Positions 1-63,145 of a stretch of 63,145 nt of DNA are shown here, one piece after another; positions within the stretch are counted from its first letter, which is position 1; every line of letters starts with the position of its first letter. The notes under the pieces are model-generated. The model worked only from the letters and a program-made list of their open reading frames with translations, ran no database searches and was not told the DNA's origin. Source of the DNA: Acidimicrobiia bacterium (GTDB taxonomy: Bacteria > Actinomycetota > Acidimicrobiia > Acidimicrobiales > Bin134); contig JAJEDQ010000003.1 of NCBI GenBank assembly GCA_022821445.1, positions 1 through 63,145 of the forward strand. Reading direction: 5' to 3'. A program made the translations under genes and the position numbers.

Positions 1-1082
1 ATGTAGCGCCGGTCCCGCCCACGGGATCCGGGGACGATGCCGCCGGTGCAGTACAGGTGGAGTCCGTTGGGGATGCCCTGGGGGTCCATGGCCGCCTGGT
101 CGTACATGTATCCCGGCGTGGGGCTGTGGGGGGTTTCCAGCCAGGTGGCCAGCTCCCGGGGATCGAACATGGTCACCGGTTCCTCGGTGGCGAAGTAGAG
201 GTTGAGCATGGTCACCCGGTACTGGTCCTGGGCCAGATAGCGGATCTGGCTGGTGTACCAGTCGGGCAGCTCCCACTCGGGCACCACGTTGAACACGTTC
301 CACACCGGCAGGGTGGAGATGACCGCATCGCACTCGATCACCTCGCCGATGTCCCAGTCGTTGGGCACAGTGGGCTCATGGGGGATTGACACCCCGACCA
401 CCGCCCCGTTCTCGATCAGCACGCGGCCGGCCGCGGTCTTCATGCGCAGTTCGCCGCCGTGCTCGGTGAAGCCGTCGGCCAGGTCTTGCCACATGCCGTC
501 CCAGCCCTGGCCGGGCCAGCAGGAGTAGGCGGCCATGTGCCGCTCCTCGTAGTGCATCTTGCGCACCCACAGGTTGTCGCTGGCCGAGTGGTCGTACCAC
601 TCATCGGTCATGCACTCCAGCACGGCGATGAACTCATAGAGGTCGTAAACCCCCTGGTCGGAGGTGTGCTGGGCCAGCCATTCCCGCATGGGGCGGTCGT
701 CCCACTCCTCCAGTTCGTCCCATGTGCTCTCGGTGATGGCCTTGATGACCTTCTTCACCTCGGTCTTGTCGGGATAGCGGTCTCGGATCGACCCCCAGGT
801 TTGCGTGTCGTTGTCCCAGATCGGCATGTCGTGGGACACCTCGCCGTGGATGAGCTCCTTGCCGACGTGCTCGAACACCTTGGTCAGCCCCGAGCCGGGG
901 TCCTCGATGAGGTGCCCGCCGAGGTTCACCTTGAAGCCCTCGTCGTCCACCGCCAATGCCCGGCCACCCAAGAAGGGCGACCGCTCCAAGAGGGTGACCG
1001 ACTTGCCTTCAGCGGCCAGAAGCGCCCCGGCGCTAAGCCCGGCAGCCCCGGCACCGATGACGACAACGTCGCATTTGGTCAT
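1..1082 (-). CDS. NAD(P)/FAD-dependent oxidoreductase, phytoene-desaturase/amine-oxidase (CrtI-like) family; C-terminus runs off the window start
   Basis: The minus-strand frame is open from ATG 1082..1080 to the window edge; it is absent from the ORF track because no stop lies in the window. My translation starts MTKCDVVVIGAGAAGLSAGALLAAEGKSVTLLERSPFLGGRALAVDDEGFKVNLGGH, which is a GxGxxG Rossmann fold. The plus-strand ORF 459..1250 is its antisense shadow. Confidence 0.8.
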   Translation of the reverse strand, partial: MTKCDVVVIGAGAAGLSAGALLAAEGKSVTLLERSPFLGGRALAVDDEGFKVNLGGHLIEDPGSGLTKVFEHVGKELIHGEVSHDMPIWDNDTQTWGSIRDRYPDKTEVKKVIKAITESTWDELEEWDDRPMREWLAQHTSDQGVYDLYEFIAVLECMTDEWYDHSASDNLWVRKMHYEERHMAAYSCWPGQGWDGMWQDLADGFTEHGGELRMKTAAGRVLIENGAVVGVSIPHEPTVPNDWDIGEVIECDAVISTLPVWNVFNVVPEWELPDWYTSQIRYLAQDQYRVTMLNLYFATEEPVTMFDPRELATWLETPHSPTPGYMYDQAAMDPQGIPNGLHLYCTGGIVPGSRGRDRRY

Positions 1083-1135
1083 GGGGGGATACTAAGAGCG
1101 GGCGGTGCTGGGAGGCACGTTATGAAGTCGGCCGC

Positions 1136-2134
1136 TCAGGGGCCGGCAATCGCACTGAGCGCGTCCACCGTGGCCTGGGGGCCGATGTCGTCGCCGATGT
1201 GGGCGCCGGTGAGCAGCACTATGGGGAGGTCGACGCCGGTGGCTCGGTAAGCGGCAATGCGGTCGGCCAGCATGTCGGGTCCGAGAGCGCATTGGGCCAG
1301 GACGGCCTCATCGGGTACCAGCGATAACGCTCGTGCGCGGTCACCTTGCTGCCAGGCCTCGGCCACCTCGGGCAGGTTGTCGAAGGTGCCGACGAACGCG
1401 GGCTGATGGGTGGGGACCATGGAATAGGCCAGCACTTGGCGGCGCATACGTTCTAGGGCCTGTTCGGGATCGGGACCGGCGTAGGCCCAGAACGACAGCA
1501 CGGTGGCCACGTCGCCGGGATCGCGCCCCGCCTCTGTAGCTGTGGCTTTGACGACCTGTTGCTTGGGGCCAACCTCTCCAGGCGGGCACCACGTCATGAA
1601 CACGGCATCGGCTATCTCGCCGGCCACGGCCAGCATGCGGGGGTTGATGGCCCCCAGCCAGACGGGCACTTCCACGCCGGGCAGGTCGAGGCGGAACCCT
1701 TTGGAGCGGAACCGGGGGCCGTCGTGGTTCAGCTTCTCGCCCGCCAGTGCAGCCCGGAGCAGGCCGATGAACTCCCGCACAGTGGCCAGAGGCTGTTCGA
1801 AATCGCCGCCGTGCCACCGTCCCACCACGATGGGGCTGCTGGCGCCGATGCCGGCGATCACTCGTCCGGGGGCCAGCGAGGCCAAGGTGGCGAATCCCAT
1901 GGCGGTAAGGGCGGGGGAGCGGGTGTAGGCGGCCACGATGCCCGAGCCCAGCTTGATGCGCTCGGTGCGGGCGGCCATTGCCCCCAGGGTGGCGAACACC
2001 TCGGGACCGGCCACCTCGCCCACCAGCGCGGTGTCGATTCCGGCTTGTTCGGCGTGAATCACCAGGTCGGTCAGCCATCCAATGGAGAGTCCATCCTCCA
2101 CCGGCATGGTGATGGCCACCGGGGAGTTGGTCAT
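1136..2134 (-). CDS. LLM-class (luciferase-like) flavin/F420-dependent oxidoreductase
   Basis: 332-aa ORF. Motifs GIDTALVGEV, YTRSPALTAMGFATLASLAPGRVIAGIGASSP and WLGAINPRMLAVAGEIADAVF are typical of the luciferase-like monooxygenase family. Confidence 0.75.
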   Translation of the reverse strand: MTNSPVAITMPVEDGLSIGWLTDLVIHAEQAGIDTALVGEVAGPEVFATLGAMAARTERIKLGSGIVAAYTRSPALTAMGFATLASLAPGRVIAGIGASSPIVVGRWHGGDFEQPLATVREFIGLLRAALAGEKLNHDGPRFRSKGFRLDLPGVEVPVWLGAINPRMLAVAGEIADAVFMTWCPPGEVGPKQQVVKATATEAGRDPGDVATVLSFWAYAGPDPEQALERMRRQVLAYSMVPTHQPAFVGTFDNLPEVAEAWQQGDRARALSLVPDEAVLAQCALGPDMLADRIAAYRATGVDLPIVLLTGAHIGDDIGPQATVDALSAIAGP

Positions 2135-2174
2135 GTCTAGTAGCGACCTACCGCGTGCTGCCGGAAACTGGGAG

Positions 2175-2708
2175 CTATCCGGAGTACCGCCCGCGGAGTT
2201 CGTCGGCCAAAGGCTGGTTCTCGGCGTTGTCGGGGTGGGGGAGCCACTCCTCGCCCACCGACAGGTAACGGGTGGCCAACTCGATCAGCGGGCCGTGGGC
2301 CTTGTCGGGGGGGATGAAGTTCCACTTGAGCCACGGCTGGGTGTCGGGATGGCTAGGATCTTCCATCACCAGCGGGATGTCGGCGTCGCGCACCCCGTCG
2401 ATCATGGTGTCGAAATCGTCAGAGCAGAAGGCGATGTGGTGGACGTACTCGCCCTTCTTGGCCAACACCTTGTCGGGCCAGTGGCCGGGCTCAGCGGGCG
2501 CCCAGAGTTGGATGGACACCCCGGTGGGGTCGGGGTTTTGAAACGTGACCCACGCCATGGGGGTTCCGTCCATGTCGTCGGCCCCCTCCCCCCGGGTGAC
2601 CTTCATGGTGTGGCCCGGCGCCAGCACCTCGAGGATCTGGCGCCAGTCCTCCTCGGCCTGGGCCAGGTCTTTCACCAGCAATGAGATGTGGTCGATGTGA
2701 ATGCCCAT
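2175..2708 (-). CDS. VOC (glyoxalase/bleomycin-resistance/dioxygenase) family protein
   Basis: MGIHIDHISLLVKDLAQAEEDW... and YVHHIAFCSDDFD are VOC-fold signatures. I chose ATG 2708 because the track start at 2789 would overlap the thiolase gene. A GAGGAG lies upstream. Confidence 0.7.
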   Translation of the reverse strand: MGIHIDHISLLVKDLAQAEEDWRQILEVLAPGHTMKVTRGEGADDMDGTPMAWVTFQNPDPTGVSIQLWAPAEPGHWPDKVLAKKGEYVHHIAFCSDDFDTMIDGVRDADIPLVMEDPSHPDTQPWLKWNFIPPDKAHGPLIELATRYLSVGEEWLPHPDNAENQPLADELRGRYSG

Positions 2709-2734
2709 TTGGTTCTCGGTCTCCTCGGTGGTCT

Positions 2735-3889
2735 CTACGCAGCCAGGTTCTCGATGATGGTGGCGTTGGCCAGTCCGCCACCCTCGCACATGGTCTGAAG
2801 CCCGTAGCGGCCGCCAGAGCGCTCCAGCTCATTGAGCAGCGTGGTCATGATCCGGGCGCCGCTGGCTCCCAGGGGGTGGCCCAGGGCGATGGCCCCGCCG
2901 TTCACGTTCACCTTGTCCATGTCCACGCCGGTTTCCTTGGCCCAGGCCAGCACCACTGAGGCGAAGGCCTCGTTGCACTCGAACAGGTCGATGTCGTCGA
3001 GTTCCATGCCGGCTCGCTCCAGCACCTTGGCGGTGGCCGGGATGGGGCCGGTGAGGATGAGCACCGGGTCGCTGCCCACCACTGCCAGGGTGTGGATCCG
3101 GGCTCGGGGGGTGAGGCCATGCTCCGCCACCGCCTTTTCGGAGGCGATGAGCAGGGCGGCCGAGCCGTCGGTGATCTGGCTGGAGTTGGCCGCGGTCAGC
3201 GGGCCGTGCTCGGAGAAGGGGCGCAGCTTGGCCATCTTCTCCATGGAGGTGTCGGGCCGGATGCCCTCGTCGCGGGCGCATTCGTCCACCGCCAGCACCT
3301 CCCGCTCGAAGCGCCCTTCTTCCCAGGCTCGGGCGGCGTTCTGATGGCTGCGAAGGGCTAGGCCATTCATGTCTTCCAAGGTGACGTCCCACCGTTCGGC
3401 GATGAGGTTGCCGCCCCGGAACTGGTGGACCTCCTCGTCGCCGAAGCGATTGGCCCAGCCGTCGCCGTCGAACGGGTAGCGCATGCCCAGATCGGGGCCC
3501 ACGTCGCCCTGGCTGTTGAGGTGAATGAGGCTCATCACCTCCACTCCGCCGGCCGCCACCAGGTCTTGGGTGCCCGACATGATGCCCTGGGCGGCGAAGT
3601 GCACCGCCTGTTGCGATGACCCGCACTGGCGGTCGATGGTCACCGCCGGGACGTGCTCGGGCAGCCCGGCCGATAGCCAGGCGTTGCGGGCCACGTTGAA
3701 GGCCTGGGCGCCGATCTGGCCGACGCAGCCCATGATGCAGTCGTCCACCGCGCCTGGGTCCACGCCGGTGCGCTCGATCAGCCCGCTCAAGATGCTGGCG
3801 CCGAGATCGGCGGGGTGGAGGTGGCTCAGCCCGCCGCCGAAGCGGCCCATGGGGGAGCGAACTGCGTCGATGATGTAGGCGTCGGCCAT
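2735..3889 (-). CDS. acetyl-CoA C-acyltransferase (thiolase)
   Basis: 384 aa. AYIIDAVRSPMGRFGG, TIDRQCGSSQQAV (active-site Cys) and C-terminal NVNGGAIALGHPLGASGARI / CEGGGLANA are thiolase motifs. Confidence 0.9.
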   Translation of the reverse strand: MADAYIIDAVRSPMGRFGGGLSHLHPADLGASILSGLIERTGVDPGAVDDCIMGCVGQIGAQAFNVARNAWLSAGLPEHVPAVTIDRQCGSSQQAVHFAAQGIMSGTQDLVAAGGVEVMSLIHLNSQGDVGPDLGMRYPFDGDGWANRFGDEEVHQFRGGNLIAERWDVTLEDMNGLALRSHQNAARAWEEGRFEREVLAVDECARDEGIRPDTSMEKMAKLRPFSEHGPLTAANSSQITDGSAALLIASEKAVAEHGLTPRARIHTLAVVGSDPVLILTGPIPATAKVLERAGMELDDIDLFECNEAFASVVLAWAKETGVDMDKVNVNGGAIALGHPLGASGARIMTTLLNELERSGGRYGLQTMCEGGGLANATIIENLAA

Positions 3890-3956
3890 GTCTGTGCTTC
3901 CTGGTTCTTGTTCGGGATTCCTTGGTCGCTGCTTCCTGTCGTCGGACCGAGCCTGT

Positions 3957-4814
3957 TCAGCCCACAGCCCGCTCGGCAGCGGCCACGGTGTTTGCCATCA
4001 GCATGGTACGGGTCATCGGCCCCACCCCGCCGATTCGAGGCGAAAGCCAGCCCGCCACCTCAGCCACGTCGTCGTCCACATCCGACACCAGCTTGCCGTC
4101 GGCGAAGCTCACCCCGGCGGCCACCACCGCGGCACCGGGCTTGACCATGTCGGCCTTCACCATGCGGGGCGCTCCGGCCGCGGCGATGAGGATGTCGGCG
4201 TTCTTGGTGTACCGGGAGATGTCGCCCGCCCCGGTATGCACCACAGTGACCGCGGCATTGGCGTTGGGCCGCTTCAGCGACAACAAGTTGGCCAGTGGCC
4301 GCCCAATAGTGAGACCTCGGCCGATGATCACCACGTGTTGCCCGGCGATGGGAATCTCGTAGCGCTCCAACATCAACTGGATCCCCCGCGGCGTACAGGC
4401 CAGCGGAGCGTGAACTCCCTGCACCAACCGCCCCAGGTTCACAGGGTGCAAACCGTCGGCGTCCTTCTCAGGCAACACCCGCAACAAAGTGGCCTCGTAG
4501 TCGAGATGGTCGGGGAACGGGTATTGCATGATGTACGCATCCACCGCCGGGTTGGCGTTGAAGTCGTCCACCACCGCGTTCACCTCCTCGGCGGTAGCGT
4601 CTTCGGGCAGGTGCACCTCCTGGGACACCATGCCGAGTTCCTGGCTGTCACGGTGCTTCATGGCCACGTAATTGGCCGACGGTCCATCGTCGCCCACCAA
4701 CAGCGTGCCCAATCCTGGGGTTACCCCCTTCTCAGCCAGCGCAGCAATCCGCTCCCGCAGGCCTTCCTTGATCTCAGCTGACAGCATTTCGCCGTCCAAT
4801 TTGATAGCAGTCAT
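3957..4814 (-). CDS. folD: bifunctional 5,10-methylene-THF dehydrogenase / 5,10-methenyl-THF cyclohydrolase
   Basis: MTAIKLDGEMLSAEIKEGL..., LLVGDDGPSANYVAMK, HVVIIGRGLTIGRPLANLL and GGVGPMTRTML are canonical FolD motifs. The ATG at 4814 is preferred over the track start at 4832. Confidence 0.9.
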   Translation of the reverse strand: MTAIKLDGEMLSAEIKEGLRERIAALAEKGVTPGLGTLLVGDDGPSANYVAMKHRDSQELGMVSQEVHLPEDATAEEVNAVVDDFNANPAVDAYIMQYPFPDHLDYEATLLRVLPEKDADGLHPVNLGRLVQGVHAPLACTPRGIQLMLERYEIPIAGQHVVIIGRGLTIGRPLANLLSLKRPNANAAVTVVHTGAGDISRYTKNADILIAAAGAPRMVKADMVKPGAAVVAAGVSFADGKLVSDVDDDVAEVAGWLSPRIGGVGPMTRTMLMANTVAAAERAVG

Positions 4815-4924
4815 CGCCCGGAATTCTCGCATATCTAGAGCGCCTACAACGGTCAGCTGATGTGCCCGAGATCGAGGCCTCGTCTGGGGTGCTCAATTCA
4901 TGGGAATTGCGAACGGCCGATGTT

Positions 4925-4967
4925 ATGTACGTCGCGTACTTTACGTACATGACCGCCCGGATAGTCT
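4925..4967 (+). promoter_or_regulatory. candidate autoregulated promoter/operator of the TA-like cassette
   Basis: A perfect inverted repeat ATGTACGT-N10-ACGTACAT (4925..4950) overlaps a -35-like TTTACG (4940) and a -10-like TAGTCT (4962). The -10 element lies 6 nt upstream of ATG 4974, and no SD is present, which suggests a leaderless mRNA. Confidence 0.35.
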
Positions 4968-4973
4968 TTGGTT

Positions 4974-5384
4974 ATGCAACTTCTCACCTTCACGGATACC
5001 CGTCGCAGGCTTCGTGAAGTACTTGACGCAGCCGAGGCAGGCAAGCCAATCGGGATAGAACGCCATGGAAGAAAGGTTGCGCTGGTTGAGCGAGACCGTC
5101 TCCAGGCGCTTCTCGCCGACTCCTGGCAGCTGGGCAGGCCCGAGGCGGTTGCTGAGGCGGGAGGCTGGTCGGTGTTCTTGCCGGGTACCCCGGTCGCCGC
5201 TGATGGAGCCGATTTGGAGGAAGCCGCCGAGGAGTTCCTCGACGCCCTCAGGGATTACGCAGAGGACTGGGAGGAGCGGCTCAGACTGGTACCCAACCAC
5301 GAGCATCTCTGGCCGCTGGTGCTGTTCGTGTCCATGAGCTCTGATGCTGAGCTAGCCAGTTGGGCGTTCGGCAGAGATTCTTGA
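4974..5384 (+). CDS. composite antitoxin-like protein (Phd/YefM-like N-terminus plus HicB-like domain)
   Basis: N-terminal MQLLTFTDTRRRLREVLDAAEAGKPIGIERHGRKVALV resembles Phd/YefM. The central GGWSVFLPGTPVAADGADLEEAAEEFLDALRDYAEDW resembles the HicB N-domain. There is a 4-nt TTGA overlap with the next gene. Confidence 0.5.
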   Translation: MQLLTFTDTRRRLREVLDAAEAGKPIGIERHGRKVALVERDRLQALLADSWQLGRPEAVAEAGGWSVFLPGTPVAADGADLEEAAEEFLDALRDYAEDWEERLRLVPNHEHLWPLVLFVSMSSDAELASWAFGRDS

Positions 5385-5806
5385 GTTTCCCAGCGCCCAC
5401 CCGGCGTGATCATGCCCGTTTCTGCGAAGTCGAGGGATGGCGGTTGGTGCGCTCAGCCGTCGGAAAGCGCAACACGCATCATGAGACCTACGAGCTAGAC
5501 CTTCCCGATGGCTCCGTCTTGAGAACGCGGGTATCAAGACCGCCGGATCGCACGAACTATGGAGATGCGCTCTGGGGACATATCTTGCGTGACCAGCTCA
5601 AGGTGGGCGCCGAGGAGTTCTGGCGCTGCGTCCAAGACGGCGTACCGCCCGACCGCGGGACGCGACCAGGATCGGCAGAAGGGATCCCAGCTGATCTGCT
5701 CTACCTACTGAAACACAGGGTGGGCCTCTCCGAAGCCCGTCTGAGCGAGATGACCAGGCAAGAGGCCATCGAGCGAATTCAGCATTACTGGACGACAGGG
5801 GAGTAG
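5381..5806 (+). CDS. HicA-like (YcfA-fold) putative toxin with C-terminal extension
   Basis: ARFCEVEGWRLVRSAVGKRNTHHETYELDLPDGSVLRTRVS resembles the HicA/YcfA core (GW..VR..GSHH..). The start is either TTG 5381, overlapping the upstream stop, or the track start at 5360. Confidence 0.4.
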   Translation: MSFPAPTRRDHARFCEVEGWRLVRSAVGKRNTHHETYELDLPDGSVLRTRVSRPPDRTNYGDALWGHILRDQLKVGAEEFWRCVQDGVPPDRGTRPGSAEGIPADLLYLLKHRVGLSEARLSEMTRQEAIERIQHYWTTGE

Positions 5807-5837
5807 TCGGCCAACGTTTCAGCCGTAGGCTCTCGAC

Positions 5838-6755
5838 ATGTCTGCTGAGCGTGTTGGGCGTGTGCCGCAGAGAGGGCCGAGAGAGACTCGAGCCTGGCTT
5901 GTGCGTGGTTACCCACACGACGTTGGCTCGATGGTGGAATACAACAGACGCAACAAAGTGGTAACGCTCGGGTGGGAGAGCTACGTAGTCGATGTTCCTC
6001 GTGCCGCGTTCAGCAACGAAGAGATGCTCCGAGGTTGTCTCGACCAGCCTGGACGGAAGTCCTCGGACAAGGAAACGGCCTTCCATGATCTCTGGTATTT
6101 CTGTAACGAGATCGAGATTGACGACTATGTCGTGCTTCCTTCTCAGGGGCTCCCAAAAGAGGGCCAGTGGATCGTGGTCGGCAGAGTGACTAATGATGCG
6201 ATTCACGATGTAGGTATGGGTCCTGGCGCTCGGCTTCGTCGCGAAGTCAAGTGGTTGACGGACCGGATCCCGAAGTCCGAAGCGCGGATTGACAAAATAG
6301 ACGCGCGCAGATGGTCCGTAGTTTCACTGGATTTGGACCAAGTGATGGGCGTGCTCAGGCGTTTCTCAAAAGGCGACTACATGACAGGCGATGAAGCCGG
6401 GGTGTGGTCCGTTGACGAGTTCGAGTTTCCCGAAGGAGCCAAGAACCGTGTCGAGGTCAATCGGTACGAGCGCGACCCAGAAGCCAGAAGGTGGCGTCTC
6501 GAGCACGACGACTACACCTGCCAGGTGTGCGGCCTGAGATTTGAGGACCGGTACGGAGAGTTCGCACTTGGCTATATGCAGGTCCACCACAAAGTGCCTT
6601 TGTCACAGATCACTGACCACGACAACTACAAGGTCAATCCTGCGACCGATCTCGTAGCGGTGTGCCCGAACTGCCACGCAATGCTCCACCACCATCCCGA
6701 TAGACCCTGCACTGTCGGGAAGCTGAAGCAGGAGATGAAAGAGGCTCAGGAGTGA
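5838..6755 (+). CDS. HNH endonuclease (McrA/ScoMcrA-type HNH) with uncharacterised N-terminal about 200-aa domain, possibly PUA/EVE-like; candidate type IV restriction enzyme
   Basis: C-terminal CQVCGLRFEDRYGEFALGYMQVHHKVPLSQI...DLVAVCPNCHAMLHH is a complete HNH/zinc-finger motif. The N-terminal assignment is by fold-like pattern only (AWLVRG...VVTLGWE...DDYVVLPS...WIVVGRV). The region is visibly more AT-rich than its flanks. Confidence 0.7.
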   Translation: MSAERVGRVPQRGPRETRAWLVRGYPHDVGSMVEYNRRNKVVTLGWESYVVDVPRAAFSNEEMLRGCLDQPGRKSSDKETAFHDLWYFCNEIEIDDYVVLPSQGLPKEGQWIVVGRVTNDAIHDVGMGPGARLRREVKWLTDRIPKSEARIDKIDARRWSVVSLDLDQVMGVLRRFSKGDYMTGDEAGVWSVDEFEFPEGAKNRVEVNRYERDPEARRWRLEHDDYTCQVCGLRFEDRYGEFALGYMQVHHKVPLSQITDHDNYKVNPATDLVAVCPNCHAMLHHHPDRPCTVGKLKQEMKEAQE

Positions 6756-6785
6756 GTGGATTCGAGCGAGCCCGGCACGAATCAG

Positions 6786-8102
6786 CTAGGCAGCGACAGC
6801 TTCCGTTGGCCCTCGAACCCGATCTCGGTCGATTGCGCGGGGCGAAGCGTTCAGATTGTGCCGCCCGGCGGCGTCTTCAGTCACTTGGTAGCCGTGTTTG
6901 TGCACTTTCTTGTGGCACTTGGGGCAAAGCAGCACGAGGTTGGTGATGTCGGTGGGGCCGTCGTCGTCCCACCAGATGATGTGGTGGGCGTCGCAGGCGC
7001 TGGCTCTCATGCCGCATCCGACGCATTGCTTGTCGCGGGCGATCAAGGCCAACTTTTGGGCGGCTGTGGCAGCCCGCTGTTTTCTGCCCATGTAGAGCGG
7101 CTGGCCGTCAGCGGCGAAGATGGCGGGCACGATGCCCGCGTCGCAGGCGATGTGGCGGAGGTCGTCGACGTCGATGGAGGTGCCGTCGATGAGTCCTGCG
7201 TTCTTGAGCTGGCCACTGAGCGTGTCGTAGTCGACCGAGACGATCAGTGTGGTTGCCTGTGGATCGAGGTCACACCCCGAATCGCTGGCATCGTCGTTCG
7301 CGGCGCCTGTTTCAGGCATGTCGACCTCAAGCTTTGTCTCAGGCTCGCTACCGGCACTGTCTGCTCGGTCGGGTCGTTGGGTGACGAGCGCGACCAGGGC
7401 ATCGGCGCTGCGCTGGTCGTGGGTACGGTCGCTCTCAGTTCTGGAGTCCTCGCGGAACAGCCGATCGCTCAGGTCGTGGAGCGCGGTCTTGACCCGCTCC
7501 CCGGCGATGCGATCCAACTCGGCGTACAGGATCACCATCTCGTTGTCCCCGTCAAACACCTTGGCGCTGCGCCGCTCGCGCTGGCGCTCATGGCGGGTCA
7601 ACCCGTCATCGGCCCGGCGCTGATCCTCCCGGCGGGCCAGAGTCTTCTTGAACTCGTCGAGATCCTCGGAGATGGCCACGACGACCAACTCCAGCTCTTC
7701 ATCCTTGGATAGCGGCGCCCGCAGATGCGACTCACCCATCACTCGGGCGTGATCAATGGAGATCCACCCCTGCTTGGCCGCCTCCAACGTGTCGGGCAAC
7801 GCCTTGAGCGCACTAGATGTCTTGGCCTGCTGGCGAGCCTTGTGACGACCGAGCCCAAACTGGCGACACAGTTCCTCAACCGCATCCTGCCCTTGCAGAT
7901 CGCCAAATCTGCCCAACAGGGCTGCCAGATAGCCATCCAACTGCCGACGGGCACTGTCGGCTTGAAGGATCAACTTGACCAATTCACCCGGCCCCAGCCC
8001 ATCAAATTCAACCAGCTGAACATCCACGGTAGGCCTTTCGCTGCCCCGTGACTCGCCGTTGGCATTCGTGGTGTTTCCCCTGGTGAGAGCACCTAAATCC
8101 AT
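6786..8102 (-). CDS. DUF222 domain / HNH endonuclease (actinobacterial 13E12-repeat-type protein)
   Basis: 438 aa. The architecture is N-terminal DUF222-like (LKALPDTLEAAKQGWISIDHARVM), an acidic linker, then C-terminal CVGCGMRASACDAHHIIWW...NLVLLCPKCHKKVH, which is an HNH motif. Confidence 0.8.
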   Translation of the reverse strand: MDLGALTRGNTTNANGESRGSERPTVDVQLVEFDGLGPGELVKLILQADSARRQLDGYLAALLGRFGDLQGQDAVEELCRQFGLGRHKARQQAKTSSALKALPDTLEAAKQGWISIDHARVMGESHLRAPLSKDEELELVVVAISEDLDEFKKTLARREDQRRADDGLTRHERQRERRSAKVFDGDNEMVILYAELDRIAGERVKTALHDLSDRLFREDSRTESDRTHDQRSADALVALVTQRPDRADSAGSEPETKLEVDMPETGAANDDASDSGCDLDPQATTLIVSVDYDTLSGQLKNAGLIDGTSIDVDDLRHIACDAGIVPAIFAADGQPLYMGRKQRAATAAQKLALIARDKQCVGCGMRASACDAHHIIWWDDDGPTDITNLVLLCPKCHKKVHKHGYQVTEDAAGRHNLNASPRAIDRDRVRGPTEAVAA

Positions 8103-8164
8103 GCCACAAGTCTACCGACGCCAGTGACAGTATCCCCTGGTGGCACTGGGGCAGCGCCCGGCAA

Positions 8165-9004
8165 CTACACGTAGTTCCAGCCGAAGCGGCCCTTTATGCA
8201 GAGGTTGCCGCTTGTTACGTCGTGGTCGTCGGGGGAGGTGCATTTGACGATTTGGTTGTCTTGGACATGGAGTTCGAGGTTGCAGCCGACGCCGCAGTAG
8301 GAGCACACGGTTTGGGTGACGGTTTGGTCTTCGGGACGCCAGTCGTCGGCCTGGCGAAGGTCGAACTCGGTCTTGAACTGGAGGGCGTTGGTGGGACACA
8401 CGGCTACACAGTTGCCGCAGTAGACGCAGGCCGATTCGGGCAGGGTCACGTCGAATTCGGCGGAGATGCGGGCGCCGAAACCTCGGCCGGCCACCGAGAT
8501 GGCGTAGGTGTGCTGGGCGTCGTCGCCGCAGGCCTCCACGCAGCGGTAGCACAGCACGCACTTGTCGTAGTCCCGGATGTAGAGGTTGTCCTGCACCCGA
8601 ACCGGCTCATCCATGGTCTCGCCGCCGGGGACGTAGCGGCTGGGGTCGGCGCCGTAGTGCTCGGCCCACTGGCCCAGCTCATCGGCCTGGGACACGTCGA
8701 CACCGGTGGTTAGGAACTCCAGCACCATCTTGCGGCTGTGCCGCACCCGCTCGCTGTCGGTGTGGACCACCATGCCCTCCTCCGCTGGACGGGAGCAGGA
8801 GGGGACCAGTGCCCGGCTGCCGTCAAGCTCTACCACGCACAACCGGCACACGTTCACCGGGGTGAGGGTGGGGCCGTAGCAGATGGTGGGAGTCTCCACG
8901 CCCGCGGCATCGCAGGCATCCAGGATGGTCGCGCCCTCGGGCACGGCCACCTCTTGGCCGTCAACCCGGATGGTCACCGCGGTCTCGGTGATGGCGCCGC
9001 TCAC
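8165..9004 (-). CDS. formate dehydrogenase Fe-S subunit: NuoG-like N-terminal part of FdsA (2Fe-2S, 4Fe-4S clusters and the Molybdop_Fe4S4 domain) as a separate polypeptide
   Basis: Motifs seen are TICYGPTLTPVNVCRLCVVEL (2Fe-2S), CVLCYRCVEAC and CVYCGNCVAVCP (4Fe-4S), and CSYCGVGCNLEL...GNLCIKGRFGWNYV-stop (first Fe-S domain of the Mo subunit). There is an ATGA overlap with the upstream gene. Confidence 0.85.
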   Translation of the reverse strand: MSGAITETAVTIRVDGQEVAVPEGATILDACDAAGVETPTICYGPTLTPVNVCRLCVVELDGSRALVPSCSRPAEEGMVVHTDSERVRHSRKMVLEFLTTGVDVSQADELGQWAEHYGADPSRYVPGGETMDEPVRVQDNLYIRDYDKCVLCYRCVEACGDDAQHTYAISVAGRGFGARISAEFDVTLPESACVYCGNCVAVCPTNALQFKTEFDLRQADDWRPEDQTVTQTVCSYCGVGCNLELHVQDNQIVKCTSPDDHDVTSGNLCIKGRFGWNYV

Positions 9005-10779
9005 TGGCTATTTCCTATCAGGCCCAGCGACAAAGCGGAGCGCACAGCGGAGGCCGCGGTGTGGCCCAACCCGCAGATGGAGGCATCGACCATGGCCAGG
9101 GCCATGTCATCGATGAGCTCAGATCGCTGTTTGGTCAGTGGCTTGTCGGAGCCTTGCAGCTCCACCAGCACTTCGTGTTGGCGCTGGGTGCCCACCCGAC
9201 AGGGGACGCACTGGCCGCACGACTCGTCCCGGAAGAACTCGGCGATGCGGACGACCACGGCCTCCATATCCACGGTGTCGTCGAACACCGTCACCACTCC
9301 TGAGCCGAGGGTGGCGCTCGCTTCACGGGTGTCCTCCAGGGTGAGGGGCATGTCGAGGGAGTCGGGACCGACGAACACTCCGGCCGCGCCGCCCAGCAGG
9401 ACTGCAGCCAGCGAGCCAACCGGCCCGCCGGCCAAGTCGAGCAAGTCGCCCAGCGGGGTGCCGAAAGGCACTTCGTAGAGCCCTGGAACTCCTATCCGCC
9501 CCGACAGGCAGAACAACCGGGTGCCGGGGGAGCGCTCGGTGCCTAGTGATCGGTAGGTGTCGGGGCCGTCGATCACGATGTCCAAAGCGTTGATGAGGGT
9601 CTCAGGGTTGTTGACGGCAGTGGGCTGGGAGAACAGGCCGTGGGTGGTGGGGAAGGGAGGCTTGTTGCGGGGCTCGCCCCGGAAGCCCTCAATGGAGTTG
9701 AACAGCGCTGTCTCCTCGCCGCAGATATAGGCTCCTGCCCCCCGACGAAGCTCGATGTCGAAGCGCTGCCCGCTGCCGGCCACATCGTCGCCCAGCAGCC
9801 CCGAGGCCCGGGCTTGAGCGATGGCGCTCTCCAGGCGGGCAGTGGCCCGAGGGTACTCACCCCGGATGTAGATCCAGCCGTGGGATGCTCCGGTAGCCAG
9901 ACCAGCGATGGTCATCGACTCGATGACCGCGAACGGGTCTTGCTCGCACAAGATGCGGTCTTTGAAGGTGCCCGGCTCCGATTCGTCGCAGTTGGCCACC
10001 ACGTGCTTGTCCGCCCCCGGCTCGTCGGCCACGGCCCGCCATTTAATGCCAGTGGGGAAGGCCGCCCCCCCTCGGCCCGACAACCCGGAGTCGGAGATGA
10101 CGGCGATCACGGCGTCTGGTCCCATCTCGATGGCCGTGGCCAGGGCCTCATAGCCGCCATGTTCCCGGTACGACTCCAGACTGGTGGGATCGACCACGCC
10201 CACTCGGCGCAGCACCCGCAGGCCGGGGTCGCCCGCTTGGGGCAGTTGGAACTCCTCATTGTCATCGGCGGGCACCCGGTCGGGCCGCCCAACACCCTGG
10301 ACAAACAGCGCAGGGGCCCGCTCGCACTGGCCGAGGCAGGGACTGTCGTGGACCCTGGCCCCATCCGCGTCCAGAGTCGTCCGAAGCTCATTGTTGCCCG
10401 CCAGAGCGCACGCCGGATCGACGCACACATGGACGACATCGTCGCGGTGGCCGGGATCGGCGGTTCGGAGCAGTTCGTAGAACGTGGCCACCCCATAGGC
10501 CTCAGCTGGGGGAACCCCCAGCCGCTCGGCCGCCCCGTTCAAACCGCCAGGGCTGATCCAGCCGATCTCGTGCTGAAGCGAATGCAGCACCGGTAGCAGC
10601 AGGTGGCGCAGGCCGTGGCGCCGGCTGCGGCCCCCGCGGACTATCCGCTCGGTTTCGACAATGGAGGCCGCGTTGGCTTGGGGAACGATGGCGTCGATGG
10701 CGGCCTGTTCGGCTTCGGTGGGCTGGTCGTCCCCAAAGTGCAGGTCAGCCAACGGATGCCCCCGCAGTCTCGGGGGCAA
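9001..10779 (-). CDS. NAD-reducing formate dehydrogenase diaphorase subunit, NuoE-like plus NuoF-like fusion (FdsG/FdsB equivalent)
   Basis: The N-terminus carries a NuoE-type 2Fe-2S motif (VCVDPACALAG...CLGQCERAPALFV). This is followed by NuoF motifs GRGGAAFPTGIKW, YICGEETALFNSIEG and ESCGQCVPCRVGT. The likely true start is TTG 10752, preceded by GGGGG and overlapping the upstream TGA. Confidence 0.85.
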   Translation of the reverse strand: MPPRLRGHPLADLHFGDDQPTEAEQAAIDAIVPQANAASIVETERIVRGGRSRRHGLRHLLLPVLHSLQHEIGWISPGGLNGAAERLGVPPAEAYGVATFYELLRTADPGHRDDVVHVCVDPACALAGNNELRTTLDADGARVHDSPCLGQCERAPALFVQGVGRPDRVPADDNEEFQLPQAGDPGLRVLRRVGVVDPTSLESYREHGGYEALATAIEMGPDAVIAVISDSGLSGRGGAAFPTGIKWRAVADEPGADKHVVANCDESEPGTFKDRILCEQDPFAVIESMTIAGLATGASHGWIYIRGEYPRATARLESAIAQARASGLLGDDVAGSGQRFDIELRRGAGAYICGEETALFNSIEGFRGEPRNKPPFPTTHGLFSQPTAVNNPETLINALDIVIDGPDTYRSLGTERSPGTRLFCLSGRIGVPGLYEVPFGTPLGDLLDLAGGPVGSLAAVLLGGAAGVFVGPDSLDMPLTLEDTREASATLGSGVVTVFDDTVDMEAVVVRIAEFFRDESCGQCVPCRVGTQRQHEVLVELQGSDKPLTKQRSELIDDMALAMVDASICGLGHTAASAVRSALSLGLIGNSQ

Positions 10780-12664
10780 CGACCAACTCCACCCTCACCG
10801 CTGCCGCTTTGAACTCGGCAGTGCCGGATTTCGGATCCCATTCGGGATTGGTGAGCACGTTCACGTCGATCAGCTCGGGATGGTGCAGGGTGGTGAAGGC
10901 CAGCCCTCGCGGCAGGCTTGACACCACCCGGGCGTTCATCTCCACCGAGCCCCGGGGGGAGCACACTCGCACGCGGTCGCCGTCGGCGATGCCCAAACCC
11001 GCGGCATCGTGGGTGTTCATGTCCAGGCCGGCGAATCGGATCGGCGAGTCGTATTGACCGCTTTGCACTCCGGTGTTGTAGGAGTCCAGCGCCCGCCCGG
11101 TGGTGAGCCGCAAGGGGAACTTCTCGCTCAGCTCCTCGGTCGGCCCCTCGTGCTCTAGCACCGAGAAGGGGGCCGGATCGCGGCCCTCCAGGTCGTCGGC
11201 CCACAGCCAGCCGTGGAGGAAGGCACTGCCGGGATGGTCCTCGTCGGGACACGGCCATTGCAGGCCCCCGGCAGCCTCCAAGCGCTCCCAGGCCATGCCG
11301 CCGTGCATCGCCGACAAACTACGGAGCTCGTCCCACGCTGCTTTCGGGTCGCGGGGGCCGAGTTCGTCACCCATCGCCTCGGCCATATCGCAGAGGATGT
11401 CGATGTCGTGGCGGGCCTGGCCGGGTGGGGAAACCGCGGGGCGTACTCGCTGCACCCGGCGCTCGCTGGAGGTGACGGTGCCTTCGCTCTCGGCCCAGGC
11501 CACCGATGCGGGCAGTACCACATCGGCCATCTCTGCGGTGCGGGTCATCAAGATGTCCTGCACCACCAGGATGTCCAGGCTTTCGAGCTGGGCCCGGGCG
11601 TGGAGTGCATCAGCCTCGGAATCAGCCGGATTCTCGCCGATCACGTACAGGGCCCGAAGATCGCCCTGCTCCATGGCTTCGAACATCAGAGTTAGGTGCA
11701 ATCCGGGAACAGGGTTGAGCTCCCGGCCGTAGGCGGCTTCGAACCGGGCCCGATGGTCAGGATCATCCACGCTGGCGAAGCCGGGGAACTTGTTGGGGAT
11801 GGCCCCCATGTCGCCGCCGCCCTGCACGTTGTTCTGGCCCCGCAGCGGCACCAAGCCCGACCCCCACCGCCCCACGTGGCCGGTGAGCAGGGCTAGATTG
11901 CACAACGACAGCACGTTGTCGACTGCGTTGTGGTGCTCTGTGATGCCCAGGGTCCACAGGATCTGGGCCTTGTCGGCAGTGGCGTAGGCGTGGGCCATCT
12001 CCACCACGACCTCGGCGGGAATGCCGCAGATGGCAGCCACTGCCTCGGGGGTGAACGGCTCCACCGAGGCGGCGTAGGCCTCGAATCCCTGGGTGGAGTG
12101 GGCGATGAAGTCTTGGTTGGCCAGACCGGCGTGGATGATCTCTCGGCCGATGCCGTTGGCCAGGGCGATGTCGGTGCCCACGTCAATGCCCACCCACACG
12201 TCAGAAAATTGGGCCGAGGAGGTGTAGCGGGGGTCGACGCAGTACATACGGGCACCGTTGTCGATGCCCTTGAGGACATGGTGGAAGAAGATGGGGTGGG
12301 CCTCGCGGGCATTGGATCCCCACAAGAAGATCACGTCGGTTTCCTCAACCTCCTGGTAGGAGCATGTGCCCCCTCCCGCTCCGAATACTGTCGCCAGACC
12401 GACGACCGAAGGAGCGTGTCAAGTTCGGTTGCAGGAGTCGATGTTGTTGGAGCCCACCACCGTGCGGATGAACTTCTGGGCGATGTAGTTCATCTCGTTG
12501 GTGGCCTTGGAGCAGCTGAACATCCCGAACGCCTGCGGCCCGTGTTCGGAAATCACCTGATTGAACCCGGTCGCAGCCCGCGACAGAGCCTCTTCCCACG
12601 TCGCTTCTCGCAGGCTCTCGTTGTCCCGCACCATCGGCACGGTCAACCGTTCCCGCTTCGCCAT
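10745..12664 (-). CDS. fdhA: formate dehydrogenase catalytic (Mo/W-bisPGD) subunit, selenocysteine-containing (U at residue 82, TGA 12419-12421); lacks the usual N-terminal Fe-S domains
   Basis: Track ORFs 12419..12670 and 10745..12334 are in frame. Read-through gives NIDSCNRT-U-HAPSVVGLATVFGAGGGTCSYQEVEETDVIFLWGSNAREAHP, the FDH active-site motif. The start is ATG 12664, preceded by GAAAGGGG. Confidence 0.85.
12390..12406 (-). promoter_or_regulatory. candidate bacterial SECIS hairpin for the fdhA UGA
   Basis: On the minus-strand RNA, a GUCGUC-GGUCU-GGCGAC hairpin begins 13 nt 3' of the UGA. It resembles the E. coli fdhF SECIS apical region, which I recalled from memory and did not compute. 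Confidence 0.5.
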
Positions 12665-12835
12665 TTGCACCCCTTTCCCCCAGAGACACCCTGAGGCCGC
12701 TTCTACCCTACTTGCCCGCTGTCCGAGGTTCCTGCCCCGCCTGCGGTCGGCATGATCAGCGAGATCTGCTCATAGCCAAACAAGAGTGCTCGCCAGTTCT
12801 CTCGGTGCTTGCACCTCCGGCACCGGCAGAGTCTC

Positions 12836-13677
12836 CTACTCAACGCGGAGAACAGACTGGATTCCCCAACATTCAATCGTCTGATCTGGTCGCAGACCGC
12901 AAGTGTGGAATGAGCCGGCAGCAATCGACGTGAATTGGCCTGCGGGTGGATTTGACTGTCCGTACGTATTGTCACCCCAGCAGCTGACCGTCCCATCACG
13001 CAATAGACCGCACCCATGATGGGTTCCGGTTGATGTCGCTGTGTAGGTGTTTTCAGCGGGAGACGCGATGACATTGCCGGCTGGCGACTCGTTGCCTGAT
13101 TCCCAGCAATTCTCCGTTCCATCAAATTTCAATGCGCAAAATTGAGTCTCGCTGGCAGTCAAATGCATGAATGGGCCTTCAGACTGGACCGGCATGTCAT
13201 CGAACCCCTTGCCCCAGCAAACCACGGACCCATCTGGGTGTTGGGCGCAGGAGTGATCCTTCCTAGCGACCACATCGACAAATTTGCCGTAAGGGGCGGC
13301 TCTTTGGCCATGACCATTGTGGCCCCAACAAGCAACCGTCTGATCTACCTTGAGTCCGCAATAGTGCTGTCCGCCCACTGACAGCTTTTCGAATTCTCCA
13401 GCAGGTGGATCCGGTAGACTGTAATTCCAGCAGTCAATATGCTTGTCCGTTCGCAATGCGCAGATTCCTTCGGCTTGCCAAAACGGATCAGCGTCTTCTG
13501 GGAACCGCGTGTAGCTGCGGGGCGGGGCATATTCAAAGCTTGGAATGGGTTCTAGGCATTCCAAGTCAAGGCATTCGTGCATGCCCCAGCAATCGACATC
13601 TCCGTTCACTCGCAATGCGCAGGCAAAATTAGAGACTCTGTTATCATGGTCAGCAAAATTGGTTCCCAAATATAAGT
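12836..13677 (-). pseudogene. RCC1-repeat (beta-propeller) lipoprotein gene, C-terminal fragment downstream of the IS insertion
   Basis: Track ORF 12836..13669 has repeated xCWG motifs (VDCWG, IDCWN, VACWGHNGHGQ, VVCWG, ENCWE, VSCWGDNTYGQ, IECWG). It abuts the IS end at 13678 and is markedly more AT-rich than the surrounding genes. Confidence 0.65.
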
Positions 13678-13701
13678 GGCTCTACGCGATGAAGCGGGGA
13701 C
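13678..13701. repeat. ISL3 terminal inverted repeat (right end relative to the transposase)
   Basis: See the IS entry; 21/24 match to the other end. Confidence 0.8.
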
Positions 13702-15005
13702 GTCGGGTTCTGATTTTTGTGACGGGTTGAGTTTGGCCGGGTTTTCGTCCGGCGGCAAGCAGGATTCTGAGCCGGTAGTTGTTGAGGTTGGTGAGGCCTC
13801 TGGCTGAGCGTTTGACGTCTTTGATTTCGGGGGTTGGCGGCCTCGGTGCGCCCGTTGTGGGTGCCGGTGGTGGTGCTGGTGATGATTTCTGCGCGCCAGC
13901 GCTTCAGGGTGGCGGCGAGTTTGTGCAGCTCGGGGGCTGCCTCGGGGGCGGCGCTGTAGGCGATGGCGTCGTCGAGTCGGTCGGCGGCCTGTTCGGGGTC
14001 GGCGGTTTTGAACACCGACCGGACTTTCTCCTTGGCCGCCCAGCAGTCGGCGACTTCGTCGTAGGGGTCGCCTTGGTCGAGGGCTGTTCGCAGGCGCTGG
14101 AGGCCGGCGGCGTCGAGGCGCTCGGCGCCGGTCAACAGCAGTTTGCGGATGCCGTAGAGGGGATCGCCTGCGCGGCCCCGGTGGCCGGTGGTCTCGGTCT
14201 GGGTGCGCTGGCGGCATCTGGTGAGCGCCTGGTTCGCCAGCCGCACGATGTGGAAGGGGTCCGCGGCGACCTCGACTGTGGCGGGCAGGCTGCGGTCGCG
14301 AGCGAGTTGTCGTATCGCGCTGCGGTAGCCCTCATGGGGGTCGACGCAGACCACCTCGACGCCGGCCTGCCGCCGGGGCTGCTGGTACACCCATCTGCGC
14401 AGGTCGGCGGCGTCTCTGCCGTCGAACACGTCGACGATCTGGCCGGTGGATGCGTCGACCGCGGCGGTGACGAACCGCCGTCGCCGGCGACGGGCGGCCG
14501 AGGCCATGACGGTCTCGTCGAAGCCCAGCCGGGCGACCTGGCCGACCCTGCCGGGGTCGCCGGCGATCTCCTCGGCGGCGGCCTCGACCGCTGACCACAC
14601 GGTGCGCCAGCTCACCCCCAACCGGCGGGCCGCGGACGCCACCGAGCCCTCCACAGCCGCGAGCCGGCCAACAGCCCACCGCTCAGCCCGAGAGGTGAGC
14701 ACCCGGCGCGGCCCGGCCAACTCTGAGCGCTCAGTCCAGGACCCCGCACCGCACCGCGGGCTGCGGCACTCCCAGATCCGCTTGTTCCACCGCACCCTCA
14801 CCGCACGGCCGTCCGCGCCCGGAGCGTCTCTCAGCACCACCTCGCGGCGGCCCTTCGAGCGGGCCCTGCGCCCGCACGACCCGCAAAACACCACCTGCCC
14901 GCCGGGTGTCTGCACCCCCACTGAAACCTCGCCGTACGCCTCTTCGACGCCGGTCACCTCGAATCCGGCCGCGCCCAATTGCGCTGCCGTACTACCTTCA
15001 ACCAC
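13682..15005 (-). CDS. ISL3 family transposase with an apparent 1-nt frameshift in a C5 run (plus 13829-13833)
   Basis: There is an N-terminal zinc finger (FCGSCGRRA...WECRSPRCG) and a DDE_Tnp_ISL3-like core. After ...THNGRTEAAN the track frame turns into low-complexity PRNQRRQTLSQ... Shifting by one nt gives PEIKDVKRSARGLTNLNNYRLRILLAAGRKPGQ...RFIA-stop at 13682, the conserved ISL3 C-terminus. Confidence 0.8.
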
Positions 15006-15092
15006 CAGGGGCCTCCCGTCTCTTGGACTATGTGACAGTCACAAGAATCGGCGAGGCCCCCACCCTCAGTGGCGGACCCTCAAATCACCCTG

Positions 15093-15116
15093 GTCCCAGC
15101 TTCAACGCGAAGAGCC
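15093..15116. repeat. ISL3 terminal inverted repeat (left end relative to the transposase)
   Basis: See the IS entry; 21/24 match to the other end. Confidence 0.8.
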
Positions 15117-15626
15117 CGTTTGTTTGTCGCCAGCAAAGACAGAGTGGAACAGAGCATTGGGAACTTCAAGTTGACCATGAGAATTATCTCCCCAGCAGGT
15201 GACGAATCCGTTTGTTCGAAGTGCGCACACGTGATTGTGCCCGGCGGAGATGGATTGGAATCGAGATGTCTGCCTACTCGGGTCTATGGGGTTGGTCGTT
15301 GGTTGTGGCGTTGGGTGGGGAATCGACATCGGTGTCGGGAACGGAGTTGATGGGAGAGGGGGGTTAGCAGTCGGCCTAACCACGGGAGCAGCAGAAGGAG
15401 CAGGGGAGGTAGCGCTTGATGCTGATTGAGCAGACGTTGAATGCGACGACGGGATGGGTGATTCAACCGGTTCAGTTAATGCTGCAATAGGCGGTTGGGT
15501 TGTTTGAGTGGTGTCGGGCTGGCGGGCAGCGGGCCGGGAGCCTTCAGTGCCGCAACCCGCCATCCCGACGGAGAGAATCACCAATGCGCCGACCAAGACC
15601 AAGAGATTCCCGGCGCGCTCGGTCAT
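15117..15626 (-). pseudogene. RCC1-repeat lipoprotein gene, N-terminal fragment (signal peptide/lipobox, Pro/Thr-rich linker, first RCC1 blade) truncated by the IS
   Basis: MTERAGNLLVLVGALVILSVGMAGC is a lipoprotein signal. A PT-rich linker follows, then FQSISAGHNHVCALRTNGFVTCWGDNSHGQLEVPNALFHSVFAGDKQT. At 15116 the frame runs into the IS inverted repeat and stops at 15102. Confidence 0.65.
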
Positions 15627-15687
15627 ACTCGCACGATATAGACTCTTGGCTGGGTGATTTGGTTCCGCCGGGTGGGCGGCCACCCGG

Positions 15688-17385
15688 TCAGCTCAGGCCG
15701 ACGATCTCGCCGTTTTCGTCGAGGTCGATGCCCATGGCGGCGGGTTGGCGGCCGAGGCCGGGCATGGTGCGCATGTCTCCGCAGATGGGGTAGACGAAGC
15801 CGGCGCCCACCGAGGCCCGCACCTCCCGCACCGGCAGGGTCCAGCCGGTGGGGGCGCCCTTGAGGGACGGGTCGGACGAGATCGACAGGTGGGTTTTGGC
15901 GATGCACACCGGGAGGTGGCCGAAGCCGGCCGACTCGTAGGTGTCGAGCTGGCGGTTGGCGGTGGCCGAATACTCCACGCCGTCGGCGCCGTACACGGTG
16001 GTGGCCACCGCGGCGATCTTGTCTTTGAGCGAGAGGTCGTCCTCGTACAGCACCTTGAACGAGCTGGGCTCCTCGCAGGCTTCAGCTACTGCCTCGGCCA
16101 GATCGGCTGCGCCCGCGCCGCCGTCGGAGAAGTGGGTGGTGACCGCGCAGCGGGCGCCGTACTCGTCGGCGATCTCGCCGATGGCGGCCAGATCGGCGTC
16201 GTGGTCGCCGGGGAAGGCGTTGATGGCTACCACCGGGGTCACACCGTGGGCCTTCATGTTGGAGAGCTGCTTGCGGAGGTTGTCGCCCCCGGCGTGTACC
16301 TCGTCGGGGTTCTCGGCCAGCAGCGCCTCGGGCAGGGGCCGCCCGGCCACGATCCGGTGGTTGCCGGAGTGGGCCTTGAGGCCCCGCACGGTGGCCACCA
16401 TCACCGCGGCATCCGGGTCGATGCCCGAATAGCGGCACTTGATGTTGAAGAACCGCTCCGCGCCCATGTCAGCGCCGAACCCGGCTTCGGTTACCAGGAA
16501 GTCGCCGGTGCGGATGGCGATGCGGTCGGCCACGATCGAGGAGTTGCCGGTGGCTATGTTGCCGAACGGACCGGTATGCACCAGGGCGGGGCCGCCCTCC
16601 AGGGTCTGCATAAGGTTGGGCTTGAGGGCGTCCTTCAACAGCACGGCCATGGCCCCAGCGGCCTTCAGGTCCTCGGCGGTCACCGGGTTGCCGGCTTTGG
16701 TGTAGCCCACCACGATCCGGCCCAGCCGGGCCCGCAAGTCCGACAGCGACGTGGCCAACGCCAAAGTGGCCATCACCTCGGACGCGGCGGTGATGTCGAA
16801 GCCTGATTCCCGGGGGACTCCGTCGAGCCGCCCGCCCAGGCCGATCACCACGTTGCGCAAGGCCCGGTCGTTGATGTCCACCACCCGTCGCCAGGTGATG
16901 TTGTGCAGATCGAGCCCCGACTCGTTGCCGTGGTAGATGTGCGCGTCGAGCATGGCCGAGCACATGTTGTGGGCTGCGGTCACCGCGTGCATGTCGCCGG
17001 TTAGGTGGAGGTTGAAAAGCTCCATGGGCACCACCTGGCTGTAGCCGCCGCCGGCCGCGCCGCCCTTGATGCCGAACGTCGGCCCCAGCGAAGGCTGGCG
17101 GATGGCGATAGTGGCCCTTTTGCCGATGTGCCCGAAACCTTGGCCCAGGCCCACCGTGGTGGTGGTCTTGCCCTCGCCCAGCGGTGTGGGAGTGATGGCG
17201 GTCACCACCACATAGCGGGCCCTGGGCCGGTCGGCCAGCGCCTCGATGGCGTCCAGGCTGATCTTGGCTGCCCCCGCCCCGTAGGGCTCCAGCATCTCGG
17301 TGGGGATGCCGGCTTCTTCAGCGATTTCAGTAAGCGGTCGGAGATTCGCCCCGCGGGCAATCTCGAGATCAGAAGGAAAAGACAT
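15688..17385 (-). CDS. fhs: formate--tetrahydrofolate ligase
   Basis: MSFPSDLEIARGA..., TAITPTPLGEGKTTTTVGL, GIKGGAAGGGYSQVVPME and FNLHLTGDMHA are canonical Fhs motifs. ATG 17385 is preceded by GAGAGG. Confidence 0.92.
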   Translation of the reverse strand: MSFPSDLEIARGANLRPLTEIAEEAGIPTEMLEPYGAGAAKISLDAIEALADRPRARYVVVTAITPTPLGEGKTTTTVGLGQGFGHIGKRATIAIRQPSLGPTFGIKGGAAGGGYSQVVPMELFNLHLTGDMHAVTAAHNMCSAMLDAHIYHGNESGLDLHNITWRRVVDINDRALRNVVIGLGGRLDGVPRESGFDITAASEVMATLALATSLSDLRARLGRIVVGYTKAGNPVTAEDLKAAGAMAVLLKDALKPNLMQTLEGGPALVHTGPFGNIATGNSSIVADRIAIRTGDFLVTEAGFGADMGAERFFNIKCRYSGIDPDAAVMVATVRGLKAHSGNHRIVAGRPLPEALLAENPDEVHAGGDNLRKQLSNMKAHGVTPVVAINAFPGDHDADLAAIGEIADEYGARCAVTTHFSDGGAGAADLAEAVAEACEEPSSFKVLYEDDLSLKDKIAAVATTVYGADGVEYSATANRQLDTYESAGFGHLPVCIAKTHLSISSDPSLKGAPTGWTLPVREVRASVGAGFVYPICGDMRTMPGLGRQPAAMGIDLDENGEIVGLS

Positions 17386-17522
17386 GGCCCCGCCTCTCAT
17401 GCTCGATGCTTGATGTCAACCCCGCAAGCGTACACGGACAATCGAAGTGTGATCGGGCGAGTGTCAGAGTCAATCCTTAGAATCGGATGGTGGCATCAAC
17501 GGCGCCATGACGGAGGCTCGCC

Positions 17523-18860
17523 ATGACTGACTTCTTCGACACTGTTCCCGAGCCGGTGGCGCATGCCGGAAGTCGCGCGGGACTCGGCCAGTTGGCTTAC
17601 CGGGTGTACGACCCCGATCGGGTGGTGATGGGGCGTCGCATGGAAGATCACCTGCGCATTGCGGTGTGCTACTGGCACAGCTTCAACTGGCCGGGCAGTG
17701 ACATATTCGGCCACGGCACGTTCGACCGACCCTGGCTGGAGCCCGACCAAGACCCGATGGCCGCGGCTCGGGCCAAGCAGGATGCCGCCTTCGAGTTCTT
17801 CGAGAAGCTGGGCACACCGTTCTACTGCTTTCACGACGTGGACATGGCCCCCGAGGGGGAATCCCTGGCCGAAAGCCGAGCCAATCTGGATGCGATGGTG
17901 GAGCGGGCGGCGGCCAAGATGGAGGCCACCGGCGTGCGGCTGCTGTGGGGCACGGCCAACCTGTTCTCCCATCCCCGCTACGCCGCGGGGGCGGCCACCA
18001 ATCCCGACCCAGATGTGTTCACCCACGCCGCGGCCCAAGTGCGCCATATGCTCGAGGCCACCCACCGACTCGACGGGGCCAACTACGTGCTGTGGGGCGG
18101 TCGGGAAGGCTACGAGACGCTGCTCAACACCCGGCTGCGCCAAGAGGCCGACCAGCACGCCCGCTTCTTGACCCTGGTGGCCGAGCACAAGCACAAGATC
18201 GGCTTCACCGGCACATTGCTCCTCGAGCCCAAGCCCCAGGAGCCCACCAAACACCAGTACGACTACGACTGCGCCTCGGTCCACGGTTTCCTAGACCGCT
18301 ACGGCCTCGTCGACGAGTTCAAGGTGAACATCGAGGTGAACCACGCCACCTTGTCGGGCCATTCCTTCCACCATGAGGTGGCCTATGCGGTGGACAACGG
18401 CATCTTCGGCAGCGTGGACGCCAACCGGGGCGATCCTCAGAACGGGTGGGACACCGACCAGTTCCCAAACTCGGTGGACGAACTGTCCCTGGCTCTCTAC
18501 GAGATCATGCGAGGCGGGGGGTTCACCACCGGCGGGTTCAACTTCGACACCAAGCTCCGGCGCCAGAGCATGGCCCGAGACGACCTGTTCTGGGGCCACA
18601 TCGGCGGCATCGACACGCTGGCCCGCTCCCTGCTGGTGGCCGAGGCCATGCTGGCCGACGGCGCCATCGAGCAGGCCCGGTCCGACCGCTACGGCAAGTG
18701 GGACACGGGTCTGGGCGCGGAAATCATGAAGGGCGAGATGGACCTGGCCGCGTTGGGCGACCAAGCAGTGGCCGACGGGCTCGACCCCCAGCCGGTGTCG
18801 GGACGTCAGGAGCGGCTGGAGAACGAGGTAAACCGCATCATCTGGTCCACGCCGAACTGA
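17523..18860 (+). CDS. xylA: xylose isomerase, class II (long, about 445 aa) type
   Basis: [62 protein letters not shown] and GWDTDQF are XylA catalytic and metal-binding motifs. Confidence 0.92.
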
Positions 18861-18927
18861 TTTGGGGCCGAGTAACCGAATGTTAGATTGATCGGCTGAT
18901 GACGGGCATTGCTGCGATTGGCCGCTG

Positions 18928-20409
18928 ATGGCGAACTGCGCGCTGGTGGCCGGGGTGGACTCCTCCACCCAGTCCACCAAGGTCGAATTGCGAGAAATCG
19001 ACTCGGGTCGGCTGGTGGAGCGGACCAGTGCCCCACACAGCCACGCATGCTGGGAACCGCCGGTTAGCGAGCAGGAACCGGCAACTTGGTGGGAGGCGTT
19101 GAAAGCCTGCTTTGCCCAATTCACAGATGCCGACCGGTCGAACGTGGCGGCGGTGAGCGTGGCCGGTCAGCAGCACGGGCTGGTGCTGGTAGACGAGGAC
19201 GGCACGGTTCTGCGACCGGTCAAGCTGTGGAACGACACGACTTCTGCACCTCAGGCCCGAGATCTGGTTGCCCGCCACGGAGCAGAGCAGTGGGCCCAAC
19301 GCTGCGGGTCGGTTCCGCTGGCATCTTTCACCATCGCCAAGCTGGCCTGGGTGTTGGAGCACGAGCCCGAGTTGGGCGACCGGATCGCTCGGATCATGCT
19401 GCCCCACGACTGGATCACCTGGCGGCTGACCGGTGCCCATGTCACCGACCGTGGTGACGCCTCGGGCACCGGATGGTTTGATCCCGCCAGCAACGAACTG
19501 GCTGATGATCTCTTGGGGTTAGCGGTCGGTGGCCCGGAGAGCTGGCTGCCGCGCCTGCCCCGAGTGCTGGCCCCCGACGCTGCTGCTGGTGAGATCACCC
19601 CGGACGCGGCCTCCGCGTTGGGACTGCCCGAGTCGGTGCTAGTCGGCCCCGGCACCGGCGACAACATGGGCGCGGCCCTCGGCCTGGGGCTCAAGCCAGG
19701 CGACGCGGTCATCTCCCTGGGCACCTCTGGAACGGCCTACTCGGTGTCCCGCACACCGACCAGCGACCCGTCGGGAGCGGTGGCAGGATTCGCCGACGCT
19801 GCCGGCGGCTTCCTGCCCCTGGTGTGCACTCTCAACGCCACCCGGGTCACCGACACGGTGGCCCAATGGCTAGGCGTGGACGCCCCCGGTCTGGCCGAGA
19901 TGGCTTTGGCCGCCCCCGGCGGCCCGAACCCGCCGGTCCTGGTGCCCTACTTCGATGGGGAGCGCACCCCCGACCTGCCCGACGCTACCGGGCTCTTTGC
20001 CGGGTTGCGCAATGACACCACCCGCGAGGAGTTGGCCCTGGCCGCCCACGACGGCGTTCTCTGCGGCCTCTTCGACGGTCTCGACGCTCTTCGGGCCGCC
20101 GGCGTGGACGTCGGGGGCACGCTTCACCTCGTCGGAGGCGGGGCCCGCTCGAAGGCCTACCGGCTGAGAGCCGCAGCGCTGCACGGCGAGCCGGTGTCTG
20201 TGCCTGACGACGATGAGACGGTGGCGGTGGGCGCCGCGGTGCAGGCAGCGGCAGTTGCCACCACTCGCCACCCGGCTGAGGTTGCCGCCGACTGGCCGCT
20301 AGGGAGGGGAGAGCAGGTGGAGCCTCCAGTCGGCATCGCATGCGAAGAAGTCAGAGCCCGGTATGGGGAGCAGCGCCGGAGATCGTTCCCACCTGAATCA
20401 GGACGGTGA
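18928..20409 (+). CDS. xylB: xylulokinase (FGGY carbohydrate kinase)
   Basis: VAGVDSSTQSTKV, VAGQQHGLVLVD, KLWNDTTS, GTGDNMGAALGLG and LVGGGARSKAY are FGGY motifs. The gene lies immediately downstream of xylA. Confidence 0.85.
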   Translation: MANCALVAGVDSSTQSTKVELREIDSGRLVERTSAPHSHACWEPPVSEQEPATWWEALKACFAQFTDADRSNVAAVSVAGQQHGLVLVDEDGTVLRPVKLWNDTTSAPQARDLVARHGAEQWAQRCGSVPLASFTIAKLAWVLEHEPELGDRIARIMLPHDWITWRLTGAHVTDRGDASGTGWFDPASNELADDLLGLAVGGPESWLPRLPRVLAPDAAAGEITPDAASALGLPESVLVGPGTGDNMGAALGLGLKPGDAVISLGTSGTAYSVSRTPTSDPSGAVAGFADAAGGFLPLVCTLNATRVTDTVAQWLGVDAPGLAEMALAAPGGPNPPVLVPYFDGERTPDLPDATGLFAGLRNDTTREELALAAHDGVLCGLFDGLDALRAAGVDVGGTLHLVGGGARSKAYRLRAAALHGEPVSVPDDDETVAVGAAVQAAAVATTRHPAEVAADWPLGRGEQVEPPVGIACEEVRARYGEQRRRSFPPESGR

Positions 20410-20434
20410 TGCCCGGCTATGGGAGAGTAGGCCC

Positions 20435-21589
20435 ATGTCGAGCGATCTGATGATGCGGGAATTTGGGGCCAACCTGCCGGTTCCGGAGTTCGAAACCACC
20501 CCGTGGACAACGCCACCTCCACTGGCCGAGGCCACCGTGGCCATCGTGACCAGCGCCGCGCTGCACCGGCCTGATCAGGATCTGTTCACACCGTTTGACA
20601 CGGGCTACCGGATGATCGACCGGAGTGATCGCGAACTGGTATTGGGCCACTGGAGTACCAACTTCGACCGCTCGGCCTTTCTGCTAGACCACAACGCGGT
20701 GTACCCCATCGACCGACTCGAGGAGCTGGCCGCCGACGGGGTAGTCGGCCAGGTGGCGCCTCGGCATGTGGCGTTCGCCGGAAATCAGCCTGACACAGTG
20801 GAAGAAGTCCGACTCGACACCGGCCCGGCCGCGGCGGCCGAGTTGAAGGCCGATGGCGTGGACGTGGCCATCTTGACGCCGGTTTGACCACTGTGCACGC
20901 GCACCGTGTGTGTGCTGGCCCACGTTCTTGAAGATGCCGGGATCACCACCGTGGTACTGGCCTCGATGCGTCCGGTGGCCGAGAAGATGAAGGTGCCCCG
21001 CACGCTGTACTGCGAGTTCCCGTTGGGTCGGCCGCTGGGAATTCCCGGCGATGCCGAGTTCCAACACGATGTGCTGCGGGCCGCATTCGATCTGCTGGAG
21101 GCTTCGTCGGGGCCTGTGGTGGAGGACTACCCCAAAGCGGTGGAAGCTGACGAGACTCCACTGGCTTGCGACCTGCCTCCTCGCTTCGACGCCGACCTGT
21201 CGCCACCGGTGGCTGAGGCTCAGGGGTTACGGGCCGCCTACGGCCGAGCTGTGGCTCGCCGTGGGGCCACCGAGGTTGGCCGGTCAATCGGCAGCGATGA
21301 AGTGCCAGGTGCGCTGGCCGATCTGGAGCGGGTGGTCGCTGGCGAGCACTGGAAAGAGGTTTATGGCCCTCGCTTCGACACCATCGCGGTGTCCCATGAC
21401 ATCCGGGCGTACTACCAAGAGGCCGCCTTGGAGCTGGCCGACGGCCCGCCTGCCGGTGCTCGGCAAGTGGAAGCTTGGTTTTTTGAGAAGACCGAGGCAG
21501 GCAAGACGCTGGCCGCGGCCCGCGACGCCCTCAATGAACAAGGGGCGCCCGGCGGCATCACCTTCTACATGGTGCCGATCGGGCGCTGA
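20435..21589 (+). CDS. glycine/sarcosine/betaine/D-proline reductase selenoprotein B (GrdB/PrdB) family protein, selenocysteine at residue 151 (TGA 20885-20887)
   Basis: Track ORFs 20363..20887 and 20906..21589 are in the same frame. Read-through gives DVAILTPV-U-PLCTRTVCVLAHVLEDAGITTVVLASMRPVAEKMKVPRTLYCEFPLGRPLGIP. This matches the GrdB/PrdB pattern U-x-x-C-T-R...E.AGI..V...P.A...R....PLG.P. The start is ATG 20435. Confidence 0.75.
20889..20908 (+). promoter_or_regulatory. GC-rich hairpin immediately 3' of the grdB-like UGA (possible SECIS component)
   Basis: CACUGUGC-ACGC-GCACCGUG can form 7 base pairs with one U.C mismatch. It has not been evaluated against a SECIS model. Confidence 0.3.
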
Positions 21590-21601
21590 TCTTCGGGGAT
21601 C

Positions 21602-22762
21602 TCAGCCCACCGTAGGTAGCGGGTCGCCGATGCGGGCGAAGCAGTCAGCGGCGGTCGCGCCCATGAACGCGGTACGCACCTCATTGTTCAGCTCGTCCAA
21701 GGCGGGGCGGTAGAGCTCGATGGGGTCGGCGTTGCCCTCCTGATGGGGATAGTCGGAGGAGAACACCACCATGTCGGGCAGCGCGGCAACCACGTCTAAG
21801 GCGTCGGCGTCGCCGAAGCCGGGCAGGGGAGTGAGCCGCACGTTGCGGTGCAGCATCTCCTCGCCGCTGACCGGCCAGGGCCAATCACCCAACGACGGGG
21901 ACGACAGGCACTGGCGCGACAGCGTGGACACGTACCAGGGGAGCCATCCGGCCCGCATCTCCTCCACCAGCACGGTGAGGTTGGGGAACCGGTGGAATAC
22001 CCCGCCGAACAGCATGCCGGCAATGAGGTTCTGGGCCGCGTGCAGCCGCTGGGTATTGGCCAGCCGGATCAGCCCGCCGATGCCGGCCCCGTCGGGCAGG
22101 TCCCAGCCGATGTCAGCCCACTTGGAGAAGTCGGCCTCGGTGTTGCCCACATGGATCACCGCCACCATGCCCAGCGAGATAGCCGCGGCCCACACCTTGT
22201 CCCAGTCGGGGTGGCCAGGCGGGCCACCGACGGGCGCCCCCCTCAGGGTGTAGAGGAAGAACGCCCGGGCGCCCCGTTCCCGGCACCGTTCCAGCTCGTC
22301 CACCGCGTGGTCCAGGTCGGAGAAGTCGACAGTGGCCACCGTGTGGAGGCGGTCGCGCCGGTCCCATAGCTGCTCGGTGAGGAAGTCGTTGCACCGCTGG
22401 GCGGCCACCACCCGATCGTCGGGGCGCAAGTAGTCTTGCTTCTTGCAATAGGCGCCCGGATTCACCAGGCTGTGGTCGATGCCCACCGAGTCCATCCACG
22501 CCACCCGCTCAGCCGCGGTGGAGTCGTGGCGGGGATGCAGTACCACCGGTCCGCCGGATTTCTCGGCCCGTTCGAACAACTTTGGAAGCAGTTCTGCTGG
22601 AGGGGGCCGCCGCTCCGCGGGCAGTACTTGGAGCAGGTCGCCGGCGATAGCGTTGGCCAGATGCGTCCGGTTGTCAGGAATCTGATCGGCCCACTGCTTC
22701 ATCGGATCAACCCCTGCCGAGTCCCCCGTGATCTCCCAGTGGGTATCCACATCGATGATCAT
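21602..22762 (-). CDS. amidohydrolase family protein (amidohydrolase_2 / ACMSD-like metal-dependent hydrolase)
   Basis: The N-terminal MIIDVDTHWE is the metal-binding HxH region. VFSSDYPHQEG near the C-terminus is the conserved Asp-containing motif. Confidence 0.8.
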   Translation of the reverse strand: MIIDVDTHWEITGDSAGVDPMKQWADQIPDNRTHLANAIAGDLLQVLPAERRPPPAELLPKLFERAEKSGGPVVLHPRHDSTAAERVAWMDSVGIDHSLVNPGAYCKKQDYLRPDDRVVAAQRCNDFLTEQLWDRRDRLHTVATVDFSDLDHAVDELERCRERGARAFFLYTLRGAPVGGPPGHPDWDKVWAAAISLGMVAVIHVGNTEADFSKWADIGWDLPDGAGIGGLIRLANTQRLHAAQNLIAGMLFGGVFHRFPNLTVLVEEMRAGWLPWYVSTLSRQCLSSPSLGDWPWPVSGEEMLHRNVRLTPLPGFGDADALDVVAALPDMVVFSSDYPHQEGNADPIELYRPALDELNNEVRTAFMGATAADCFARIGDPLPTVG

Positions 22763-22813
22763 GCGCCGAGTCTAAGTGGTGGCTGGCCAGCGGGGCTTGC
22801 GAGCGGTGCTGCG

Positions 22814-22846
22814 GGCGGTTGGTGCGGAGGGGACGCTCCAACCGCC
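22814..22846 (-). terminator. possible stem-loop terminator after the sigma/anti-sigma operon
   Basis: GGCGGTTGG-N15-CCAACCGCC forms a 9-bp stem 47 nt downstream of the stop at 22893. There is no U-tract. Confidence 0.3.
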
Positions 22847-22892
22847 TACAGCAGTTCCACCGTCCTATCCGAGGTGGAGGTCGCGTTCATCG

Positions 22893-24863
22893 TCACTGCA
22901 CGGTGGCGATGAACCAGCGGGCGGGTTCGCCGGTGAGCATCAGGCCGTCTTCGTTCGTGGAATCGGAGGGATCGACTTGGTAGGGCTGGACACGGGCGAT
23001 CACGAAGTCGCTGCCCACAGCCAGTTCCACGTTGGTGAGCTCTTTCTCGACATCGGAGAGGCCAGTCAGGCCAAAGGCTCCGGAGAGGGTCTGCCACACC
23101 CATCTGGTACCGTCGGCCGACCATCCCACCCACGCTTCAACCCGCTGGGGTCTGATGTCTGGCGCGGCCAAGAAGCTCTCAGCGTTGGCCCAAGGTTCCA
23201 GTTCTTCCCTGGTGAACGACACAAGGTGTTCGCCGGTCTCCGGATCCTCAAAGACCAGCAGCTCGGGAGCGCCGTCGCCGCTCTCCACGACCCGGATGCC
23301 TTCAGGGAGCATGTTGCTCTGCTCGCCCTCGGCATCGAACACGTAGACGGCGGCGTCCTCGGTCAAGTCCCACAGGGTGAAGCCGCCCTCGGGCTCGGCG
23401 TAGCGCAGCTCATAGCCGTCTTTGGCGACCCGCAAGTCCAACTCGAGGTCGGCGTCGGGGAAGCTTCCGGGCACCGCCACCATGGCGATGCCCGAAGGGC
23501 CGACCGAGAAACGATTCACATGGGCAATGCCTTCTGGGAGCCCAGCGGCCAGGGGTGTGGTGTACACGCCATTGAGACGCTCGATTCGGTAATCGCCTGC
23601 TGCTCCACCCGATGTCCAGACCGTCTCATTGGTTGACCCGTAGTAGTTGGGGAGGCGATCGACGGGAGTTCCATCACCAGTGGACAAAGGAGATTGGCTC
23701 CATTGGCGGCCATCCGGGGAGGTGAGCTCCAGCGCCCCCCCGTCGGCGATCATCAAAAAGTGAAAGCCATTGGTCGCGCCGTAACCGGCAACATCCCAGC
23801 CCGAATACTCGGCCACGAGTTCCGCGGGTCCTCCGTCGCTGTGAAAGATGCGGACAAAGCTCCGATCGCCTCCGTAGAGGAAATCCTCTTCCTCGGCGGT
23901 CAGCTCAAACGACTCGGGCGGCGACGACTCGTCTCGGGTGAAGCTGACCGTGTTGCCTTCCACGCCCGTCCAGCCTTTTATCGATTCCTTGTCGGGCACC
24001 AGACCGCGACCCACGATAACCGCGGCGACGTCGGCATGGACGGGGCTTTCGACCGCCAACACCATGTTCTGCCCTGACACCGCTGCTGCTTCGACACGGG
24101 AGGTCTCGTCGAGGTCAACAATGTCGAGGGCGAGATCAGTCCACGTGGTTCCTCGGTCGTCAGAGAAGAACGCCTGGGTCTCGAAGCTGGTTTCGTTGAA
24201 TCTCCAACCAGTTACCAGCCAGCGATTCCCAGCGATGTCGAATCTCTCGGGTGTGAAGTCTGCTGGCATGGGAACCACGGTCCAGTCGCGGCCGTTCTCA
24301 GTCACCATGACCTGATTGCCGTCGGGGCCGTAGGCCTGGGCCAGCATCCGACCGTCGCCTACAGACAAAATGTGGTGGGCGTCGGGCAAGCCCGCACCGA
24401 AAACCTGGGCTGGCTCGAACTCTGTCCAGGCGACCGCTGGGATGGTGGACAGGCTCTCCGGCGTTTTGGGTTCGGAGCGAACCTCAGGATCAGTCTGGGG
24501 CGCGTCTTCTGGCTCATTCGGAGTTTCCGAGGCTGGTGCCGGGGTCGGTTCTGCACTCGGCTCGGGCACAGGGGAGGCAGTGGGATCATCGACCACGATG
24601 ACCTGGGTGGGTTGATCATCCTCCAAGGCATTCCAGGCGGCGATTCCGCCAGCTACCAGGGCAACCGAAGCGGCGATGCCCACTACTGCCCGGCGGGCGT
24701 TGCGGGCCTTGGCCCGGGCGGCGGCTCGCTCGGCGATCAATGACACCGGCGGCCGGGCAGCTGGGGCATCAACCCGTCCTCGGATGGCGGAGCCCAAGGC
24801 CTCGCCGAGGGCCTGATCGTCGGCGGCGGTCGGGTTCTCAGGGATGCGGCGCTCGTCGTTCAT
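22893..24863 (-). CDS. putative anti-sigma factor / membrane-anchored protein with extracytoplasmic BNR (Asp-box) beta-propeller-like domain
   Basis: There is a 4-nt overlap with the ECF sigma gene and a single TM segment (AVVGIAASVALVAGGIAAW), followed by a Pro/Glu-rich linker. Asp-box-like motifs are present: TENGRDWT, SDDRGTTWT and SPDGRQWS. Confidence 0.6.
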   Translation of the reverse strand: MNDERRIPENPTAADDQALGEALGSAIRGRVDAPAARPPVSLIAERAAARAKARNARRAVVGIAASVALVAGGIAAWNALEDDQPTQVIVVDDPTASPVPEPSAEPTPAPASETPNEPEDAPQTDPEVRSEPKTPESLSTIPAVAWTEFEPAQVFGAGLPDAHHILSVGDGRMLAQAYGPDGNQVMVTENGRDWTVVPMPADFTPERFDIAGNRWLVTGWRFNETSFETQAFFSDDRGTTWTDLALDIVDLDETSRVEAAAVSGQNMVLAVESPVHADVAAVIVGRGLVPDKESIKGWTGVEGNTVSFTRDESSPPESFELTAEEEDFLYGGDRSFVRIFHSDGGPAELVAEYSGWDVAGYGATNGFHFLMIADGGALELTSPDGRQWSQSPLSTGDGTPVDRLPNYYGSTNETVWTSGGAAGDYRIERLNGVYTTPLAAGLPEGIAHVNRFSVGPSGIAMVAVPGSFPDADLELDLRVAKDGYELRYAEPEGGFTLWDLTEDAAVYVFDAEGEQSNMLPEGIRVVESGDGAPELLVFEDPETGEHLVSFTREELEPWANAESFLAAPDIRPQRVEAWVGWSADGTRWVWQTLSGAFGLTGLSDVEKELTNVELAVGSDFVIARVQPYQVDPSDSTNEDGLMLTGEPARWFIATVQ

Positions 24864-25396
24864 TGCTCGACCACCTTTCGCAGTTCGGCCAATCCTCGGG
24901 AGGTGGCGCTTTTCACCGTGCCCGGACGCACCCCCATGGCCTGGGCGATCTCTTTTTCGGTCATATCGGCGTAGAACTTCAAGACAAGGACGGTCTTCTG
25001 ACGGGGTGAGAGCTGGTCTAGGGCATCAAGCAGGTAGTCCTGATCCTCAGGCTGGGGGGGAACGAACGGCCGGAGGCCAATCCGCCTCCTCACTTCTCGC
25101 TTCCTCAGCTCGCTTCGGGCGCCGTTCACCACCGCGGTGCGCAGATAGCCGCCGGGGTGGTCGAGCCGGCTCCATCGCTCGTACACCCTGGCGAAGGCGT
25201 CCTGGACGATCTCTTCTGCGATTTCCTGCACATCCACCAACCCTCGGGCGAGGCGCACCATCGGCCCGTATTCGTCTCGGTACAGGTCGTCGAAGCTCGT
25301 CAGCCGCGGAATCTCGCCAGTTGTCGTGGGCCCATGCCAAATCGGCTGGTTGCCCTCTGAAACTCCCGAAGCCATCCAAGGGATAGTCTTCATCAC
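24860..25396 (-). CDS. ECF-type RNA polymerase sigma-70 family factor
   Basis: Region 2 is EEIVQDAFARVYERWSRLDHPGGYLRTAVVNGA. Region 4 is LSPRQKTVLVLKFYADMTEKEIAQAMGVRPGTVKSATSRGLAELR. Confidence 0.85.
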   Translation of the reverse strand: MMKTIPWMASGVSEGNQPIWHGPTTTGEIPRLTSFDDLYRDEYGPMVRLARGLVDVQEIAEEIVQDAFARVYERWSRLDHPGGYLRTAVVNGARSELRKREVRRRIGLRPFVPPQPEDQDYLLDALDQLSPRQKTVLVLKFYADMTEKEIAQAMGVRPGTVKSATSRGLAELRKVVEQ

Positions 25397-25401
25397 TTGG
25401 C

Positions 25402-25430
25402 AACGACGCCCAGTGATGGTCTTTGGTTCC
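25402..25430 (-). promoter_or_regulatory. candidate autoregulated ECF promoter (GGAAC-N17-CGTC) giving a leaderless or near-leaderless sigma mRNA
   Basis: The minus strand reads GGAACC AAAGACCATCACTGGG CGTCGTT GCCAA GTGATG, and the start codons follow 5-8 nt after the -10-like element. Confidence 0.35.
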
Positions 25431-25507
25431 CTCTGGCTCTCTTGGGCCTGCCGAAGGACGCGAGCGAATCAGGCCAATGCGGCTAGCTCTGTTGTCTACC
25501 AGACTTG

Positions 25508-26713
25508 TCAGGCCGCGACGGCGTTTTTGAGCAGGGCCTCGTTGGGTTCAGCGGGGAGCTCGCCTAGGGGGACAGCGATCTCGTTGTGGGTCGGGCCATG
25601 CTGGGCGGCCAGCGGGGCCAGGGCGTCGAGGTCGAAGCCGTAGAGGTCGGCGGCATTGCCGGCCAGAATCTGCTGGAGCTCCACCGGGTCGGTGTCGCAG
25701 AACACCTGGCGCAGGTGCTCGCGGGTATAGGGGCCGGTTCCCTCGTTGTGGGGATAGTCGGAGCCCCACATAACCTTGTTCACACCCAGCACCTCTCGGG
25801 CGGCGGCGTCATCGTGTCCCGGCTGGCTGATGCCCACCCAGCAATTCTGCTGGAAATACTCGGTGGCGCTCTTGGGCAGGATGTGGCTCTCGTCGTAGCG
25901 CATCTCGCCCATCCGGCCGGTGTCGCGGATCTTGGCCAGGGTCTCGTCCATGTGCGACAGTGCCCCCACCAGCCAGGCGCAGCCCTGCTCGGTCATCACG
26001 AACCTGAGCTTGGGGAACCGCTCGAACACCCCTGACAGCAGCAATTGGTAGAAGGGCCGGTGGGAGTAGAAGCTAACCTCGGTGATGAACAGCAGGTCCG
26101 ACACCGAGTACTTGCCGTAGTTGGGGACGCCGGTGCCGCCGTGGCTGTTCACGATCACCCCGAGGTCTTCGCAGGCGGCCCAGAACGGGTCGTACGCCGG
26201 GTCGTACAGGGGGGCGAGGTCTTTGCAGTCGGGTGGGATGGCCGAGATGAGCACGCCGCCGCGCAGGTTGTTGGCGGCGATGAACTCCACGTCTTTGATG
26301 GCCTCATCCACGTCGTTCAAGAAGGTCTGGCCGATGCCGGCCCGCTGGTCCGGATATTGGGCGCACCAGTCGGCTAACCAGCGGTTGTGGGCCCGGATTC
26401 CGGCGAGCCGGTGCTCAAGCTGGTCGGCCCGTGGCGGGCGGGCGAACAGGATGAAGCTGGGGAAGAAGGGGGGCACAGTGTTGGGGAACACCACCTCGCC
26501 CACCTGGCCGTCGGCGTACAGGTCGCCCAGTCGGCGCTCGTTGTCCCAGTTGCGCACCCGGCCGCCGTCTTGGAGGTCGCGGAACGGATTGCGGTACTTC
26601 TCCCGCCAAGCGTCGAAATCGCCATGGTACTTCGACTCGAGAAATCCGCGGTAGGTCTCGTGGTTGGCCCCGGCGTGGCAGTCGGCCGAGATGATGGTGT
26701 ACCGGTCGCTCAT
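25508..26713 (-). CDS. amidohydrolase family protein (amidohydrolase_2)
   Basis: MSDRYTIISADCHAG (metal-binding His region), SHGGTG and VMWGSDYPHNEG are the family motifs. It is a paralogue of 21602..22762 and 40194..41360. Confidence 0.8.
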   Translation of the reverse strand: MSDRYTIISADCHAGANHETYRGFLESKYHGDFDAWREKYRNPFRDLQDGGRVRNWDNERRLGDLYADGQVGEVVFPNTVPPFFPSFILFARPPRADQLEHRLAGIRAHNRWLADWCAQYPDQRAGIGQTFLNDVDEAIKDVEFIAANNLRGGVLISAIPPDCKDLAPLYDPAYDPFWAACEDLGVIVNSHGGTGVPNYGKYSVSDLLFITEVSFYSHRPFYQLLLSGVFERFPKLRFVMTEQGCAWLVGALSHMDETLAKIRDTGRMGEMRYDESHILPKSATEYFQQNCWVGISQPGHDDAAAREVLGVNKVMWGSDYPHNEGTGPYTREHLRQVFCDTDPVELQQILAGNAADLYGFDLDALAPLAAQHGPTHNEIAVPLGELPAEPNEALLKNAVAA

Positions 26714-26752
26714 TGCACTAGTTTGCCAATTGTGAGCAACTCGCCGGGCATC

Positions 26753-27103
26753 GTGGAGGGGGAATGGGACGACCAGCCCCGCAACTGGCGGACGTTCTTC
26801 AAGCGGTGGCGCCGCAGCAAAGAGCTGTTCCGACTTGAGGTGGTGCGCACCGAGGCCATGTCAGCCGACGATTTCTTCGTGATCGGCCGGGCCACCGCGG
26901 GCCGAGTCCAAGTAGGCGACGCTCTTGTGGTTGACGTAGGAGATCAATCAATCTCCACATCGGTCGTCTCCATCGACCACACCGTGCAAGGCGAGAGCGG
27001 CGACGGTGGAGACGAATTCCACATGCTCATGGCCCTCAAACTCGACAGCATCGGCCCCGACGCCGGCATAGAGCCCGGAACCATCATCCGCCAGCCGGGC
27101 TAG
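26753..27103 (+). CDS. hypothetical small protein (beta-barrel-like; start uncertain, GTG 26753 or ATG about 26857)
   Basis: It is the only ORF with a coding-like GC3 bias in the 26714-27136 gap. I recognised no motif. Confidence 0.35.
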   Translation: MEGEWDDQPRNWRTFFKRWRRSKELFRLEVVRTEAMSADDFFVIGRATAGRVQVGDALVVDVGDQSISTSVVSIDHTVQGESGDGGDEFHMLMALKLDSIGPDAGIEPGTIIRQPG

Positions 27104-27136
27104 AGGGGACTGCTCTGGTCTGAACCCGCTCGGGTG

Positions 27137-27400
27137 TCAGCGCGGCCGATAAACGCTGCGGCGGTGGTCGACGCGGTGAACGAGCACGGTGTTCTCGGAG
27201 TCGAGGATCTCATAGATGATTCGGTAGTCGCCTCGGCGGGCAGAGAAGAGGCCTTCGAAGTCCCAGAGCAGAGGCTTTCCCGCTTGGCGCGGGTTCTCGG
27301 CTATCAGACCGAAGACGGCCTCCATCGCCGCCCAGTACACCTTGTCTGGAAGACGACCTAAATCTCTGTGCCCCTCTGGAGTGATATCGACTTCATGCAC
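27137..27400 (-). CDS. type II toxin, RelE/ParE family
   Basis: 87 aa. The sequence ...GKPLLWDFEGLFSARRGDYRIIYEILDSENTVLVHRVDHRRSVY is the RelE/ParE core. There is an 8-nt overlap with the upstream antitoxin. Confidence 0.8.
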   Translation of the reverse strand: MHEVDITPEGHRDLGRLPDKVYWAAMEAVFGLIAENPRQAGKPLLWDFEGLFSARRGDYRIIYEILDSENTVLVHRVDHRRSVYRPR

Positions 27401-27662
27401 CGGTGTCCCTGAGGTGGTCGCGCAGGCGCATCCGCTGACCTGCCTCGGCTTCGGCTCGAGACCTGCGGAGCGAGGCCACCAGTTCGGGATCCCTCATAAT
27501 GTCAAGGGTCTCTTCCAGGGATTCGAGATAGTCGCAATTGACCAGCATGAACGAGGGGCGCCCGTTGCGAGTGACCATGATCCGGTCGCGCTCCTGCTCA
27601 ACTCGGTCGGCAAGTTCCGAAAGGTGACTCTTGACTTCAGAAAACGGCAGTATTGACTCCAT
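27393..27662 (-). CDS. type II antitoxin, Phd/YefM family
   Basis: MESILPFSEVKSHLSELADRVEQERDRIMVTRNGRPSFMLVNCDYLESLEETLDI is a typical Phd/YefM sequence. Confidence 0.8.
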   Translation of the reverse strand: MESILPFSEVKSHLSELADRVEQERDRIMVTRNGRPSFMLVNCDYLESLEETLDIMRDPELVASLRRSRAEAEAGQRMRLRDHLRDTGA

Positions 27663-27682
27663 TAGTCATAATTCTGACCTAT

Positions 27683-27696
27683 TCAATGCGAATTGA
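27683..27696. promoter_or_regulatory. small palindrome in the phd/relE promoter region (possible operator)
   Basis: TCAAT-GCGA-ATTGA lies 21-34 nt upstream of the antitoxin start, in an AT-rich stretch with TTGTCA / CAGAAT-like promoter elements. Confidence 0.25.
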
Positions 27697-27708
27697 CAAG
27701 TAAGTTGC

Positions 27709-28536
27709 TCATGGTGTGAGCAGCTGGCCGAGACGGCGGCTGGCTATGAAAGCGCCGGCGGCGGCTAGGGCCAGCAAGTAGGCGATGTGGATGATCAGGT
27801 CGAGGCTGATGTCGCCGGCGATGAAGGCTCGCTCCATGGCTACGCCGTGGTAGAGGGGGGTGGCCTGCACTAGGAATTGCACGGCGCGGGGGTAGGTGTC
27901 GAGCGGGAAGAAGGTGGCTGAGAACAGGAACTGCACGATGAGCGGCACAGTTACCAGGTCGAGGTCGTTCCAGGTGCGCATGTAGCTGGTGGCGGCCATG
28001 CCCAGGGCGGCAAAGGTGAAACCGATCAGCGTCGCTCCCGGCAAAGCGGCGATGGCCCAGAACGAGTCCACCAGGCCGAGCCCGGCCATGATGCCCAAAA
28101 AGCCGCCGGAGTAGAGGGTGGCCCGCAGCACCGACCAGCCCATCTCGCCCAGGGCCAGGTCCACTACGCCCACCGGGGTGGCCAGTACGGCGTCGTAGAT
28201 CTTGGCCCAGGTGAGCTTGTAGTACATGTTCATCGTGCTGTCATAGAAGGTGCCATTCATGGCCGAGGTGGCCAGCAGCCCCGGGGCCACGAACGTGCGG
28301 TAGTCGACGGTGCGCCCTCCCACGGTCACGTCGCCCACCAGCTCGCCGATGCCGATTCCGATGGACAGCAGGTAAAACACCGGCTCGAAGAACCCCGACA
28401 GCAGGGTGACCCAAGTGCGCCGGTACACGGTGATGTTGCGCTCCACGACGCGGGCGAATCGCCGTGACGGCAACAAGCCGGCCGTCGCGGCCAATCCCAG
28501 CCGGTTGGGGCGGCGCCCTTGGCCCACCAGGCTCAT
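27709..28536 (-). CDS. ABC-2 type transporter permease
   Basis: The protein is multi-TM and carries FFEPVFYLLSIGIGIG and a C-terminal ATPLYHGVAMERA. The ATG 28536 start gives an ATGA overlap with the upstream permease; the track start at 28680 would overlap that gene. Confidence 0.75.
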   Translation of the reverse strand: MSLVGQGRRPNRLGLAATAGLLPSRRFARVVERNITVYRRTWVTLLSGFFEPVFYLLSIGIGIGELVGDVTVGGRTVDYRTFVAPGLLATSAMNGTFYDSTMNMYYKLTWAKIYDAVLATPVGVVDLALGEMGWSVLRATLYSGGFLGIMAGLGLVDSFWAIAALPGATLIGFTFAALGMAATSYMRTWNDLDLVTVPLIVQFLFSATFFPLDTYPRAVQFLVQATPLYHGVAMERAFIAGDISLDLIIHIAYLLALAAAGAFIASRRLGQLLTP

Positions 28537-29326
28537 TCGTACAGCCTCTTGGTAAAGGTCCGGCTGGCGACCAGCGTGCCGGCAAGTATGAGCGCCACCA
28601 GATAGGCCAGATGCCCGGCCAGCTCCCAATTCACACCGCTGCCGGTGCTCAGCGCCCGGCACAGTCTCACCCCGTGCCACACCGGAGTGAGCCAGGCGAG
28701 CTGTTCAAGCACGATGGGGAGTTGGGATACCGGATAGAAGATCCCCGAGAACAAGAACATGGGCATGATCACGAATCGGGTGTAGGTGCTGAAGTTGTCA
28801 GCGTTGATCCGAGTGGCGACGAAGGCCGCGGTGGGAGTGGCAAAGGCCATGCCGCACAGGGCGGCGCAGAACGGGGCCAACACCGCCAGCGGCGACGACA
28901 CCGACCCGAATGCGGCCATGACCCCCAAGAACACGAAGCTGGCCAACGTCACCCGGAAGGCCATATAGGCGAAGTGGCCTAGCAGGATGTCGCGGCCCCG
29001 CAGCGGGGAGGCGGCCATGGCCATATATGTGCGGTACCACTTGAAGCCGCCCAGCACCGGATAGGTGGACTCGTTGACCGCCAGCATCATGGCGTTGCCG
29101 GCCAAAAGCCCAGGGGCCAGGAAGTCCAGATAATCAAGCCCACCCAAGTCACGACCGGAACCGACCTCTGCATCGACCAGCGAACCCAGGCCCAGGCCCA
29201 TGGCCGCTAGGAACAGAACCGGGCTCAAGAAGCTGGTGAGGATCGATCCCTTCCAGTTGCGGCGATAAGTCAATAGCCAGTACTCCACCGCCAGCCTTGT
29301 ACTGGGAACCACCGCGGCGCGGGCCA

Positions 29327-29327
<1 letters not shown>
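28533..29327 (-). CDS. ABC-2 type transporter permease
   Basis: 264-aa multi-TM protein, paralogous to the downstream permease (LTPVWHGVRLCRA motif). Confidence 0.75.
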
Positions 29328-30274
<947 letters not shown>

Positions 30275-30397
30275 TCAGGCAGGTTACGGCTAGGGAGATG
30301 CCGGGTAGCAGTCATAAACCCTCCGGCGGTGGTTGCCAACAGTCGCAGAGGCTCTTTGGTTCTGACCGGGCTGCCGACAATGGGCCATGATGGGGCC

Positions 30398-30448
30398 ATG
30401 AGCTACGAGCGTTTATGAGCTAGGAGCATCTATGAGCTATGAGCATCT
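30398..30448 (+). repeat. 17-bp tandem repeat x3 covering the start codon of the downstream reductase
   Basis: The units are ATGAGCTACGAGCGTTT, ATGAGCTAGGAGCATCT and ATGAGCTATGAGCATCT. The third unit carries the real ATG at 30432. Confidence 0.9.
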
Positions 30449-32438
30449 GCTGTCACCGGGTCGCATCGGCACTCTGGAGCTGCGCAACCGGCTGATCATG
30501 GCCCCTATGGGCGAGGAGTTGGGCGACGAGAACGGAGAGGTTTCCGACGACCAGGCCGCTTACCTGGAGGCTCGGGCCAAGGGCGGCATGGCCGTGGTCA
30601 TGCTGGGCTCGGTGGGCGTAGCCCATCCGGTGGGCTGTTCCAACAAGCGCCAGACCGCCATCTCAGAAGACCGGTTCATCCCGTCGTGGAAACGGGCCGC
30701 CGATCGGGTCCACAACCATGGCGGCAAGATCGCCATGCAGCTCACCCACGCCGGCAAGATGGGTCTTCAGGACACCATGGCCGGGCGTCCTATGTGGGTG
30801 CCGTCGGAGCCGGGGCCGATGACCGTCGACCCCCTCTACGGGATGGTCACCGCCGAGGAGGGGGCCATGATGGCCGAGCCCTTCATGGCGCCCACCTCCA
30901 ACCCCCATTACCGGGTGATGGACCACGACGACATCGCCACGGTTATCGACCAATTCGCGGCAGCCACCGTGCGGGCTCGGGAGGCCGGAGTGGACGCAGT
31001 TGAGCTGCACGGCGGCCACGGCTATCTCATAGACGCGTTCTTGTCGCCCACCATCAACTCCCGAGACGACGAATACGGCGGGTCGGTGGAGAATCGGGCT
31101 CGTTTCCTGGAGGAGGTCCTCACTGAGATCCGCCGCCGGGTGGGCGATGACTACCCGGTGTGGGTGCGGCTCAACAGCACCGAGGTGGGCATTGACGGCA
31201 TCGTCCTAGACGACGCCCTGCACAACGCCCGGGTGGCGGCCGCGGCGGGTGCCGACGCCATCCACGTGTCGGCCTACCACGATCCGGGAATCGCCACTGG
31301 GCCCACTGAATCCTACGGACCTCACGTGCCCGAGCTGTTGGTGCCCAACGCGGCCGCGGTCAAAGCCGAGGTGGACGTGCCGGTCATTGCCGTGGGACGG
31401 ATCAGCCCCGAAGCTGCCGACCAGCACATTGCCGAGGGGAGATACGACTTTGTGGCCATGGGCCGCAAGATCCTGGCCGACCCTGACCTGCCCAACAAGC
31501 TGGCCGCGGGCCAGCCCGAAGATGTGCGTCCCTGCGTTTACCACTACCGCTGCATCGGCAACATCTTCTTGCGGGTGGGAACTCGGTGCGCGGGCAACGG
31601 CTTTTTGGGCCGGGAGGACGAGCTCACCGCCGAGGCCGCGACGGCGGCCAAAAGGGTGCTGGTGATCGGCGGAGGGCCCTCGGGCATGGAGACCGCCCGG
31701 GTGGCCGCCCTGCGGGGCCATGAGGTGATCCTGGCCGACGCATCTGATCGGCTGGGCGGCCGATGGGCGCTGGCCTCGGCCACCAGCGACGTGAACGCCG
31801 AGCTCATGGAGTGGTTCGAGCGCCAGCTCGATCAGCTCGGAGTGGATGTGCGGCTCGACACCCGTCTGGACGCATCCGCGGCACGCGCGCTCTCGCCCGA
31901 TGCAGTGGTGGTCGCAGTGGGCGGCCGGTGGGGCCTTCCCGATGTGGACGGCATCGACGGCCCCCAGGTGTGGGGGGTGGACGATTTGGCCCCGTGGCTG
32001 CTCGACGGCGCTTCATTGGATGCCGCCCGGGTGGCGGTGCTGGGCGGAGACCTCCCCGGCATCGGAGTGACCGAGACCGCCCACCACCAAGGGGCCGACG
32101 TCACGCTGATCGAGTCCGGTCCGGCGTTCGGCTTTTCTATGGGGCTCCCTGGCCGCTGGCGGGTAGTCAACGACCTCGGCCAAGCAGGGGTGAACATGGT
32201 TGCCGGCGCGCAGGTGGTGGCGATCACCGACGAAGGGGTGGTGTGGCGCTCCAACGATGCCGAGCAGACGACGCCCGCTGATCTGGTGGTTGTGACCTCC
32301 GAGCTCGCTCCCGACACGTCGCTGGCCGACGAGCTGCGGGCGGCGGGTGCCGAGGTGCATGCAGTGGGCGACTGCGCTCAGCCCGGTTTTCTGGAGGGTG
32401 CCATGAAATCAGCGGTCGAGCTGGCCGCCGCGCTCTAG
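30432..32438 (+). CDS. NADH:flavin oxidoreductase (Old Yellow Enzyme domain) fused to FAD/NAD(P)-binding domain; 2,4-dienoyl-CoA reductase-like
   Basis: The OYE N-terminus carries LRNRLIMAPMGE, QLTHAGK and ELHGGHGYLIDAFLSP. A Cys-rich linker (CVYHYRCIGN..C) follows, then VLVIGGGPSGMETA (Rossmann fold). Confidence 0.85.
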   Translation: MSYEHLLSPGRIGTLELRNRLIMAPMGEELGDENGEVSDDQAAYLEARAKGGMAVVMLGSVGVAHPVGCSNKRQTAISEDRFIPSWKRAADRVHNHGGKIAMQLTHAGKMGLQDTMAGRPMWVPSEPGPMTVDPLYGMVTAEEGAMMAEPFMAPTSNPHYRVMDHDDIATVIDQFAAATVRAREAGVDAVELHGGHGYLIDAFLSPTINSRDDEYGGSVENRARFLEEVLTEIRRRVGDDYPVWVRLNSTEVGIDGIVLDDALHNARVAAAAGADAIHVSAYHDPGIATGPTESYGPHVPELLVPNAAAVKAEVDVPVIAVGRISPEAADQHIAEGRYDFVAMGRKILADPDLPNKLAAGQPEDVRPCVYHYRCIGNIFLRVGTRCAGNGFLGREDELTAEAATAAKRVLVIGGGPSGMETARVAALRGHEVILADASDRLGGRWALASATSDVNAELMEWFERQLDQLGVDVRLDTRLDASAARALSPDAVVVAVGGRWGLPDVDGIDGPQVWGVDDLAPWLLDGASLDAARVAVLGGDLPGIGVTETAHHQGADVTLIESGPAFGFSMGLPGRWRVVNDLGQAGVNMVAGAQVVAITDEGVVWRSNDAEQTTPADLVVVTSELAPDTSLADELRAAGAEVHAVGDCAQPGFLEGAMKSAVELAAAL

Positions 32439-32455
32439 CTCTCTAAGGACTGGCG

Positions 32456-33280
32456 ATGAGCTATCGATTGGCAAACCGGGCGGGAGAGGCGGTGCTGCTG
32501 GACGGCGCCGACTTCTGGGCGATGGGCATGGATCCGATGGACGCCTTGGCCGACATTGACGATCTACGCCGCCTCTGGGCCGACCGGGGCGTGCCCGACG
32601 GTCGGCTGAGCCCAGCCGAGCTAGGCCCCCCGGTGCCCAACCCAAAGCAGGTGTTCGGCTACGGGCTCAACTACCGGGACCATATCGAGGAGATCGATCG
32701 GGTCGATCCCATGGGCCGGACCGCCGGTGAGGCACCGGTGGTGTTCACCAAGTTCCCCACCTGCCTGGTTGGGCCGGCCGCACCGGTGAAGTTGGTGGGC
32801 GAACACTGCGACTACGAATGCGAGCTGGTTGCGGTGATCGGCATCGAAACCCGTGCGGTGGACGAAGCTCAGGCTTGGGACCGGGTAGCCGGGCTGATGA
32901 TCGGCCAGGACATCTCCGACCGGGCCTTGCAGACCGCGGCCTCCCCGCCTCAGTTCTCCCTGGGCAAGTCACGGGAGTCGTTTGGCCCCATCGGCCCTGC
33001 ACTGGTGAGCCCCGACTTGGTGGACAACCCCGACGACCTGGCCATCTCCTGTGAGGTCAACGGCGAGCTGCGCCAGAACAGCCGCACCAGCTACCTCATG
33101 CGCCCAGTGGCCGAGATGGTGGCATACCTGTCAACCATCCTCACCCTGCACCCCGGAGACCTCATCTTCACCGGCACCCCCGGAGGGGTGGGCCATGCCC
33201 GAGGCCACTACCTCAAGCCCGGTGATGTGATCCGCTCCGAGATCGAGGGCCTCGGCGCAATGGAGAACCCCTGCGTCTAA
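32456..33280 (+). CDS. fumarylacetoacetate hydrolase (FAH) family protein
   Basis: GYGLNYRDH, VFTKFPT, DYECELVAVIG, GKSRESFGPIGP and IFTGTPGGVG are FAH-fold motifs. Confidence 0.85.
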   Translation: MSYRLANRAGEAVLLDGADFWAMGMDPMDALADIDDLRRLWADRGVPDGRLSPAELGPPVPNPKQVFGYGLNYRDHIEEIDRVDPMGRTAGEAPVVFTKFPTCLVGPAAPVKLVGEHCDYECELVAVIGIETRAVDEAQAWDRVAGLMIGQDISDRALQTAASPPQFSLGKSRESFGPIGPALVSPDLVDNPDDLAISCEVNGELRQNSRTSYLMRPVAEMVAYLSTILTLHPGDLIFTGTPGGVGHARGHYLKPGDVIRSEIEGLGAMENPCV

Positions 33281-33284
33281 GCCG

Positions 33285-34184
33285 CTAGGGCAGCTCCAGC
33301 ATCTCGGCCGTTTCGTCACAGGTGGCCAGAGGTCGGCCGGCCTCGTTGCAGAGGGCCACGGCTTCGGACAAGAGCTCCTGATTGGTGGGGGAGCGGTTGG
33401 GATCGTAGAACTCCTCGATGCCCACGTGGAGGTGGCCGCCCAGCTCTAGCGCCAGTCGTGCGACAGGGGTGGCCATGAGGTCGCCGCCCCACACCGACAC
33501 CGACCAGGGGATGTCGGTGCCCTCCAGCATGTCTAGATAGGCCAGCAGGGCGTGTTTGGTAGGGGGCAACCCGAAGGTGACCCCCCTGGAGCGGCGGGAG
33601 AGTCCCCACTCGGCGCCGAAGTAGAGCTTGGCCATCGAACCCGCAGGCAACTGGCCGATCCGGTAATAGGTGAGCACGCATTGCAAGAAGCCGGGTTCGT
33701 AGATGGCCATCGCCGGAGCCCAGCCGTTGTCGCGGCACAAGTCGAAGCTGGCCCGGATCTCGGCGTAGTCGTTCCTATATGTGCCGCCCACTGGGAGCCC
33801 ATCGGGCCCGGCGCCGCCGATGTTGGTGGAGCCGGGGTCCACTGCCACCATCCGCAGGGACAGTTCATCGGCGATCATGGCCATGTGGGCGTATTTGGCC
33901 TGATGGTCCCCGGAAGTGAGCGTGGGGTACCACAGGGCGTCAGGACGAGCGGCTAGCACCGGGGCCATAGCCTCGATGTAGGGGTCTGCGGCATCGCGGC
34001 CAGTAAGGCTGATGTCGTGGTTGTGGGTGTGGACGATGGCCGCGCCGCCGTCGAAGCAGGCCAGAGCATCGGCGGCGATGGCCTCAGGGCTCAGGGGCAC
34101 GTTGGGATTGATTTCGGGGCTGGTGATTCCGTTGATGGCCACCTCGATGATGGCTGGGACTTCGTCGGGTGCAGCTGCTGGCAT
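33285..34184 (-). CDS. beta-keto acid cleavage enzyme (BKACE / 3-keto-5-aminohexanoate cleavage, DUF849) family protein
   Basis: IIEVAINGITSP...AIAADALACFDGGAAIVHTHNHD is the characteristic BKACE N-terminal TIM-barrel motif. Confidence 0.8.
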   Translation of the reverse strand: MPAAAPDEVPAIIEVAINGITSPEINPNVPLSPEAIAADALACFDGGAAIVHTHNHDISLTGRDAADPYIEAMAPVLAARPDALWYPTLTSGDHQAKYAHMAMIADELSLRMVAVDPGSTNIGGAGPDGLPVGGTYRNDYAEIRASFDLCRDNGWAPAMAIYEPGFLQCVLTYYRIGQLPAGSMAKLYFGAEWGLSRRSRGVTFGLPPTKHALLAYLDMLEGTDIPWSVSVWGGDLMATPVARLALELGGHLHVGIEEFYDPNRSPTNQELLSEAVALCNEAGRPLATCDETAEMLELP

Positions 34185-35239
34185 GGGCTGAACCTAATGG
34201 ACAATGGGAGCCGGTTCAGGTGACCAGTGGCTGGCGTGGTTTACTTCGGAGCGTGGTTGCACCGGCAGGAGACGGTCCCTGGTTCGAGGACTTTGAAGTG
34301 GGCCAGTCGCTCGACCCTGCTCCAGGTATCACCATCGGCCCGGGCGAGGCTGCTGCCTACCAGGCAATTTGCGGCGATCCACTGGCCATCAGCCTGAGCC
34401 GTCCGTTGGCTGAGGCCATTACCGGGCAACCCGGATCAGTGGTCAACCCCGCGCTGGTGTTGCAAGTGGCCATCGGCCAGTCCACCGTGGCCACCCGCAA
34501 GGTGGTGGCCAATCTGTTCTACCGGGGGGTACGGCAATTGCGTACCGTGCGAGTAGGGGAGACTCTCACCACGACGGTGACCGTTCGGGGCCTGCGAGAG
34601 GCCTCCGCCCGGCCTGACCGACCCCCCAGGGGCTTGGTGCTGCTCAGCATGCAAACGGTCGACGACCAGGGTCGCCTGGTGCTGGACTTCGAACGGTGCG
34701 CGCTGGTCCGCCGCCGCTCTGATGCGGCTACAGGCCACCACGATGACTTAGGGGGCACCACCGAAGAGCTCGACATGGCCCCATTTGTCGAGGCCGCTCC
34801 GCTCGGCTGGGATCTGTCCCCATTGGGGACACCCCAGGAGTGGCTGATTGGAGAGGCCCGGAGCGATCCGCTGCGGGACACGGTGACCGATGCACCCGCT
34901 CTGGTTCGGCTCACTCAGAACTTGGCCCCGCCGCACCGGGATGCATCACTCGGTAAGGAGGGCAAGCGGCTGGTGTATGGCGGGCACACCGTGGGATTGG
35001 CTCAGGCTGGGCTGGTGCGCCTGTTGCCCACCGCGGCCACCGTGGTGGGCTGGCATTTGTGCGACCACACCGGCCCGGTGTTCGAGGACGACGTAGTGGA
35101 TGTATCAGCCACCCTCGACGCCGCTCATCCGGTGCCCAACGGCCGCCTGTTGGCATTCATTGTGATCGTGCAAGCCGAGCGAGGCGGCGCTGATCCGGTG
35201 CCCGTGCTCGATTGGCGTCCGATTGTGCTGGCCCCGTGA
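34169..35239 (+). CDS. MaoC-like (double hot-dog) acyl dehydratase / enoyl-CoA hydratase family protein
   Basis: FEDFEVGQSL..., LVLQVAIGQST and GETLTTTVTVRGL are hot-dog patterns, with a second hot-dog half present. The start is uncertain: the track start overlaps the divergent BKACE gene, and GTG at about 34219 is an alternative. Confidence 0.65.
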   Translation: MQLLAWAEPNGQWEPVQVTSGWRGLLRSVVAPAGDGPWFEDFEVGQSLDPAPGITIGPGEAAAYQAICGDPLAISLSRPLAEAITGQPGSVVNPALVLQVAIGQSTVATRKVVANLFYRGVRQLRTVRVGETLTTTVTVRGLREASARPDRPPRGLVLLSMQTVDDQGRLVLDFERCALVRRRSDAATGHHDDLGGTTEELDMAPFVEAAPLGWDLSPLGTPQEWLIGEARSDPLRDTVTDAPALVRLTQNLAPPHRDASLGKEGKRLVYGGHTVGLAQAGLVRLLPTAATVVGWHLCDHTGPVFEDDVVDVSATLDAAHPVPNGRLLAFIVIVQAERGGADPVPVLDWRPIVLAP

Positions 35240-35997
35240 GCGAGACCCCGGAACTGAGTGACCACGAGCTGGCTCACTGGTTGGCCCAGCAGGCGGGGGA
35301 ACAGCTCCAGGCCCTGTCTGATGAGATGGAGGAATCCCGTGCTGGCTACCTCCAACGGGAGATGGCGGGAGACCAGCTCAGCCATCGCTATCTCACCGGG
35401 GCGTTGGCCCAGCTCAGGCCCGACGACATGGTGCTGTCGGAGGAGGGGCGTGACGACGGCGCCCGCTTGGGTGCCGAACGGGTGTGGATAGTCGACCCGT
35501 TGGACGGCTCATCCGACTATGCCGACCAGTGGAGCGACACTTGGGCAGTCCATGTCGGGTTGGCAGTACACGGCGAACCGGCGGTCGGAGCAGTCTCTGT
35601 GCCCCCCTGGGGCCGCACATTCAGCACGATGAGCGCTGACGGGCCACCCGCCGATTCCGGCCGAAAGCGACCGCTGGTGGTGATGTCCCGCTCCCGGGTG
35701 AGGTGGGACAGCCACCGTCTGGCCCGCTACCTCGACGCCGACGTGTACGGCGTGGGTTCCGCCGGGGTGAAGGCCATGGCCGTGGTCACCGGCGAGGCCG
35801 ACGCCTGGGTTCACGCCGGCGGCCTCTACGAATGGGATACCTGCGCCCCCGTGGCCGTCGCGGTGGCCGCCGGTCTCCACGCTTCCCACCTCGACGGCTC
35901 CCCGCTGCTCTACAACCGTCGCGACCTCGCCCAGTGGGGCATCCTGATCTGCCGCCCTGAACTGGCTCCCGACCTCAAAGCGGCGTTCGCAGCCTGA
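35236..35997 (+). CDS. inositol monophosphatase / 3'(2'),5'-bisphosphate nucleotidase (CysQ-like) family protein
   Basis: The metal site is SEEGRDD...VWIVDPLDGSSDY, and WDTCAPVAVAVAAG is also present. The GTG 35236 start overlaps the upstream stop (GTGA). Confidence 0.75.
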   Translation: MSETPELSDHELAHWLAQQAGEQLQALSDEMEESRAGYLQREMAGDQLSHRYLTGALAQLRPDDMVLSEEGRDDGARLGAERVWIVDPLDGSSDYADQWSDTWAVHVGLAVHGEPAVGAVSVPPWGRTFSTMSADGPPADSGRKRPLVVMSRSRVRWDSHRLARYLDADVYGVGSAGVKAMAVVTGEADAWVHAGGLYEWDTCAPVAVAVAAGLHASHLDGSPLLYNRRDLAQWGILICRPELAPDLKAAFAA

Positions 35998-36015
35998 CCT
36001 CTCTATCCTCCGGCC

Positions 36016-37053
36016 ATGAGACTGGGCATGTTGGGAGCGGCGTGGATCGGGCCGATGGGGCTCATCGAGCCGGCGAAAGAGGTCGACGGGGTGGAAGTGG
36101 CCGCGGTGGCGGCTCGAGACCCGCAGCGGGCTCGGGCTTACGCCGATGAGCATGGCATACCCCTGGTGTTCGACAGCTACGACGATCTGCTGGCCTCTGA
36201 GGAGATCGACGCGGTGTACAACCCGCTGCCCAACTCCCACCACGCCCGCTGGGCCATCGTGGCGCTGGATGCAGGCAAGCCGGTGTTGTTGGAGAAGCCG
36301 TTCACCGCCAATGCCGACGAGGCCCGCCAGGTGGCCGAGGTCGCTGAGCGGACCGGGCTGGTGGTGATGGAGGCCTATCACTGGCCCTTCCACCCTCAAG
36401 CGCAACGGGCTATCGAGTTGGTGGCCGACGGTGCGGTGGGGGAGATGAGCCATGTAAAGGCGACCATGGTCTTCCCGTCGATGCACGGCGCCGACGACAT
36501 CCGCTACCGCTACGACCTGGCCGGCGGCGCCCTCATGGACACTGGCTCGTATGCCCTCAGCAACCTGCGGGCTTTCGGGGAGCTCGAGGCGGTGCGGGCC
36601 GAGTGCGAGGAGATGGCCCCGGACATCGACCGGAAGATGACCGCCGAGCTGCGCTATCGCCATAGCGGGGCCACCGCGTCCATGGTCTCGGAGTTCACCG
36701 GCACCGACCGCAAGGCCGAATTGGGCGACCCCGAGGACATTGATCCCGAGGCGTTCGGCTTCGAGTTCCGGGCCGAGGTGGTGGTGACCGGGTCAAAGGG
36801 GCGTCTCCTGATAGACAACCCGCTGGCCCCCATGTGGGGGAGTGGCCTCACCGTTACCGATCACGATGGCAACACCGTCCACCACGAACCGGCTGAGCAG
36901 GTTGCTACTTACACTTGCCAGCTTCGGGCCTTCCGAGCCTGCGTCGAAGACGACGGCCCCAACCTGTATCCCCCGTCGGAGTCGATCAAGACGATGGAAC
37001 TCATCGACGCGGTGTACCGGGCCGCGGGCCTCCCGATCCGGGTGGGCGTCTAG
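36016..37053 (+). CDS. Gfo/Idh/MocA family oxidoreductase
   Basis: MRLGMLGAAWIG, DAVYNPLPNSHHARW and LLEKPFTAN are typical of the family. Confidence 0.8.
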   Translation: MRLGMLGAAWIGPMGLIEPAKEVDGVEVAAVAARDPQRARAYADEHGIPLVFDSYDDLLASEEIDAVYNPLPNSHHARWAIVALDAGKPVLLEKPFTANADEARQVAEVAERTGLVVMEAYHWPFHPQAQRAIELVADGAVGEMSHVKATMVFPSMHGADDIRYRYDLAGGALMDTGSYALSNLRAFGELEAVRAECEEMAPDIDRKMTAELRYRHSGATASMVSEFTGTDRKAELGDPEDIDPEAFGFEFRAEVVVTGSKGRLLIDNPLAPMWGSGLTVTDHDGNTVHHEPAEQVATYTCQLRAFRACVEDDGPNLYPPSESIKTMELIDAVYRAAGLPIRVGV

Positions 37054-37880
37054 CCGCGGGCCTCGTCGAGCACGCGGCGGGTGGCGTCGCCCAACAGCCG
37101 GGCGAATCCCACCGCCCCTATAGCCTCCAACCGGTCGGAGTCGAACACCTCCAGAGTCACCGGCGCGCCGGATCCGGCAGCCCGGATAGTCCTCAGCGCA
37201 CCGACCAGGTCCATAACCCCCTCGCCGGGAACACAGCGCCGGTACCGGGTGGCCCATCCCAGGTCGTCGGGGAACTCCACCGGAGCATCGTTGAGCTGGA
37301 TGGCCCCCACCAGGCCACCAGTAATAGAGGCGAAGTCAGAGAAGTCGCCGGGGCCGTAATGCACATGCCAGAAGTCCACCGTCAGGCCGCAGTTGGCCCG
37401 GCCCGTGGCGGCCACCACCTCGGCGCTGGTGCGAGGGTCGGGGATGGGCCGGCTGCGGCTGAACTCCATGAACACATCCACCCCGACGGAAGCACCCTGG
37501 TCGGCTAGACCAGCCATAGCCTCAGTCGCTTGCTCTCTGGTCGCTGATCCCGCGCACACCAGCAGCGAGTTCACTCCGGCAGCGCCCAGAGCGGCAGCCG
37601 CCTCGAACACCGTCTCTCGGGGGGCTTCCTCGTAATACGGTCCGCCGGGGTCGTCGGAGCCCACCCATACGATGGCAGCGTCCATGTCGGCCACGGCCAG
37701 CCCGGCCTCGCGGATGCGCTCGCCCAAAGCCGGGTCAGCCGGGTACACCGCGGGCCACAAGGTCAGACCGGCGAATCCCCCGGCCACGGCGGCCTCCACC
37801 AGCACCTCAATCGGCGGGTTGTCCAGCGTGCCCGAGCTGAGCACCAGATCGTCAGGACCGAGGGCCATGTCCCATAGCAT
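37050..37880 (-). CDS. sugar phosphate isomerase/epimerase (xylose isomerase-like TIM barrel) family protein
   Basis: The call rests on general family resemblance (AGFAGLTL..., ...FWHVHYGPGD..., LEVFDS). There is a 4-nt overlap with the convergent upstream gene end. Confidence 0.65.
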   Translation of the reverse strand: MLWDMALGPDDLVLSSGTLDNPPIEVLVEAAVAGGFAGLTLWPAVYPADPALGERIREAGLAVADMDAAIVWVGSDDPGGPYYEEAPRETVFEAAAALGAAGVNSLLVCAGSATREQATEAMAGLADQGASVGVDVFMEFSRSRPIPDPRTSAEVVAATGRANCGLTVDFWHVHYGPGDFSDFASITGGLVGAIQLNDAPVEFPDDLGWATRYRRCVPGEGVMDLVGALRTIRAAGSGAPVTLEVFDSDRLEAIGAVGFARLLGDATRRVLDEARG

Positions 37881-37888
37881 GGCACCCC

Positions 37889-38860
37889 ATGTCCGCTAAT
37901 CCCTCTACTGTCACCGCCACTCATCCCGACGACGAGTTCCACCCGCCCACGTCCGACGACCCCTATTGGACCGAGACTTGCTGGTTTACCTTTGCCGCCC
38001 CCGAGCGCAAGCTGTCGGGCCAGCTCTATCCGTTCTTCCGGCCCAACCAGGGGGTCACATCGGGCGGGGCCTTCTTCTGGGACACCGGCGGCGACCAGAT
38101 CTGGAACTGCCGCTACGCCAAGAACTTCTGGCACCTGCCCCTGCCCGATCAGCCGCTGAGCGATATCGAGCTCCCCAACGGCATCCGCTACCAGGCGGTT
38201 GAGCCGCTGAAGAAGTACCGGATCAGGTTCCTATGCCGAGACGACGGGGAGGCCGAGGTGGACCTGACGTTCACCGCGGTGTGCCCGCCCAACTATCTGG
38301 GTGACGGCCATTTGGACCAGCCGGGCCGCTACCAGGGCTCTATTCGGCTGGGAGATGACACCTACGAGGTGGACGCCTACGGCATGAGGGACCGGTCGTG
38401 GGGGCCGCGCAGCCAGTTCGGCGCCACGCTGCACGGTGCGGTACGGGGCGGTTACAGCTACGCCACCGCCTCTGACACCGACGGGTTCCACGCCCTGACC
38501 ATGGCCTACGGCGAGGGCGACGGCCCCGACTGCACCGTCATCCACGGCTACTACCTGCGCGACGGCGAGTACTCCCGGCTGGTGCCCGGACAGGGACGAC
38601 GGGATGTGCTGGAGCGGGACCCCGGTACCGGCGCCCCCACCGTGGTGCGCATCTCTGCGGTGGACGAGTCAGGGCGCGAGCTGGTGGCCACCAGCCGGTC
38701 GGTGAACCGGATCGGCGTCCACCTCAATCCCAACTTGTGGACGTGGAACTGCCTCAGCGAGTGGACCTTCGGCGACGCGGTTGGCTGGGGCGAGGACCAT
38801 GACAACTGGAGTGCAGCCGGCTACCGCCGCTTTGTACGCGGCCACCTCGGCTTGGAGTGA
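37889..38860 (+). CDS. hypothetical protein (beta-rich, no family recognised with confidence)
   Basis: 323-aa ORF with strong coding bias and W/Y-rich segments (YWTETCWFTF, NFWHLPLP). I found no catalytic motif. Confidence 0.5.
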   Translation: MSANPSTVTATHPDDEFHPPTSDDPYWTETCWFTFAAPERKLSGQLYPFFRPNQGVTSGGAFFWDTGGDQIWNCRYAKNFWHLPLPDQPLSDIELPNGIRYQAVEPLKKYRIRFLCRDDGEAEVDLTFTAVCPPNYLGDGHLDQPGRYQGSIRLGDDTYEVDAYGMRDRSWGPRSQFGATLHGAVRGGYSYATASDTDGFHALTMAYGEGDGPDCTVIHGYYLRDGEYSRLVPGQGRRDVLERDPGTGAPTVVRISAVDESGRELVATSRSVNRIGVHLNPNLWTWNCLSEWTFGDAVGWGEDHDNWSAAGYRRFVRGHLGLE

Positions 38861-38866
38861 GCGCTA

Positions 38867-40195
38867 TCAGCCAGCCTGGCGGTAGTCGGCCAAATCGACT
38901 CCGTCGATGAGATCGGCGAACTCGGGGGTGACCCCGACGTCGAGCCGATCGGTCAGATTGGCCAGGAAAAATGACGTTGCCAGGTGTTTGAGAGCAGCCT
39001 GCATGGCCAGGGGATCAGCGTTCTCCGGAGTGCATCCGTCTTCGGCCCGGGCTACTTGTTCCGCGCCGAGGAGAGGTTCGAGTATGCCCAGGCCGCCTCC
39101 GGCGAGAATGACGGGGCAGCTGTCGGTGAAGCTGTTGTGGCCGGCCTGAGCCAGGTTGACGAACGTCTTGGGTCCGGGGGCTGAGTCGTAACTGGCCAGA
39201 CTCCTATCGGTAGGCACGGTGATGTCTAGTTCAGCCACGACTACCAGAATCGGCTTTTCTGCCCCCTCGGGGGGAACCGCACCGCCGCCAGCCAGCGGTA
39301 TGGCGGCCAAAACCGACTCGTTGGCCAATGCGCCCAGTGCGGTACTGGCCCCGGCGGAATGGCCGATCACTCCCACCCGGGCGGTGTCGACGGCGCCCCC
39401 GAATGTCGATTCCAGGGCAACCAGGGTGTTGGCCACATCGGCTTGGTCTTTCTCGGGGCTGGACTCCGCAGTTCCAAACGCCTGGGCGGGCAGGTTCCTG
39501 TGGATGTGTTCGGGGGATGCGGCTATGAAGCCATGTGAGGCCATATGGGTGGTCAAGAAGATGGCAACGTCTCGGTGACCGCCAAACCCGTGGCTGTAGA
39601 TGACCACAGGATAAGACCTCCCGTCGGCCAGCGGTGCGTCGCGATAGGAGTTGGTCTCAACCGGGCTTTGCATGCTCTCGGGGATCAGGGCTCGAAAGGC
39701 CGCGGGAGTGGCTTGGGAGGAGTCGTAGATTTCGGTGTCCATATCGGCCACCGCGTCTGAATCGGCGGGGTACCACACTGAAAGCGGCTGCTGGCCGGGT
39801 TCTCCGCCCAGTTCAAGGGTTCTGACCCCTATGGGGAACTCGCCGAACTCTATGAGCGCGACCGGAGGCTCAGGGGTGGGCTCGGTAGTCGGGGCTGGTG
39901 TGGGCACCGGGGAAGGTGCAGGCGTGGGCTCGGGGGGCGCCGGGGTTGGCTCAGGTTCGGGTGAGGGTGCCTGGGTGGGCGCGGGTGTGGGCGCAGGCGC
40001 CTCGGTGGGTGCGGGTTCCGGTGTCGATGCCTCCGTGGGAGTCGCGATCGAAGGGTTGTCATCGTTGGAGGAGCAGCCCGCTGCGACCAGGGCCGTCGCC
40101 ACAAAGAGGGCAAGCACCGCCCAGGCGGTGCGAGCCCTACGACGGGGCCGCCCCGCTTTTCGCCTCTCTGTCTGATCCGAATAAGCTCCAACCAT
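38867..40195 (-). CDS. secreted lipoprotein alpha/beta hydrolase (PAF-acetylhydrolase / lipase-like)
   Basis: The signal peptide plus lipobox is WAVLALFVATALVAAGCSS, followed by a Pro/Thr/Glu-rich linker. YPVVIYSHGFGGH and the nucleophile elbow GVIGHSAGAS are present. The start ATG 40195 is preferred over the track start at 40282. Confidence 0.7.
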   Translation of the reverse strand: MVGAYSDQTERRKAGRPRRRARTAWAVLALFVATALVAAGCSSNDDNPSIATPTEASTPEPAPTEAPAPTPAPTQAPSPEPEPTPAPPEPTPAPSPVPTPAPTTEPTPEPPVALIEFGEFPIGVRTLELGGEPGQQPLSVWYPADSDAVADMDTEIYDSSQATPAAFRALIPESMQSPVETNSYRDAPLADGRSYPVVIYSHGFGGHRDVAIFLTTHMASHGFIAASPEHIHRNLPAQAFGTAESSPEKDQADVANTLVALESTFGGAVDTARVGVIGHSAGASTALGALANESVLAAIPLAGGGAVPPEGAEKPILVVVAELDITVPTDRSLASYDSAPGPKTFVNLAQAGHNSFTDSCPVILAGGGLGILEPLLGAEQVARAEDGCTPENADPLAMQAALKHLATSFFLANLTDRLDVGVTPEFADLIDGVDLADYRQAG

Positions 40196-41360
40196 GGGCC
40201 GAAAGTACAAGGTAATTAGCGCTGATGGGCATGTGGAGACGCCGCCCGATGTATTCGTGAAGTACGTACCCGAGCGATACAAGGACCGGGCACCCCGTCT
40301 GATCCACCTCCCCGAGGGGGGAGAGGGGTGGCTGATCGAAGGTCAGCCGCTTCTCCGCAACGGCCAGAACATCGCCGGGCGCGACAAGGTGAAGTTCTCC
40401 GGCGGCACCTATTTCAACGCCGACGGCAGCCCGGCCGAGGGGGCTGGTCCCGCCGAGCAGCGCCTCCGGGAGCAGGATCTCGACGGCATCGACGCCGAGG
40501 TGCTGTTCCCGCCGGTGTTCGCCAGCCGATTCCTTGAAGGAATCAAGGACCCCGACGTGTACCGCTCCATGATCCGGGCCTACAACACGTTCTTGGCTCA
40601 CGACTACTGCTCGGTGGCCCCCGACCGGCTCATCGGCAATGCGGTGACCCCCATCACCGGCATCGACCACGCGGTGGAGGAACTGGAGTTCGTCGCCGAT
40701 GCCGGCCTGCCATCGGTGGCGTTCTACAACTTCCCCAACGGCTCTCCCTACGCCGATCCGGTGGACGACCGATTCTGGGAGAAGAGCCTGGAGCTGGGCC
40801 TCAAGCTGGCCCCCCACTTCGGCTTCGGGGCGGGGCAGGCCCCGCTCCAATCAGCGGCCAAGGGAACGTCCGACAGTCCCTGGGCGAGCGCACTGGTGCA
40901 GCGGGCCGGCAGCCACTCCCCGGTGTACTGCATGGCCCAGCTCATCGCCGCTGGCGTGCTGGAGCGGTTCCCCGAGATCAAGTTCTACTTCGCCGAGACC
41001 AACGCCAGCTGGCTGCCCGGCACGCTCTACTTCATGGACGACAACTACGACCTGTTCGGCGACTGGTTCAAGGTGAGCTACGAGCGCAAGCCGAGCGAGC
41101 AGATACTCGACCACTTCCACTTCAGCGTGATCCGCGATCCGGTGGTGTTCGACATGGTCGACATCATCCCGTGGGACAACATCATGTGGGGCACCGACTT
41201 CCCCCACTCGGTGGGGTCGTTCCCCGACTCCCAGGAGTTCATCGAAGAGAACTTCACCAAGGTGGACGAGTCGATCTCCCGCAAGGTGCTGCTGGAGAAT
41301 CCGGCCAAATACTTCGATCTAGACCTCGACGCAGACATCACCGAGACGCCGGCGGCCTAG
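40194..41360 (+). CDS. amidohydrolase family protein (amidohydrolase_2)
   Basis: KVISADGHVETPP is the metal His region, and IMWGTDFPHSVG is the family motif. Confidence 0.8.
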   Translation: MGRKYKVISADGHVETPPDVFVKYVPERYKDRAPRLIHLPEGGEGWLIEGQPLLRNGQNIAGRDKVKFSGGTYFNADGSPAEGAGPAEQRLREQDLDGIDAEVLFPPVFASRFLEGIKDPDVYRSMIRAYNTFLAHDYCSVAPDRLIGNAVTPITGIDHAVEELEFVADAGLPSVAFYNFPNGSPYADPVDDRFWEKSLELGLKLAPHFGFGAGQAPLQSAAKGTSDSPWASALVQRAGSHSPVYCMAQLIAAGVLERFPEIKFYFAETNASWLPGTLYFMDDNYDLFGDWFKVSYERKPSEQILDHFHFSVIRDPVVFDMVDIIPWDNIMWGTDFPHSVGSFPDSQEFIEENFTKVDESISRKVLLENPAKYFDLDLDADITETPAA

Positions 41361-41398
41361 TGGTCAGGGCTCCTCGGGAGTACCGAGCGGCCTGAGAA

Positions 41399-42523
41399 TC
41401 AGCTCAGATCGAGCACCCCTCGGGCCAGCTTCCCGGCCCCGAGGTCGTCGAACGCCTTGTCGAGTTCGGCCAGGTCGTAGGTGGCCGACACCAACTCGTC
41501 CAGCAGCAGCCGACCGTCGAGATACAAGTCCACCAGGGCGGGAATGTCGAACGCGGGGCGGGCTGATCCGTAGCGGCAGCCCATGATCGACTTGTTCTGA
41601 TAGAGCTTGAACGGGGCGAGCTCCATCCGGGAGTCCATGCCCGCCACTCCCAAGATCACCATGCTGCCGCCAGGGCGCAGCATCTCCACCGCGTCCAGCA
41701 TCAGCGAGGTGTTGCCCACGCACTCCACCGAGCAGTCCACCCCGCCTGCGGTGATCTCCCGCACGGTTTCGATTGACGGGTCTTGGCCGGAGTCCACGAA
41801 GTGGGTGGCGCCGAATTGGCGGGCAAATCCCTCCTTGGCGGGGTTGTTGTCGACGGCGACGATCTTGGTGGCCCCGGCGATGCGGGCGGCCTGGATCACG
41901 TTGAGGCCGATACCCCCCACGCCGATTACCGCCACGGAGTCGCCCCGGTAGACCTGGGCTCGGTTGAAAATGGCGCCGGTTCCGGTGAGCACGCCGCAGC
42001 CGATAAGGCAGGCGCTGGTGAACGGCACCCGCTTGTCGATGGCCACAACTTGGCCTTGGCCTACCACCACCTCCTCGGCGAACACGCCGGTGTTGGCGAA
42101 GCCCATGATCTCCTTGCCCTGGTAGGTGAAGTAAGCGGGCAAGTCGCCGGGGCCGGGCTCCTCGCCGGTCTCATTGCGCTTGGCGATGGCCGCCCCCAGT
42201 TTGGAGGTCTGGCACAAGGTGGGGTGGCCAGTGGCACATACCGAGCAGCGCCCGCAGTTGTCGATGGTGGCGATAACCACGTGATCACCGGCTTCCACGG
42301 TTGTCACATCGCGGCCCACCGCCACCACCTGGCCGGCACCCTCATGGCCCATCACGAATGGCGGGGAGAACATCTGTCCAAAGGTCCCGTTGATCACCGA
42401 CACGTCGGAGTGACACACCCCGGCTGCCCCGATCCGCACTCGAACCTGATCGGGTTCGAGGTCGGTCACCCCGAGCCCATCGACCACAACCGCGCCCTCG
42501 CCGTCGAACAAGATGCCCCGCAT
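41399..42523 (-). CDS. zinc-dependent alcohol dehydrogenase (class III / mycothiol-dependent formaldehyde dehydrogenase-like)
   Basis: The catalytic Zn site is GVCHSDVSVINGTF...GHEGAG, the structural Zn cluster is CGRCSVCATGHPTLC, and the NAD fold is VIGVGGIGLN. Confidence 0.85.
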   Translation of the reverse strand: MRGILFDGEGAVVVDGLGVTDLEPDQVRVRIGAAGVCHSDVSVINGTFGQMFSPPFVMGHEGAGQVVAVGRDVTTVEAGDHVVIATIDNCGRCSVCATGHPTLCQTSKLGAAIAKRNETGEEPGPGDLPAYFTYQGKEIMGFANTGVFAEEVVVGQGQVVAIDKRVPFTSACLIGCGVLTGTGAIFNRAQVYRGDSVAVIGVGGIGLNVIQAARIAGATKIVAVDNNPAKEGFARQFGATHFVDSGQDPSIETVREITAGGVDCSVECVGNTSLMLDAVEMLRPGGSMVILGVAGMDSRMELAPFKLYQNKSIMGCRYGSARPAFDIPALVDLYLDGRLLLDELVSATYDLAELDKAFDDLGAGKLARGVLDLS

Positions 42524-42559
42524 AGTTGGTGCTCCTCTCTGCCTATGACCGTTTGATGC

Positions 42560-43303
42560 CTATTGCCGATTGATATAGGTGTCGTCTTCGTATGCCTCGG
42601 GGCCGGTGAGCGTGCCAGGGGCTGGGGTCATCAGCTCCTCCCGAAAGCGAGTGGTGTACTGCTGGGCTGCCGCTCGCCACGCCACCAGCCGGTCGTCGCT
42701 CTCGACCCCCTCGTCGAATCCGCCGGCGGCGTCGGCAGCCTTGTTCAATCGAATATAGGCCTCGGGGGAAGCGGCCCACACCGTACACACCTCGTAGTCG
42801 TGATGCAGCACCTCCCACAGGCCCATGCAGGTGTAGCCGTATTCGGCGGCGGCGGGCTGGTAGTCGGCAGCCATGGCGGCCAGATAATCGCGGGCCGACC
42901 CGGGCCGCACCTCGGTCAACTCGTGGATGTACAGCGTGCCCCGCACCTCGCCGGCGAGCACCGATGCCACCGGAGGCGATTCGGGTACCGATCCGAGCAC
43001 TCGGTCGTAGCCTCCGGTGCGGAGTTTGTAGGCCTCCTCCCACCATTCGTCGAGCAGGTCGTTGGACTTCCGCTTGAGGTTGAGGCGGTCCACCCGCTCC
43101 AGCCAGCCGTCCCAGCCCCCCGAGTCCCACAGGTTCACCACCTGAGGCCAACGGGCAGTGATCCCCATGGTGTACCAGGTGCCCAAGAGCTCGAAACCAA
43201 CCCGGGCGTCCCGGTTCTGGATCTTGATGTGCTCCATGTAGGGCCACGCCGCCTGGCCCATGATGTCGACATACTCGTGCAAGATGATCTCTCGTTTTGC
43301 CAC
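42560..43303 (-). CDS. NIPSNAP-like (dimeric alpha/beta barrel, two repeats) family protein
   Basis: Two repeats of an ...I.ELR.Y...-like pattern are present (ILHEYVDIM..., YIHELTEVRPG...). The family assignment is tentative. Confidence 0.5.
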   Translation of the reverse strand: MAKREIILHEYVDIMGQAAWPYMEHIKIQNRDARVGFELLGTWYTMGITARWPQVVNLWDSGGWDGWLERVDRLNLKRKSNDLLDEWWEEAYKLRTGGYDRVLGSVPESPPVASVLAGEVRGTLYIHELTEVRPGSARDYLAAMAADYQPAAAEYGYTCMGLWEVLHHDYEVCTVWAASPEAYIRLNKAADAAGGFDEGVESDDRLVAWRAAAQQYTTRFREELMTPAPGTLTGPEAYEDDTYINRQ

Positions 43304-43359
43304 GGCCAGGACACTACCGGGAGATGCCGATCAAGGAGTTGTTGAGAGCTCTGGGCCCT

Positions 43360-43662
43360 TCAGATGAGCACCGCCACCACGATTACCAGCACGATCACGG
43401 CAACGAGGGCCACTGACGCCAGCAGCATGGCCCCGGGCAGCCGTTTGCCGAAGAGGCGGATCACTCGCCGGCTGGGGATGGGCGGAGCTGGCTCGTTAAG
43501 GGGGATTGCCCGGGGGGCCACTGCGATGCCAGGCGGGTCGATGCCAGACTGCTCTCCGTCGCGGACCTTTTCAGTCCATTGCGTACCATCCCACCACCGG
43601 GCGTCATGCCGCCCGAATGGGTCGGTATGCCAAGAGGCCTCGGGTTCGGGGTTCGCTGCCAA
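43360..43662 (-). CDS. DUF2510-domain membrane protein (start uncertain)
   Basis: WHTDPFGRHDARWWDGTQWTEKV is the DUF2510 signature, and there is a C-terminal TM segment (AMLLASVALVAVIVLVIVVAVLI). TTG 43662 is chosen to avoid overlap with the divergent gene; the track start is 43812. Confidence 0.55.
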   Translation of the reverse strand: MAANPEPEASWHTDPFGRHDARWWDGTQWTEKVRDGEQSGIDPPGIAVAPRAIPLNEPAPPIPSRRVIRLFGKRLPGAMLLASVALVAVIVLVIVVAVLI

Positions 43663-43708
43663 CTCGATGCTGAGTCTAACCAGACCGACAGTCTGCTGGC
43701 AGGGCAGA

Positions 43709-44257
43709 ATGGCGGCTGTGGACAGCCAGGCCCAGCTTGCCGAACTTTCGTCCAAGCAAGAGATCATCGAACTGCTGTATCGGTACTGCCGGGGGGTGGA
43801 CCGCCTCGACATGGACCTCGTCCGCTCGTGCTACCACCCGGATGCCACCGATTCCCACGGCACTTTTGAGGGCACTGTGGACGAGTATCTGGTGTGGAGC
43901 GAGCGCCTGTTGCGTCGCTACACCGGCTCGGTCCACAACGTGTTGAACGTGTTCGTAGAAGTCGACCCGGAGTTGGCAACTTCTGCCGATGGAGGCACTG
44001 TGCAATGGGCTCGCTCCGAAGCCCACGGCATCGCCCGGCATTGGACTGAGGGAGGGCCGCCGGATTTGAACCTGTCGGTGGGCTTCCGCTTCATTGACGA
44101 CGTGTGCCGGCGAGGAGGCGGACCTTGGCTCATCCAGCGGCGGGTGGCCACCACGGAATGGGTGCGAGAAGAACAGTTCCGTCCGTTCGATGAGCGCTTC
44201 TTGCGGGGCAGCCGAGACCGCTCTGATCCGGTTTATGCTCCCCGTCCTGACCAATAG
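43709..44257 (+). CDS. SnoaL-like / NTF2-fold family protein
   Basis: LSSKQEIIELLYRYCRGVDRLDMDLVRSCYHPDATDSHG is a typical SnoaL_4 N-terminus. ATG 43709 lies within track ORF 43364..44257. Confidence 0.6.
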   Translation: MAAVDSQAQLAELSSKQEIIELLYRYCRGVDRLDMDLVRSCYHPDATDSHGTFEGTVDEYLVWSERLLRRYTGSVHNVLNVFVEVDPELATSADGGTVQWARSEAHGIARHWTEGGPPDLNLSVGFRFIDDVCRRGGGPWLIQRRVATTEWVREEQFRPFDERFLRGSRDRSDPVYAPRPDQ

Positions 44258-44292
44258 GCCACTGGCCGAACCGAGAACTACCATCGGCTGCC

Positions 44293-45009
44293 ATGCAAAC
44301 CGAGAACGTAGAACTCTCCACTGCCGATGGCCCGATGAGGCTGTACGTGGCCCGCCCCGATGGCGAGCCGAGTGCCGCGGTAGTCGTGATCATGGAGGCC
44401 TTCGGGCTGAACGGCCATATCGAGGACGTAACCCGACGGGTAGCGGCCGAGGGCTATCTGGCGGTGGCCCCTGATCTTTATCACCGCTATGAGAACAATG
44501 TGGCCGGTTACGACGAGATGGACAAGATCTTCGAGATGATGGGCAGCCTCCTCGACTCCCACTCCCTGATGGACGTGGATGCTGCTCTCGGCTATCTGGC
44601 CGACCAGGGGATCCCGTCCAACAAGGTGGGCATCACCGGATTCTGCATGGGCGGCCGGGTCACCTTCCTGACAGCCATCAGCCGCCCAGTGGGCGCGGCG
44701 GTCACCTACTACGGCGGGGCCATTGTCACCGACGGGTTCACCCCGGGCCAGCCCAAGCTGGCCGACCGGCACGGCGACCTCCAGTGCCCGTGGCTGGGCC
44801 TGTTCGGCGACCTCGACGGCATGATCCCGGTCGAGGGTGTCGAACAACTTCGGTCCGACCTCGAGGGCAACGCCCAGCCCACCGACATCGTGCGCTACGC
44901 CGATGCCGACCACGGGTTCTTGTGCGATGAGCGCCCGTCATACAACGCCGACGCTGCCTCCGACGGCTGGTCTCGCATGGCCGCCTGGTTTGGCACGCAT
45001 CTGTCGTGA
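44293..45009 (+). CDS. dienelactone hydrolase family protein
   Basis: VVVIMEAFGLNGHIEDVTRRVAAEGYLAVAPDLYHR, the nucleophile GITGFCMGG, and ADHGF are present. Confidence 0.8.
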   Translation: MQTENVELSTADGPMRLYVARPDGEPSAAVVVIMEAFGLNGHIEDVTRRVAAEGYLAVAPDLYHRYENNVAGYDEMDKIFEMMGSLLDSHSLMDVDAALGYLADQGIPSNKVGITGFCMGGRVTFLTAISRPVGAAVTYYGGAIVTDGFTPGQPKLADRHGDLQCPWLGLFGDLDGMIPVEGVEQLRSDLEGNAQPTDIVRYADADHGFLCDERPSYNADAASDGWSRMAAWFGTHLS

Positions 45010-45764
45010 CCGCTGGCGCAGAGAAAATCGGGGTCATCGGCTCGGGGGTGATGGGCTCGGGCATCGCGCAGGTGATGGCCATCGCCGGCCATGCGGTGGT
45101 GGCCTTTGATATCGATCCCGGCGTCGTTGCTGTTGCGCCCGGTCTGGTTTCCGAAGGCCGCTTCGGCATCCAAGGGGCAGTGGCCCGGGGCAAGATGACC
45201 GAGGCCGACGCCGAAGCTGCGTTGGCCCGTATCGTATTCACCACCGACCGGGATGCGGCTGCGGCCGTCGATGTGATCATCGAGGCGGTCCCCGAGCGCT
45301 TGGACCTCAAGATCCAACTGTTCCGAGACCTCGACCACGAGTGCCCCGACCACACCATCTTGGCGTCCAACTCCAGCGGGTATCCGGTGCAAGCCTTGGC
45401 GGTGGCCACCAATCGGGCCGACCGGGTGATCGGCTGGCACTGGGCATCGCCGCCGCCGGTGATGAAGCTGGCCGAGATCGTGAGGGCGCCGCAAACCTCC
45501 GACGAGACCACCGAGACCATCTGTCGCCTGGCGGCGGCCGCGGGCAAGAACCCGGTGGTGATCAAGGACTCGGCTATGAGCTGGGGCTATGTCACCAACC
45601 GGGTGTACGGGGCCATGATCCGCGAGGCCAACGCGGTAGTGGCCGAGGGAATCGCCAGCCGGGAGGAAGTAGACCAGCTCATGGTGGACTGCTTCCGGTG
45701 GCCATCTGGCCCCTACGGCATGGTCTCCGGTGCCACCACCGGTTGGAAGGCCGACAAGAAATAG
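45006..45764 (+). CDS. 3-hydroxyacyl-CoA (3-hydroxybutyryl-CoA) dehydrogenase family protein
   Basis: IGVIGSGVMGSGIAQV (Rossmann fold), IIEAVPERLDLK, ILASNSS and the catalytic-region motif WHWASPPPVMKLAEIV are present. The start shows a GTGA overlap. Confidence 0.8.
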   Translation: MTAGAEKIGVIGSGVMGSGIAQVMAIAGHAVVAFDIDPGVVAVAPGLVSEGRFGIQGAVARGKMTEADAEAALARIVFTTDRDAAAAVDVIIEAVPERLDLKIQLFRDLDHECPDHTILASNSSGYPVQALAVATNRADRVIGWHWASPPPVMKLAEIVRAPQTSDETTETICRLAAAAGKNPVVIKDSAMSWGYVTNRVYGAMIREANAVVAEGIASREEVDQLMVDCFRWPSGPYGMVSGATTGWKADKK

Positions 45765-45830
45765 ACCCAGAAAAGAGAACTCCATGAGATTGGAAAGGCC
45801 ACTAGTGCCGATCCTTGAAAGGAGACTTCC

Positions 45831-46928
45831 ATGAAGGCAGCACTGCTGGCATCGCCAGCTTCTCCATTGGTGATGGCCGATGTGGATTGCGTCGATCCCG
45901 GGCCGGGTCAGGTGCGGGTGCGGGTCACCCACTGCGGCCTGTGCCACTCCGATCTGACGATGATCGACGCCCCTGAGATGATGACCCCGATCATCCTGGG
46001 CCATGAGGCCGCCGGGATCGTCGACGCGGTAGGTCCCGGGGCGAGTTCCCTGGCCGAAGGCGACCATGTGATGCTGTCGCCGTTCGGGCCGTGCGGAACG
46101 TGTTACTGGTGCGTGCGGGGCGAGACCACGCTGTGCGCGTCGGCCTCGTCGATGTTCATGGGAACGATGCCTGACGGCTCGATTCCGTTCATGATGGACG
46201 GCCAGCCGGTGTACCGAGGCCTTGGCGTGGCCGGATTCGGCGAATTGACCCTGGTGGCCGAATCAGCCGCCGTCAAGATCGATCCCGACGTGCCTCTGGA
46301 AGTGGCCGCGGTGATCGGCTGTGCCATCCAGACCGGCGTCGGCGCCGTGCTCAACACTGCCCAAGTGGAGGAAGGCGCCACCGTGTTGGTGATGGGCCTC
46401 GGGGGCGTGGGCATGTCGGTGGTGCAGGGTGCCCGCCTGGCTGGAGCGTCGCGCATCTTCGCCTCCGACCCGGTGGCCGACCGCCGCAACGCCGCCGTGG
46501 CATTTGGGGCCACTGACCTGCTCGATCCGAATGAGACCGACGTGGTGGCCCATGTGCAGGAAGCCACCAAGGAGATCGGTGCCGACTACGCCTTCGATGC
46601 CGCGGGCGCTGGCCCGCTGGTGGAGGCTGGCTTGGCCGCCACCCGCAATGGTGGAACCACGGTGATGGTAGGCGCGCCCGCCCTGGAGCACACCGTGACC
46701 ATCAATCCCGCAGTCATGTACCTCACCGCCGAGAAGAAGCTGCTGGGCTGTTTGTATGGCGGCTGCAACTCCCAGCGAGAGGTTCCCCGCCTTCTGGCCC
46801 TGTGGCAAAACGGCCGCCTAGACCTGGAACCCATGATCACCGCCCGCCGCCCCATCAACGAGATCAACGCCGGCCTAGAAGACCTCCGAGCCAGCATCGG
46901 CATCAGAACTGTTTTCGATCTGAGCTGA
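45831..46928 (+). CDS. zinc-dependent alcohol dehydrogenase
   Basis: GLCHSDLTMIDA...GHEAAG, CGTCYWCVRGETTLC and VMGLGGVGMS are present. A strong AAAGGAG SD lies upstream. Confidence 0.85.
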   Translation: MKAALLASPASPLVMADVDCVDPGPGQVRVRVTHCGLCHSDLTMIDAPEMMTPIILGHEAAGIVDAVGPGASSLAEGDHVMLSPFGPCGTCYWCVRGETTLCASASSMFMGTMPDGSIPFMMDGQPVYRGLGVAGFGELTLVAESAAVKIDPDVPLEVAAVIGCAIQTGVGAVLNTAQVEEGATVLVMGLGGVGMSVVQGARLAGASRIFASDPVADRRNAAVAFGATDLLDPNETDVVAHVQEATKEIGADYAFDAAGAGPLVEAGLAATRNGGTTVMVGAPALEHTVTINPAVMYLTAEKKLLGCLYGGCNSQREVPRLLALWQNGRLDLEPMITARRPINEINAGLEDLRASIGIRTVFDLS

Positions 46929-47019
46929 GCACCGAAACCGGTCCTCGCTATTCCTCGTGGCGGAAGGTGATGCTGAGACGAGGGCCGCCCACTCTACGAA
47001 CGACCAGTGACAATTTGAT

Positions 47020-47562
47020 CTAGAGATTTGTCCGTCGAAATATGCGAGCGAATCGGGCGACGACTTGATCGATGGGCGGGGCCTCGCCGCTGGCTAATGG
47101 GTCGAGGGTGAATTCGACTCTGGCTTCGGCCTGCCTGGCCCGGGACGGCATCGGGACGATCGTTGCTGCCAGCTGGCAGACCACTCCGTTGTGGGCGGTG
47201 AAGGTGATCTGCACGATGCCGACATCGCGGTCGATGTAGCTCACCTCGCCCAGTTGGTGCCCGGCTTCGACCAACCGGGCGAATATGTCACCCGGCGGGA
47301 GCCGCAGCACATAGCTGTCGTCGTCCTTGGTGGTGGCTGATGGGTGTGGCTGAGGTGGGGGAGGGGGTGGGGGAGCTTGGGGAGGCTCGGGGCCTGCCCG
47401 CTGTAGCCAGTGGTAGGCCTCGGTAATGCGAGCCGCCACCACGGTGCTGCCCCCGGCATCGGGGTGGGCTTGGCGGATCAGCGCCCGATACGCCCGGTTG
47501 ACGTCGGCAGCCTGCGCCCCCATTTCCAGCCCTAGCGTTCTCAGCGCCCGCTCCCGGTTCAC
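47020..47562 (-). CDS. J-domain protein (DnaJ-like, orphan) with poly-Pro linker and unknown C-terminal domain
   Basis: DVNRAYRALIRQAHPDAGG contains the HPD tripeptide. A PPQAPPPPPPPQP linker follows. Confidence 0.6.
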   Translation of the reverse strand: MNRERALRTLGLEMGAQAADVNRAYRALIRQAHPDAGGSTVVAARITEAYHWLQRAGPEPPQAPPPPPPPQPHPSATTKDDDSYVLRLPPGDIFARLVEAGHQLGEVSYIDRDVGIVQITFTAHNGVVCQLAATIVPMPSRARQAEARVEFTLDPLASGEAPPIDQVVARFARIFRRTNL

Positions 47563-47590
47563 GCCACCACGGTAGGGCGTTTGCTGCCCT

Positions 47591-48379
47591 TCAGTCTTCT
47601 GCGAGGAACTCCAGGATGGTGGGGTAAGCGGAGGGGTCTTGCATCATGAAGATGTGGCCGCCGTCGAAGGTGGCCAGGCGGGTGTTGGGGATGCGATCGC
47701 GCAGGAACTCGCTGTTTCGCATGGGGGCGATGCCGTCGTGGACCCCGGCGCACACCAGGGTGGGCACGTCGATCTCGCCCAAGCGGTCGACAACATCGTG
47801 GCCTCGGCGCGCTTCAAGCTGGCCGAGCGCTCCGGGGGTTTCCAGCGGCAGGGCAGGGCCGTCGGGGCGGGCATTGGCCACGAATATCTCCACGCCGGGA
47901 GGCAGTGGGCCGTCCCGCTCGTAGCGGGTGTCCATGATCTCCAACGCCACCTCGCCTCGCTCGTCGGGATCGAGGTCGGCCAGTGTGTGCAAGGGCCAGG
48001 AGCTGTAGTCGGGACCGCCGGGGGATGTGCAGTTGAGCACCAGTTTGCTGATCCGCCCCGGATGAAGCACGGCCATGTTCATGCCGACCATCCCGCCGAA
48101 GCTGGTGCCCACCATCGGTACCGAGTCCCAGCCCAGGAAGTCCAAGAAGGCAACCGCGTCGGCGGCATAGTCGGCCATGGTCCACGGCAGCGGTGGGGTG
48201 GAGGTCTGGCCCAAGCCCCGCTGGTCGTAGTGGGCCACGGTGAAGGCCTCGTTAAGCGGGTTCAGGTCGGGGGCAGTCATGCGCAGATCGCCCCCGCTGC
48301 CGCTGACATTGAGCAGGGGAGGCCCTGAGCCGTGCAGCTCGAAGTAAAGGTCGAGGTCGCGGACTTTGGCTATCGGCAT
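47591..48379 (-). CDS. alpha/beta hydrolase fold protein
   Basis: The oxyanion region is LLNVSGSGGD, the nucleophile-elbow-like motif is MVGTSFGGMVG, and there is a C-terminal GGHIFMMQDP (His). Confidence 0.8.
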   Translation of the reverse strand: MPIAKVRDLDLYFELHGSGPPLLNVSGSGGDLRMTAPDLNPLNEAFTVAHYDQRGLGQTSTPPLPWTMADYAADAVAFLDFLGWDSVPMVGTSFGGMVGMNMAVLHPGRISKLVLNCTSPGGPDYSSWPLHTLADLDPDERGEVALEIMDTRYERDGPLPPGVEIFVANARPDGPALPLETPGALGQLEARRGHDVVDRLGEIDVPTLVCAGVHDGIAPMRNSEFLRDRIPNTRLATFDGGHIFMMQDPSAYPTILEFLAED

Positions 48380-48453
48380 CGGCTCATGTTGCCACGGCTA
48401 GCTGGCTGATGAGTAACAGTGCAGGACCGGAGATCCAAAGGGTGAAAGTTGCT

Positions 48454-48480
48454 GAAAAGGGCCGATGTATGGCTATCGGC
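48454..48480 (-). terminator. candidate intrinsic terminator downstream of hppA
   Basis: The minus strand reads GCCGAT-AGCCATAC-ATCGGC followed by CCTTTTC. Confidence 0.4.
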
Positions 48481-48496
48481 AGATAGAGTCCCGCAT

Positions 48497-48548
48497 GGGC
48501 CGGAGCGAGGTACACCTCAAAGGGGTTCTACCACCCTCGCTCCGGCTC
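48497..48548. other. long perfect or near-perfect stem (11-14 bp) with a 24-nt loop in the hppA 3' intergenic region
   Basis: GGGCCGGAGCGAGG ... CCTCGCTCCGGCTC. The core CCGGAGCGAGG / CCTCGCTCCGG (48500-48510 / 48535-48545) is perfect. Confidence 0.6.
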
Positions 48549-48611
48549 ACTTGGGATGGTCGTATGACCGATCTGATTATAAGCCGATCTGGGGTCCGTT
48601 CGGCAATGGCT

Positions 48612-50708
48612 TTAGACGAACGCCGAGGCGAACACCAGCGACACGATGGTCATCACCTTGATGAGGATGTTCATCGACGGCCCGGAGGTGTCCTTGAAAG
48701 GATCGCCCACGGTGTCGCCCACCACGGCGGCCTTGTGGGGTTCGGAGCCCTTGCCGCCGTGGGCGCCGGCCTCGATGTACTTCTTGGCGTTGTCCCAAGC
48801 CCCGCCGGCGTTGGCCATGAAGATGGCCAGAGCGAAGCCGGTCACCAGGGCACCGGCCAAAAAGCCGCCCAGGGTGTCCACGTCGATGAACCCCAGGATT
48901 AGTGGTACGGCCACTGCCAAGGCGCCGGGCAGCAGCATCTCCCGCAGCGATGCCTGCGTGGAGATGGCCACGCACCGAGACGAGTCGGGGTTGACCCCCT
49001 CGGCGCCCTCCCGCAGTCCGGGAATCTCTCGGAACTGGCGGCGGACTTCCTCGATCATCTTGTTGGCTGCTCGGCCAACTGCGTCAATGGTCAGCGCCGC
49101 GAACAGGAACGGCAGCATGGCGCCCAGGAACAGTCCGATGAACACGTCCACCTGGCCCACATCCAACGAGAGAGCGAAGCCGGGATCCTCGAGTTGGAGA
49201 GCCACTTCGAAGGTCTTGAACAAGGCCAGAGCGGTCAGAGCTGCCGAGCCGACCGCGAAGCCCTTGGCGATTGCGGCGGTGGTGTTGCCCAGCGAGTCCA
49301 AGGCGTCGGTAACCTCGCGCACCTCGGGGTCGAGCTCAGACATCTCGGCGATGCCCCCGGCATTGTCAGCGATGGGACCGTAGGCGTCTACCGACACCAC
49401 CACACCGGTAGTGGCCAGCATTCCGATGGCGGCCACGGCTATCCCGTAGATGCCCGCGCCAGAGGTGTCGCCCAGCGTCTGCTGGCCGCCCCAGTAGGCC
49501 ACCAGCACCCCAGCGCCAATGAGGATCACCGAGGCGGCTACCGACACCATGCCCGCACTGATCCCCGAAAGCACCGTGGTGGCCGGGCCGGTCTCGGACT
49601 GCTGGGCAATCTTGCGGACCGGTGGGTAATGGTCGCTCGTCCAGATCTCGGCCACCTTGCCGATGGCCCAGCCCACTAGCAGGCCGCCGATCACCGAGAT
49701 GGGCAGGCCCCACCAGCCGTCGAAGTCGTCACCGGAGAAGAACCAAAGTCCCACCAGGATGGTGCCGATGACGGTGAGGCCCATGGCCACGTTGGTACCC
49801 ATGTGGAGTTGGCGGGACAGGCTCTTCACGTCGGCTTGGGTACTGCCCCTCACGGCGAACGAGCCCACGATGGCGGCCAGCATCCCGACAAAGGCCACAG
49901 CCAAGGGGAACATGAGCTGGGCTAGGCCGATATCACTGCCCGTGGCTTCGCTTCCGGCCACGGCGAAAGAGAATGCGGTCAAAGCGATGGGAGCGATGAT
50001 CGACCCGCTGTAGCTCTCGAACAGGTCGGCGCCCATGCCGGCCACGTCGCCCACGTTGTCGCCCACGTTGTCGGCGATGGTGGCCGGGTTGCGGGGGTCG
50101 TCCTCGGGAATGCCGGCCTCCACCTTGCCCACCAGATCGGCGCCGACATCGGCGGCTTTGGTGTAGATGCCTCCCCCCACGCGGGAGAACAGGGCGATGG
50201 AGCTGGCCCCGAGCCCGAAGGCAGTGAATATCTCAAACGGGTCGTCCACGCTAAGCCACTCGACAAAGAGCAAGTAGGTGAAGGCCAGGCCCAGAAGGCT
50301 CAGGCCAGCGACCGAAAAGCCCATGACCGCGCCGCCTCGAAAAGCCAGCGGCAGCGCCTTGGCCGGCCCCTCTGTGGCCGCTTGGGTGGTGCGGGCGTTG
50401 GCCATGGTGGCCACGGTCATGCCCACGTACCCGGCCCCCGCCGAGAGCACCGCGCCCAGGAGGTAGCTGATGAACGTGAGCTCCACGCCGGTCAGCAAGG
50501 GGATGAGGATCGCCATGATGACCACGAAGCCGGCCACCCAGGTGTACTCCTGCTTCAAGAATGCCCGGGCCCCGGACTGGATCTCGTTCATGAGATGGAC
50601 CATGCGGTCGTTGCCCGGAGGGGCCGATTTCACCAGCCTGTAGAAGAGGAAAGCGAGTGCGAGCGCAAGAATCGCGCTCAATCCGGCAAGGTACGGTACG
50701 GCGTCCAC
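48612..50708 (-). CDS. hppA: membrane-bound ion-translocating pyrophosphatase, with the K+-dependent-type signature GNTTAA
   Basis: The protein is multi-TM and carries GGGIYTKAADVGADLVGKVE, DNVGDNVGD, GNTTAAIAKGFAVGSAAL and GAWDNAKKYIE. The GTG 50708 start is preceded by CAGGGGG; the track start is 50789. Confidence 0.9.
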   Translation of the reverse strand: MDAVPYLAGLSAILALALAFLFYRLVKSAPPGNDRMVHLMNEIQSGARAFLKQEYTWVAGFVVIMAILIPLLTGVELTFISYLLGAVLSAGAGYVGMTVATMANARTTQAATEGPAKALPLAFRGGAVMGFSVAGLSLLGLAFTYLLFVEWLSVDDPFEIFTAFGLGASSIALFSRVGGGIYTKAADVGADLVGKVEAGIPEDDPRNPATIADNVGDNVGDVAGMGADLFESYSGSIIAPIALTAFSFAVAGSEATGSDIGLAQLMFPLAVAFVGMLAAIVGSFAVRGSTQADVKSLSRQLHMGTNVAMGLTVIGTILVGLWFFSGDDFDGWWGLPISVIGGLLVGWAIGKVAEIWTSDHYPPVRKIAQQSETGPATTVLSGISAGMVSVAASVILIGAGVLVAYWGGQQTLGDTSGAGIYGIAVAAIGMLATTGVVVSVDAYGPIADNAGGIAEMSELDPEVREVTDALDSLGNTTAAIAKGFAVGSAALTALALFKTFEVALQLEDPGFALSLDVGQVDVFIGLFLGAMLPFLFAALTIDAVGRAANKMIEEVRRQFREIPGLREGAEGVNPDSSRCVAISTQASLREMLLPGALAVAVPLILGFIDVDTLGGFLAGALVTGFALAIFMANAGGAWDNAKKYIEAGAHGGKGSEPHKAAVVGDTVGDPFKDTSGPSMNILIKVMTIVSLVFASAFV

Positions 50709-50818
50709 GTTGACCCCCTGTTTGAGAGAACTAGGCGAAGTTAGCCAGCGAGAATGTGACCTGCCAAGGTTGCCATTTGGGATGACCAATTTCGGGTCAT
50801 TGGCGATAATCTGGAACC

Positions 50819-51424
50819 GTGGTCAGCCTCAGCCGGTTGCGGGCCGAAGCCCGGGAGGCCCGGCGCTCGTTTTCTGATCCCGAGGGCGCGGCGCGAGCAG
50901 TGTGCAACGCGGTTACCTCCCTTGGCTGGCTAGACGGCGTGGGTCGGGTGTCAGCCACTGTGGCCGACGACGGCGAGATCGATCCAGCCCCACTGGTGAC
51001 CGCTTGTCGTCTGCGGGATATCGAGGTGTATTTCCCTGTGATGCGCGATCCCGCTCCCATCCAGTTCGCCCCCGCCGGGCCGGACACTTCGTTCGTGCTC
51101 AACCGGTTTGGGATTTCCGAACCCGATGTCGACGTCCAACTCCTGGTGTCGGCCCGGGAGCTTGATGTGGTGTTCGCCCCTGTGGTGGTGTTCGACGCCG
51201 CTGGCCATAGGGCAGGCCGGGGCCAGGGTTACTACGACCGGGCGCTGTCCTTTCTGCTCAACGGGCCCCGCCCAGCCAAGCCGCTGGTGGTGGGGCTGGC
51301 TTATGAGTGCCAGCTCGTGGATGCAGTGCCATCTCACCCCGGCGATGTGACCATGGATGCGGTGGTCACCGAAGAGCGGGTGCGGGTGTTCAGCTCGGCT
51401 CTGTCGCGCCGGGTCCGCCGGTGA
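50819..51424 (+). CDS. 5-formyltetrahydrofolate cyclo-ligase family protein
   Basis: The C-terminal VFAPVVVFDAAGHRAGRGQGYYDRAL is the MTHFS signature. Confidence 0.75.
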   Translation: MVSLSRLRAEAREARRSFSDPEGAARAVCNAVTSLGWLDGVGRVSATVADDGEIDPAPLVTACRLRDIEVYFPVMRDPAPIQFAPAGPDTSFVLNRFGISEPDVDVQLLVSARELDVVFAPVVVFDAAGHRAGRGQGYYDRALSFLLNGPRPAKPLVVGLAYECQLVDAVPSHPGDVTMDAVVTEERVRVFSSALSRRVRR

Positions 51425-51490
51425 TCGGCATGCGAGCCCAGAACCGGGGGAGTGCTCGCACCTTCGTGGATTTTCAGTAAGGATGTAGCA

Positions 51491-52834
51491 GTGCGCATCG
51501 TGGTCGTGGGCGCTGGCGAAGTGGGTTCCCACGTCGCTCAGATCCTGAGCGAAGAGGGCAACACCGTGTCGGTAGTGGAGGTGAACGCCAAGAAACTGCA
51601 CAACTTGGCTGAAGACCTGGACGTGCTGGCGGTGGAGGGGAGCGGCACCCATCCCCACGTTCTCGTCGAGGCGGGCATCAACAAGGCCGACTTGCTGGTG
51701 GCGGTCACCGCCCACGACGAGGTGAACCTAGTGGCCTGCCTGCTGGCCAAGCAGCACGGCGTGCAACGCACCATCGCCCGCATCCAGGCCCGCAACCTGC
51801 GGGAGAAGGACGCCCGGGAGCTGCGGGAGGCGATGCAGGCCGACACCATCATCGACCCCGATGAGGAGACGGCCCACGACATCATGGACCTCTTGTCGTA
51901 TCCGGGGGCCACCGACGTTACGGTGATGGCCGACGGGGAGGTGTTTGTGTTGGGAGCCTCGCTCTCCCCCGATGCTCCCTGGGCCAATCGGCGGTTGGCC
52001 GACATTGCTGAGGAGTACGAGCCCGACTGGGACTTCTTGGTGGCGGTGATCACCCGAGCGGGCAAGACCCAGATCCCCCGGGCCGATACCACCCTTGAGC
52101 CCGGCGACCTTCTGCGGGTGGTGTGCAAGCGGCGAGCCCGGGGAACCCTGCTGCCGCTCTTGGGCCTGGCGCCGGGCACCCACCGCCGGGTGATGCTGCT
52201 GGGCGGGGGACGCACGGCCGAGATCGTGGCCCGCCGGTTGAGCGAGCGCCATGCCGAGGTGGTGCTTATAGAGCGGAATCTGGAGCGGGCCCAGACGCTG
52301 AGCGAAGAACTGGATGCTGTGCTGGTGATTCACGGCGATATCACCGACGCGGAGTTGCTGGAATCCGAGGACGTCGGCAAGTTCGATGCCGTGATCGCTC
52401 TCACTGGCAAGGACGATGCCAACATTCTGGCCTGCCTCTATGCCAAGTCGATGGGAGCGAGCGAGACCATCGCCGTGCTGCACAACCTGGCGCTGCGCAC
52501 ACTGCTGCGGGATGTGGGCATCGACGTGGCGTTGTCACCGCGCACGGCCAGTGCAAACGGGGTGCTCCGCTACGTCCGAGGTGGGGTGGCCCAAGTGGCC
52601 ACCTACTTGTCGGGCGACTTCGAGGTCATCGAGGCCGAGATCAAGGCCGGGTCGAAGGCTGACGGGGCCATGGTGGAAGAGATGGGCCTGCCCAAGGACG
52701 TGCTCGTTGGCGCCTATGTGCGAGACGGGAAGCCGCAGATCGGTCGGGGCCGCAGCCATCTCCGAAGCCGCGACCATATTGTGGTCTTTGCGCGGCCGGA
52801 CACGGTGGACCAAGTGAAGCGCTTCTTCGGGTGA
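51491..52834 (+). CDS. trkA: Trk system potassium uptake protein TrkA (two RCK/NAD-binding repeats)
   Basis: VRIVVVGAGEVGSHVA is one Rossmann repeat and VMLLGGGRTAEIVA is the second, with TrkA_C-like segments. GTG 51491 has an AAGGA 8 nt upstream. Confidence 0.88.
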   Translation: MRIVVVGAGEVGSHVAQILSEEGNTVSVVEVNAKKLHNLAEDLDVLAVEGSGTHPHVLVEAGINKADLLVAVTAHDEVNLVACLLAKQHGVQRTIARIQARNLREKDARELREAMQADTIIDPDEETAHDIMDLLSYPGATDVTVMADGEVFVLGASLSPDAPWANRRLADIAEEYEPDWDFLVAVITRAGKTQIPRADTTLEPGDLLRVVCKRRARGTLLPLLGLAPGTHRRVMLLGGGRTAEIVARRLSERHAEVVLIERNLERAQTLSEELDAVLVIHGDITDAELLESEDVGKFDAVIALTGKDDANILACLYAKSMGASETIAVLHNLALRTLLRDVGIDVALSPRTASANGVLRYVRGGVAQVATYLSGDFEVIEAEIKAGSKADGAMVEEMGLPKDVLVGAYVRDGKPQIGRGRSHLRSRDHIVVFARPDTVDQVKRFFG

Positions 52835-52894
52835 GTTCATTGACCATTGCGCGGCCGGACACGGTGGACCAAGTGAAGCGCTTCTTCGGGTGAG
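52789..52894 (+). repeat. exact 47-bp direct duplication of the trkA 3' end including its stop codon, copies separated by 12 bp
   Basis: TGCGCGGCCGGACACGGTGGACCAAGTGAAGCGCTTCTTCGGGTGAG occurs at 52789-52835 and again at 52848-52894. The spacer is TTCATTGACCAT. Confidence 0.9.
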
Positions 52895-52900
52895 CCGCCG

Positions 52901-54205
52901 ATGAGCGACCCGTCTCGGGTTCGCTTTACCTGGCACCGCTCCGCGGTCAGGGTGCTGACCTCCGTTGTGGCCACGGCCACTTCCCTTGTGGTGATCTCCA
53001 CCGTGGTGTACCTGGCCTCCGGAGAGGTGAGCCGGGTGGACGACGCCATCTTTGAGTCCGTGGCTGGCCTTACCACTACCTCTCTCACCGTGGTGGACCC
53101 CGAGGCACTGCCCACTTGGCTGCTCACATGGCGGGCCTTGACCCAGTGGCTGGGCGGCTTGGGCGGCCTGATGCTCGCCTTGGTGGTGGTGCCGGCTTTT
53201 GGGGGTCAGCGGCGGCTGAGCGAGGTGGCCGAGGGCCGGGGGCGGCGAGCAGTGCTGGCGAGGACGTGGTCGCACAACACCCAACGGGTGGTCTTGACCT
53301 ATATGGGCCTCACGATCCTGGTGTTTGCGGCCTACTACGCGGCGGGTATGGGCGTGTTCGACGCCGCCACCTTCGGGCTCACCACCGCATCCACCGGAGG
53401 ATTCGCCAACTACCGAGACTCATTCGCCCACTTCGACTCAGCAGCAATCGAGTGGGTGGGCGCCGGAGCCATGGCCCTTGCCGGCGTGTCGATTGCCGCG
53501 TTGGTATGGATGGTGCGGGGGAAAGTGCAGGCCTTGTGGCGATCGACCGAGCTCAAGCTCTACGCCTGCCTGACCATTGGGTCGACGGTGCTGGTGTCGG
53601 CATGGACCTGGACCGATACCGGCGGGGGTGCCGACACCATCCGAGAGTCGTTTTTTGTCGTCACCTCGTCGATCAGCACCACCGGTTTCCGAGTCACAGA
53701 TTGGGGCTATTGGGTGGCCGCGCCCCAAATTCTGCTGCTCTTGCTTATCGGGGTGGGCTCGATGGCGGGCTCGACCGGGGGCGGTTTCCGGGTGCTGCGG
53801 GTAATCGAGATTTTGGGCATCGTGCGGCGGGAGCTGGTGGTGCAACTCCATCCTCGGGCGGTGGTGCCGGTGAGGGTGTCGGGAGCGGCGGCTTCGGAGG
53901 CTTCGCTCACCCGGGTCCTCAACTTCCAGATCCTGTGGGTGCTGGCCGTCGCCTCAGGGGTGATCGGCATCGCCTCGCTGGGGGGAGACCTGCCGACCGC
54001 GGTGTCGGGGTCGATCTCCGCACTGGCTACCGCCGGACCTGGCTTGGGCGATCTCTCGGGTTTTGCCGATGCCACGGTGCTGGCCGCCCCGGCTCGAGGG
54101 GTGTTGACTGCCCTGATGTTCTTGGGTCGGCTGTCGATCTACCCGGTGGTTGTGGTGATCGGCTGGGGTATAGGCGAGATCCAGCGGATGAGGCTGAGAC
54201 GATGA
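52901..54205 (+). CDS. trkH: TrkH family potassium uptake protein (copy 1)
   Basis: 434-aa multi-TM protein with SVAGLTTTSLT, TTASTGGF, SISTTGF and MAGSTGGGFRVLRV pore-loop motifs. Confidence 0.85.
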   Translation: MSDPSRVRFTWHRSAVRVLTSVVATATSLVVISTVVYLASGEVSRVDDAIFESVAGLTTTSLTVVDPEALPTWLLTWRALTQWLGGLGGLMLALVVVPAFGGQRRLSEVAEGRGRRAVLARTWSHNTQRVVLTYMGLTILVFAAYYAAGMGVFDAATFGLTTASTGGFANYRDSFAHFDSAAIEWVGAGAMALAGVSIAALVWMVRGKVQALWRSTELKLYACLTIGSTVLVSAWTWTDTGGGADTIRESFFVVTSSISTTGFRVTDWGYWVAAPQILLLLLIGVGSMAGSTGGGFRVLRVIEILGIVRRELVVQLHPRAVVPVRVSGAAASEASLTRVLNFQILWVLAVASGVIGIASLGGDLPTAVSGSISALATAGPGLGDLSGFADATVLAAPARGVLTALMFLGRLSIYPVVVVIGWGIGEIQRMRLRR

Positions 54206-54243
54206 GGCTGAGACGATGAGGCTGGGGCGATGAGGCTGGAGAC
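54187..54243 (+). repeat. 14-bp tandem repeat x4 (GATGAGGCTGAGAC and variants) spanning the trkH copy 1 stop and ending at the trkH copy 2 start
   Basis: The units are GATGAGGCTGAGAC, GATGAGGCTGAGAC, GATGAGGCTGGGGC and GATGAGGCTGGAGAC, followed by ATG 54244. Confidence 0.9.
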
Positions 54244-55824
54244 ATGACCGCGGTCTTGACGGCCGCCCGTCGGGGGAGGGCCGCGGTGAAATGGGCCGTG
54301 TCGCAGCTTCTGGTGGACCGACCCTGGAATGTGACCAGCAGAGTGGGGTTCGTGGTCGGGCTGGGGCTGCTGTTCATGGTGCCGGGGATGCTGTTGGCCA
54401 CCCTGGTGGAGTGGGGTTCGTCTGTATCGGACGACGAGGTCGCCCTGGGAATGGGAGCGCTGGTCACGCTTGCTGGAGGGGGGCTGTTGGTGACCTTCAC
54501 CCGACTCGACGAGGACATGCCCCCGGCCTCGGTTTTCGCGGCAGTGGCATGGACGTGGATCGGATTGTCGCTATTCGCCGCGCTGCCGCTGTGGTTTTCC
54601 GGCGAGCTGGGTAGCTTCGACACTGCTCTGTTCGAGGCGGTGTCGGGTGTCACCGCCACCGGCTCTACCGTGCTCAGCCCCATAGAGGGGACGGGCCGAG
54701 GGGTGCTCATGTGGCGCCAGATCATGCAGTGGTACGGCGGCATGGGCATGGTGGTGCTGGCGGTGACCATTCTGCCGTTCCTGGGGGTCGGAGGGCTGAG
54801 CCTCATCACTGCGGAGGCGCCCGGTCCCACGTCCGACCGGCTGGCGCCTCGGGTGAGTTCCACCGCTCGGAGGCTGTGGGCACTCTACGGCGGCATCACC
54901 CTCGCGATTGCGGCCGCCCTGATGATCGCCGGATTGAGCCTTTACGACGCAGTGGCCCATGCCTTTACCAGCGCGGGCACCGGGGGCTTCTCGCCTTATG
55001 ACGACTCCATTGGCCACTTCGACAGCATTGCGGTGGAAGCGGTGATGATTGTTGGGATGCTGGTGGGAGGGGTGAGCTTCACCCTCCACTGGCGGGCGGC
55101 GGCGGGCAACCCGGGGGTCTACGGACGGTCTTCTGAATTTCGCACCTATCTCCTTGTGATTCTCGCGGTCGCGCTGTTCGCGTCCCTGCTGAACTGGCTG
55201 AACGACTTGTCTGATCTGGCCAACAGTCTCCGCAACGGGATCTTCGGCGCGGTTACCTTGGGCACCAGCGGCGGTTTCGGCAACGCTTCCAGCACCAATC
55301 CGGGCGGCGATTTCGCAGCTTGGACGCCGGGCGCCCAGGCATTGCTGCTGCCCATCATGGTGATGGGGGGCATGACCGGGAGCACTGCCGGGGGGCTGAA
55401 GGTGTTGCGAGCCCAAGTGATGGCGAAATACATGCGGGTCGGGCTGCTGCGAGTGAAGCATCCCAGGGTGGTGGCACGGGTGAAGCTCGGCCAAATGGCG
55501 GTGTCGGAGCCGATACTCCAACGGGTGGCGGGACTGGTGGCCCTCTACGCGTTGTCAGCGCTTGTGGCCACTTTGGTGCTGGCCGCGTTGGGTCAAGACC
55601 TGATCACTTCCTCGTCTGCGGCCATAAGCGCGTTGAGCAATATGGGACCGGCCTTGGGCGACGCCGGACCCACCTCGAACTACTTGGTGTTCTCCCGTCC
55701 GGCCCGGGCGGTGCTGATGTCGATGATGCTCATCGGCCGTCTGGAGTTCTTCGCCGTCTTTTTGGTGGTGGTGTCGGCCTACGAGCGAACCCGTCGGCTG
55801 ACCCGAGTCAACCTGCGGCGTTGA
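54244..55824 (+). CDS. trkH: TrkH family potassium uptake protein (copy 2)
   Basis: 526-aa multi-TM protein with AVSGVTATGSTV, TSAGTGGF, LGTSGGFGN and MTGSTAGGLKVLR pore-loop motifs. Confidence 0.85.
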   Translation: MTAVLTAARRGRAAVKWAVSQLLVDRPWNVTSRVGFVVGLGLLFMVPGMLLATLVEWGSSVSDDEVALGMGALVTLAGGGLLVTFTRLDEDMPPASVFAAVAWTWIGLSLFAALPLWFSGELGSFDTALFEAVSGVTATGSTVLSPIEGTGRGVLMWRQIMQWYGGMGMVVLAVTILPFLGVGGLSLITAEAPGPTSDRLAPRVSSTARRLWALYGGITLAIAAALMIAGLSLYDAVAHAFTSAGTGGFSPYDDSIGHFDSIAVEAVMIVGMLVGGVSFTLHWRAAAGNPGVYGRSSEFRTYLLVILAVALFASLLNWLNDLSDLANSLRNGIFGAVTLGTSGGFGNASSTNPGGDFAAWTPGAQALLLPIMVMGGMTGSTAGGLKVLRAQVMAKYMRVGLLRVKHPRVVARVKLGQMAVSEPILQRVAGLVALYALSALVATLVLAALGQDLITSSSAAISALSNMGPALGDAGPTSNYLVFSRPARAVLMSMMLIGRLEFFAVFLVVVSAYERTRRLTRVNLRR

Positions 55825-57100
55825 GAAACGCGCTGAGGGCCAGCGCGAAGTCCACGGGATCCTGGGCACCGCACATCTCGCGGGCAGAGTGCATGGAGAG
55901 CTGGGCCACGCCGACGTCGATGGTGGTCACCCCTGTGGCCGAGGCCGCGAACGGTCCGATCGTGCTGCCGCAGGGCATGTCGCCGCGGTGGACGTAGAGT
56001 TGGTGGCCCACCCCGGCCTTCTCGCACGCCGCGGCGAATGCCGCCTCGCCCACCGCGTCGGTGGCGTAGCGCTGATTGGCATTGCGCTTGATCACCGGTC
56101 CATCGCCCATGGCTATGTGATGGTCGGGCTCATGGCGCTCGGGGTAATTGGGGTGGGTGGCGTGGGCCCCATCAGCCGACACACACAGTGACTGGGCCAG
56201 CGCAGGATGCAAAGCGCCGCGGCTGCTGGCAATTCGCTCCAATACGGTGGGCAGCAGGGTGGAGGCGGCCCCCTGTGCTGAGGTGCTACCGACCTCTTCG
56301 TGGTCGAAGAGGCACAGCACTGCGCTGGGAAACGAGTCGGCTGGGGCGTCGATCAGGGCCTGGAGACCGGCCCAGCACGACACCTGGTTGTCGATGCGAG
56401 GGGCATAGATGAACTCGCCGTCGATGCCGCCGATCACCGATGGAGTGAGGTCGTAGAGCATGGCATCCCAGGCCAGTACCTCGTCGGCATCGACGCCGGC
56501 CGCCTCGGCCGCCGCCAAGGCGAATTCGCCGGGAGTGCGCAGCCCTAGCCCCCATACGGGAACGACGTGGCTCTGGGGATTGAGCAGCAGCCCCTTTTGG
56601 TTGACCTCCCGGTCGAGGTGGATGGCGAGCTGGGGCACTCGGAGCACGGGCCGATCGATACTGAACAGCCGTGTGCCCGTTGGGGTGGCTACTCGACCGG
56701 CCACCCCAAGATCGCGATCCAGCCAGCTGTTGAGCAACGCACCCCCGTACACTTCCACGCCGAGTTGCCGATAACCGGCCTGACCGGTGTCGGGCTGGGC
56801 AGTGATGCGCAAGTTAGGGCTGTCGGTGTGGGCACCGATGATTCGGAAGCCTGCATCGCTGGTCTGGTGCCGCCAGGCCACCAGGCTGCCGCCCCGGCGC
56901 ACATAGCGGCTGCCGACGGCGTCGGGCCATTCGTCGGCTTCGTCCATTTCGGTGAACCCTGAAGTCCGCAGTACGTCGGCTGCTCGGTCGACCACATGGA
57001 AAGGCGTCGGACAGGCGTCAATGAAGTCGAGCAAGCCGTCAATGACGCGGTTTTCATTCACTCCAGCCACTCCAGCCTCATCATCAACAGACGATTCCAC
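55808..57100 (-). CDS. M18 family aminopeptidase (aspartyl aminopeptidase-like)
   Basis: LLDFIDACPTPFHVV, FRIIGAHTDSPNLRI, LFDHEEVGS and MPCGSTIGP are present. The start is uncertain: I chose GTG 57100, while the track ATG is 57217. Confidence 0.8.
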   Translation of the reverse strand: MESSVDDEAGVAGVNENRVIDGLLDFIDACPTPFHVVDRAADVLRTSGFTEMDEADEWPDAVGSRYVRRGGSLVAWRHQTSDAGFRIIGAHTDSPNLRITAQPDTGQAGYRQLGVEVYGGALLNSWLDRDLGVAGRVATPTGTRLFSIDRPVLRVPQLAIHLDREVNQKGLLLNPQSHVVPVWGLGLRTPGEFALAAAEAAGVDADEVLAWDAMLYDLTPSVIGGIDGEFIYAPRIDNQVSCWAGLQALIDAPADSFPSAVLCLFDHEEVGSTSAQGAASTLLPTVLERIASSRGALHPALAQSLCVSADGAHATHPNYPERHEPDHHIAMGDGPVIKRNANQRYATDAVGEAAFAAACEKAGVGHQLYVHRGDMPCGSTIGPFAASATGVTTIDVGVAQLSMHSAREMCGAQDPVDFALALSAFLNAAG

Positions 57101-57236
57101 CCTGTAATCATGCCTCTTGAGAGCCTCCCGAGCAGAACAGACTTGGTAGGGGACCGGGTTGCGGCGGTAAAATTGCAGCCCTGCCGCTGGCCAACGCTGT
57201 CTCGGCGCGCACTGCAAACACGTTGGAAAGGACGCA

Positions 57237-60200
57237 ATGAGGAACTGGCCGCAGCTTCCCGGTCTGCCGCACCCCCAGGGGCTTTACGACCCCCGAAACG
57301 AGCACGACGGCTGCGGGGTGGGTTTTCTGGTGGACCTTAAGGGCCGGCCGCGACACGAGATCGTGTCGGTGGGCTACGGGGCGCTGTGCAACCTCCAGCA
57401 CCGGGGGGCGCTGGGCGCGGAAGTGAACACCGGCGACGGCGCGGGATTGCTGATTCAGGTGCCCGACGACTTCTACCGCCAGGTGTGCGACTTCGATCTG
57501 CCGCCGGCGGGACACTACGCCACCGGCATCGGTTTCCTCCCCGACACCCCCGAGGCAGCGACCCTTGCCCGAGCGGCCATGGACGCCATCGCTGTCGAGG
57601 AGGGGCTGACTCCCTTGGGGTGGCGGGAGGTGCCCACCTGTTCCGACGAGCTGGGGGCGCAGGCGCTGGCCACCATGCCCTCGTTCTGGCAGCCGTTCTA
57701 CTCCGGCGACGGGCTCGATGCTGATGGCCTCTTGCGGCGGGCCTACATCGTGCGCACCCGCATTCGCAACGAGGTCGCCTATGAGACCGATGACCAAGCC
57801 GATACTGGGGCACTGGGGTCGAAGACCCGCAAGCTGACCTATGGCTACTTCGCCAGCCTCTCCAACCGAACCATCGTCTACAAGGGCATGCTGACCACCC
57901 CTCAGCTCGGAGAGTTCTACTCCGATCTGAGCGACACCCGGGTGACCAGTGCCCTGGCCATGATCCATTCCCGGTTCTCCACCAACACTTTCCCGTCCTG
58001 GCCGCTGGCCCACCCTTACCGCTTCATCTCCCACAACGGCGAGATCAACACCGTGCAGGGCAACCGGAACTGGATGCGGACCCGTGAGGCGCTGTTGAGC
58101 TCGCCCCACCTCCCTGGCGACCTGGAGCGGCTGTTCCCGGTGTGCGCCGAGGGGGTGAGCGACACCGCCAGCTTCGACCAGGTGCTGGAGCTGCTGTACA
58201 TGGGCGGCTACTCGCTGCCTCAGGCGGTGCTCATGATGATTCCCGAGCCGTGGGAGAACCATGAGTCGATGGCGCCAGAGCTGCGGGCTTTCTACCGCTA
58301 CTACGCCTCGCTGATGGAGCCGTGGGACGGTCCCGCCGACATCGTGTTCAGCGATGGCACTCTCATCGGCGCGGTCCTCGACCGCAATGGCCTGCGTCCT
58401 TCCCGTTATTGGGTAACCGACGACGACCTGGTGATCATGGCGTCGGAAGTGGGGGTGATGGACGTGGAACCGGCGGCCATCGTGGAGAAGGGCCGCTTGC
58501 AGCCCGGCCGCATGTTCTTGATCGACACCTCTGAGGGCCGCATCGTGCGGGACACGGAGATCAAAGAAAAGTTGGCCTCGGCCCACCCCTATGGGCAGTG
58601 GCTGGCCGACAACCAAGTGGACCTCGACGACCTGGTCGACCGCCCGCTGCCCGAACCGGACGACACTCCGCTGGTGGTTCGCCAACAGATGTTCGGCTAC
58701 ACCCACGAAGAGCTCAAGATTCTCTTAGCCCCTATGGCCCGCGACGGCAAAGAAGCCCTCGGCTCCATGGGCACCGACACCCCGGTTGCTGTGCTATCCA
58801 ACCGGTCTCGGCTGCTGTACGACTACTTCCAGCAGCTGTTCGCCCAGGTGACCAACCCACCGCTGGACGCCATTCGGGAGGAGATCATCACCGCCACCTG
58901 CGGCTGGCTTGGCCCCGAGGGCAATTTGCTCGATCCCCAGCCCGAGTCATGCCGTCAGATATTCACCCCCCACCCGGTGATCACCGACCAGCAGTTGGCC
59001 AACCTGGTGGAGGTGGATGGGCCTGGCGGTCATAGCCACTGGTCCAGTGAGGTAGTTCCCTGCTTGTATGCCGTGGACGACGGGGGGCCGGGGCTCAGGA
59101 TCGCCATCCAGCGCATTCGAGAGCAGGTCAGCCGGGCTATAGAGGCGGGCAAGAACATAATCGTGCTGTCGGATCGGGGGGCCGGTCCCGATTCAGCCCC
59201 GATTCCCTCGTTGCTCGCCACCGCGGCGGTACACCACCACCTCGTTAGAGAGAAGACCCGGACCCGGGTGGGCTTGGTAGTGGAGACCGGTGACGCCCGG
59301 GAGGTGCATCACATATGTCTGCTGCTGGCCTACGGGGCCACCGCCATCAACCCGTATCTGGCGTTCGAGACCATCGACCAGATGATCGACGAGGGGCTGT
59401 GCGGTTTTTCGCCCAACGACGACAGGAATCTGGCCCATCGCAACTACATCAAGGCCTGTGACAAGGGCGTGCTCAAGGTCATGTCCAAGATGGGCATTTC
59501 CACGGTGAAGTCGTATGTGGGGGCCCAGATATTCGAGGCCATCGGGCTGGGGCACCCCATCATCGGTGAGTGCTTTACCGGCACGGTCAGCCGCCTGGGC
59601 GGAATCGGCTTCCCGCAACTGGCCGAGGAGGTCAGGCTGCGACACCGCATCGCCTTCCCCGAGAATCCCGACGAGCGTGCCCACCGCACCCTGGAAGGGG
59701 GAGGGGAGTACCAGTGGCGCCGGGAGGGCGAGTACCACTTGTTCAATCCCGAGACGGTGTTCAAGCTCCAGCACGCCACCCGAGAGGGACGCTACGACAT
59801 CTTCAAGCAGTACACCGAGAAGGTGGACGCCCAGTCGGAGCGCCTGGCCACCCTGCGGGGGCTGTTCCGATTCCGAACCGGGCGACGAGAGCCGATTCCC
59901 ATCGAGGAGGTGGAACCGGTCTCCAGCATTGTCACCAGGTTCTCCACCGGAGCCATGTCTTACGGATCGATTTCCGCTGAGGCCCACGAAACCCTGGCCA
60001 TTGCCATGAACCGCATCGGCGGCAAGTCGAACACCGGAGAGGGAGGCGAAGATCCTGCCCGCTATGCTCCCGATCCCAACGGCGACCTGCGCCGATCGGC
60101 CATCAAGCAGGCTGCTTCCGGCCGCTTCGGGGTGACCAGCGAGTATCTGGTGAACAGCGACGACATCCAGATCAAGATGGCCCAGGGGGCCAAGCCGGGC

Positions 60201-61853
60201 GAGGGCGGCCAGCTTCCCGGCCACAAGGTGTGGCCGTGGATCGCCGAGGTTCGCTATTCCACCCCCGGCGTGGGGCTGATCTCGCCGCCCCCGCATCACG
60301 ACATCTATTCCATCGAAGATCTGGCCCAGCTCATCCACGACCTGAAGAACGCCAATCCCACCGCCCGTATCCACGTAAAGCTGGTATCGGAACTGGGAGT
60401 GGGCACGGTGGCCGCGGGGGTGTCCAAGGCCCACGCCGATGTGGTGCTGATCTCGGGCCACGATGGGGGCACCGGCGCCTCGCCCTTGACTTCTATCAAG
60501 CACGCCGGCACCCCGTGGGAGCTGGGCTTGGCTGAGACCCAGCAGACGTTGTTGCTGAACCGTTTGCGGGATCGGATCGTGGTGCAGACCGACGGCCAGC
60601 TCAAGACCGGCCGGGATGTGATGATCGCCGCGCTGCTGGGGGCAGAGGAGTTCGGGTTCGCCACCGCCCCTCTGGTGGTCGCGGGATGCGTGATGATGCG
60701 GGTCTGCCATCTGGACACCTGTCCGGTGGGGGTGGCCACCCAGGATCCGGAGCTGCGCAAGAAGTTCACCGGCCAGCCCGAGTTCGTCATCAATTTCATG
60801 GAGTACATTGCCGAAGAGGTCCGCGAGCTTTTGGCCATGCTCGGTTTCCGCACGCTGGCCGAGGCCATCGGCCGCGTGGAGTGCCTGGACGTGAGCGACG
60901 CGGTGGACCACTGGAAGGCGGCCGGACTCGATCTGTCGCCCATTCTGTACGCCCCTGATATTGACCCCGAGGCCGACCGGCACTGCACTCAACCCCAAGA
61001 CCACGGCCTCGATCGCGCCCTCGACCAGCAGCTCATCTTGATGGCCGAATCCGCCTTGGAAGACGGCCTCGCGGTGGAGATTGACCTCCCCATCGGCAAC
61101 GTGAACCGAACGGTGGGCACCATGCTCGGCCACCAGGTGACGTCTAAATGGGGGGCCGACGGTCTGTCCGACGACACCATCCGCATCAATTTCTCCGGGT
61201 CGGCCGGCAACAGCTTTGGGGCGTTTCTGCCCCGAGGCATCACCATGAAGCTGACCGGCGATGCCAACGACTATGTGGGTAAGGGCCTGTCGGGCGGGCG
61301 CATAATCGTGACCACTTATCCGCAGGCTCGGTTCGTTGCCGAGGAGAACGTGATTGCGGGCAACGTGATCGGTTACGGCGCCACCAGCGGCGAACTCTTC
61401 CTGCGGGGGCTGGTGGGGGAGCGGTTTTGCGTCCGCAACTCCGGTGCCGTCGCGGTGGTGGAGGGTGTGGGCGACCACGGCTGTGAGTACATGACCGGCG
61501 GCCGGGCCGTGGTGCTCGGCCCCACGGGAAGGAATTTCGGTGCCGGCATGTCGGGCGGTATCGCCTTCGTGTACGACCCCGATGGGGTGTTTCCCGCCAA
61601 GGTGAACCCGGAGATGGTGGACTTGGAGGCGCCCGACGACGACCGGGAGTGGCTGCGAGACCGCATCAGCCAGCACATGGTGAACACCGACTCGGCCGTG
61701 GCCGAGCGGATATTGGCCAACTGGGCCACCGAGGCTGACCGCTTCGTGAAGGTGATGCCCAAGGACTACAAGCGGGTGCTCGCCGCGCTGGCCGAGGCTG
61801 AGCGCACCGGCACCGATGCTGGAGCAGCCATCATGGCGGCCGCTCATGGGTGA
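57237..61853 (+). CDS. gltB: glutamate synthase large subunit
   Basis: 1538 aa. [11 protein letters not shown] is the Ntn amidotransferase Cys. FSTNTFPSW, the FMN/3Fe-4S region [15 protein letters not shown], and the C-terminal [13 protein letters not shown] are also present. Confidence 0.95.
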
Positions 61854-63145
61854 TATCCGGGGATTCATCAAGCACGGTCGGGAGCTGCCGGTCCGCCGCG
61901 CGGTGCCGGTGCGCATCAAGGACTGGAACGAGGTCTACCGGGACTTCGACGCCGAGTCGGTGCGCACCCAGGCGTCGCGTTGCATGGACTGCGGGATTCC
62001 GTTCTGCAACAACGGCTGCCCTCTGGGCAACCTGATCCCCGACTGGAACGACCTCGTCTATAGGGACCATTGGCGGGAGGCCATCGAGCGGCTGCACGCC
62101 ACCAACAATTTTCCCGAGTTCACCGGGCGGCTCTGCCCGGCACCGTGTGAGGCGGCCTGCGTGCTGGGCATCAACGAAGACCCGGTGACCATCAAGCAGG
62201 TCGAGGTGGAGATCGTGGATCGGGCCTGGGAGGAGGGGTGGATCACCCCGGTGGTGTGCGACGACCGTACTGGCCGCTCGGTCGCGGTGGTGGGGTCGGG
62301 GCCGGCCGGTTTGGCCGCCGCCCAGCAGCTCACCCGGGCGGGCCACGATGTGGTGGTGTTCGAACGGGCCGATCGCATCGGCGGGCTGTTGCGCTACGGC
62401 ATCCCCGAATTCAAGATGGAGAAGCGACATCTCGACCTCCGGCTGGCCCAGATGGAGGCTGAGGGCACGGTATTCAAAACCGAGGTAAACGTAGGAGTAG
62501 ACATCAGCGCGGCCGAGTTGACTGAGCAGTACGACGCGGTGGTACTGGCCGGCGGGGCCACCCAGTGGCGCGATTTGCCCATTCCGGGTCGGGAACTCGA
62601 GGGCATCTATCAGGCCATGGAGTACCTGCCCCCGGCCAACCGGGTGCAGGAGGGTGATCTGGAAGAGCACCCGTTCTCGGCGGAGGGCAAGCACGTGATC
62701 ATCATCGGCGGGGGTGACACCGGCGCCGACTGCCTGGGGACCGCCCACCGCCACGGAGCGGCCTCCATCCACCAGTTCGAGATCTTGCCCCGACCCCCCG
62801 ACCAGCGGGACGACTCCACCCCGTGGCCCACGTGGCCGCTCATGTACCGGTCGTCGTCGGCCCATGAAGAGGGCGGCACCCAGATCTACGCCATCAACAC
62901 CGTGGAGTTCGCCGGATCGGGCGGCAAGGTGGAGGCGTTGCACACGGTGGATGTAGAGCAGTCGTTCGAGGGCGGACGGATGAGCTTCAATCCCATCGAG
63001 GGCACCGAGCGGGAGTTTCAGGCCGATCTGGTGCTGTTGGCCCTCGGTTTCGTCGGCCCTGAGACCGGCGGCTTGCTCGACGAGTTGGGGGTGGGGATCA
63101 CCGACCGGGGCAATGTGGCCCGCGACGACAATTGGATGAGCACCG
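61846..63145 (+). CDS. gltD: glutamate synthase small subunit (NADPH), 3' end beyond the window
   Basis: The frame is open from ATG 61846 (8-nt overlap with the gltB stop) to the window end. My translation is [15 protein letters not shown]...[24 protein letters not shown]...[14 protein letters not shown]...[17 protein letters not shown]. It is not in the track because no stop lies in the window. Confidence 0.9.

Follow-up and report, generated by a model that had tools for sequence, protein, structure and literature searches.

A formate dehydrogenase gene with an in-frame UGA, very probably a selenocysteine codon, and a two-gene alpha subunit in an Acidimicrobiia bacterium

The window, i.e. 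the whole stretch of 63,145 nucleotides analyzed here, carries on its minus strand a group of overlapping genes that resemble those of NAD-linked, metal-containing formate dehydrogenases (FDHs). The features of the locus are the following, each with the evidence it is based on:

10745..12664, minus strand: catalytic subunit gene of a predicted Mo/W-bisPGD formate dehydrogenase (translation, Pfam, alignment with E. coli FdhF, PDB matches)
12419..12421, minus strand: in-frame UGA, putative selenocysteine (Sec) codon for residue 82 (conserved TGA, aligned with Sec140 of FdhF)
12377..12416, minus strand: SECIS-like element (minimum-free-energy fold, covariation, synonymous constraint)
9001..10779, minus strand: NuoE/NuoF fusion of 592 residues, predicted diaphorase equivalent to FdsG plus FdsB (Pfam, PDB)
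8165..9004, minus strand: Fe-S subunit of 279 residues, corresponding to the N-terminal NuoG-like part of FdsA (Pfam, FdsA alignment)
15688..17385, minus strand: fhs, formate-tetrahydrofolate ligase (Pfam FTHFS, E = 5.6e-251), context only
3957..4892, minus strand: folD, methylene-THF dehydrogenase/cyclohydrolase (Pfam THF_DHG_CYH and THF_DHG_CYH_C), context only

A DUF222/HNH gene and an ISL3 transposase flank the operon, and a promoter and terminator scan of positions 7900-13000 found neither.

Translation of the minus strand from 12670 to 10745 yields one open frame with a sole internal stop, VGSNNIDSCNRT*HAPSVVGLATVFGAGGGTCSYQEVEETDVIFLWGSNAREAHPIFFHH. Both the ORF list and this translation confirm the proposal of the first-pass annotation that the ORFs 12419..12670 and 10745..12334 share a frame and are parted by the TGA at 12419-12421. 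Around this codon (12421-12419) the minus strand reads TCC TGC AAC CGA ACT TGA CAC GCT CCT TCG GTC GTC GGT CTG GCG ACA, and on read-through the residues surrounding position 82 are NRT-U-HAPSVVGLATVFGAGGGTCSYQEVEETDVIFLWGSNAR. The likely start is the ATG at 12664, which is preceded by AAGGGG and kept in relatives; a GTG at 12670 is an alternative. Since ATG 12664 is the likely start, the stub upstream of the TGA comprises 81 residues, and not the 83 given earlier, while the read-through product, ending at the stop at 10745, comprises 639 residues and contains a Molybdopterin and a Molydop_binding domain. That gene callers would report this gene in two pieces, as had been anticipated, is borne out in relatives: the genes called in loci L001 and L002 encode a Molybdopterin stub of 81-85 residues and then a protein of 547 residues. 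This second piece begins in the relatives at a GTG located 11 codons past the TGA; the window has GTA at this codon, hence the 529-residue ORF found here. The best 120 database homologues are all 524-565 residues long, share 72-92% identity with the joined protein, cover only 80-87% of it, and are all cut short at one common point.

Pfam analysis of the 639-residue protein reports PF00384 Molybdopterin (E = 1.4e-70; residues 6-429, from profile position 1) and PF01568 Molydop_binding (E = 2.3e-22). The protein is 36% identical to residues 61-694 of E. coli FdhF (E = 2e-130), and U82, H83 and R275 align with its Sec140, His141 and Arg333, in agreement with the earlier reading of this segment as a Sec/Cys-His active-site block. 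The E. coli motif cited in support of that reading is found in RefSeq fdhF as CCARV-U(140)-HGPSVAGL. In the alignments shown with solved FDH structures, Cys or X stands opposite position 82 and the His is conserved. PDB matches are FDH catalytic chains, which align from about residue 58-62 onwards, or from about residue 306 in FdsA. The Fe-S domain is absent from the catalytic polypeptide, in which Pfam reports no N-terminal Mop-type Fe4S4 domain. Positions 12664-10745 of the minus strand are assigned to the catalytic subunit of a cytoplasmic FDH of the NAD-linked type, whose activity on formate and Mo or W center are predictions from sequence.

The TGA is present at the equivalent codon in 82/82 related loci retrieved by tblastn at 60-96% protein identity, in the context DSCNRT-*-HAPS. 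These loci belong mostly to Acidimicrobiia, many of them from sponges, and span several phyla; relatives at 93-96% identity include OZ246892.1, OX638344.1 and JAJECA01. The tblastn matches run across the codon, with coding conservation on both sides. The first-pass annotation had named a sense codon in close relatives and further frameshifts as the marks of a decaying copy. Position 82 is nowhere occupied by a sense codon in close relatives, residues 1-639 lie in an intact frame with no frameshifts, and identity to the closest relative, L003, reaches 96%.

Past the UGA, the mRNA is predicted to fold into a hairpin, GUCGUC/GGUCU/GGCGAC at 12406-12390, that had been noticed before and is recovered as the upper helix of the minimum-free-energy fold, with a spacer between UGA and helix that counts 12 nt instead of the 13 nt first reported. 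Positions 12411-12416 and 12377-12382 form a lower helix that is weaker. The upper helix of 6 bp is paired in 99.8% of cells, outscores all slid controls, and exhibits compensatory changes at two of its pairs (C-G to G-C in 4 sequences, G-C to A-U in 1). For the lower helix, pairing drops to 85.9% of cells, with one pair mostly broken, and RNAalifold independently recovers the upper helix alone as consensus. The GGUCU loop is essentially invariant (82/83 sequences). Third-position entropy amounts to 0-0.3 bit at codons +5 to +9 as compared with 1.1-1.9 bits elsewhere, and the Gly codon at +7 is GGU in 82/82 unique sequences, whereas all four bases occur at the third position of other Gly codons. 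These frozen synonymous sites downstream of the UGA fit an RNA helix and not decay. The conserved peptide VVGLAT accounts for part of the nucleotide conservation. Taken alone, the single sequence folds with an unremarkable energy (z = -1.15) that is not informative.

A search of the whole window against Rfam at gathering thresholds returned no match. Of 4227 Rfam families compared with a 111-nt stretch, SECIS_3 (RF01989) scores best, at 13.8 bits, its gathering threshold being 63; the alignment spans the entire model and places UGA on UGA and loop on loop, but the E-value is 1.1 even in this tiny search, and the element is not a member of the family by Rfam's criterion. The likeness to the E. 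coli fdhF mini-helix put forward in the first-pass annotation holds in part. GGUCUG begins 18 nt after the UGA, as in RefSeq fdhF, and the UGA is followed by CAC in both genes. The bulged U17 of the E. coli helix is however missing: U17 of the window is paired with A31, and the helix runs without interruption through 6 pairs up to a 5-nt loop. In the E. coli fdhF SECIS, G23 and U24 of the apical loop (GGUC) are important.

Conservation of the codon, its position in the active site and the downstream hairpin together argue strongly for a genuine Sec-recoded FDH gene, a reading that we hold with high confidence and in which Sec insertion and SelB binding are predicted steps. The mRNA hairpin starting 12 nt past the UGA, with its 6-bp helix and GGUCU loop, would serve as a bacterial SECIS. 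SelB·GTP·Sec-tRNASec would bind its loop and deliver Sec with the UGA in the A site, without termination. This recoding mechanism is of an already known kind and leaves the understanding of Sec decoding itself unchanged.

It is improbable that the UGA is instead read through as a residue other than Sec, either by genome-wide reassignment to Trp or Gly or by SelB-independent near-cognate insertion of Cys or Trp. Such a reading would agree with the Sec machinery not having been found in the window: Pfam analysis of about 40 window ORFs reports no SelA, SelB or SelD in the 63 kb, tblastn with the three E. coli proteins against the window and all loci returns selD in L079 only, and ARAGORN reports no tRNA in the window and no tRNA-Sec in the 82 loci, where it makes only two odd-length tRNA calls. 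Against it, TGA is the normal stop of 25/38 confident genes in the window, so that recoding is site-specific and reassignment does not apply. Moreover, the codon lies exactly at the metal-ligating Sec/Cys position, it is followed at the same distance as in fdhF by a hairpin of the fdhF type, with a GGUCU loop, that is conserved and covarying, and selB and selD are found on the FDH contig of L079, beside an orthologous operon whose FDH is 63% identical.

With the SelD of L079 as query, no Sec machinery could be tied to the close sponge-associated clade, the matches being mostly Dormibacterota-like. A second conserved in-frame TGA is located in a GrdB-like gene (20885-20887), at a position occupied by Cys in full-length homologues; the hairpin past this TGA is not convincing (z = +0.53). 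That a single 63-kb window contains two TGA codons of the Sec/Cys type suggests that its source organism uses Sec, which would fit the report that most sponge-symbiont bins contain SelA/SelB (PMC5649159). Regarding Sec use in these lineages, a literature search returned nothing beyond an Actinomarina preprint.

A genuine nonsense mutation in a decaying pseudogene is less plausible still and is effectively refuted by the conservation of the TGA. The ISL3 transposase and the DUF222/HNH gene around the operon would fit a degrading locus, as would the two fragments reported by gene callers. Yet the TGA is shared by every one of the 82 orthologous loci, which reach as low as 60% identity and come from several phyla, and the relatives are not clonal copies of one assembly because their identities range from 60 to 96%; both sides of the codon are under coding conservation, frameshifts are absent over residues 1-639 at 96% identity to L003, and the synonymous sites are frozen in a helix-like pattern. 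Equally implausible are two separate polypeptides of 81 and about 530 residues assembling non-covalently: this enzyme family clearly tolerates splitting of its alpha subunit, but the 28 codons from the TGA to the first possible start in the window (HAPSVVGLATVFGAGGG) are strongly conserved as protein in all loci and include the catalytic His83, the GTG at +11 at which gene callers restart in relatives is GTA in the window and has no ribosome-binding site there, and both fragments would miss the metal ligand.

The catalytic gene is followed by two others. The NuoE/NuoF fusion gene overlaps it by 35 nt and contains 2Fe-2S_thioredx, Complex1_51K, SLBB and NADH_4Fe-4S domains; its best PDB matches are the beta subunits of NAD-dependent FDHs (6vw7_B, 7e5z_B). 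The Fe-S gene, overlapping the NuoE/NuoF gene by 4 nt, encodes Fer2_4, two 4Fe-4S motifs and a Molybdop_Fe4S4 domain that ends at the last residue, and residues 9-278 of its product align with residues 24-302 of the FdsA chains 9wxb_B and 6tg9_A. Judged from these alignments, the joined catalytic protein corresponds to no more than the Mo/W-bisPGD half of an ordinary alpha subunit of the FdsA type, and a separate gene encodes the Fe-S half: the split falls between FdsA residues about 302 and 306, and the diaphorase gene separates both halves. The order catalytic, NuoE/NuoF, Fe-S is kept in every locus with enough DNA. The fhs gene is the upstream neighbor in close relatives, loci L001-L013 exhibiting the order fhs, catalytic, NuoE/NuoF and Fe-S, in some cases with folD thereafter; in L001, L004, L006 and L007, folD is the gene immediately after the Fe-S gene. 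The possibility that the catalytic gene is merely 5'-truncated, considering its lack of N-terminal Fe-S domains and the upstream insertion sequence, was rejected, as every relative has the same start, split and order.

The catalytic product would work together with the products of the two co-transcribed, overlapping genes, with which it may assemble into a complex. The NuoE/NuoF fusion is expected to carry the FMN and the NAD(H) site, with a probable specificity for NAD+, and the 279-residue protein a 2Fe-2S cluster, 4Fe-4S clusters and the Mop-type Fe4S4 domain. Electrons would then flow from formate to Mo/W, the Fe-S protein, the flavoprotein and finally NAD+. The flanking fhs and folD genes offer a circumstantial link of the enzyme to tetrahydrofolate C1 metabolism.

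The enzyme differs in several aspects from its characterized relatives. E. coli FdhF (PDB 1AA6/1FDO) shares the Mo-bisPGD catalytic fold, with 36% identity over 639 residues, but possesses an N-terminal Fe4S4 domain of which the window protein is devoid, starting at the equivalent of FdhF residue 61. The partners differ as well, being NuoE/F-like and NuoG-like proteins in the window and hydrogenase 3 for FdhF. The same set of modules as in the window is found in FdsABG(D) of Rhodobacter capsulatus (6TG9/6TGA) and Cupriavidus necator (6VW7) and in Fdh1AB of Methylobacterium extorquens (7E5Z), the beta subunit of the latter also being a fusion of NuoE and NuoF. FdsA is a single polypeptide of 958 residues with Cys386 as Mo ligand (PMC7171172). 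Its residues 24-302 align with the Fe-S module and its residues 306-933 with the catalytic module of the window; compared with FdsA, the alpha subunit of the window is encoded by two genes, broken exactly between the Fe4S4 and Molybdopterin domains, and its predicted ligand is Sec. The genes are arranged in a permuted order relative to FdsABG (catalytic, diaphorase, Fe-S), and none of those identified in the operon resembles fdsD or fdsC. The best-scoring solved relatives are FdhF of HDCR (7QV7, E = 3e-148), which exhibits Cys at the aligned position, and an F420-dependent FDH (9T1S, E = 1e-137), which exhibits X, presumably Sec. Unlike the window protein, FdhF2 of HDCR and the F420-dependent FDH keep their own Fe4S4 domain, have hydrogenase-type or F420-type partners, and belong to strict anaerobes or methanogens, whereas the window enzyme belongs to Acidimicrobiia, including sponge-associated lineages.

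A literature search found no description of a split FDH of this kind. We tentatively raise the possibility, without favoring it, that the locus represents an undescribed architectural subclass of NAD-linked metal FDHs, which would associate a cluster-free Sec catalytic protein with a separate NuoG-like protein of five clusters, in a permuted gene order conserved across Acidimicrobiia, Gaiellales/Thermoleophilia and Acidobacteriota, and which, in sponge-associated lineages, would be part of a C1 cluster with fhs and folD. If this is true, electrons leaving the pterin must pass from one subunit to another to reach the first 4Fe-4S cluster, and a Sec-type FDH, usually regarded as oxygen-sensitive, would be the standard formate oxidizer of presumed aerobic lineages. 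The conserved split of an FdsA-type alpha subunit would amount to a natural experiment on cut sites that could interest engineers of FDHs for CO2 reduction. Because the database entries of the homologues lack the N-terminal part, this FDH may be scored as broken when the metabolism of Acidimicrobiia, sponge symbionts among them, is reconstructed, or the selenium dependence of these bacteria may be missed. Lastly, the ISL3 insertion lies about 1 kb upstream and could alter the expression of this copy.

The minus-strand ORFs 12419..12670 and 10745..12334 lie in a common frame, and translation of 12670-10745 yields 641 sense codons with one internal stop (context SNNIDSCNRT, the stop, then HAPSVVGLATVFGAGGG), as the first-pass annotation had proposed in joining them across a single TGA. 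This TGA (12421-12419) stands in the minus-strand sequence ...AAC CGA ACT TGA CAC GCT CCT TCG GTC GTC GGT CTG GCG ACA GTA.... The ATG at 12664, preceded by AAGGGG and kept in relatives, is the likely start of the joined gene, whose product from there counts 639 aa with the TGA-encoded residue at position 82. The analysis confirms the observation and supports, with high confidence, its interpretation as a selenocysteine (Sec)-recoded formate dehydrogenase (FDH). The genes concerned are:

10745-12664, minus strand: FDH catalytic gene
9001-10779, minus strand: NuoE-NuoF fusion, overlapping the catalytic gene by 35 nt
8165-9004, minus strand: Fe-S gene (279 aa), overlapping the NuoE-NuoF gene by 4 nt

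A search of 5.8 billion database proteins gave 120 best matches, with 72-92% identity to the joined query; all comprise 524-565 aa and cover just 80-87% of it, indicating that each one was called from immediately past the TGA. Gene calls in two relatives consist of a "Molybdopterin" stub of 81-85 aa and, after it, a protein of 547 aa; the splitting anticipated for standard gene callers does occur there, the sizes differing from the 83 and 529 aa put forward. The 547-aa calls stem from a GTG at codon +11 after the UGA (position 8001 in each of L001 and L002, two loci carrying the orthologous gene), which is taken as a false start. The corresponding window codon (12386-12388, minus strand) is GTA, hence the longest post-TGA ORF begins further on (529 aa). 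A scan of a single genome for each species yielded 80 loci (60-96% identity), the majority being Acidimicrobiia MAGs, many with sponge-associated names (Ca. Poriferisocius, Ca. Poriferisodalis), together with the cultured Ilumatobacter nonamiensis YM16-303 and members of Gaiellales, Thermoleophilia and Acidobacteriota. DSCNRT and HAPS are separated by a TGA codon in 82/82 loci, no relative carrying a sense codon there, and tblastn alignments run uninterrupted across it. Global UGA reassignment is ruled out because TGA is an ordinary stop in 25 of the 38 confident window genes, and the conserved TGA and the alignments through it rule out both a nonsense mutation and a pseudogene.

Pfam analysis of the joined protein reports Molybdopterin (residue 6 matching profile position 1) and Molydop_binding, and no other domain. 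Its top solved relatives in the PDB are FDHs without exception, including the HDCR FdhF (7QV7, E = 3e-148) and E. coli FDH-H (1AA6, E = 5e-122), with the F420-dependent FDH 9T1S, 7BKB and FdsA of R. capsulatus (6TG9) also among the best matches. Pairwise alignment with E. coli K-12 FdhF from RefSeq (36% identity, E = 2e-130), in which Sec is residue 140 within CCARV-U-HGPSVAGL, in agreement with the motif quoted in the first-pass annotation, places U82, H83 and R275 on Sec140, His141 and Arg333, the metal ligand and two conserved catalytic residues, respectively (Boyington et al. 1997; summarised in PMC7171172). The residue aligned with the UGA is therefore the catalytic Sec140, and the assignment of this segment to the Sec/Cys-His active-site block of Mo/W-bisPGD FDHs holds.

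The minimum-free-energy fold of 65 nt around the UGA pairs CGCUCC with GGAGCG in a lower helix and GUCGUC with GGCGAC in an upper one, which a GGUCU loop closes. The hairpin had been correctly placed at 12390-12406, its spacer from the UGA being 12 nt instead of 13. The fold energy of the single sequence is unremarkable (z = -1.15). In an ungapped alignment of 83 sequences (78 distinct), 99.8% of the cells of the upper helix are paired, with compensatory changes of C24-G36 to G-C in four sequences and of G25-C35 to A-U in one, and a U-G pair becoming C-G or U-A in eleven. Every control in which the 3' partner is slid by 1-3 columns is far worse than the real upper helix, and the RNAalifold consensus is exactly this helix; the weaker lower helix has 85.9% of its cells paired. 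Covariation falls on synonymous third positions, a GUC-to-GUG change (Val) accompanying one from GCG to GCC (Ala). Third-position entropy, typically 1.1-1.9 bits at conserved four-fold codons, falls to 0.28, 0, 0, 0 and 0.30 at codons +5 to +9, and the Gly +7 codon is GGU in 82/82 unique sequences, reflecting selection on the RNA added to that on the peptide. GGUCUG begins 18 nt past the UGA both here and in E. coli fdhF. G23 and U24 are the loop bases that contact SelB in E. coli, and the shared register puts them at the same positions in the window hairpin. The suggested likeness to the fdhF SECIS mini-helix thus stands for the GGUCU loop, the register and the covarying helix, whereas the E. 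coli hairpin has a bulged U17, absent here, and a loop of 6 nt instead of 5. Among Rfam families, SECIS_3 scores highest on this stretch, in an alignment that keeps the register, but its 13.8 bits fall short of the threshold of 63. A single sequence (L018, 2558-2629) has an altered loop, GGUCG, changing Leu to Arg in the peptide; either an error in sequencing or a variant that is tolerated may account for it.

The most likely mechanism is SelB-dependent Sec insertion at UGA82, which the 12390-12406 hairpin would direct. Neither a tRNA nor SelA, SelB or SelD was found in the 63,145-nt window (the proteins by Pfam on window ORFs and further search). Indirect support for Sec use comes from published reports and from two further loci:

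20363-21589, plus strand: second candidate selenoprotein gene, GrdB-like (Pfam GRDB), TGA at 20885-20887
11716-13921 of L079 (a 56.7-kb MAG contig), minus strand: selD (340 aa, Cys form) and the C-terminal part of selB

In the former, the TGA links a 174-aa ORF, on which the GRDB profile match stops at this codon, in frame to a 227-aa ORF (motif LTPV-U-PLCTRTVC) and is retained in seven relatives. Of ten full-length homologues read (380-420 aa), nine carry Cys at this residue and the tenth does not, and many others are called as ~230-aa fragments beginning just past the TGA, the classic signature of a Sec/Cys position. No SECIS hairpin after this TGA was convincing. In L079, whose FDH is 63% identical, selB and selD lie ~4 kb downstream of the orthologous TGA-containing operon; its SelB exhibits SelB winged-helix and beta-barrel domains, and its SelD is so named by a database source. 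Relatives of this SelD are mostly labelled Dormibacterota, the record itself Nanopelagicaceae. That FDHs can contain Sec and that Sec genes are mis-called is textbook knowledge; the candidate GrdB-like Sec gene and a conserved split, permuted alpha subunit are more unusual by-products. Most sponge-symbiont bins are reported to contain SelA together with SelB (PMC5649159), and complete Sec machinery is reported in Actinomarina, another Acidimicrobiia lineage (preprint, bioRxiv 10.64898/2026.04.03.716425).

The catalytic protein is devoid of any Fe-S domain by Pfam, and its PDB alignments start at ~residue 58-62 in short enzymes and at ~residue 306 in FdsA. The Fe-S protein comprises 2Fe-2S and 4Fe-4S ferredoxin motifs and a Molybdop_Fe4S4 domain ending at the final residue, and its residues 9-278 match FdsA residues 24-302; taken as a pair, the two proteins thus make up a complete FdsA divided at the boundary of its Fe4S4 and Molybdopterin domains, and the diaphorase gene separates the halves. 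In the PDB, the NuoE-NuoF fusion best matches beta subunits of NAD-dependent FDHs, among them the fused one of Methylobacterium (7E5Z_B). The ~69-kDa catalytic subunit would bind Mo- or W-bisPGD, electrons from formate passing to the separate Fe-S protein and on to the FMN/NAD(H) flavoprotein. The enzyme's active site and recoding resemble those of E. coli FdhF, and its electron path that of FdsABG/Fdh1AB; FdsA, however, carries the Fe4S4 domain and a NuoG-like N-terminus on the same chain as the catalytic domain, and its ligand is Cys386 (PMC7171172) rather than the Sec deduced from the UGA. All loci with enough DNA have the catalytic, NuoE/F and Fe-S genes in this order, the catalytic gene lies ~70-120 nt past fhs in nine of them (L001-L004, L006, L008-L010, L012), and close relatives have the same ATG wherever aligned. 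This shared order, spacing and start rule out 5' truncation of the catalytic gene by the upstream IS, and the split is natural and old; no published description of a split FdsA was found in the literature searched, which was not exhaustive. With fhs upstream of the operon and folD downstream in several relatives, this is a formate/THF C1 cluster.

Sec-FDH operons with the same split order (62-71% identical) are also present in MAGs labelled Gammaproteobacteria (L021, L025), Spirochaetia (L053, L077) and Acidobacteriota (L050, L064, L071-L073, L075), which could reflect horizontal transfer or mis-binning. In the window, a low-GC (52-57%) RCC1-repeat gene (12836-15683, minus strand), broken by an ISL3-family transposase (13650-15005), separates fhs from the operon; L005 has an intact copy at the corresponding place, and in most close relatives fhs is immediately upstream of the FDH gene. 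Downstream of the Fe-S gene, a DUF222/HNH endonuclease gene (6786-8111, minus strand) occupies the interval before folD, which directly follows the Fe-S gene in L001, L004, L006 and L007; homologous HNH genes sit at varying positions in other relatives.

Follow-up and report, generated by a model that had tools for sequence, protein, structure and literature searches.

A SECIS-directed selenoprotein of the GrdB/PrdB superfamily with a PrdB-like core and a private helical domain, encoded by an orphan gene of an Acidimicrobiia bacterium

Two neighbouring open reading frames in a stretch of 63,145 nucleotides from an Acidimicrobiia bacterium (contig JAJEDQ010000003.1 of assembly GCA_022821445.1; hereafter, the window) are the two halves of a single gene, at 20435..21589 of the forward strand, which encodes a 384-aa selenoprotein of the GrdB/PrdB superfamily. 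The UGA codon that interrupts this gene is recoded as selenocysteine (Sec) under the direction of a SECIS element, and the product joins a PrdB-like core to a helical domain that is private to the family. We consider it very likely that this description holds as a whole, including a reductive cleavage of the substrate that would be performed independently of a partner subunit; what is proposed by analogy with PrdB, GrdB and GrdH is the chemistry, together with the reductant and the function of a third cysteine, Cys245.

A check of open reading frames and translations established that the ORFs 20363..20887 and 20906..21589 lie in a common frame, with a single TGA, at 20885-20887, between them. 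This junction had been proposed in an earlier reading of the same DNA (the sequence-only reading), in which the read-through peptide, DVAILTPV-U-PLCTRTVCVLAHVLEDAGITT, had been quoted correctly. The same reading had placed Sec at residue 151 and the start of the gene 25 nt after xylB, both of which stand, but its start coordinate, 20363, has to be replaced. In fact, ATG 20435 lies 25 nt past the stop codon of xylB, is preceded by GGAGAG and provides the Met to which the N-termini of the homologues align, whereas ATG 20363 would overlap xylB by 47 nt; the true start is almost certainly ATG 20435. Counting from this codon, Sec is residue 151, within the motif U-P-L-C-T-R, and the gene closes with its own stop, TGA 21587-21589, the read-through translation and the homology across both halves marking it as complete. 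An independent assembly from a sponge-metagenome run (X1) shows 0 differences from the window across the TGA, and metatranscriptome contigs span both gene halves, these assembled contigs coming from a related strain, having low depth and possibly including DNA carry-over. A scan for promoters and terminators around the gene found none.

The reading of the UGA at 20885..20887 (forward strand) as Sec151, the first residue of the redox motif U-P-L-C154, rests on the conservation of the TGA, on the Cys homologues, on a Sec-to-Sec alignment with PrdB and on the independent assembly, and the comparative sequence data confirm it as a genuine selenocysteine codon. Among the 89 related genes sampled first, the codon at this site is TGA in 87 and TGT in 2, and it is never TAA or TAG, a pattern that greatly exceeds chance; the hosts of the TGA form are Acidimicrobiia, Gammaproteobacteria, Binatia, Dehalococcoidia, Entotheonella, Holophagae and Hydrogenedentota. 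In all 87 genes, down to 46% identity, the two halves are adjacent and in frame, with exactly one TGA between them, and the Cys homologues are single polypeptides. In the full-length homologues (n = 16) the Sec column is occupied by Cys in 11 cases and by Ser, Gly or Ala in the other 5, members that would therefore be unable to run Sec/Cys chemistry. The sequence-only reading had made its claim depend on a Cys or Sec at the TGA position of homologues, and this is what these counts and the Sec of annotated PrdB provide.

The bacterial SECIS element lies within the coding sequence (20895..20919, forward strand) and was defined by an RNAalifold consensus, by covariation and by constraint on synonymous sites. 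Its conserved stem-loop occupies 20899-20915, with an upper stem between 20899-20904 and 20910-20915, lower pairs between 20895-20896 and 20918-20919, and an apical loop at 20905-20909 (CGUGU) in which G20906-U20907 is near-invariant; these positions supersede the hairpin previously drawn at 20889-20908. Numbered from the UGA, the 17-nt stem-loop corresponds to nt 15-31, has its first base 11 nt downstream of the codon and falls within the codons for C-T-R-T-V-C-V-L, and the apical GU is found at nt 22-23 in 85 of 87 sequences. Pairing is maintained in 99.2% of cells, and four of the nine pairs show compensatory changes, a result matched by 0 of 500 shuffles. In particular, pair 18-28 alternates between C-G (40 sequences) and U-A (45), with at least 16 changes of state on the tree (mismatched states of Cys-form genes counted in), and pairs 19-27, 15-31 and 21-24 likewise compensate. 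Furthermore, the synonymous sites are frozen along the element (synonymous entropy 0.69 vs 1.53 bits; p = 3e-5), and in the Cys-form genes (n = 7) the hairpin is degraded, with just 4-7 of the 9 pairs kept, as scored by direct pair counting, folding energies being unreliable for non-canonical pairs.

The support for this hairpin is thus comparative and not thermodynamic: the hairpin folds no more stably than shuffles do (z about 0 to -1.2), so that energies were dropped as evidence and covariation was relied on, and on the window sequence RNAfold favours a slipped 10-bp register because of GU repeats. The element resembles the SECIS of Escherichia coli fdhF in its 17-nt stem-loop at nt 15-31, 11 nt after the codon, in its apical G-U and in its location inside the coding sequence (PMC8659212), but it differs in the position of the GU (nt 22-23 here, 23-24 in fdhF) and has no bulged U17. 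The loop follows the pattern C-G-U-G-W; given the covariation between its bases 1 and 4 (C..G and G..C), the hairpin may be closed further, leaving a tip of 2 nt, GU, and a bulge on the 3' side.

A second selenoprotein gene sits in the window, 8.5 kb from the first. It encodes a formate dehydrogenase alpha subunit (10745..12665, reverse strand), matched by TIGR01591 and Pfam Molybdopterin, with an in-frame TGA at 12419-12421 in the context SCNRT-U-HAPSV and a SECIS-like hairpin (6-bp stem and GGUCU loop, nt 16-32 after the UGA) that has the same design as that of the PrdB-like gene. None of selA, selB, selC and selD is found within the 63-kb window, and an ARAGORN tRNA scan and an Rfam scan of the window at gathering threshold returned nothing, hence no tRNA-Sec and no curated SECIS match; it is the formate dehydrogenase on the same contig that points to a genome decoding Sec, a capacity on which the earlier claim had also been made to depend.

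The data described so far bear on two explanations in which no selenocysteine is inserted at this site. Were the TGA a true stop, the locus would be a pseudogene or, as in public annotation, two genes for products of 150 aa and 227 aa; gene callers do split the halves, dozens of 227-aa "hypothetical proteins" have been recorded in this way, and GTG 20906 is a possible start codon. However, the start called for the C-terminal half lies within a conserved helix, the halves stay adjacent, in frame and one TGA apart in 87 genes with identities as low as 46%, the Cys homologues are uninterrupted polypeptides, the TGA aligns to the Sec of PrdB, and the SECIS covaries and decays where the codon is Cys, so that the comparative data refute this explanation and leave it extremely improbable. 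A genome-wide reassignment of UGA to Trp or Gly (genetic codes 4 and 25), with no local recoding, is refuted too, and its probability is vanishingly small: the gene itself terminates with TGA (21587-21589), the homologues mostly have Cys at the site and not Trp or Gly, the second in-frame TGA coincides with the canonical Sec position of formate dehydrogenase, and a position-specific hairpin stands beside both TGAs.

The membership of the recoded product in the GRDB family, suspected from the beginning, is borne out by both halves. The gathering threshold of Pfam GRDB (PF07355), 22 bits, is exceeded by the full protein (32.9 bits) and by the N-terminal half (36.7 bits), and on the TIGR04483 PrdB model the N-terminal half covers positions 24-145 and the C-terminal half resumes where it ends, at 151-219 (of 238). 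BLASTP against annotated clostridial PrdB gives a Sec-to-Sec alignment with 33% identity and an E value of 2e-38. The scores of the more specific models lie below their cut-offs: 126.7 bits vs 300 for the TIGR04483 PrdB equivalog, 48.7 vs 65.45 for TIGR01918 (glycine/betaine/sarcosine/D-proline reductase selenoprotein B subfamily), and 37-55 vs 600-800 for the GrdB, GrdF and GrdH models, with GrdB TIGR01917 at 37.4 bits where at least 602 are required and matched only at model positions 198-398. JGI labels homologues "D-proline reductase (dithiol) PrdB", and a literature search for the term "PrdB-like" found no use of it.

With PrdB of the Clostridium sticklandii / Peptoclostridium acidaminophilum type (TIGR04483) the protein shares 33% identity over ~220 aa, an alpha/beta core, a similar N-terminal length and the U-x-x-C-x-R motif, in which Sec150 of P. 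acidaminophilum PrdB corresponds to Sec151. PrdB, however, is a protein of ~240 aa (26 kDa) that ends at aligned residue ~235, whereas the 384-aa window protein adds a conserved C-terminal domain of ~150 aa with the invariant Cys245; moreover, the loop is FPLGRPLG here and VPIGANAG in PrdB, prdA, prdC, prdD, prdE and prdF are missing from the vicinity of the gene, and the hosts of the family are aerobic-type Acidimicrobiia and others, those of PrdB being Stickland fermenters. The homology to GrdB, GrdF and GrdH (PF07355, TIGR01918) involves their C-terminal half (model ~197-400 of 431-435) and takes in the Sec region. Unlike GrdB (~430 aa), the window protein lacks the N-terminal ~195 residues, is not accompanied by grdA, grdC, grdD or grdE/G/I, and has UxxCxxxxC/S in place of the UxxCxxC of GrdB (PMC13188914).

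The PrdB-homologous alpha/beta core comprises residues 1-~222 (20435..21100, forward strand), as outlined by TIGR04483 positions 24-219 and by the conservation in 94 proteins, across which H72, S74, D78, D85, H111, U151, C154, R156, E166, R189 and a FP-G-PLG-P loop are invariant in the core. The private C-terminal extension follows (residues ~223-384; 21101..21586, forward strand) and consists of a linker bearing the invariant Cys245 and then a helical domain with the invariants E261, Y326, Y327 and W348; it had been estimated at ~230 aa and measures ~150-160 aa (residues ~223/235-384). Positions U/C151, C154 and C245 are invariant in 94/94 proteins, and conservation reaches 97% or more at ~50 residues, polar in many cases (H72, S74, D78, D85, H111, R156, E166, R189, Q210, E261, R271, Y326/327, W348). 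The extension has no Pfam or NCBIfam match, and an exhaustive search of 1.8e9 representatives found it essentially only in this architecture; P0139, a possible fusion protein of 1019 aa in which the C-terminal domain is present, has no Pfam domains and was therefore uninformative. In an AF2 model of the natural Cys homologue P0005 (pLDDT 94) the Cys pair is located at the N-terminus of helix 155-168, and the C-terminal helices span 259-382. Foldseek returned nothing from the PDB at E <= 1e-3, its top matches, to photocobilin proteins, being treated as noise (TM about 0.25-0.3), and a search of the PDB by sequence and fold found no structure for the GrdB/PrdB superfamily.

The upstream neighbour of the gene is the xylulokinase gene xylB (18928..20409, forward strand; TIGR01312, 436 bits vs a cut-off of 380), and xylA and xylB both exceed their NCBIfam equivalog cut-offs. 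The 25-nt gap between xylB and the selenoprotein gene contains no terminator-like site, and the two genes are probably transcribed together here, though without a functional link. The location downstream of xylAB, noted in the sequence-only reading, is correct for this genome and carries no functional weight, since the adjacency is limited to the closest relatives, is lost in L001 and is absent outside the closest clade. Its description of the gene as an orphan with no obvious substrate is instead upheld: the annotation of the window contains no grdA, grdC/D/E or prdA, the Pfam families of PrdA, GrdA and GrdE are absent from 14 Pfam-annotated neighbourhoods, and no neighbour is conserved across 94 loci, no flanking family occurring in more than 17 of them. 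Candidate partners (SDR-sized, luciferase-like, ECH and acyl-CoA dehydrogenase proteins) were of low frequency and rarely adjacent, and were rejected as the background of catabolic islands. One Cys-form locus has a gene for the lipoyl carrier GcvH immediately downstream.

A putative mode of action can be outlined from the characterised relatives. SelB, recruited via the 17-nt SECIS, and Sec-tRNA would decode UGA 20885 as Sec; the selenolate of Sec151, at the N-terminus of a helix, would attack a carbon or heteroatom of the substrate, leading to reductive bond cleavage; Cys154 would resolve the adduct with formation of a Se-S bond; and a thiol donor (thioredoxin or another dithiol) would re-reduce this bond, possibly through Cys245. 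The enzyme would be active without a pyruvoyl partner of the PrdA/GrdE type, which would imply that its substrate is neither D-proline nor glycine. To our knowledge, every enzyme that lends this catalytic scheme works with a partner subunit (PrdA, GrdE, GrdG or GrdI), and a partner of the present protein may have its gene at another site in the genome. A more far-reaching version, which we regard as unlikely, is that of a self-sufficient selenoenzyme family in which the private helical domain, with the third invariant Cys, replaces the pyruvoyl partner and a substrate with a good leaving group is cleaved, e.g., a quaternary-ammonium, sulfonium or alpha-substituted carboxylate compound that abounds in seawater and sponges; if true, this would reveal what a selenoprotein that ranks with the ocean's most abundant ones does.

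Two other functions have to be weighed against this partner-independent cleavage. The protein might belong, as the B subunit, to a true reductase of D-proline (or of glycine, betaine or sarcosine) whose PrdA/GrdE-type partner and electron-transfer proteins have their genes at other sites in the genome; in favour of this are the best NCBIfam match, which is PrdB, the alignment of Sec and resolving Cys with those of true PrdB, the JGI annotation of homologues and the filing under PrdB in surveys (PMC1088965, PMC2398784). As a proline reductase, however, the family fails on several counts that make this assignment very improbable: the scores below the TIGR04483, GrdB/F/H and TIGR01918 cut-offs, the absence of prdA/grd genes from the window and from every Pfam-annotated neighbourhood, the lack of any neighbour conserved across 94 loci though prd/grd genes are normally operonic (PMC13188914), an additional conserved domain of ~150 aa, including a third invariant Cys, that is missing from true PrdB, and hosts that are mostly aerobic-type Acidimicrobiia and Gammaproteobacteria. 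A real selenoprotein serving merely as a selenol/thiol-disulfide oxidoreductase, a relay of the thioredoxin/DsbA kind that cleaves no substrate bond, is a serious, if doubtful, possibility. The UxxC motif, by which Zhang and Gladyshev place the family among thiol-dependent redox proteins (PMC1088965), stands at a helix N-terminus, in line with such a relay, the third invariant Cys would fit, and so would the GcvH gene of the Cys-form locus; on the other hand, the fold is not thioredoxin-like and has no significant PDB neighbour, the ~50 residues conserved at 97% or more, many of them polar, suggest a small-molecule active site, and the characterised relatives are, all of them, bond-cleaving reductases. 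The excess of Sec over Cys (87 vs 2 in the sampled set), a weak point, fits a demanding nucleophilic chemistry.

The family is less unexpected than the sequence-only reading implied, being of a known kind that selenoproteome surveys have carried as "PrdB" since 2005. "Proline reductase PrdB" has ranked since then with the commonest selenoproteins of aerobic surface seawater (PMC1088965, PMC2398784), with 42 Sec and 1 Cys forms in one survey (PMC1088965; Zhang, Fomenko and Gladyshev 2005) and 235 Sec and 110 Cys forms in another (PMC2398784; Zhang and Gladyshev 2008). These proteins share with the window family pfam07355, the UxxC motif, a strong excess of Sec over Cys and a marine aerobic setting, and are very probably the same group, the match being based on the survey descriptions and not on sequence alignment. 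The surveys, however, pooled orphan homologues with true PrdB and described neither the C-terminal domain nor the third, invariant Cys nor the absence of a partner.

Public annotation splits this widespread selenoprotein into two "hypothetical proteins", with dozens of entries of 150 aa and 227 aa, and the SECIS consensus together with the Sec/Cys column would allow the automatic repair of such split genes. Knowledge of the substrate would account for a sizeable share of the selenium demand in the sea and in sponge symbionts and could expose partner-independent chemistry in the GrdB/PrdB superfamily. Stand-alone Cys-type proteins of the "selenoprotein B family" also occur in cultured aerobes; one of them, WP_207415257 (302 aa) of Roseomonas haemaphysalidis, shows a PrdB-like core, C-P-x-C at the same place and 33% identity; it differs in having Cys for Sec and a shorter, unrelated C-terminal tail in place of the helical domain, and its gene adjoins selO.

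Two ORFs, 20363..20887 and 20906..21589, lie in one frame of the window and are separated by a single TGA (20885-20887), and translation across this codon gave the read-through peptide DVAILTPV-U-PLCTRTVCVLAHVLEDAGITT that the sequence-only reading had proposed. The xylB-like ORF ends at 20409, and the homologues start at a Met codon at 20435 with GGAGAG upstream; the selenoprotein gene is therefore assigned to 20435..21589 of the forward strand, encoding 384 aa with selenocysteine (Sec) at residue 151. An independent assembly of the sponge-metagenome run X1 shows no difference to the window across the TGA, which excludes an assembly error at this codon. Sponge metatranscriptome contigs on both sides of the UGA (20459-20700 and 21281-21492) are weak but consistent evidence of expression.

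The N-terminal half matches Pfam GRDB (PF07355) with 36.7 bits (threshold 22), and in the NCBIfam PrdB model TIGR04483 it covers positions 24-145 and the C-terminal half 151-219. Since the halves match successive positions of the model, the TGA interrupts one continuous homologous protein, and these profile searches bear out the proposed membership of the GRDB/PrdB family. When the PGAP-annotated prdB of a Peptoclostridium acidaminophilum replicon is taken as reference (E 2e-38, 33% identity over 222 residues), FTAG-U-GTCHR of true PrdB falls on LTPV-U-PLCTR of the target, Sec on Sec, with the next Cys and the Arg also aligned. The protein does not reach the PrdB equivalog cut-off of TIGR04483 (126.7 vs 300 bits), those of the GrdB, GrdF and GrdH models, or that of the broader subfamily model TIGR01918 (48.7 vs 65.45 bits), and prdA, grdA, grdC, grdD and grdE were found neither within the window nor in 14 neighbourhoods with precomputed Pfam annotation. 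On these grounds, its identification as a true PrdB, or as GrdB, GrdF or GrdH, is judged very unlikely.

In the Sargasso Sea, ‘proline reductase PrdB’ (pfam07355, UxxC) was the third most abundant selenoprotein family, with 42 Sec and 1 Cys forms (PMC1088965); it also ranked near the top in the Global Ocean Sampling data, with 235 Sec and 110 Cys forms (PMC2398784), and D-proline reductase is still the family's heading in reviews (PMC9312934, PMC13188914). As surveys and reviews file the family as PrdB, the window gene is an addition to an already listed, uncharacterised family, whose name is probably wrong. To this the present analysis contributes a SECIS backed by covariation, an alignment that places its Sec on the Sec of true PrdB, the failure of the protein in the tests for PrdB membership, a C-terminal domain that is private to the family and has an invariant Cys245, and the finding of no conserved partner.

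Relatives, sought among 5.8e9 proteins, are of two classes: ‘C-halves’ of 227 aa, truncated Sec forms produced by gene callers, and full-length proteins (380-420 aa, ~50% identity). Of 16 homologues of full length, 11 have Cys and 5 have Ser, Gly or Ala in the Sec column, and the second Cys of the U/C-P-x-C-x-R motif is invariant. DNA from 9 orthologous loci and from 80 species representatives of GTDB shows TGA at this codon in 87 of 89 genes; the other two, both from Porticoccaceae, have TGT, and TAA and TAG do not occur. It is hence mostly Cys or Sec, the latter also in annotated PrdB, that aligns at the TGA, as anticipated from the sequence. The carriers are chiefly Acidimicrobiia, with further MAGs of Pseudomonadales, Azotimanducaceae, Binatia, Dehalococcoidia, Entotheonella, Holophagae and Hydrogenedentota; the nearest species representative is an Acidimicrobiia MAG (95% identity), and the named relatives belong to the sponge symbiont genus Candidatus Poriferisocius. 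The five homologues with Ser, Gly or Ala (P0008, P0026, P0036, P0040 and P0068) retain Cys154 and the other motif residues in the homologue alignment A1 and may be catalytically altered or inactive; the C-terminal part of P0008 appears frameshifted.

In positions counted from the U of UGA (nt 1), the RNAalifold consensus of 85 distinct Sec-form sequences is a 6-bp stem (nt 15-20/26-31) with a 5-nt loop and lower pairs 11-35 and 12-34. This conserved stem-loop lies at 20899-20915 (+), within 20895-20919, so that the hairpin of the sequence-only reading (20889-20908) was misplaced. In geometry the conserved element matches the E. coli fdhF SECIS, a stem-loop of 17 nt that lies 11 nt after the UGA, at nt 15-31, and has G23/U24 at its apex (PMC8659212). 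At pair 18-28, 40 sequences have C-G and 45 have U-A, which couples a synonymous Arg change (CGC/CGT) to a Val/Ala-to-Thr change (GTG/GCG to ACG); compensatory changes also occur at pairs 19-27 (A-U to G-C) and 15-31 (G-C to U-A), covariation extends to positions 21 and 24 of the loop (73 sequences with C..G, 8 with G..C), and G22-U23 stands at the hairpin tip in 85 of 87. Hairpin cells are paired in 99.2%, double changes affect 4 of 9 pairs, none of 500 column shuffles matched the observed pairing values, and slid registers collapse. The 18-28 state switches at least 16 times on a neighbour-joining tree, a count that takes in mismatched Cys-form states, which means that the covariation does not go back to a single inherited event. 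In conserved four-fold codons, third-position entropy is 0.69 bits inside the element vs 1.53 gene-wide (p = 3e-5). The Cys-form genes provide a natural control: seven of them keep 4-7 of the 9 pairs, whereas, of 87 Sec forms, 81 keep all nine and 6 keep eight. The folding energy of the target hairpin is unremarkable (z about 0), and RNAfold on the window sequence alone favours a slipped register; the case for the SECIS rests on comparative evidence and not on folding energy.

Scans of the window gave no tRNA, no Rfam match and no sel gene. The ‘first’ recoded UGA of the window belongs to a formate dehydrogenase (FDH) alpha gene (10745..~12665, -), with an in-frame TGA (12419-12421) at the canonical position, SCNRT-U-HAPSV, followed at nt 16-32 by a 6-bp stem and GGUCU loop with GU at 23-24, the same design as the target's hairpin; this second gene speaks for Sec decoding in the genome. 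The Fe-S domains usually found at the N-terminus are missing from this catalytic subunit and are encoded apart, downstream, at 8165-9004 (Fer2_4, Fer4, Molybdop_Fe4S4), in a gene preceded by a NuoF-like gene (9001-10779); beside them, 5838-8102 holds two HNH-endonuclease ORFs, one a DUF222-HNH protein of the type usual in actinobacterial mobile elements. An ISL3-family transposase (13650-15005) and an RCC1-repeat protein (12836-13669), together occupying 12836-15005 (-), separate FDH from the formate-tetrahydrofolate ligase gene (15688-17400); as the two genes are directly adjacent in the related loci L007-L009, the transposase and RCC1-repeat genes appear to have been inserted recently into a formate/C1 cluster.

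True PrdB stops where the second part of the target begins. Neither Pfam nor NCBIfam gave a match to this C-terminal extension, and an exhaustive search of 1.8e9 representatives (191 matches) found it essentially confined to the target's architecture. An AlphaFold2 model of P0005, a homologue with Cys by nature (51% identity, 43-sequence alignment; pLDDT 94, pTM 0.93), has an alpha/beta core to about residue 236, followed by an all-helical domain (259-382), with the Cys pair between a strand and the N-terminus of helix 155-168. Neither sequence nor fold searches of the PDB found a resembling entry (best fold E 0.02, TM about 0.3). Across 94 proteins, U/C151, C154 and C245 are invariant, plus about 50 further positions. 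The proposed mechanism is modelled on PrdB, GrdB and GrdH: the nucleophile would be Sec151, the adduct would be resolved by Cys154 to a selenylsulfide, and re-reduction would come from a thiol donor; a relay function is possible for Cys245, and the helical domain may be a lid over the substrate. If no pyruvoyl partner takes part, amine substrates requiring Schiff-base activation are unlikely. The main functional rival to this catalytic scheme is a pure redox-relay role.

Clustering of 850 flanking ORFs yielded no family in more than 17 of 94 loci and none consistently adjacent, and the gene's orphan status, with no grd or prd partner in the window or the Pfam-annotated neighbourhoods, was confirmed. 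The adjacency to xylAB is real, xylA and xylB both passing equivalog cut-offs, but it is confined to the closest clade. In L001, the locus of a relative at 82% identity, an ECF-type sigma-70 gene and a gene for a putative anti-sigma protein of 701 aa (6746-9372) are inserted between xylB and the selenoprotein gene, whereas in the window (cf. 20409-20435) and L007-L009 a similar sigma and large-protein pair sits a few kb downstream, which indicates local rearrangement. The window also holds three Amidohydro_2 (PF04909) paralogues, 21602-22762 (-), 25508-26713 (-) and 40194-41360 (+), none matching an NCBIfam model; the first is convergent with the target, with 12 nt between stops, a position kept in the closest clade.

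One 31-kb contig of a Solirubrobacterales MAG (L092) carries the Cys-form paralogues P0059 and P0058 (2050-3243 and 10001-11161) amid P450, SDR and ABC-transporter genes. In L093, whose contig also carries a second gene of GRDB type (19969-20856), a glycine-cleavage H protein gene (lipoyl carrier, PF01597; 11236-11628) lies directly downstream of a Cys-form member; this H protein could serve as a dithiol electron donor, the adjacency being seen in this one locus only. On plasmid p546-2 of Roseomonas haemaphysalidis, a cultured aerobe, a stand-alone 302-aa Cys-type ‘selenoprotein B family’ gene is convergent with selO, for the protein adenylyltransferase SelO (L096, 5860-8245); it represents another orphan subfamily, distinct from that of the target, and may be experimentally tractable.
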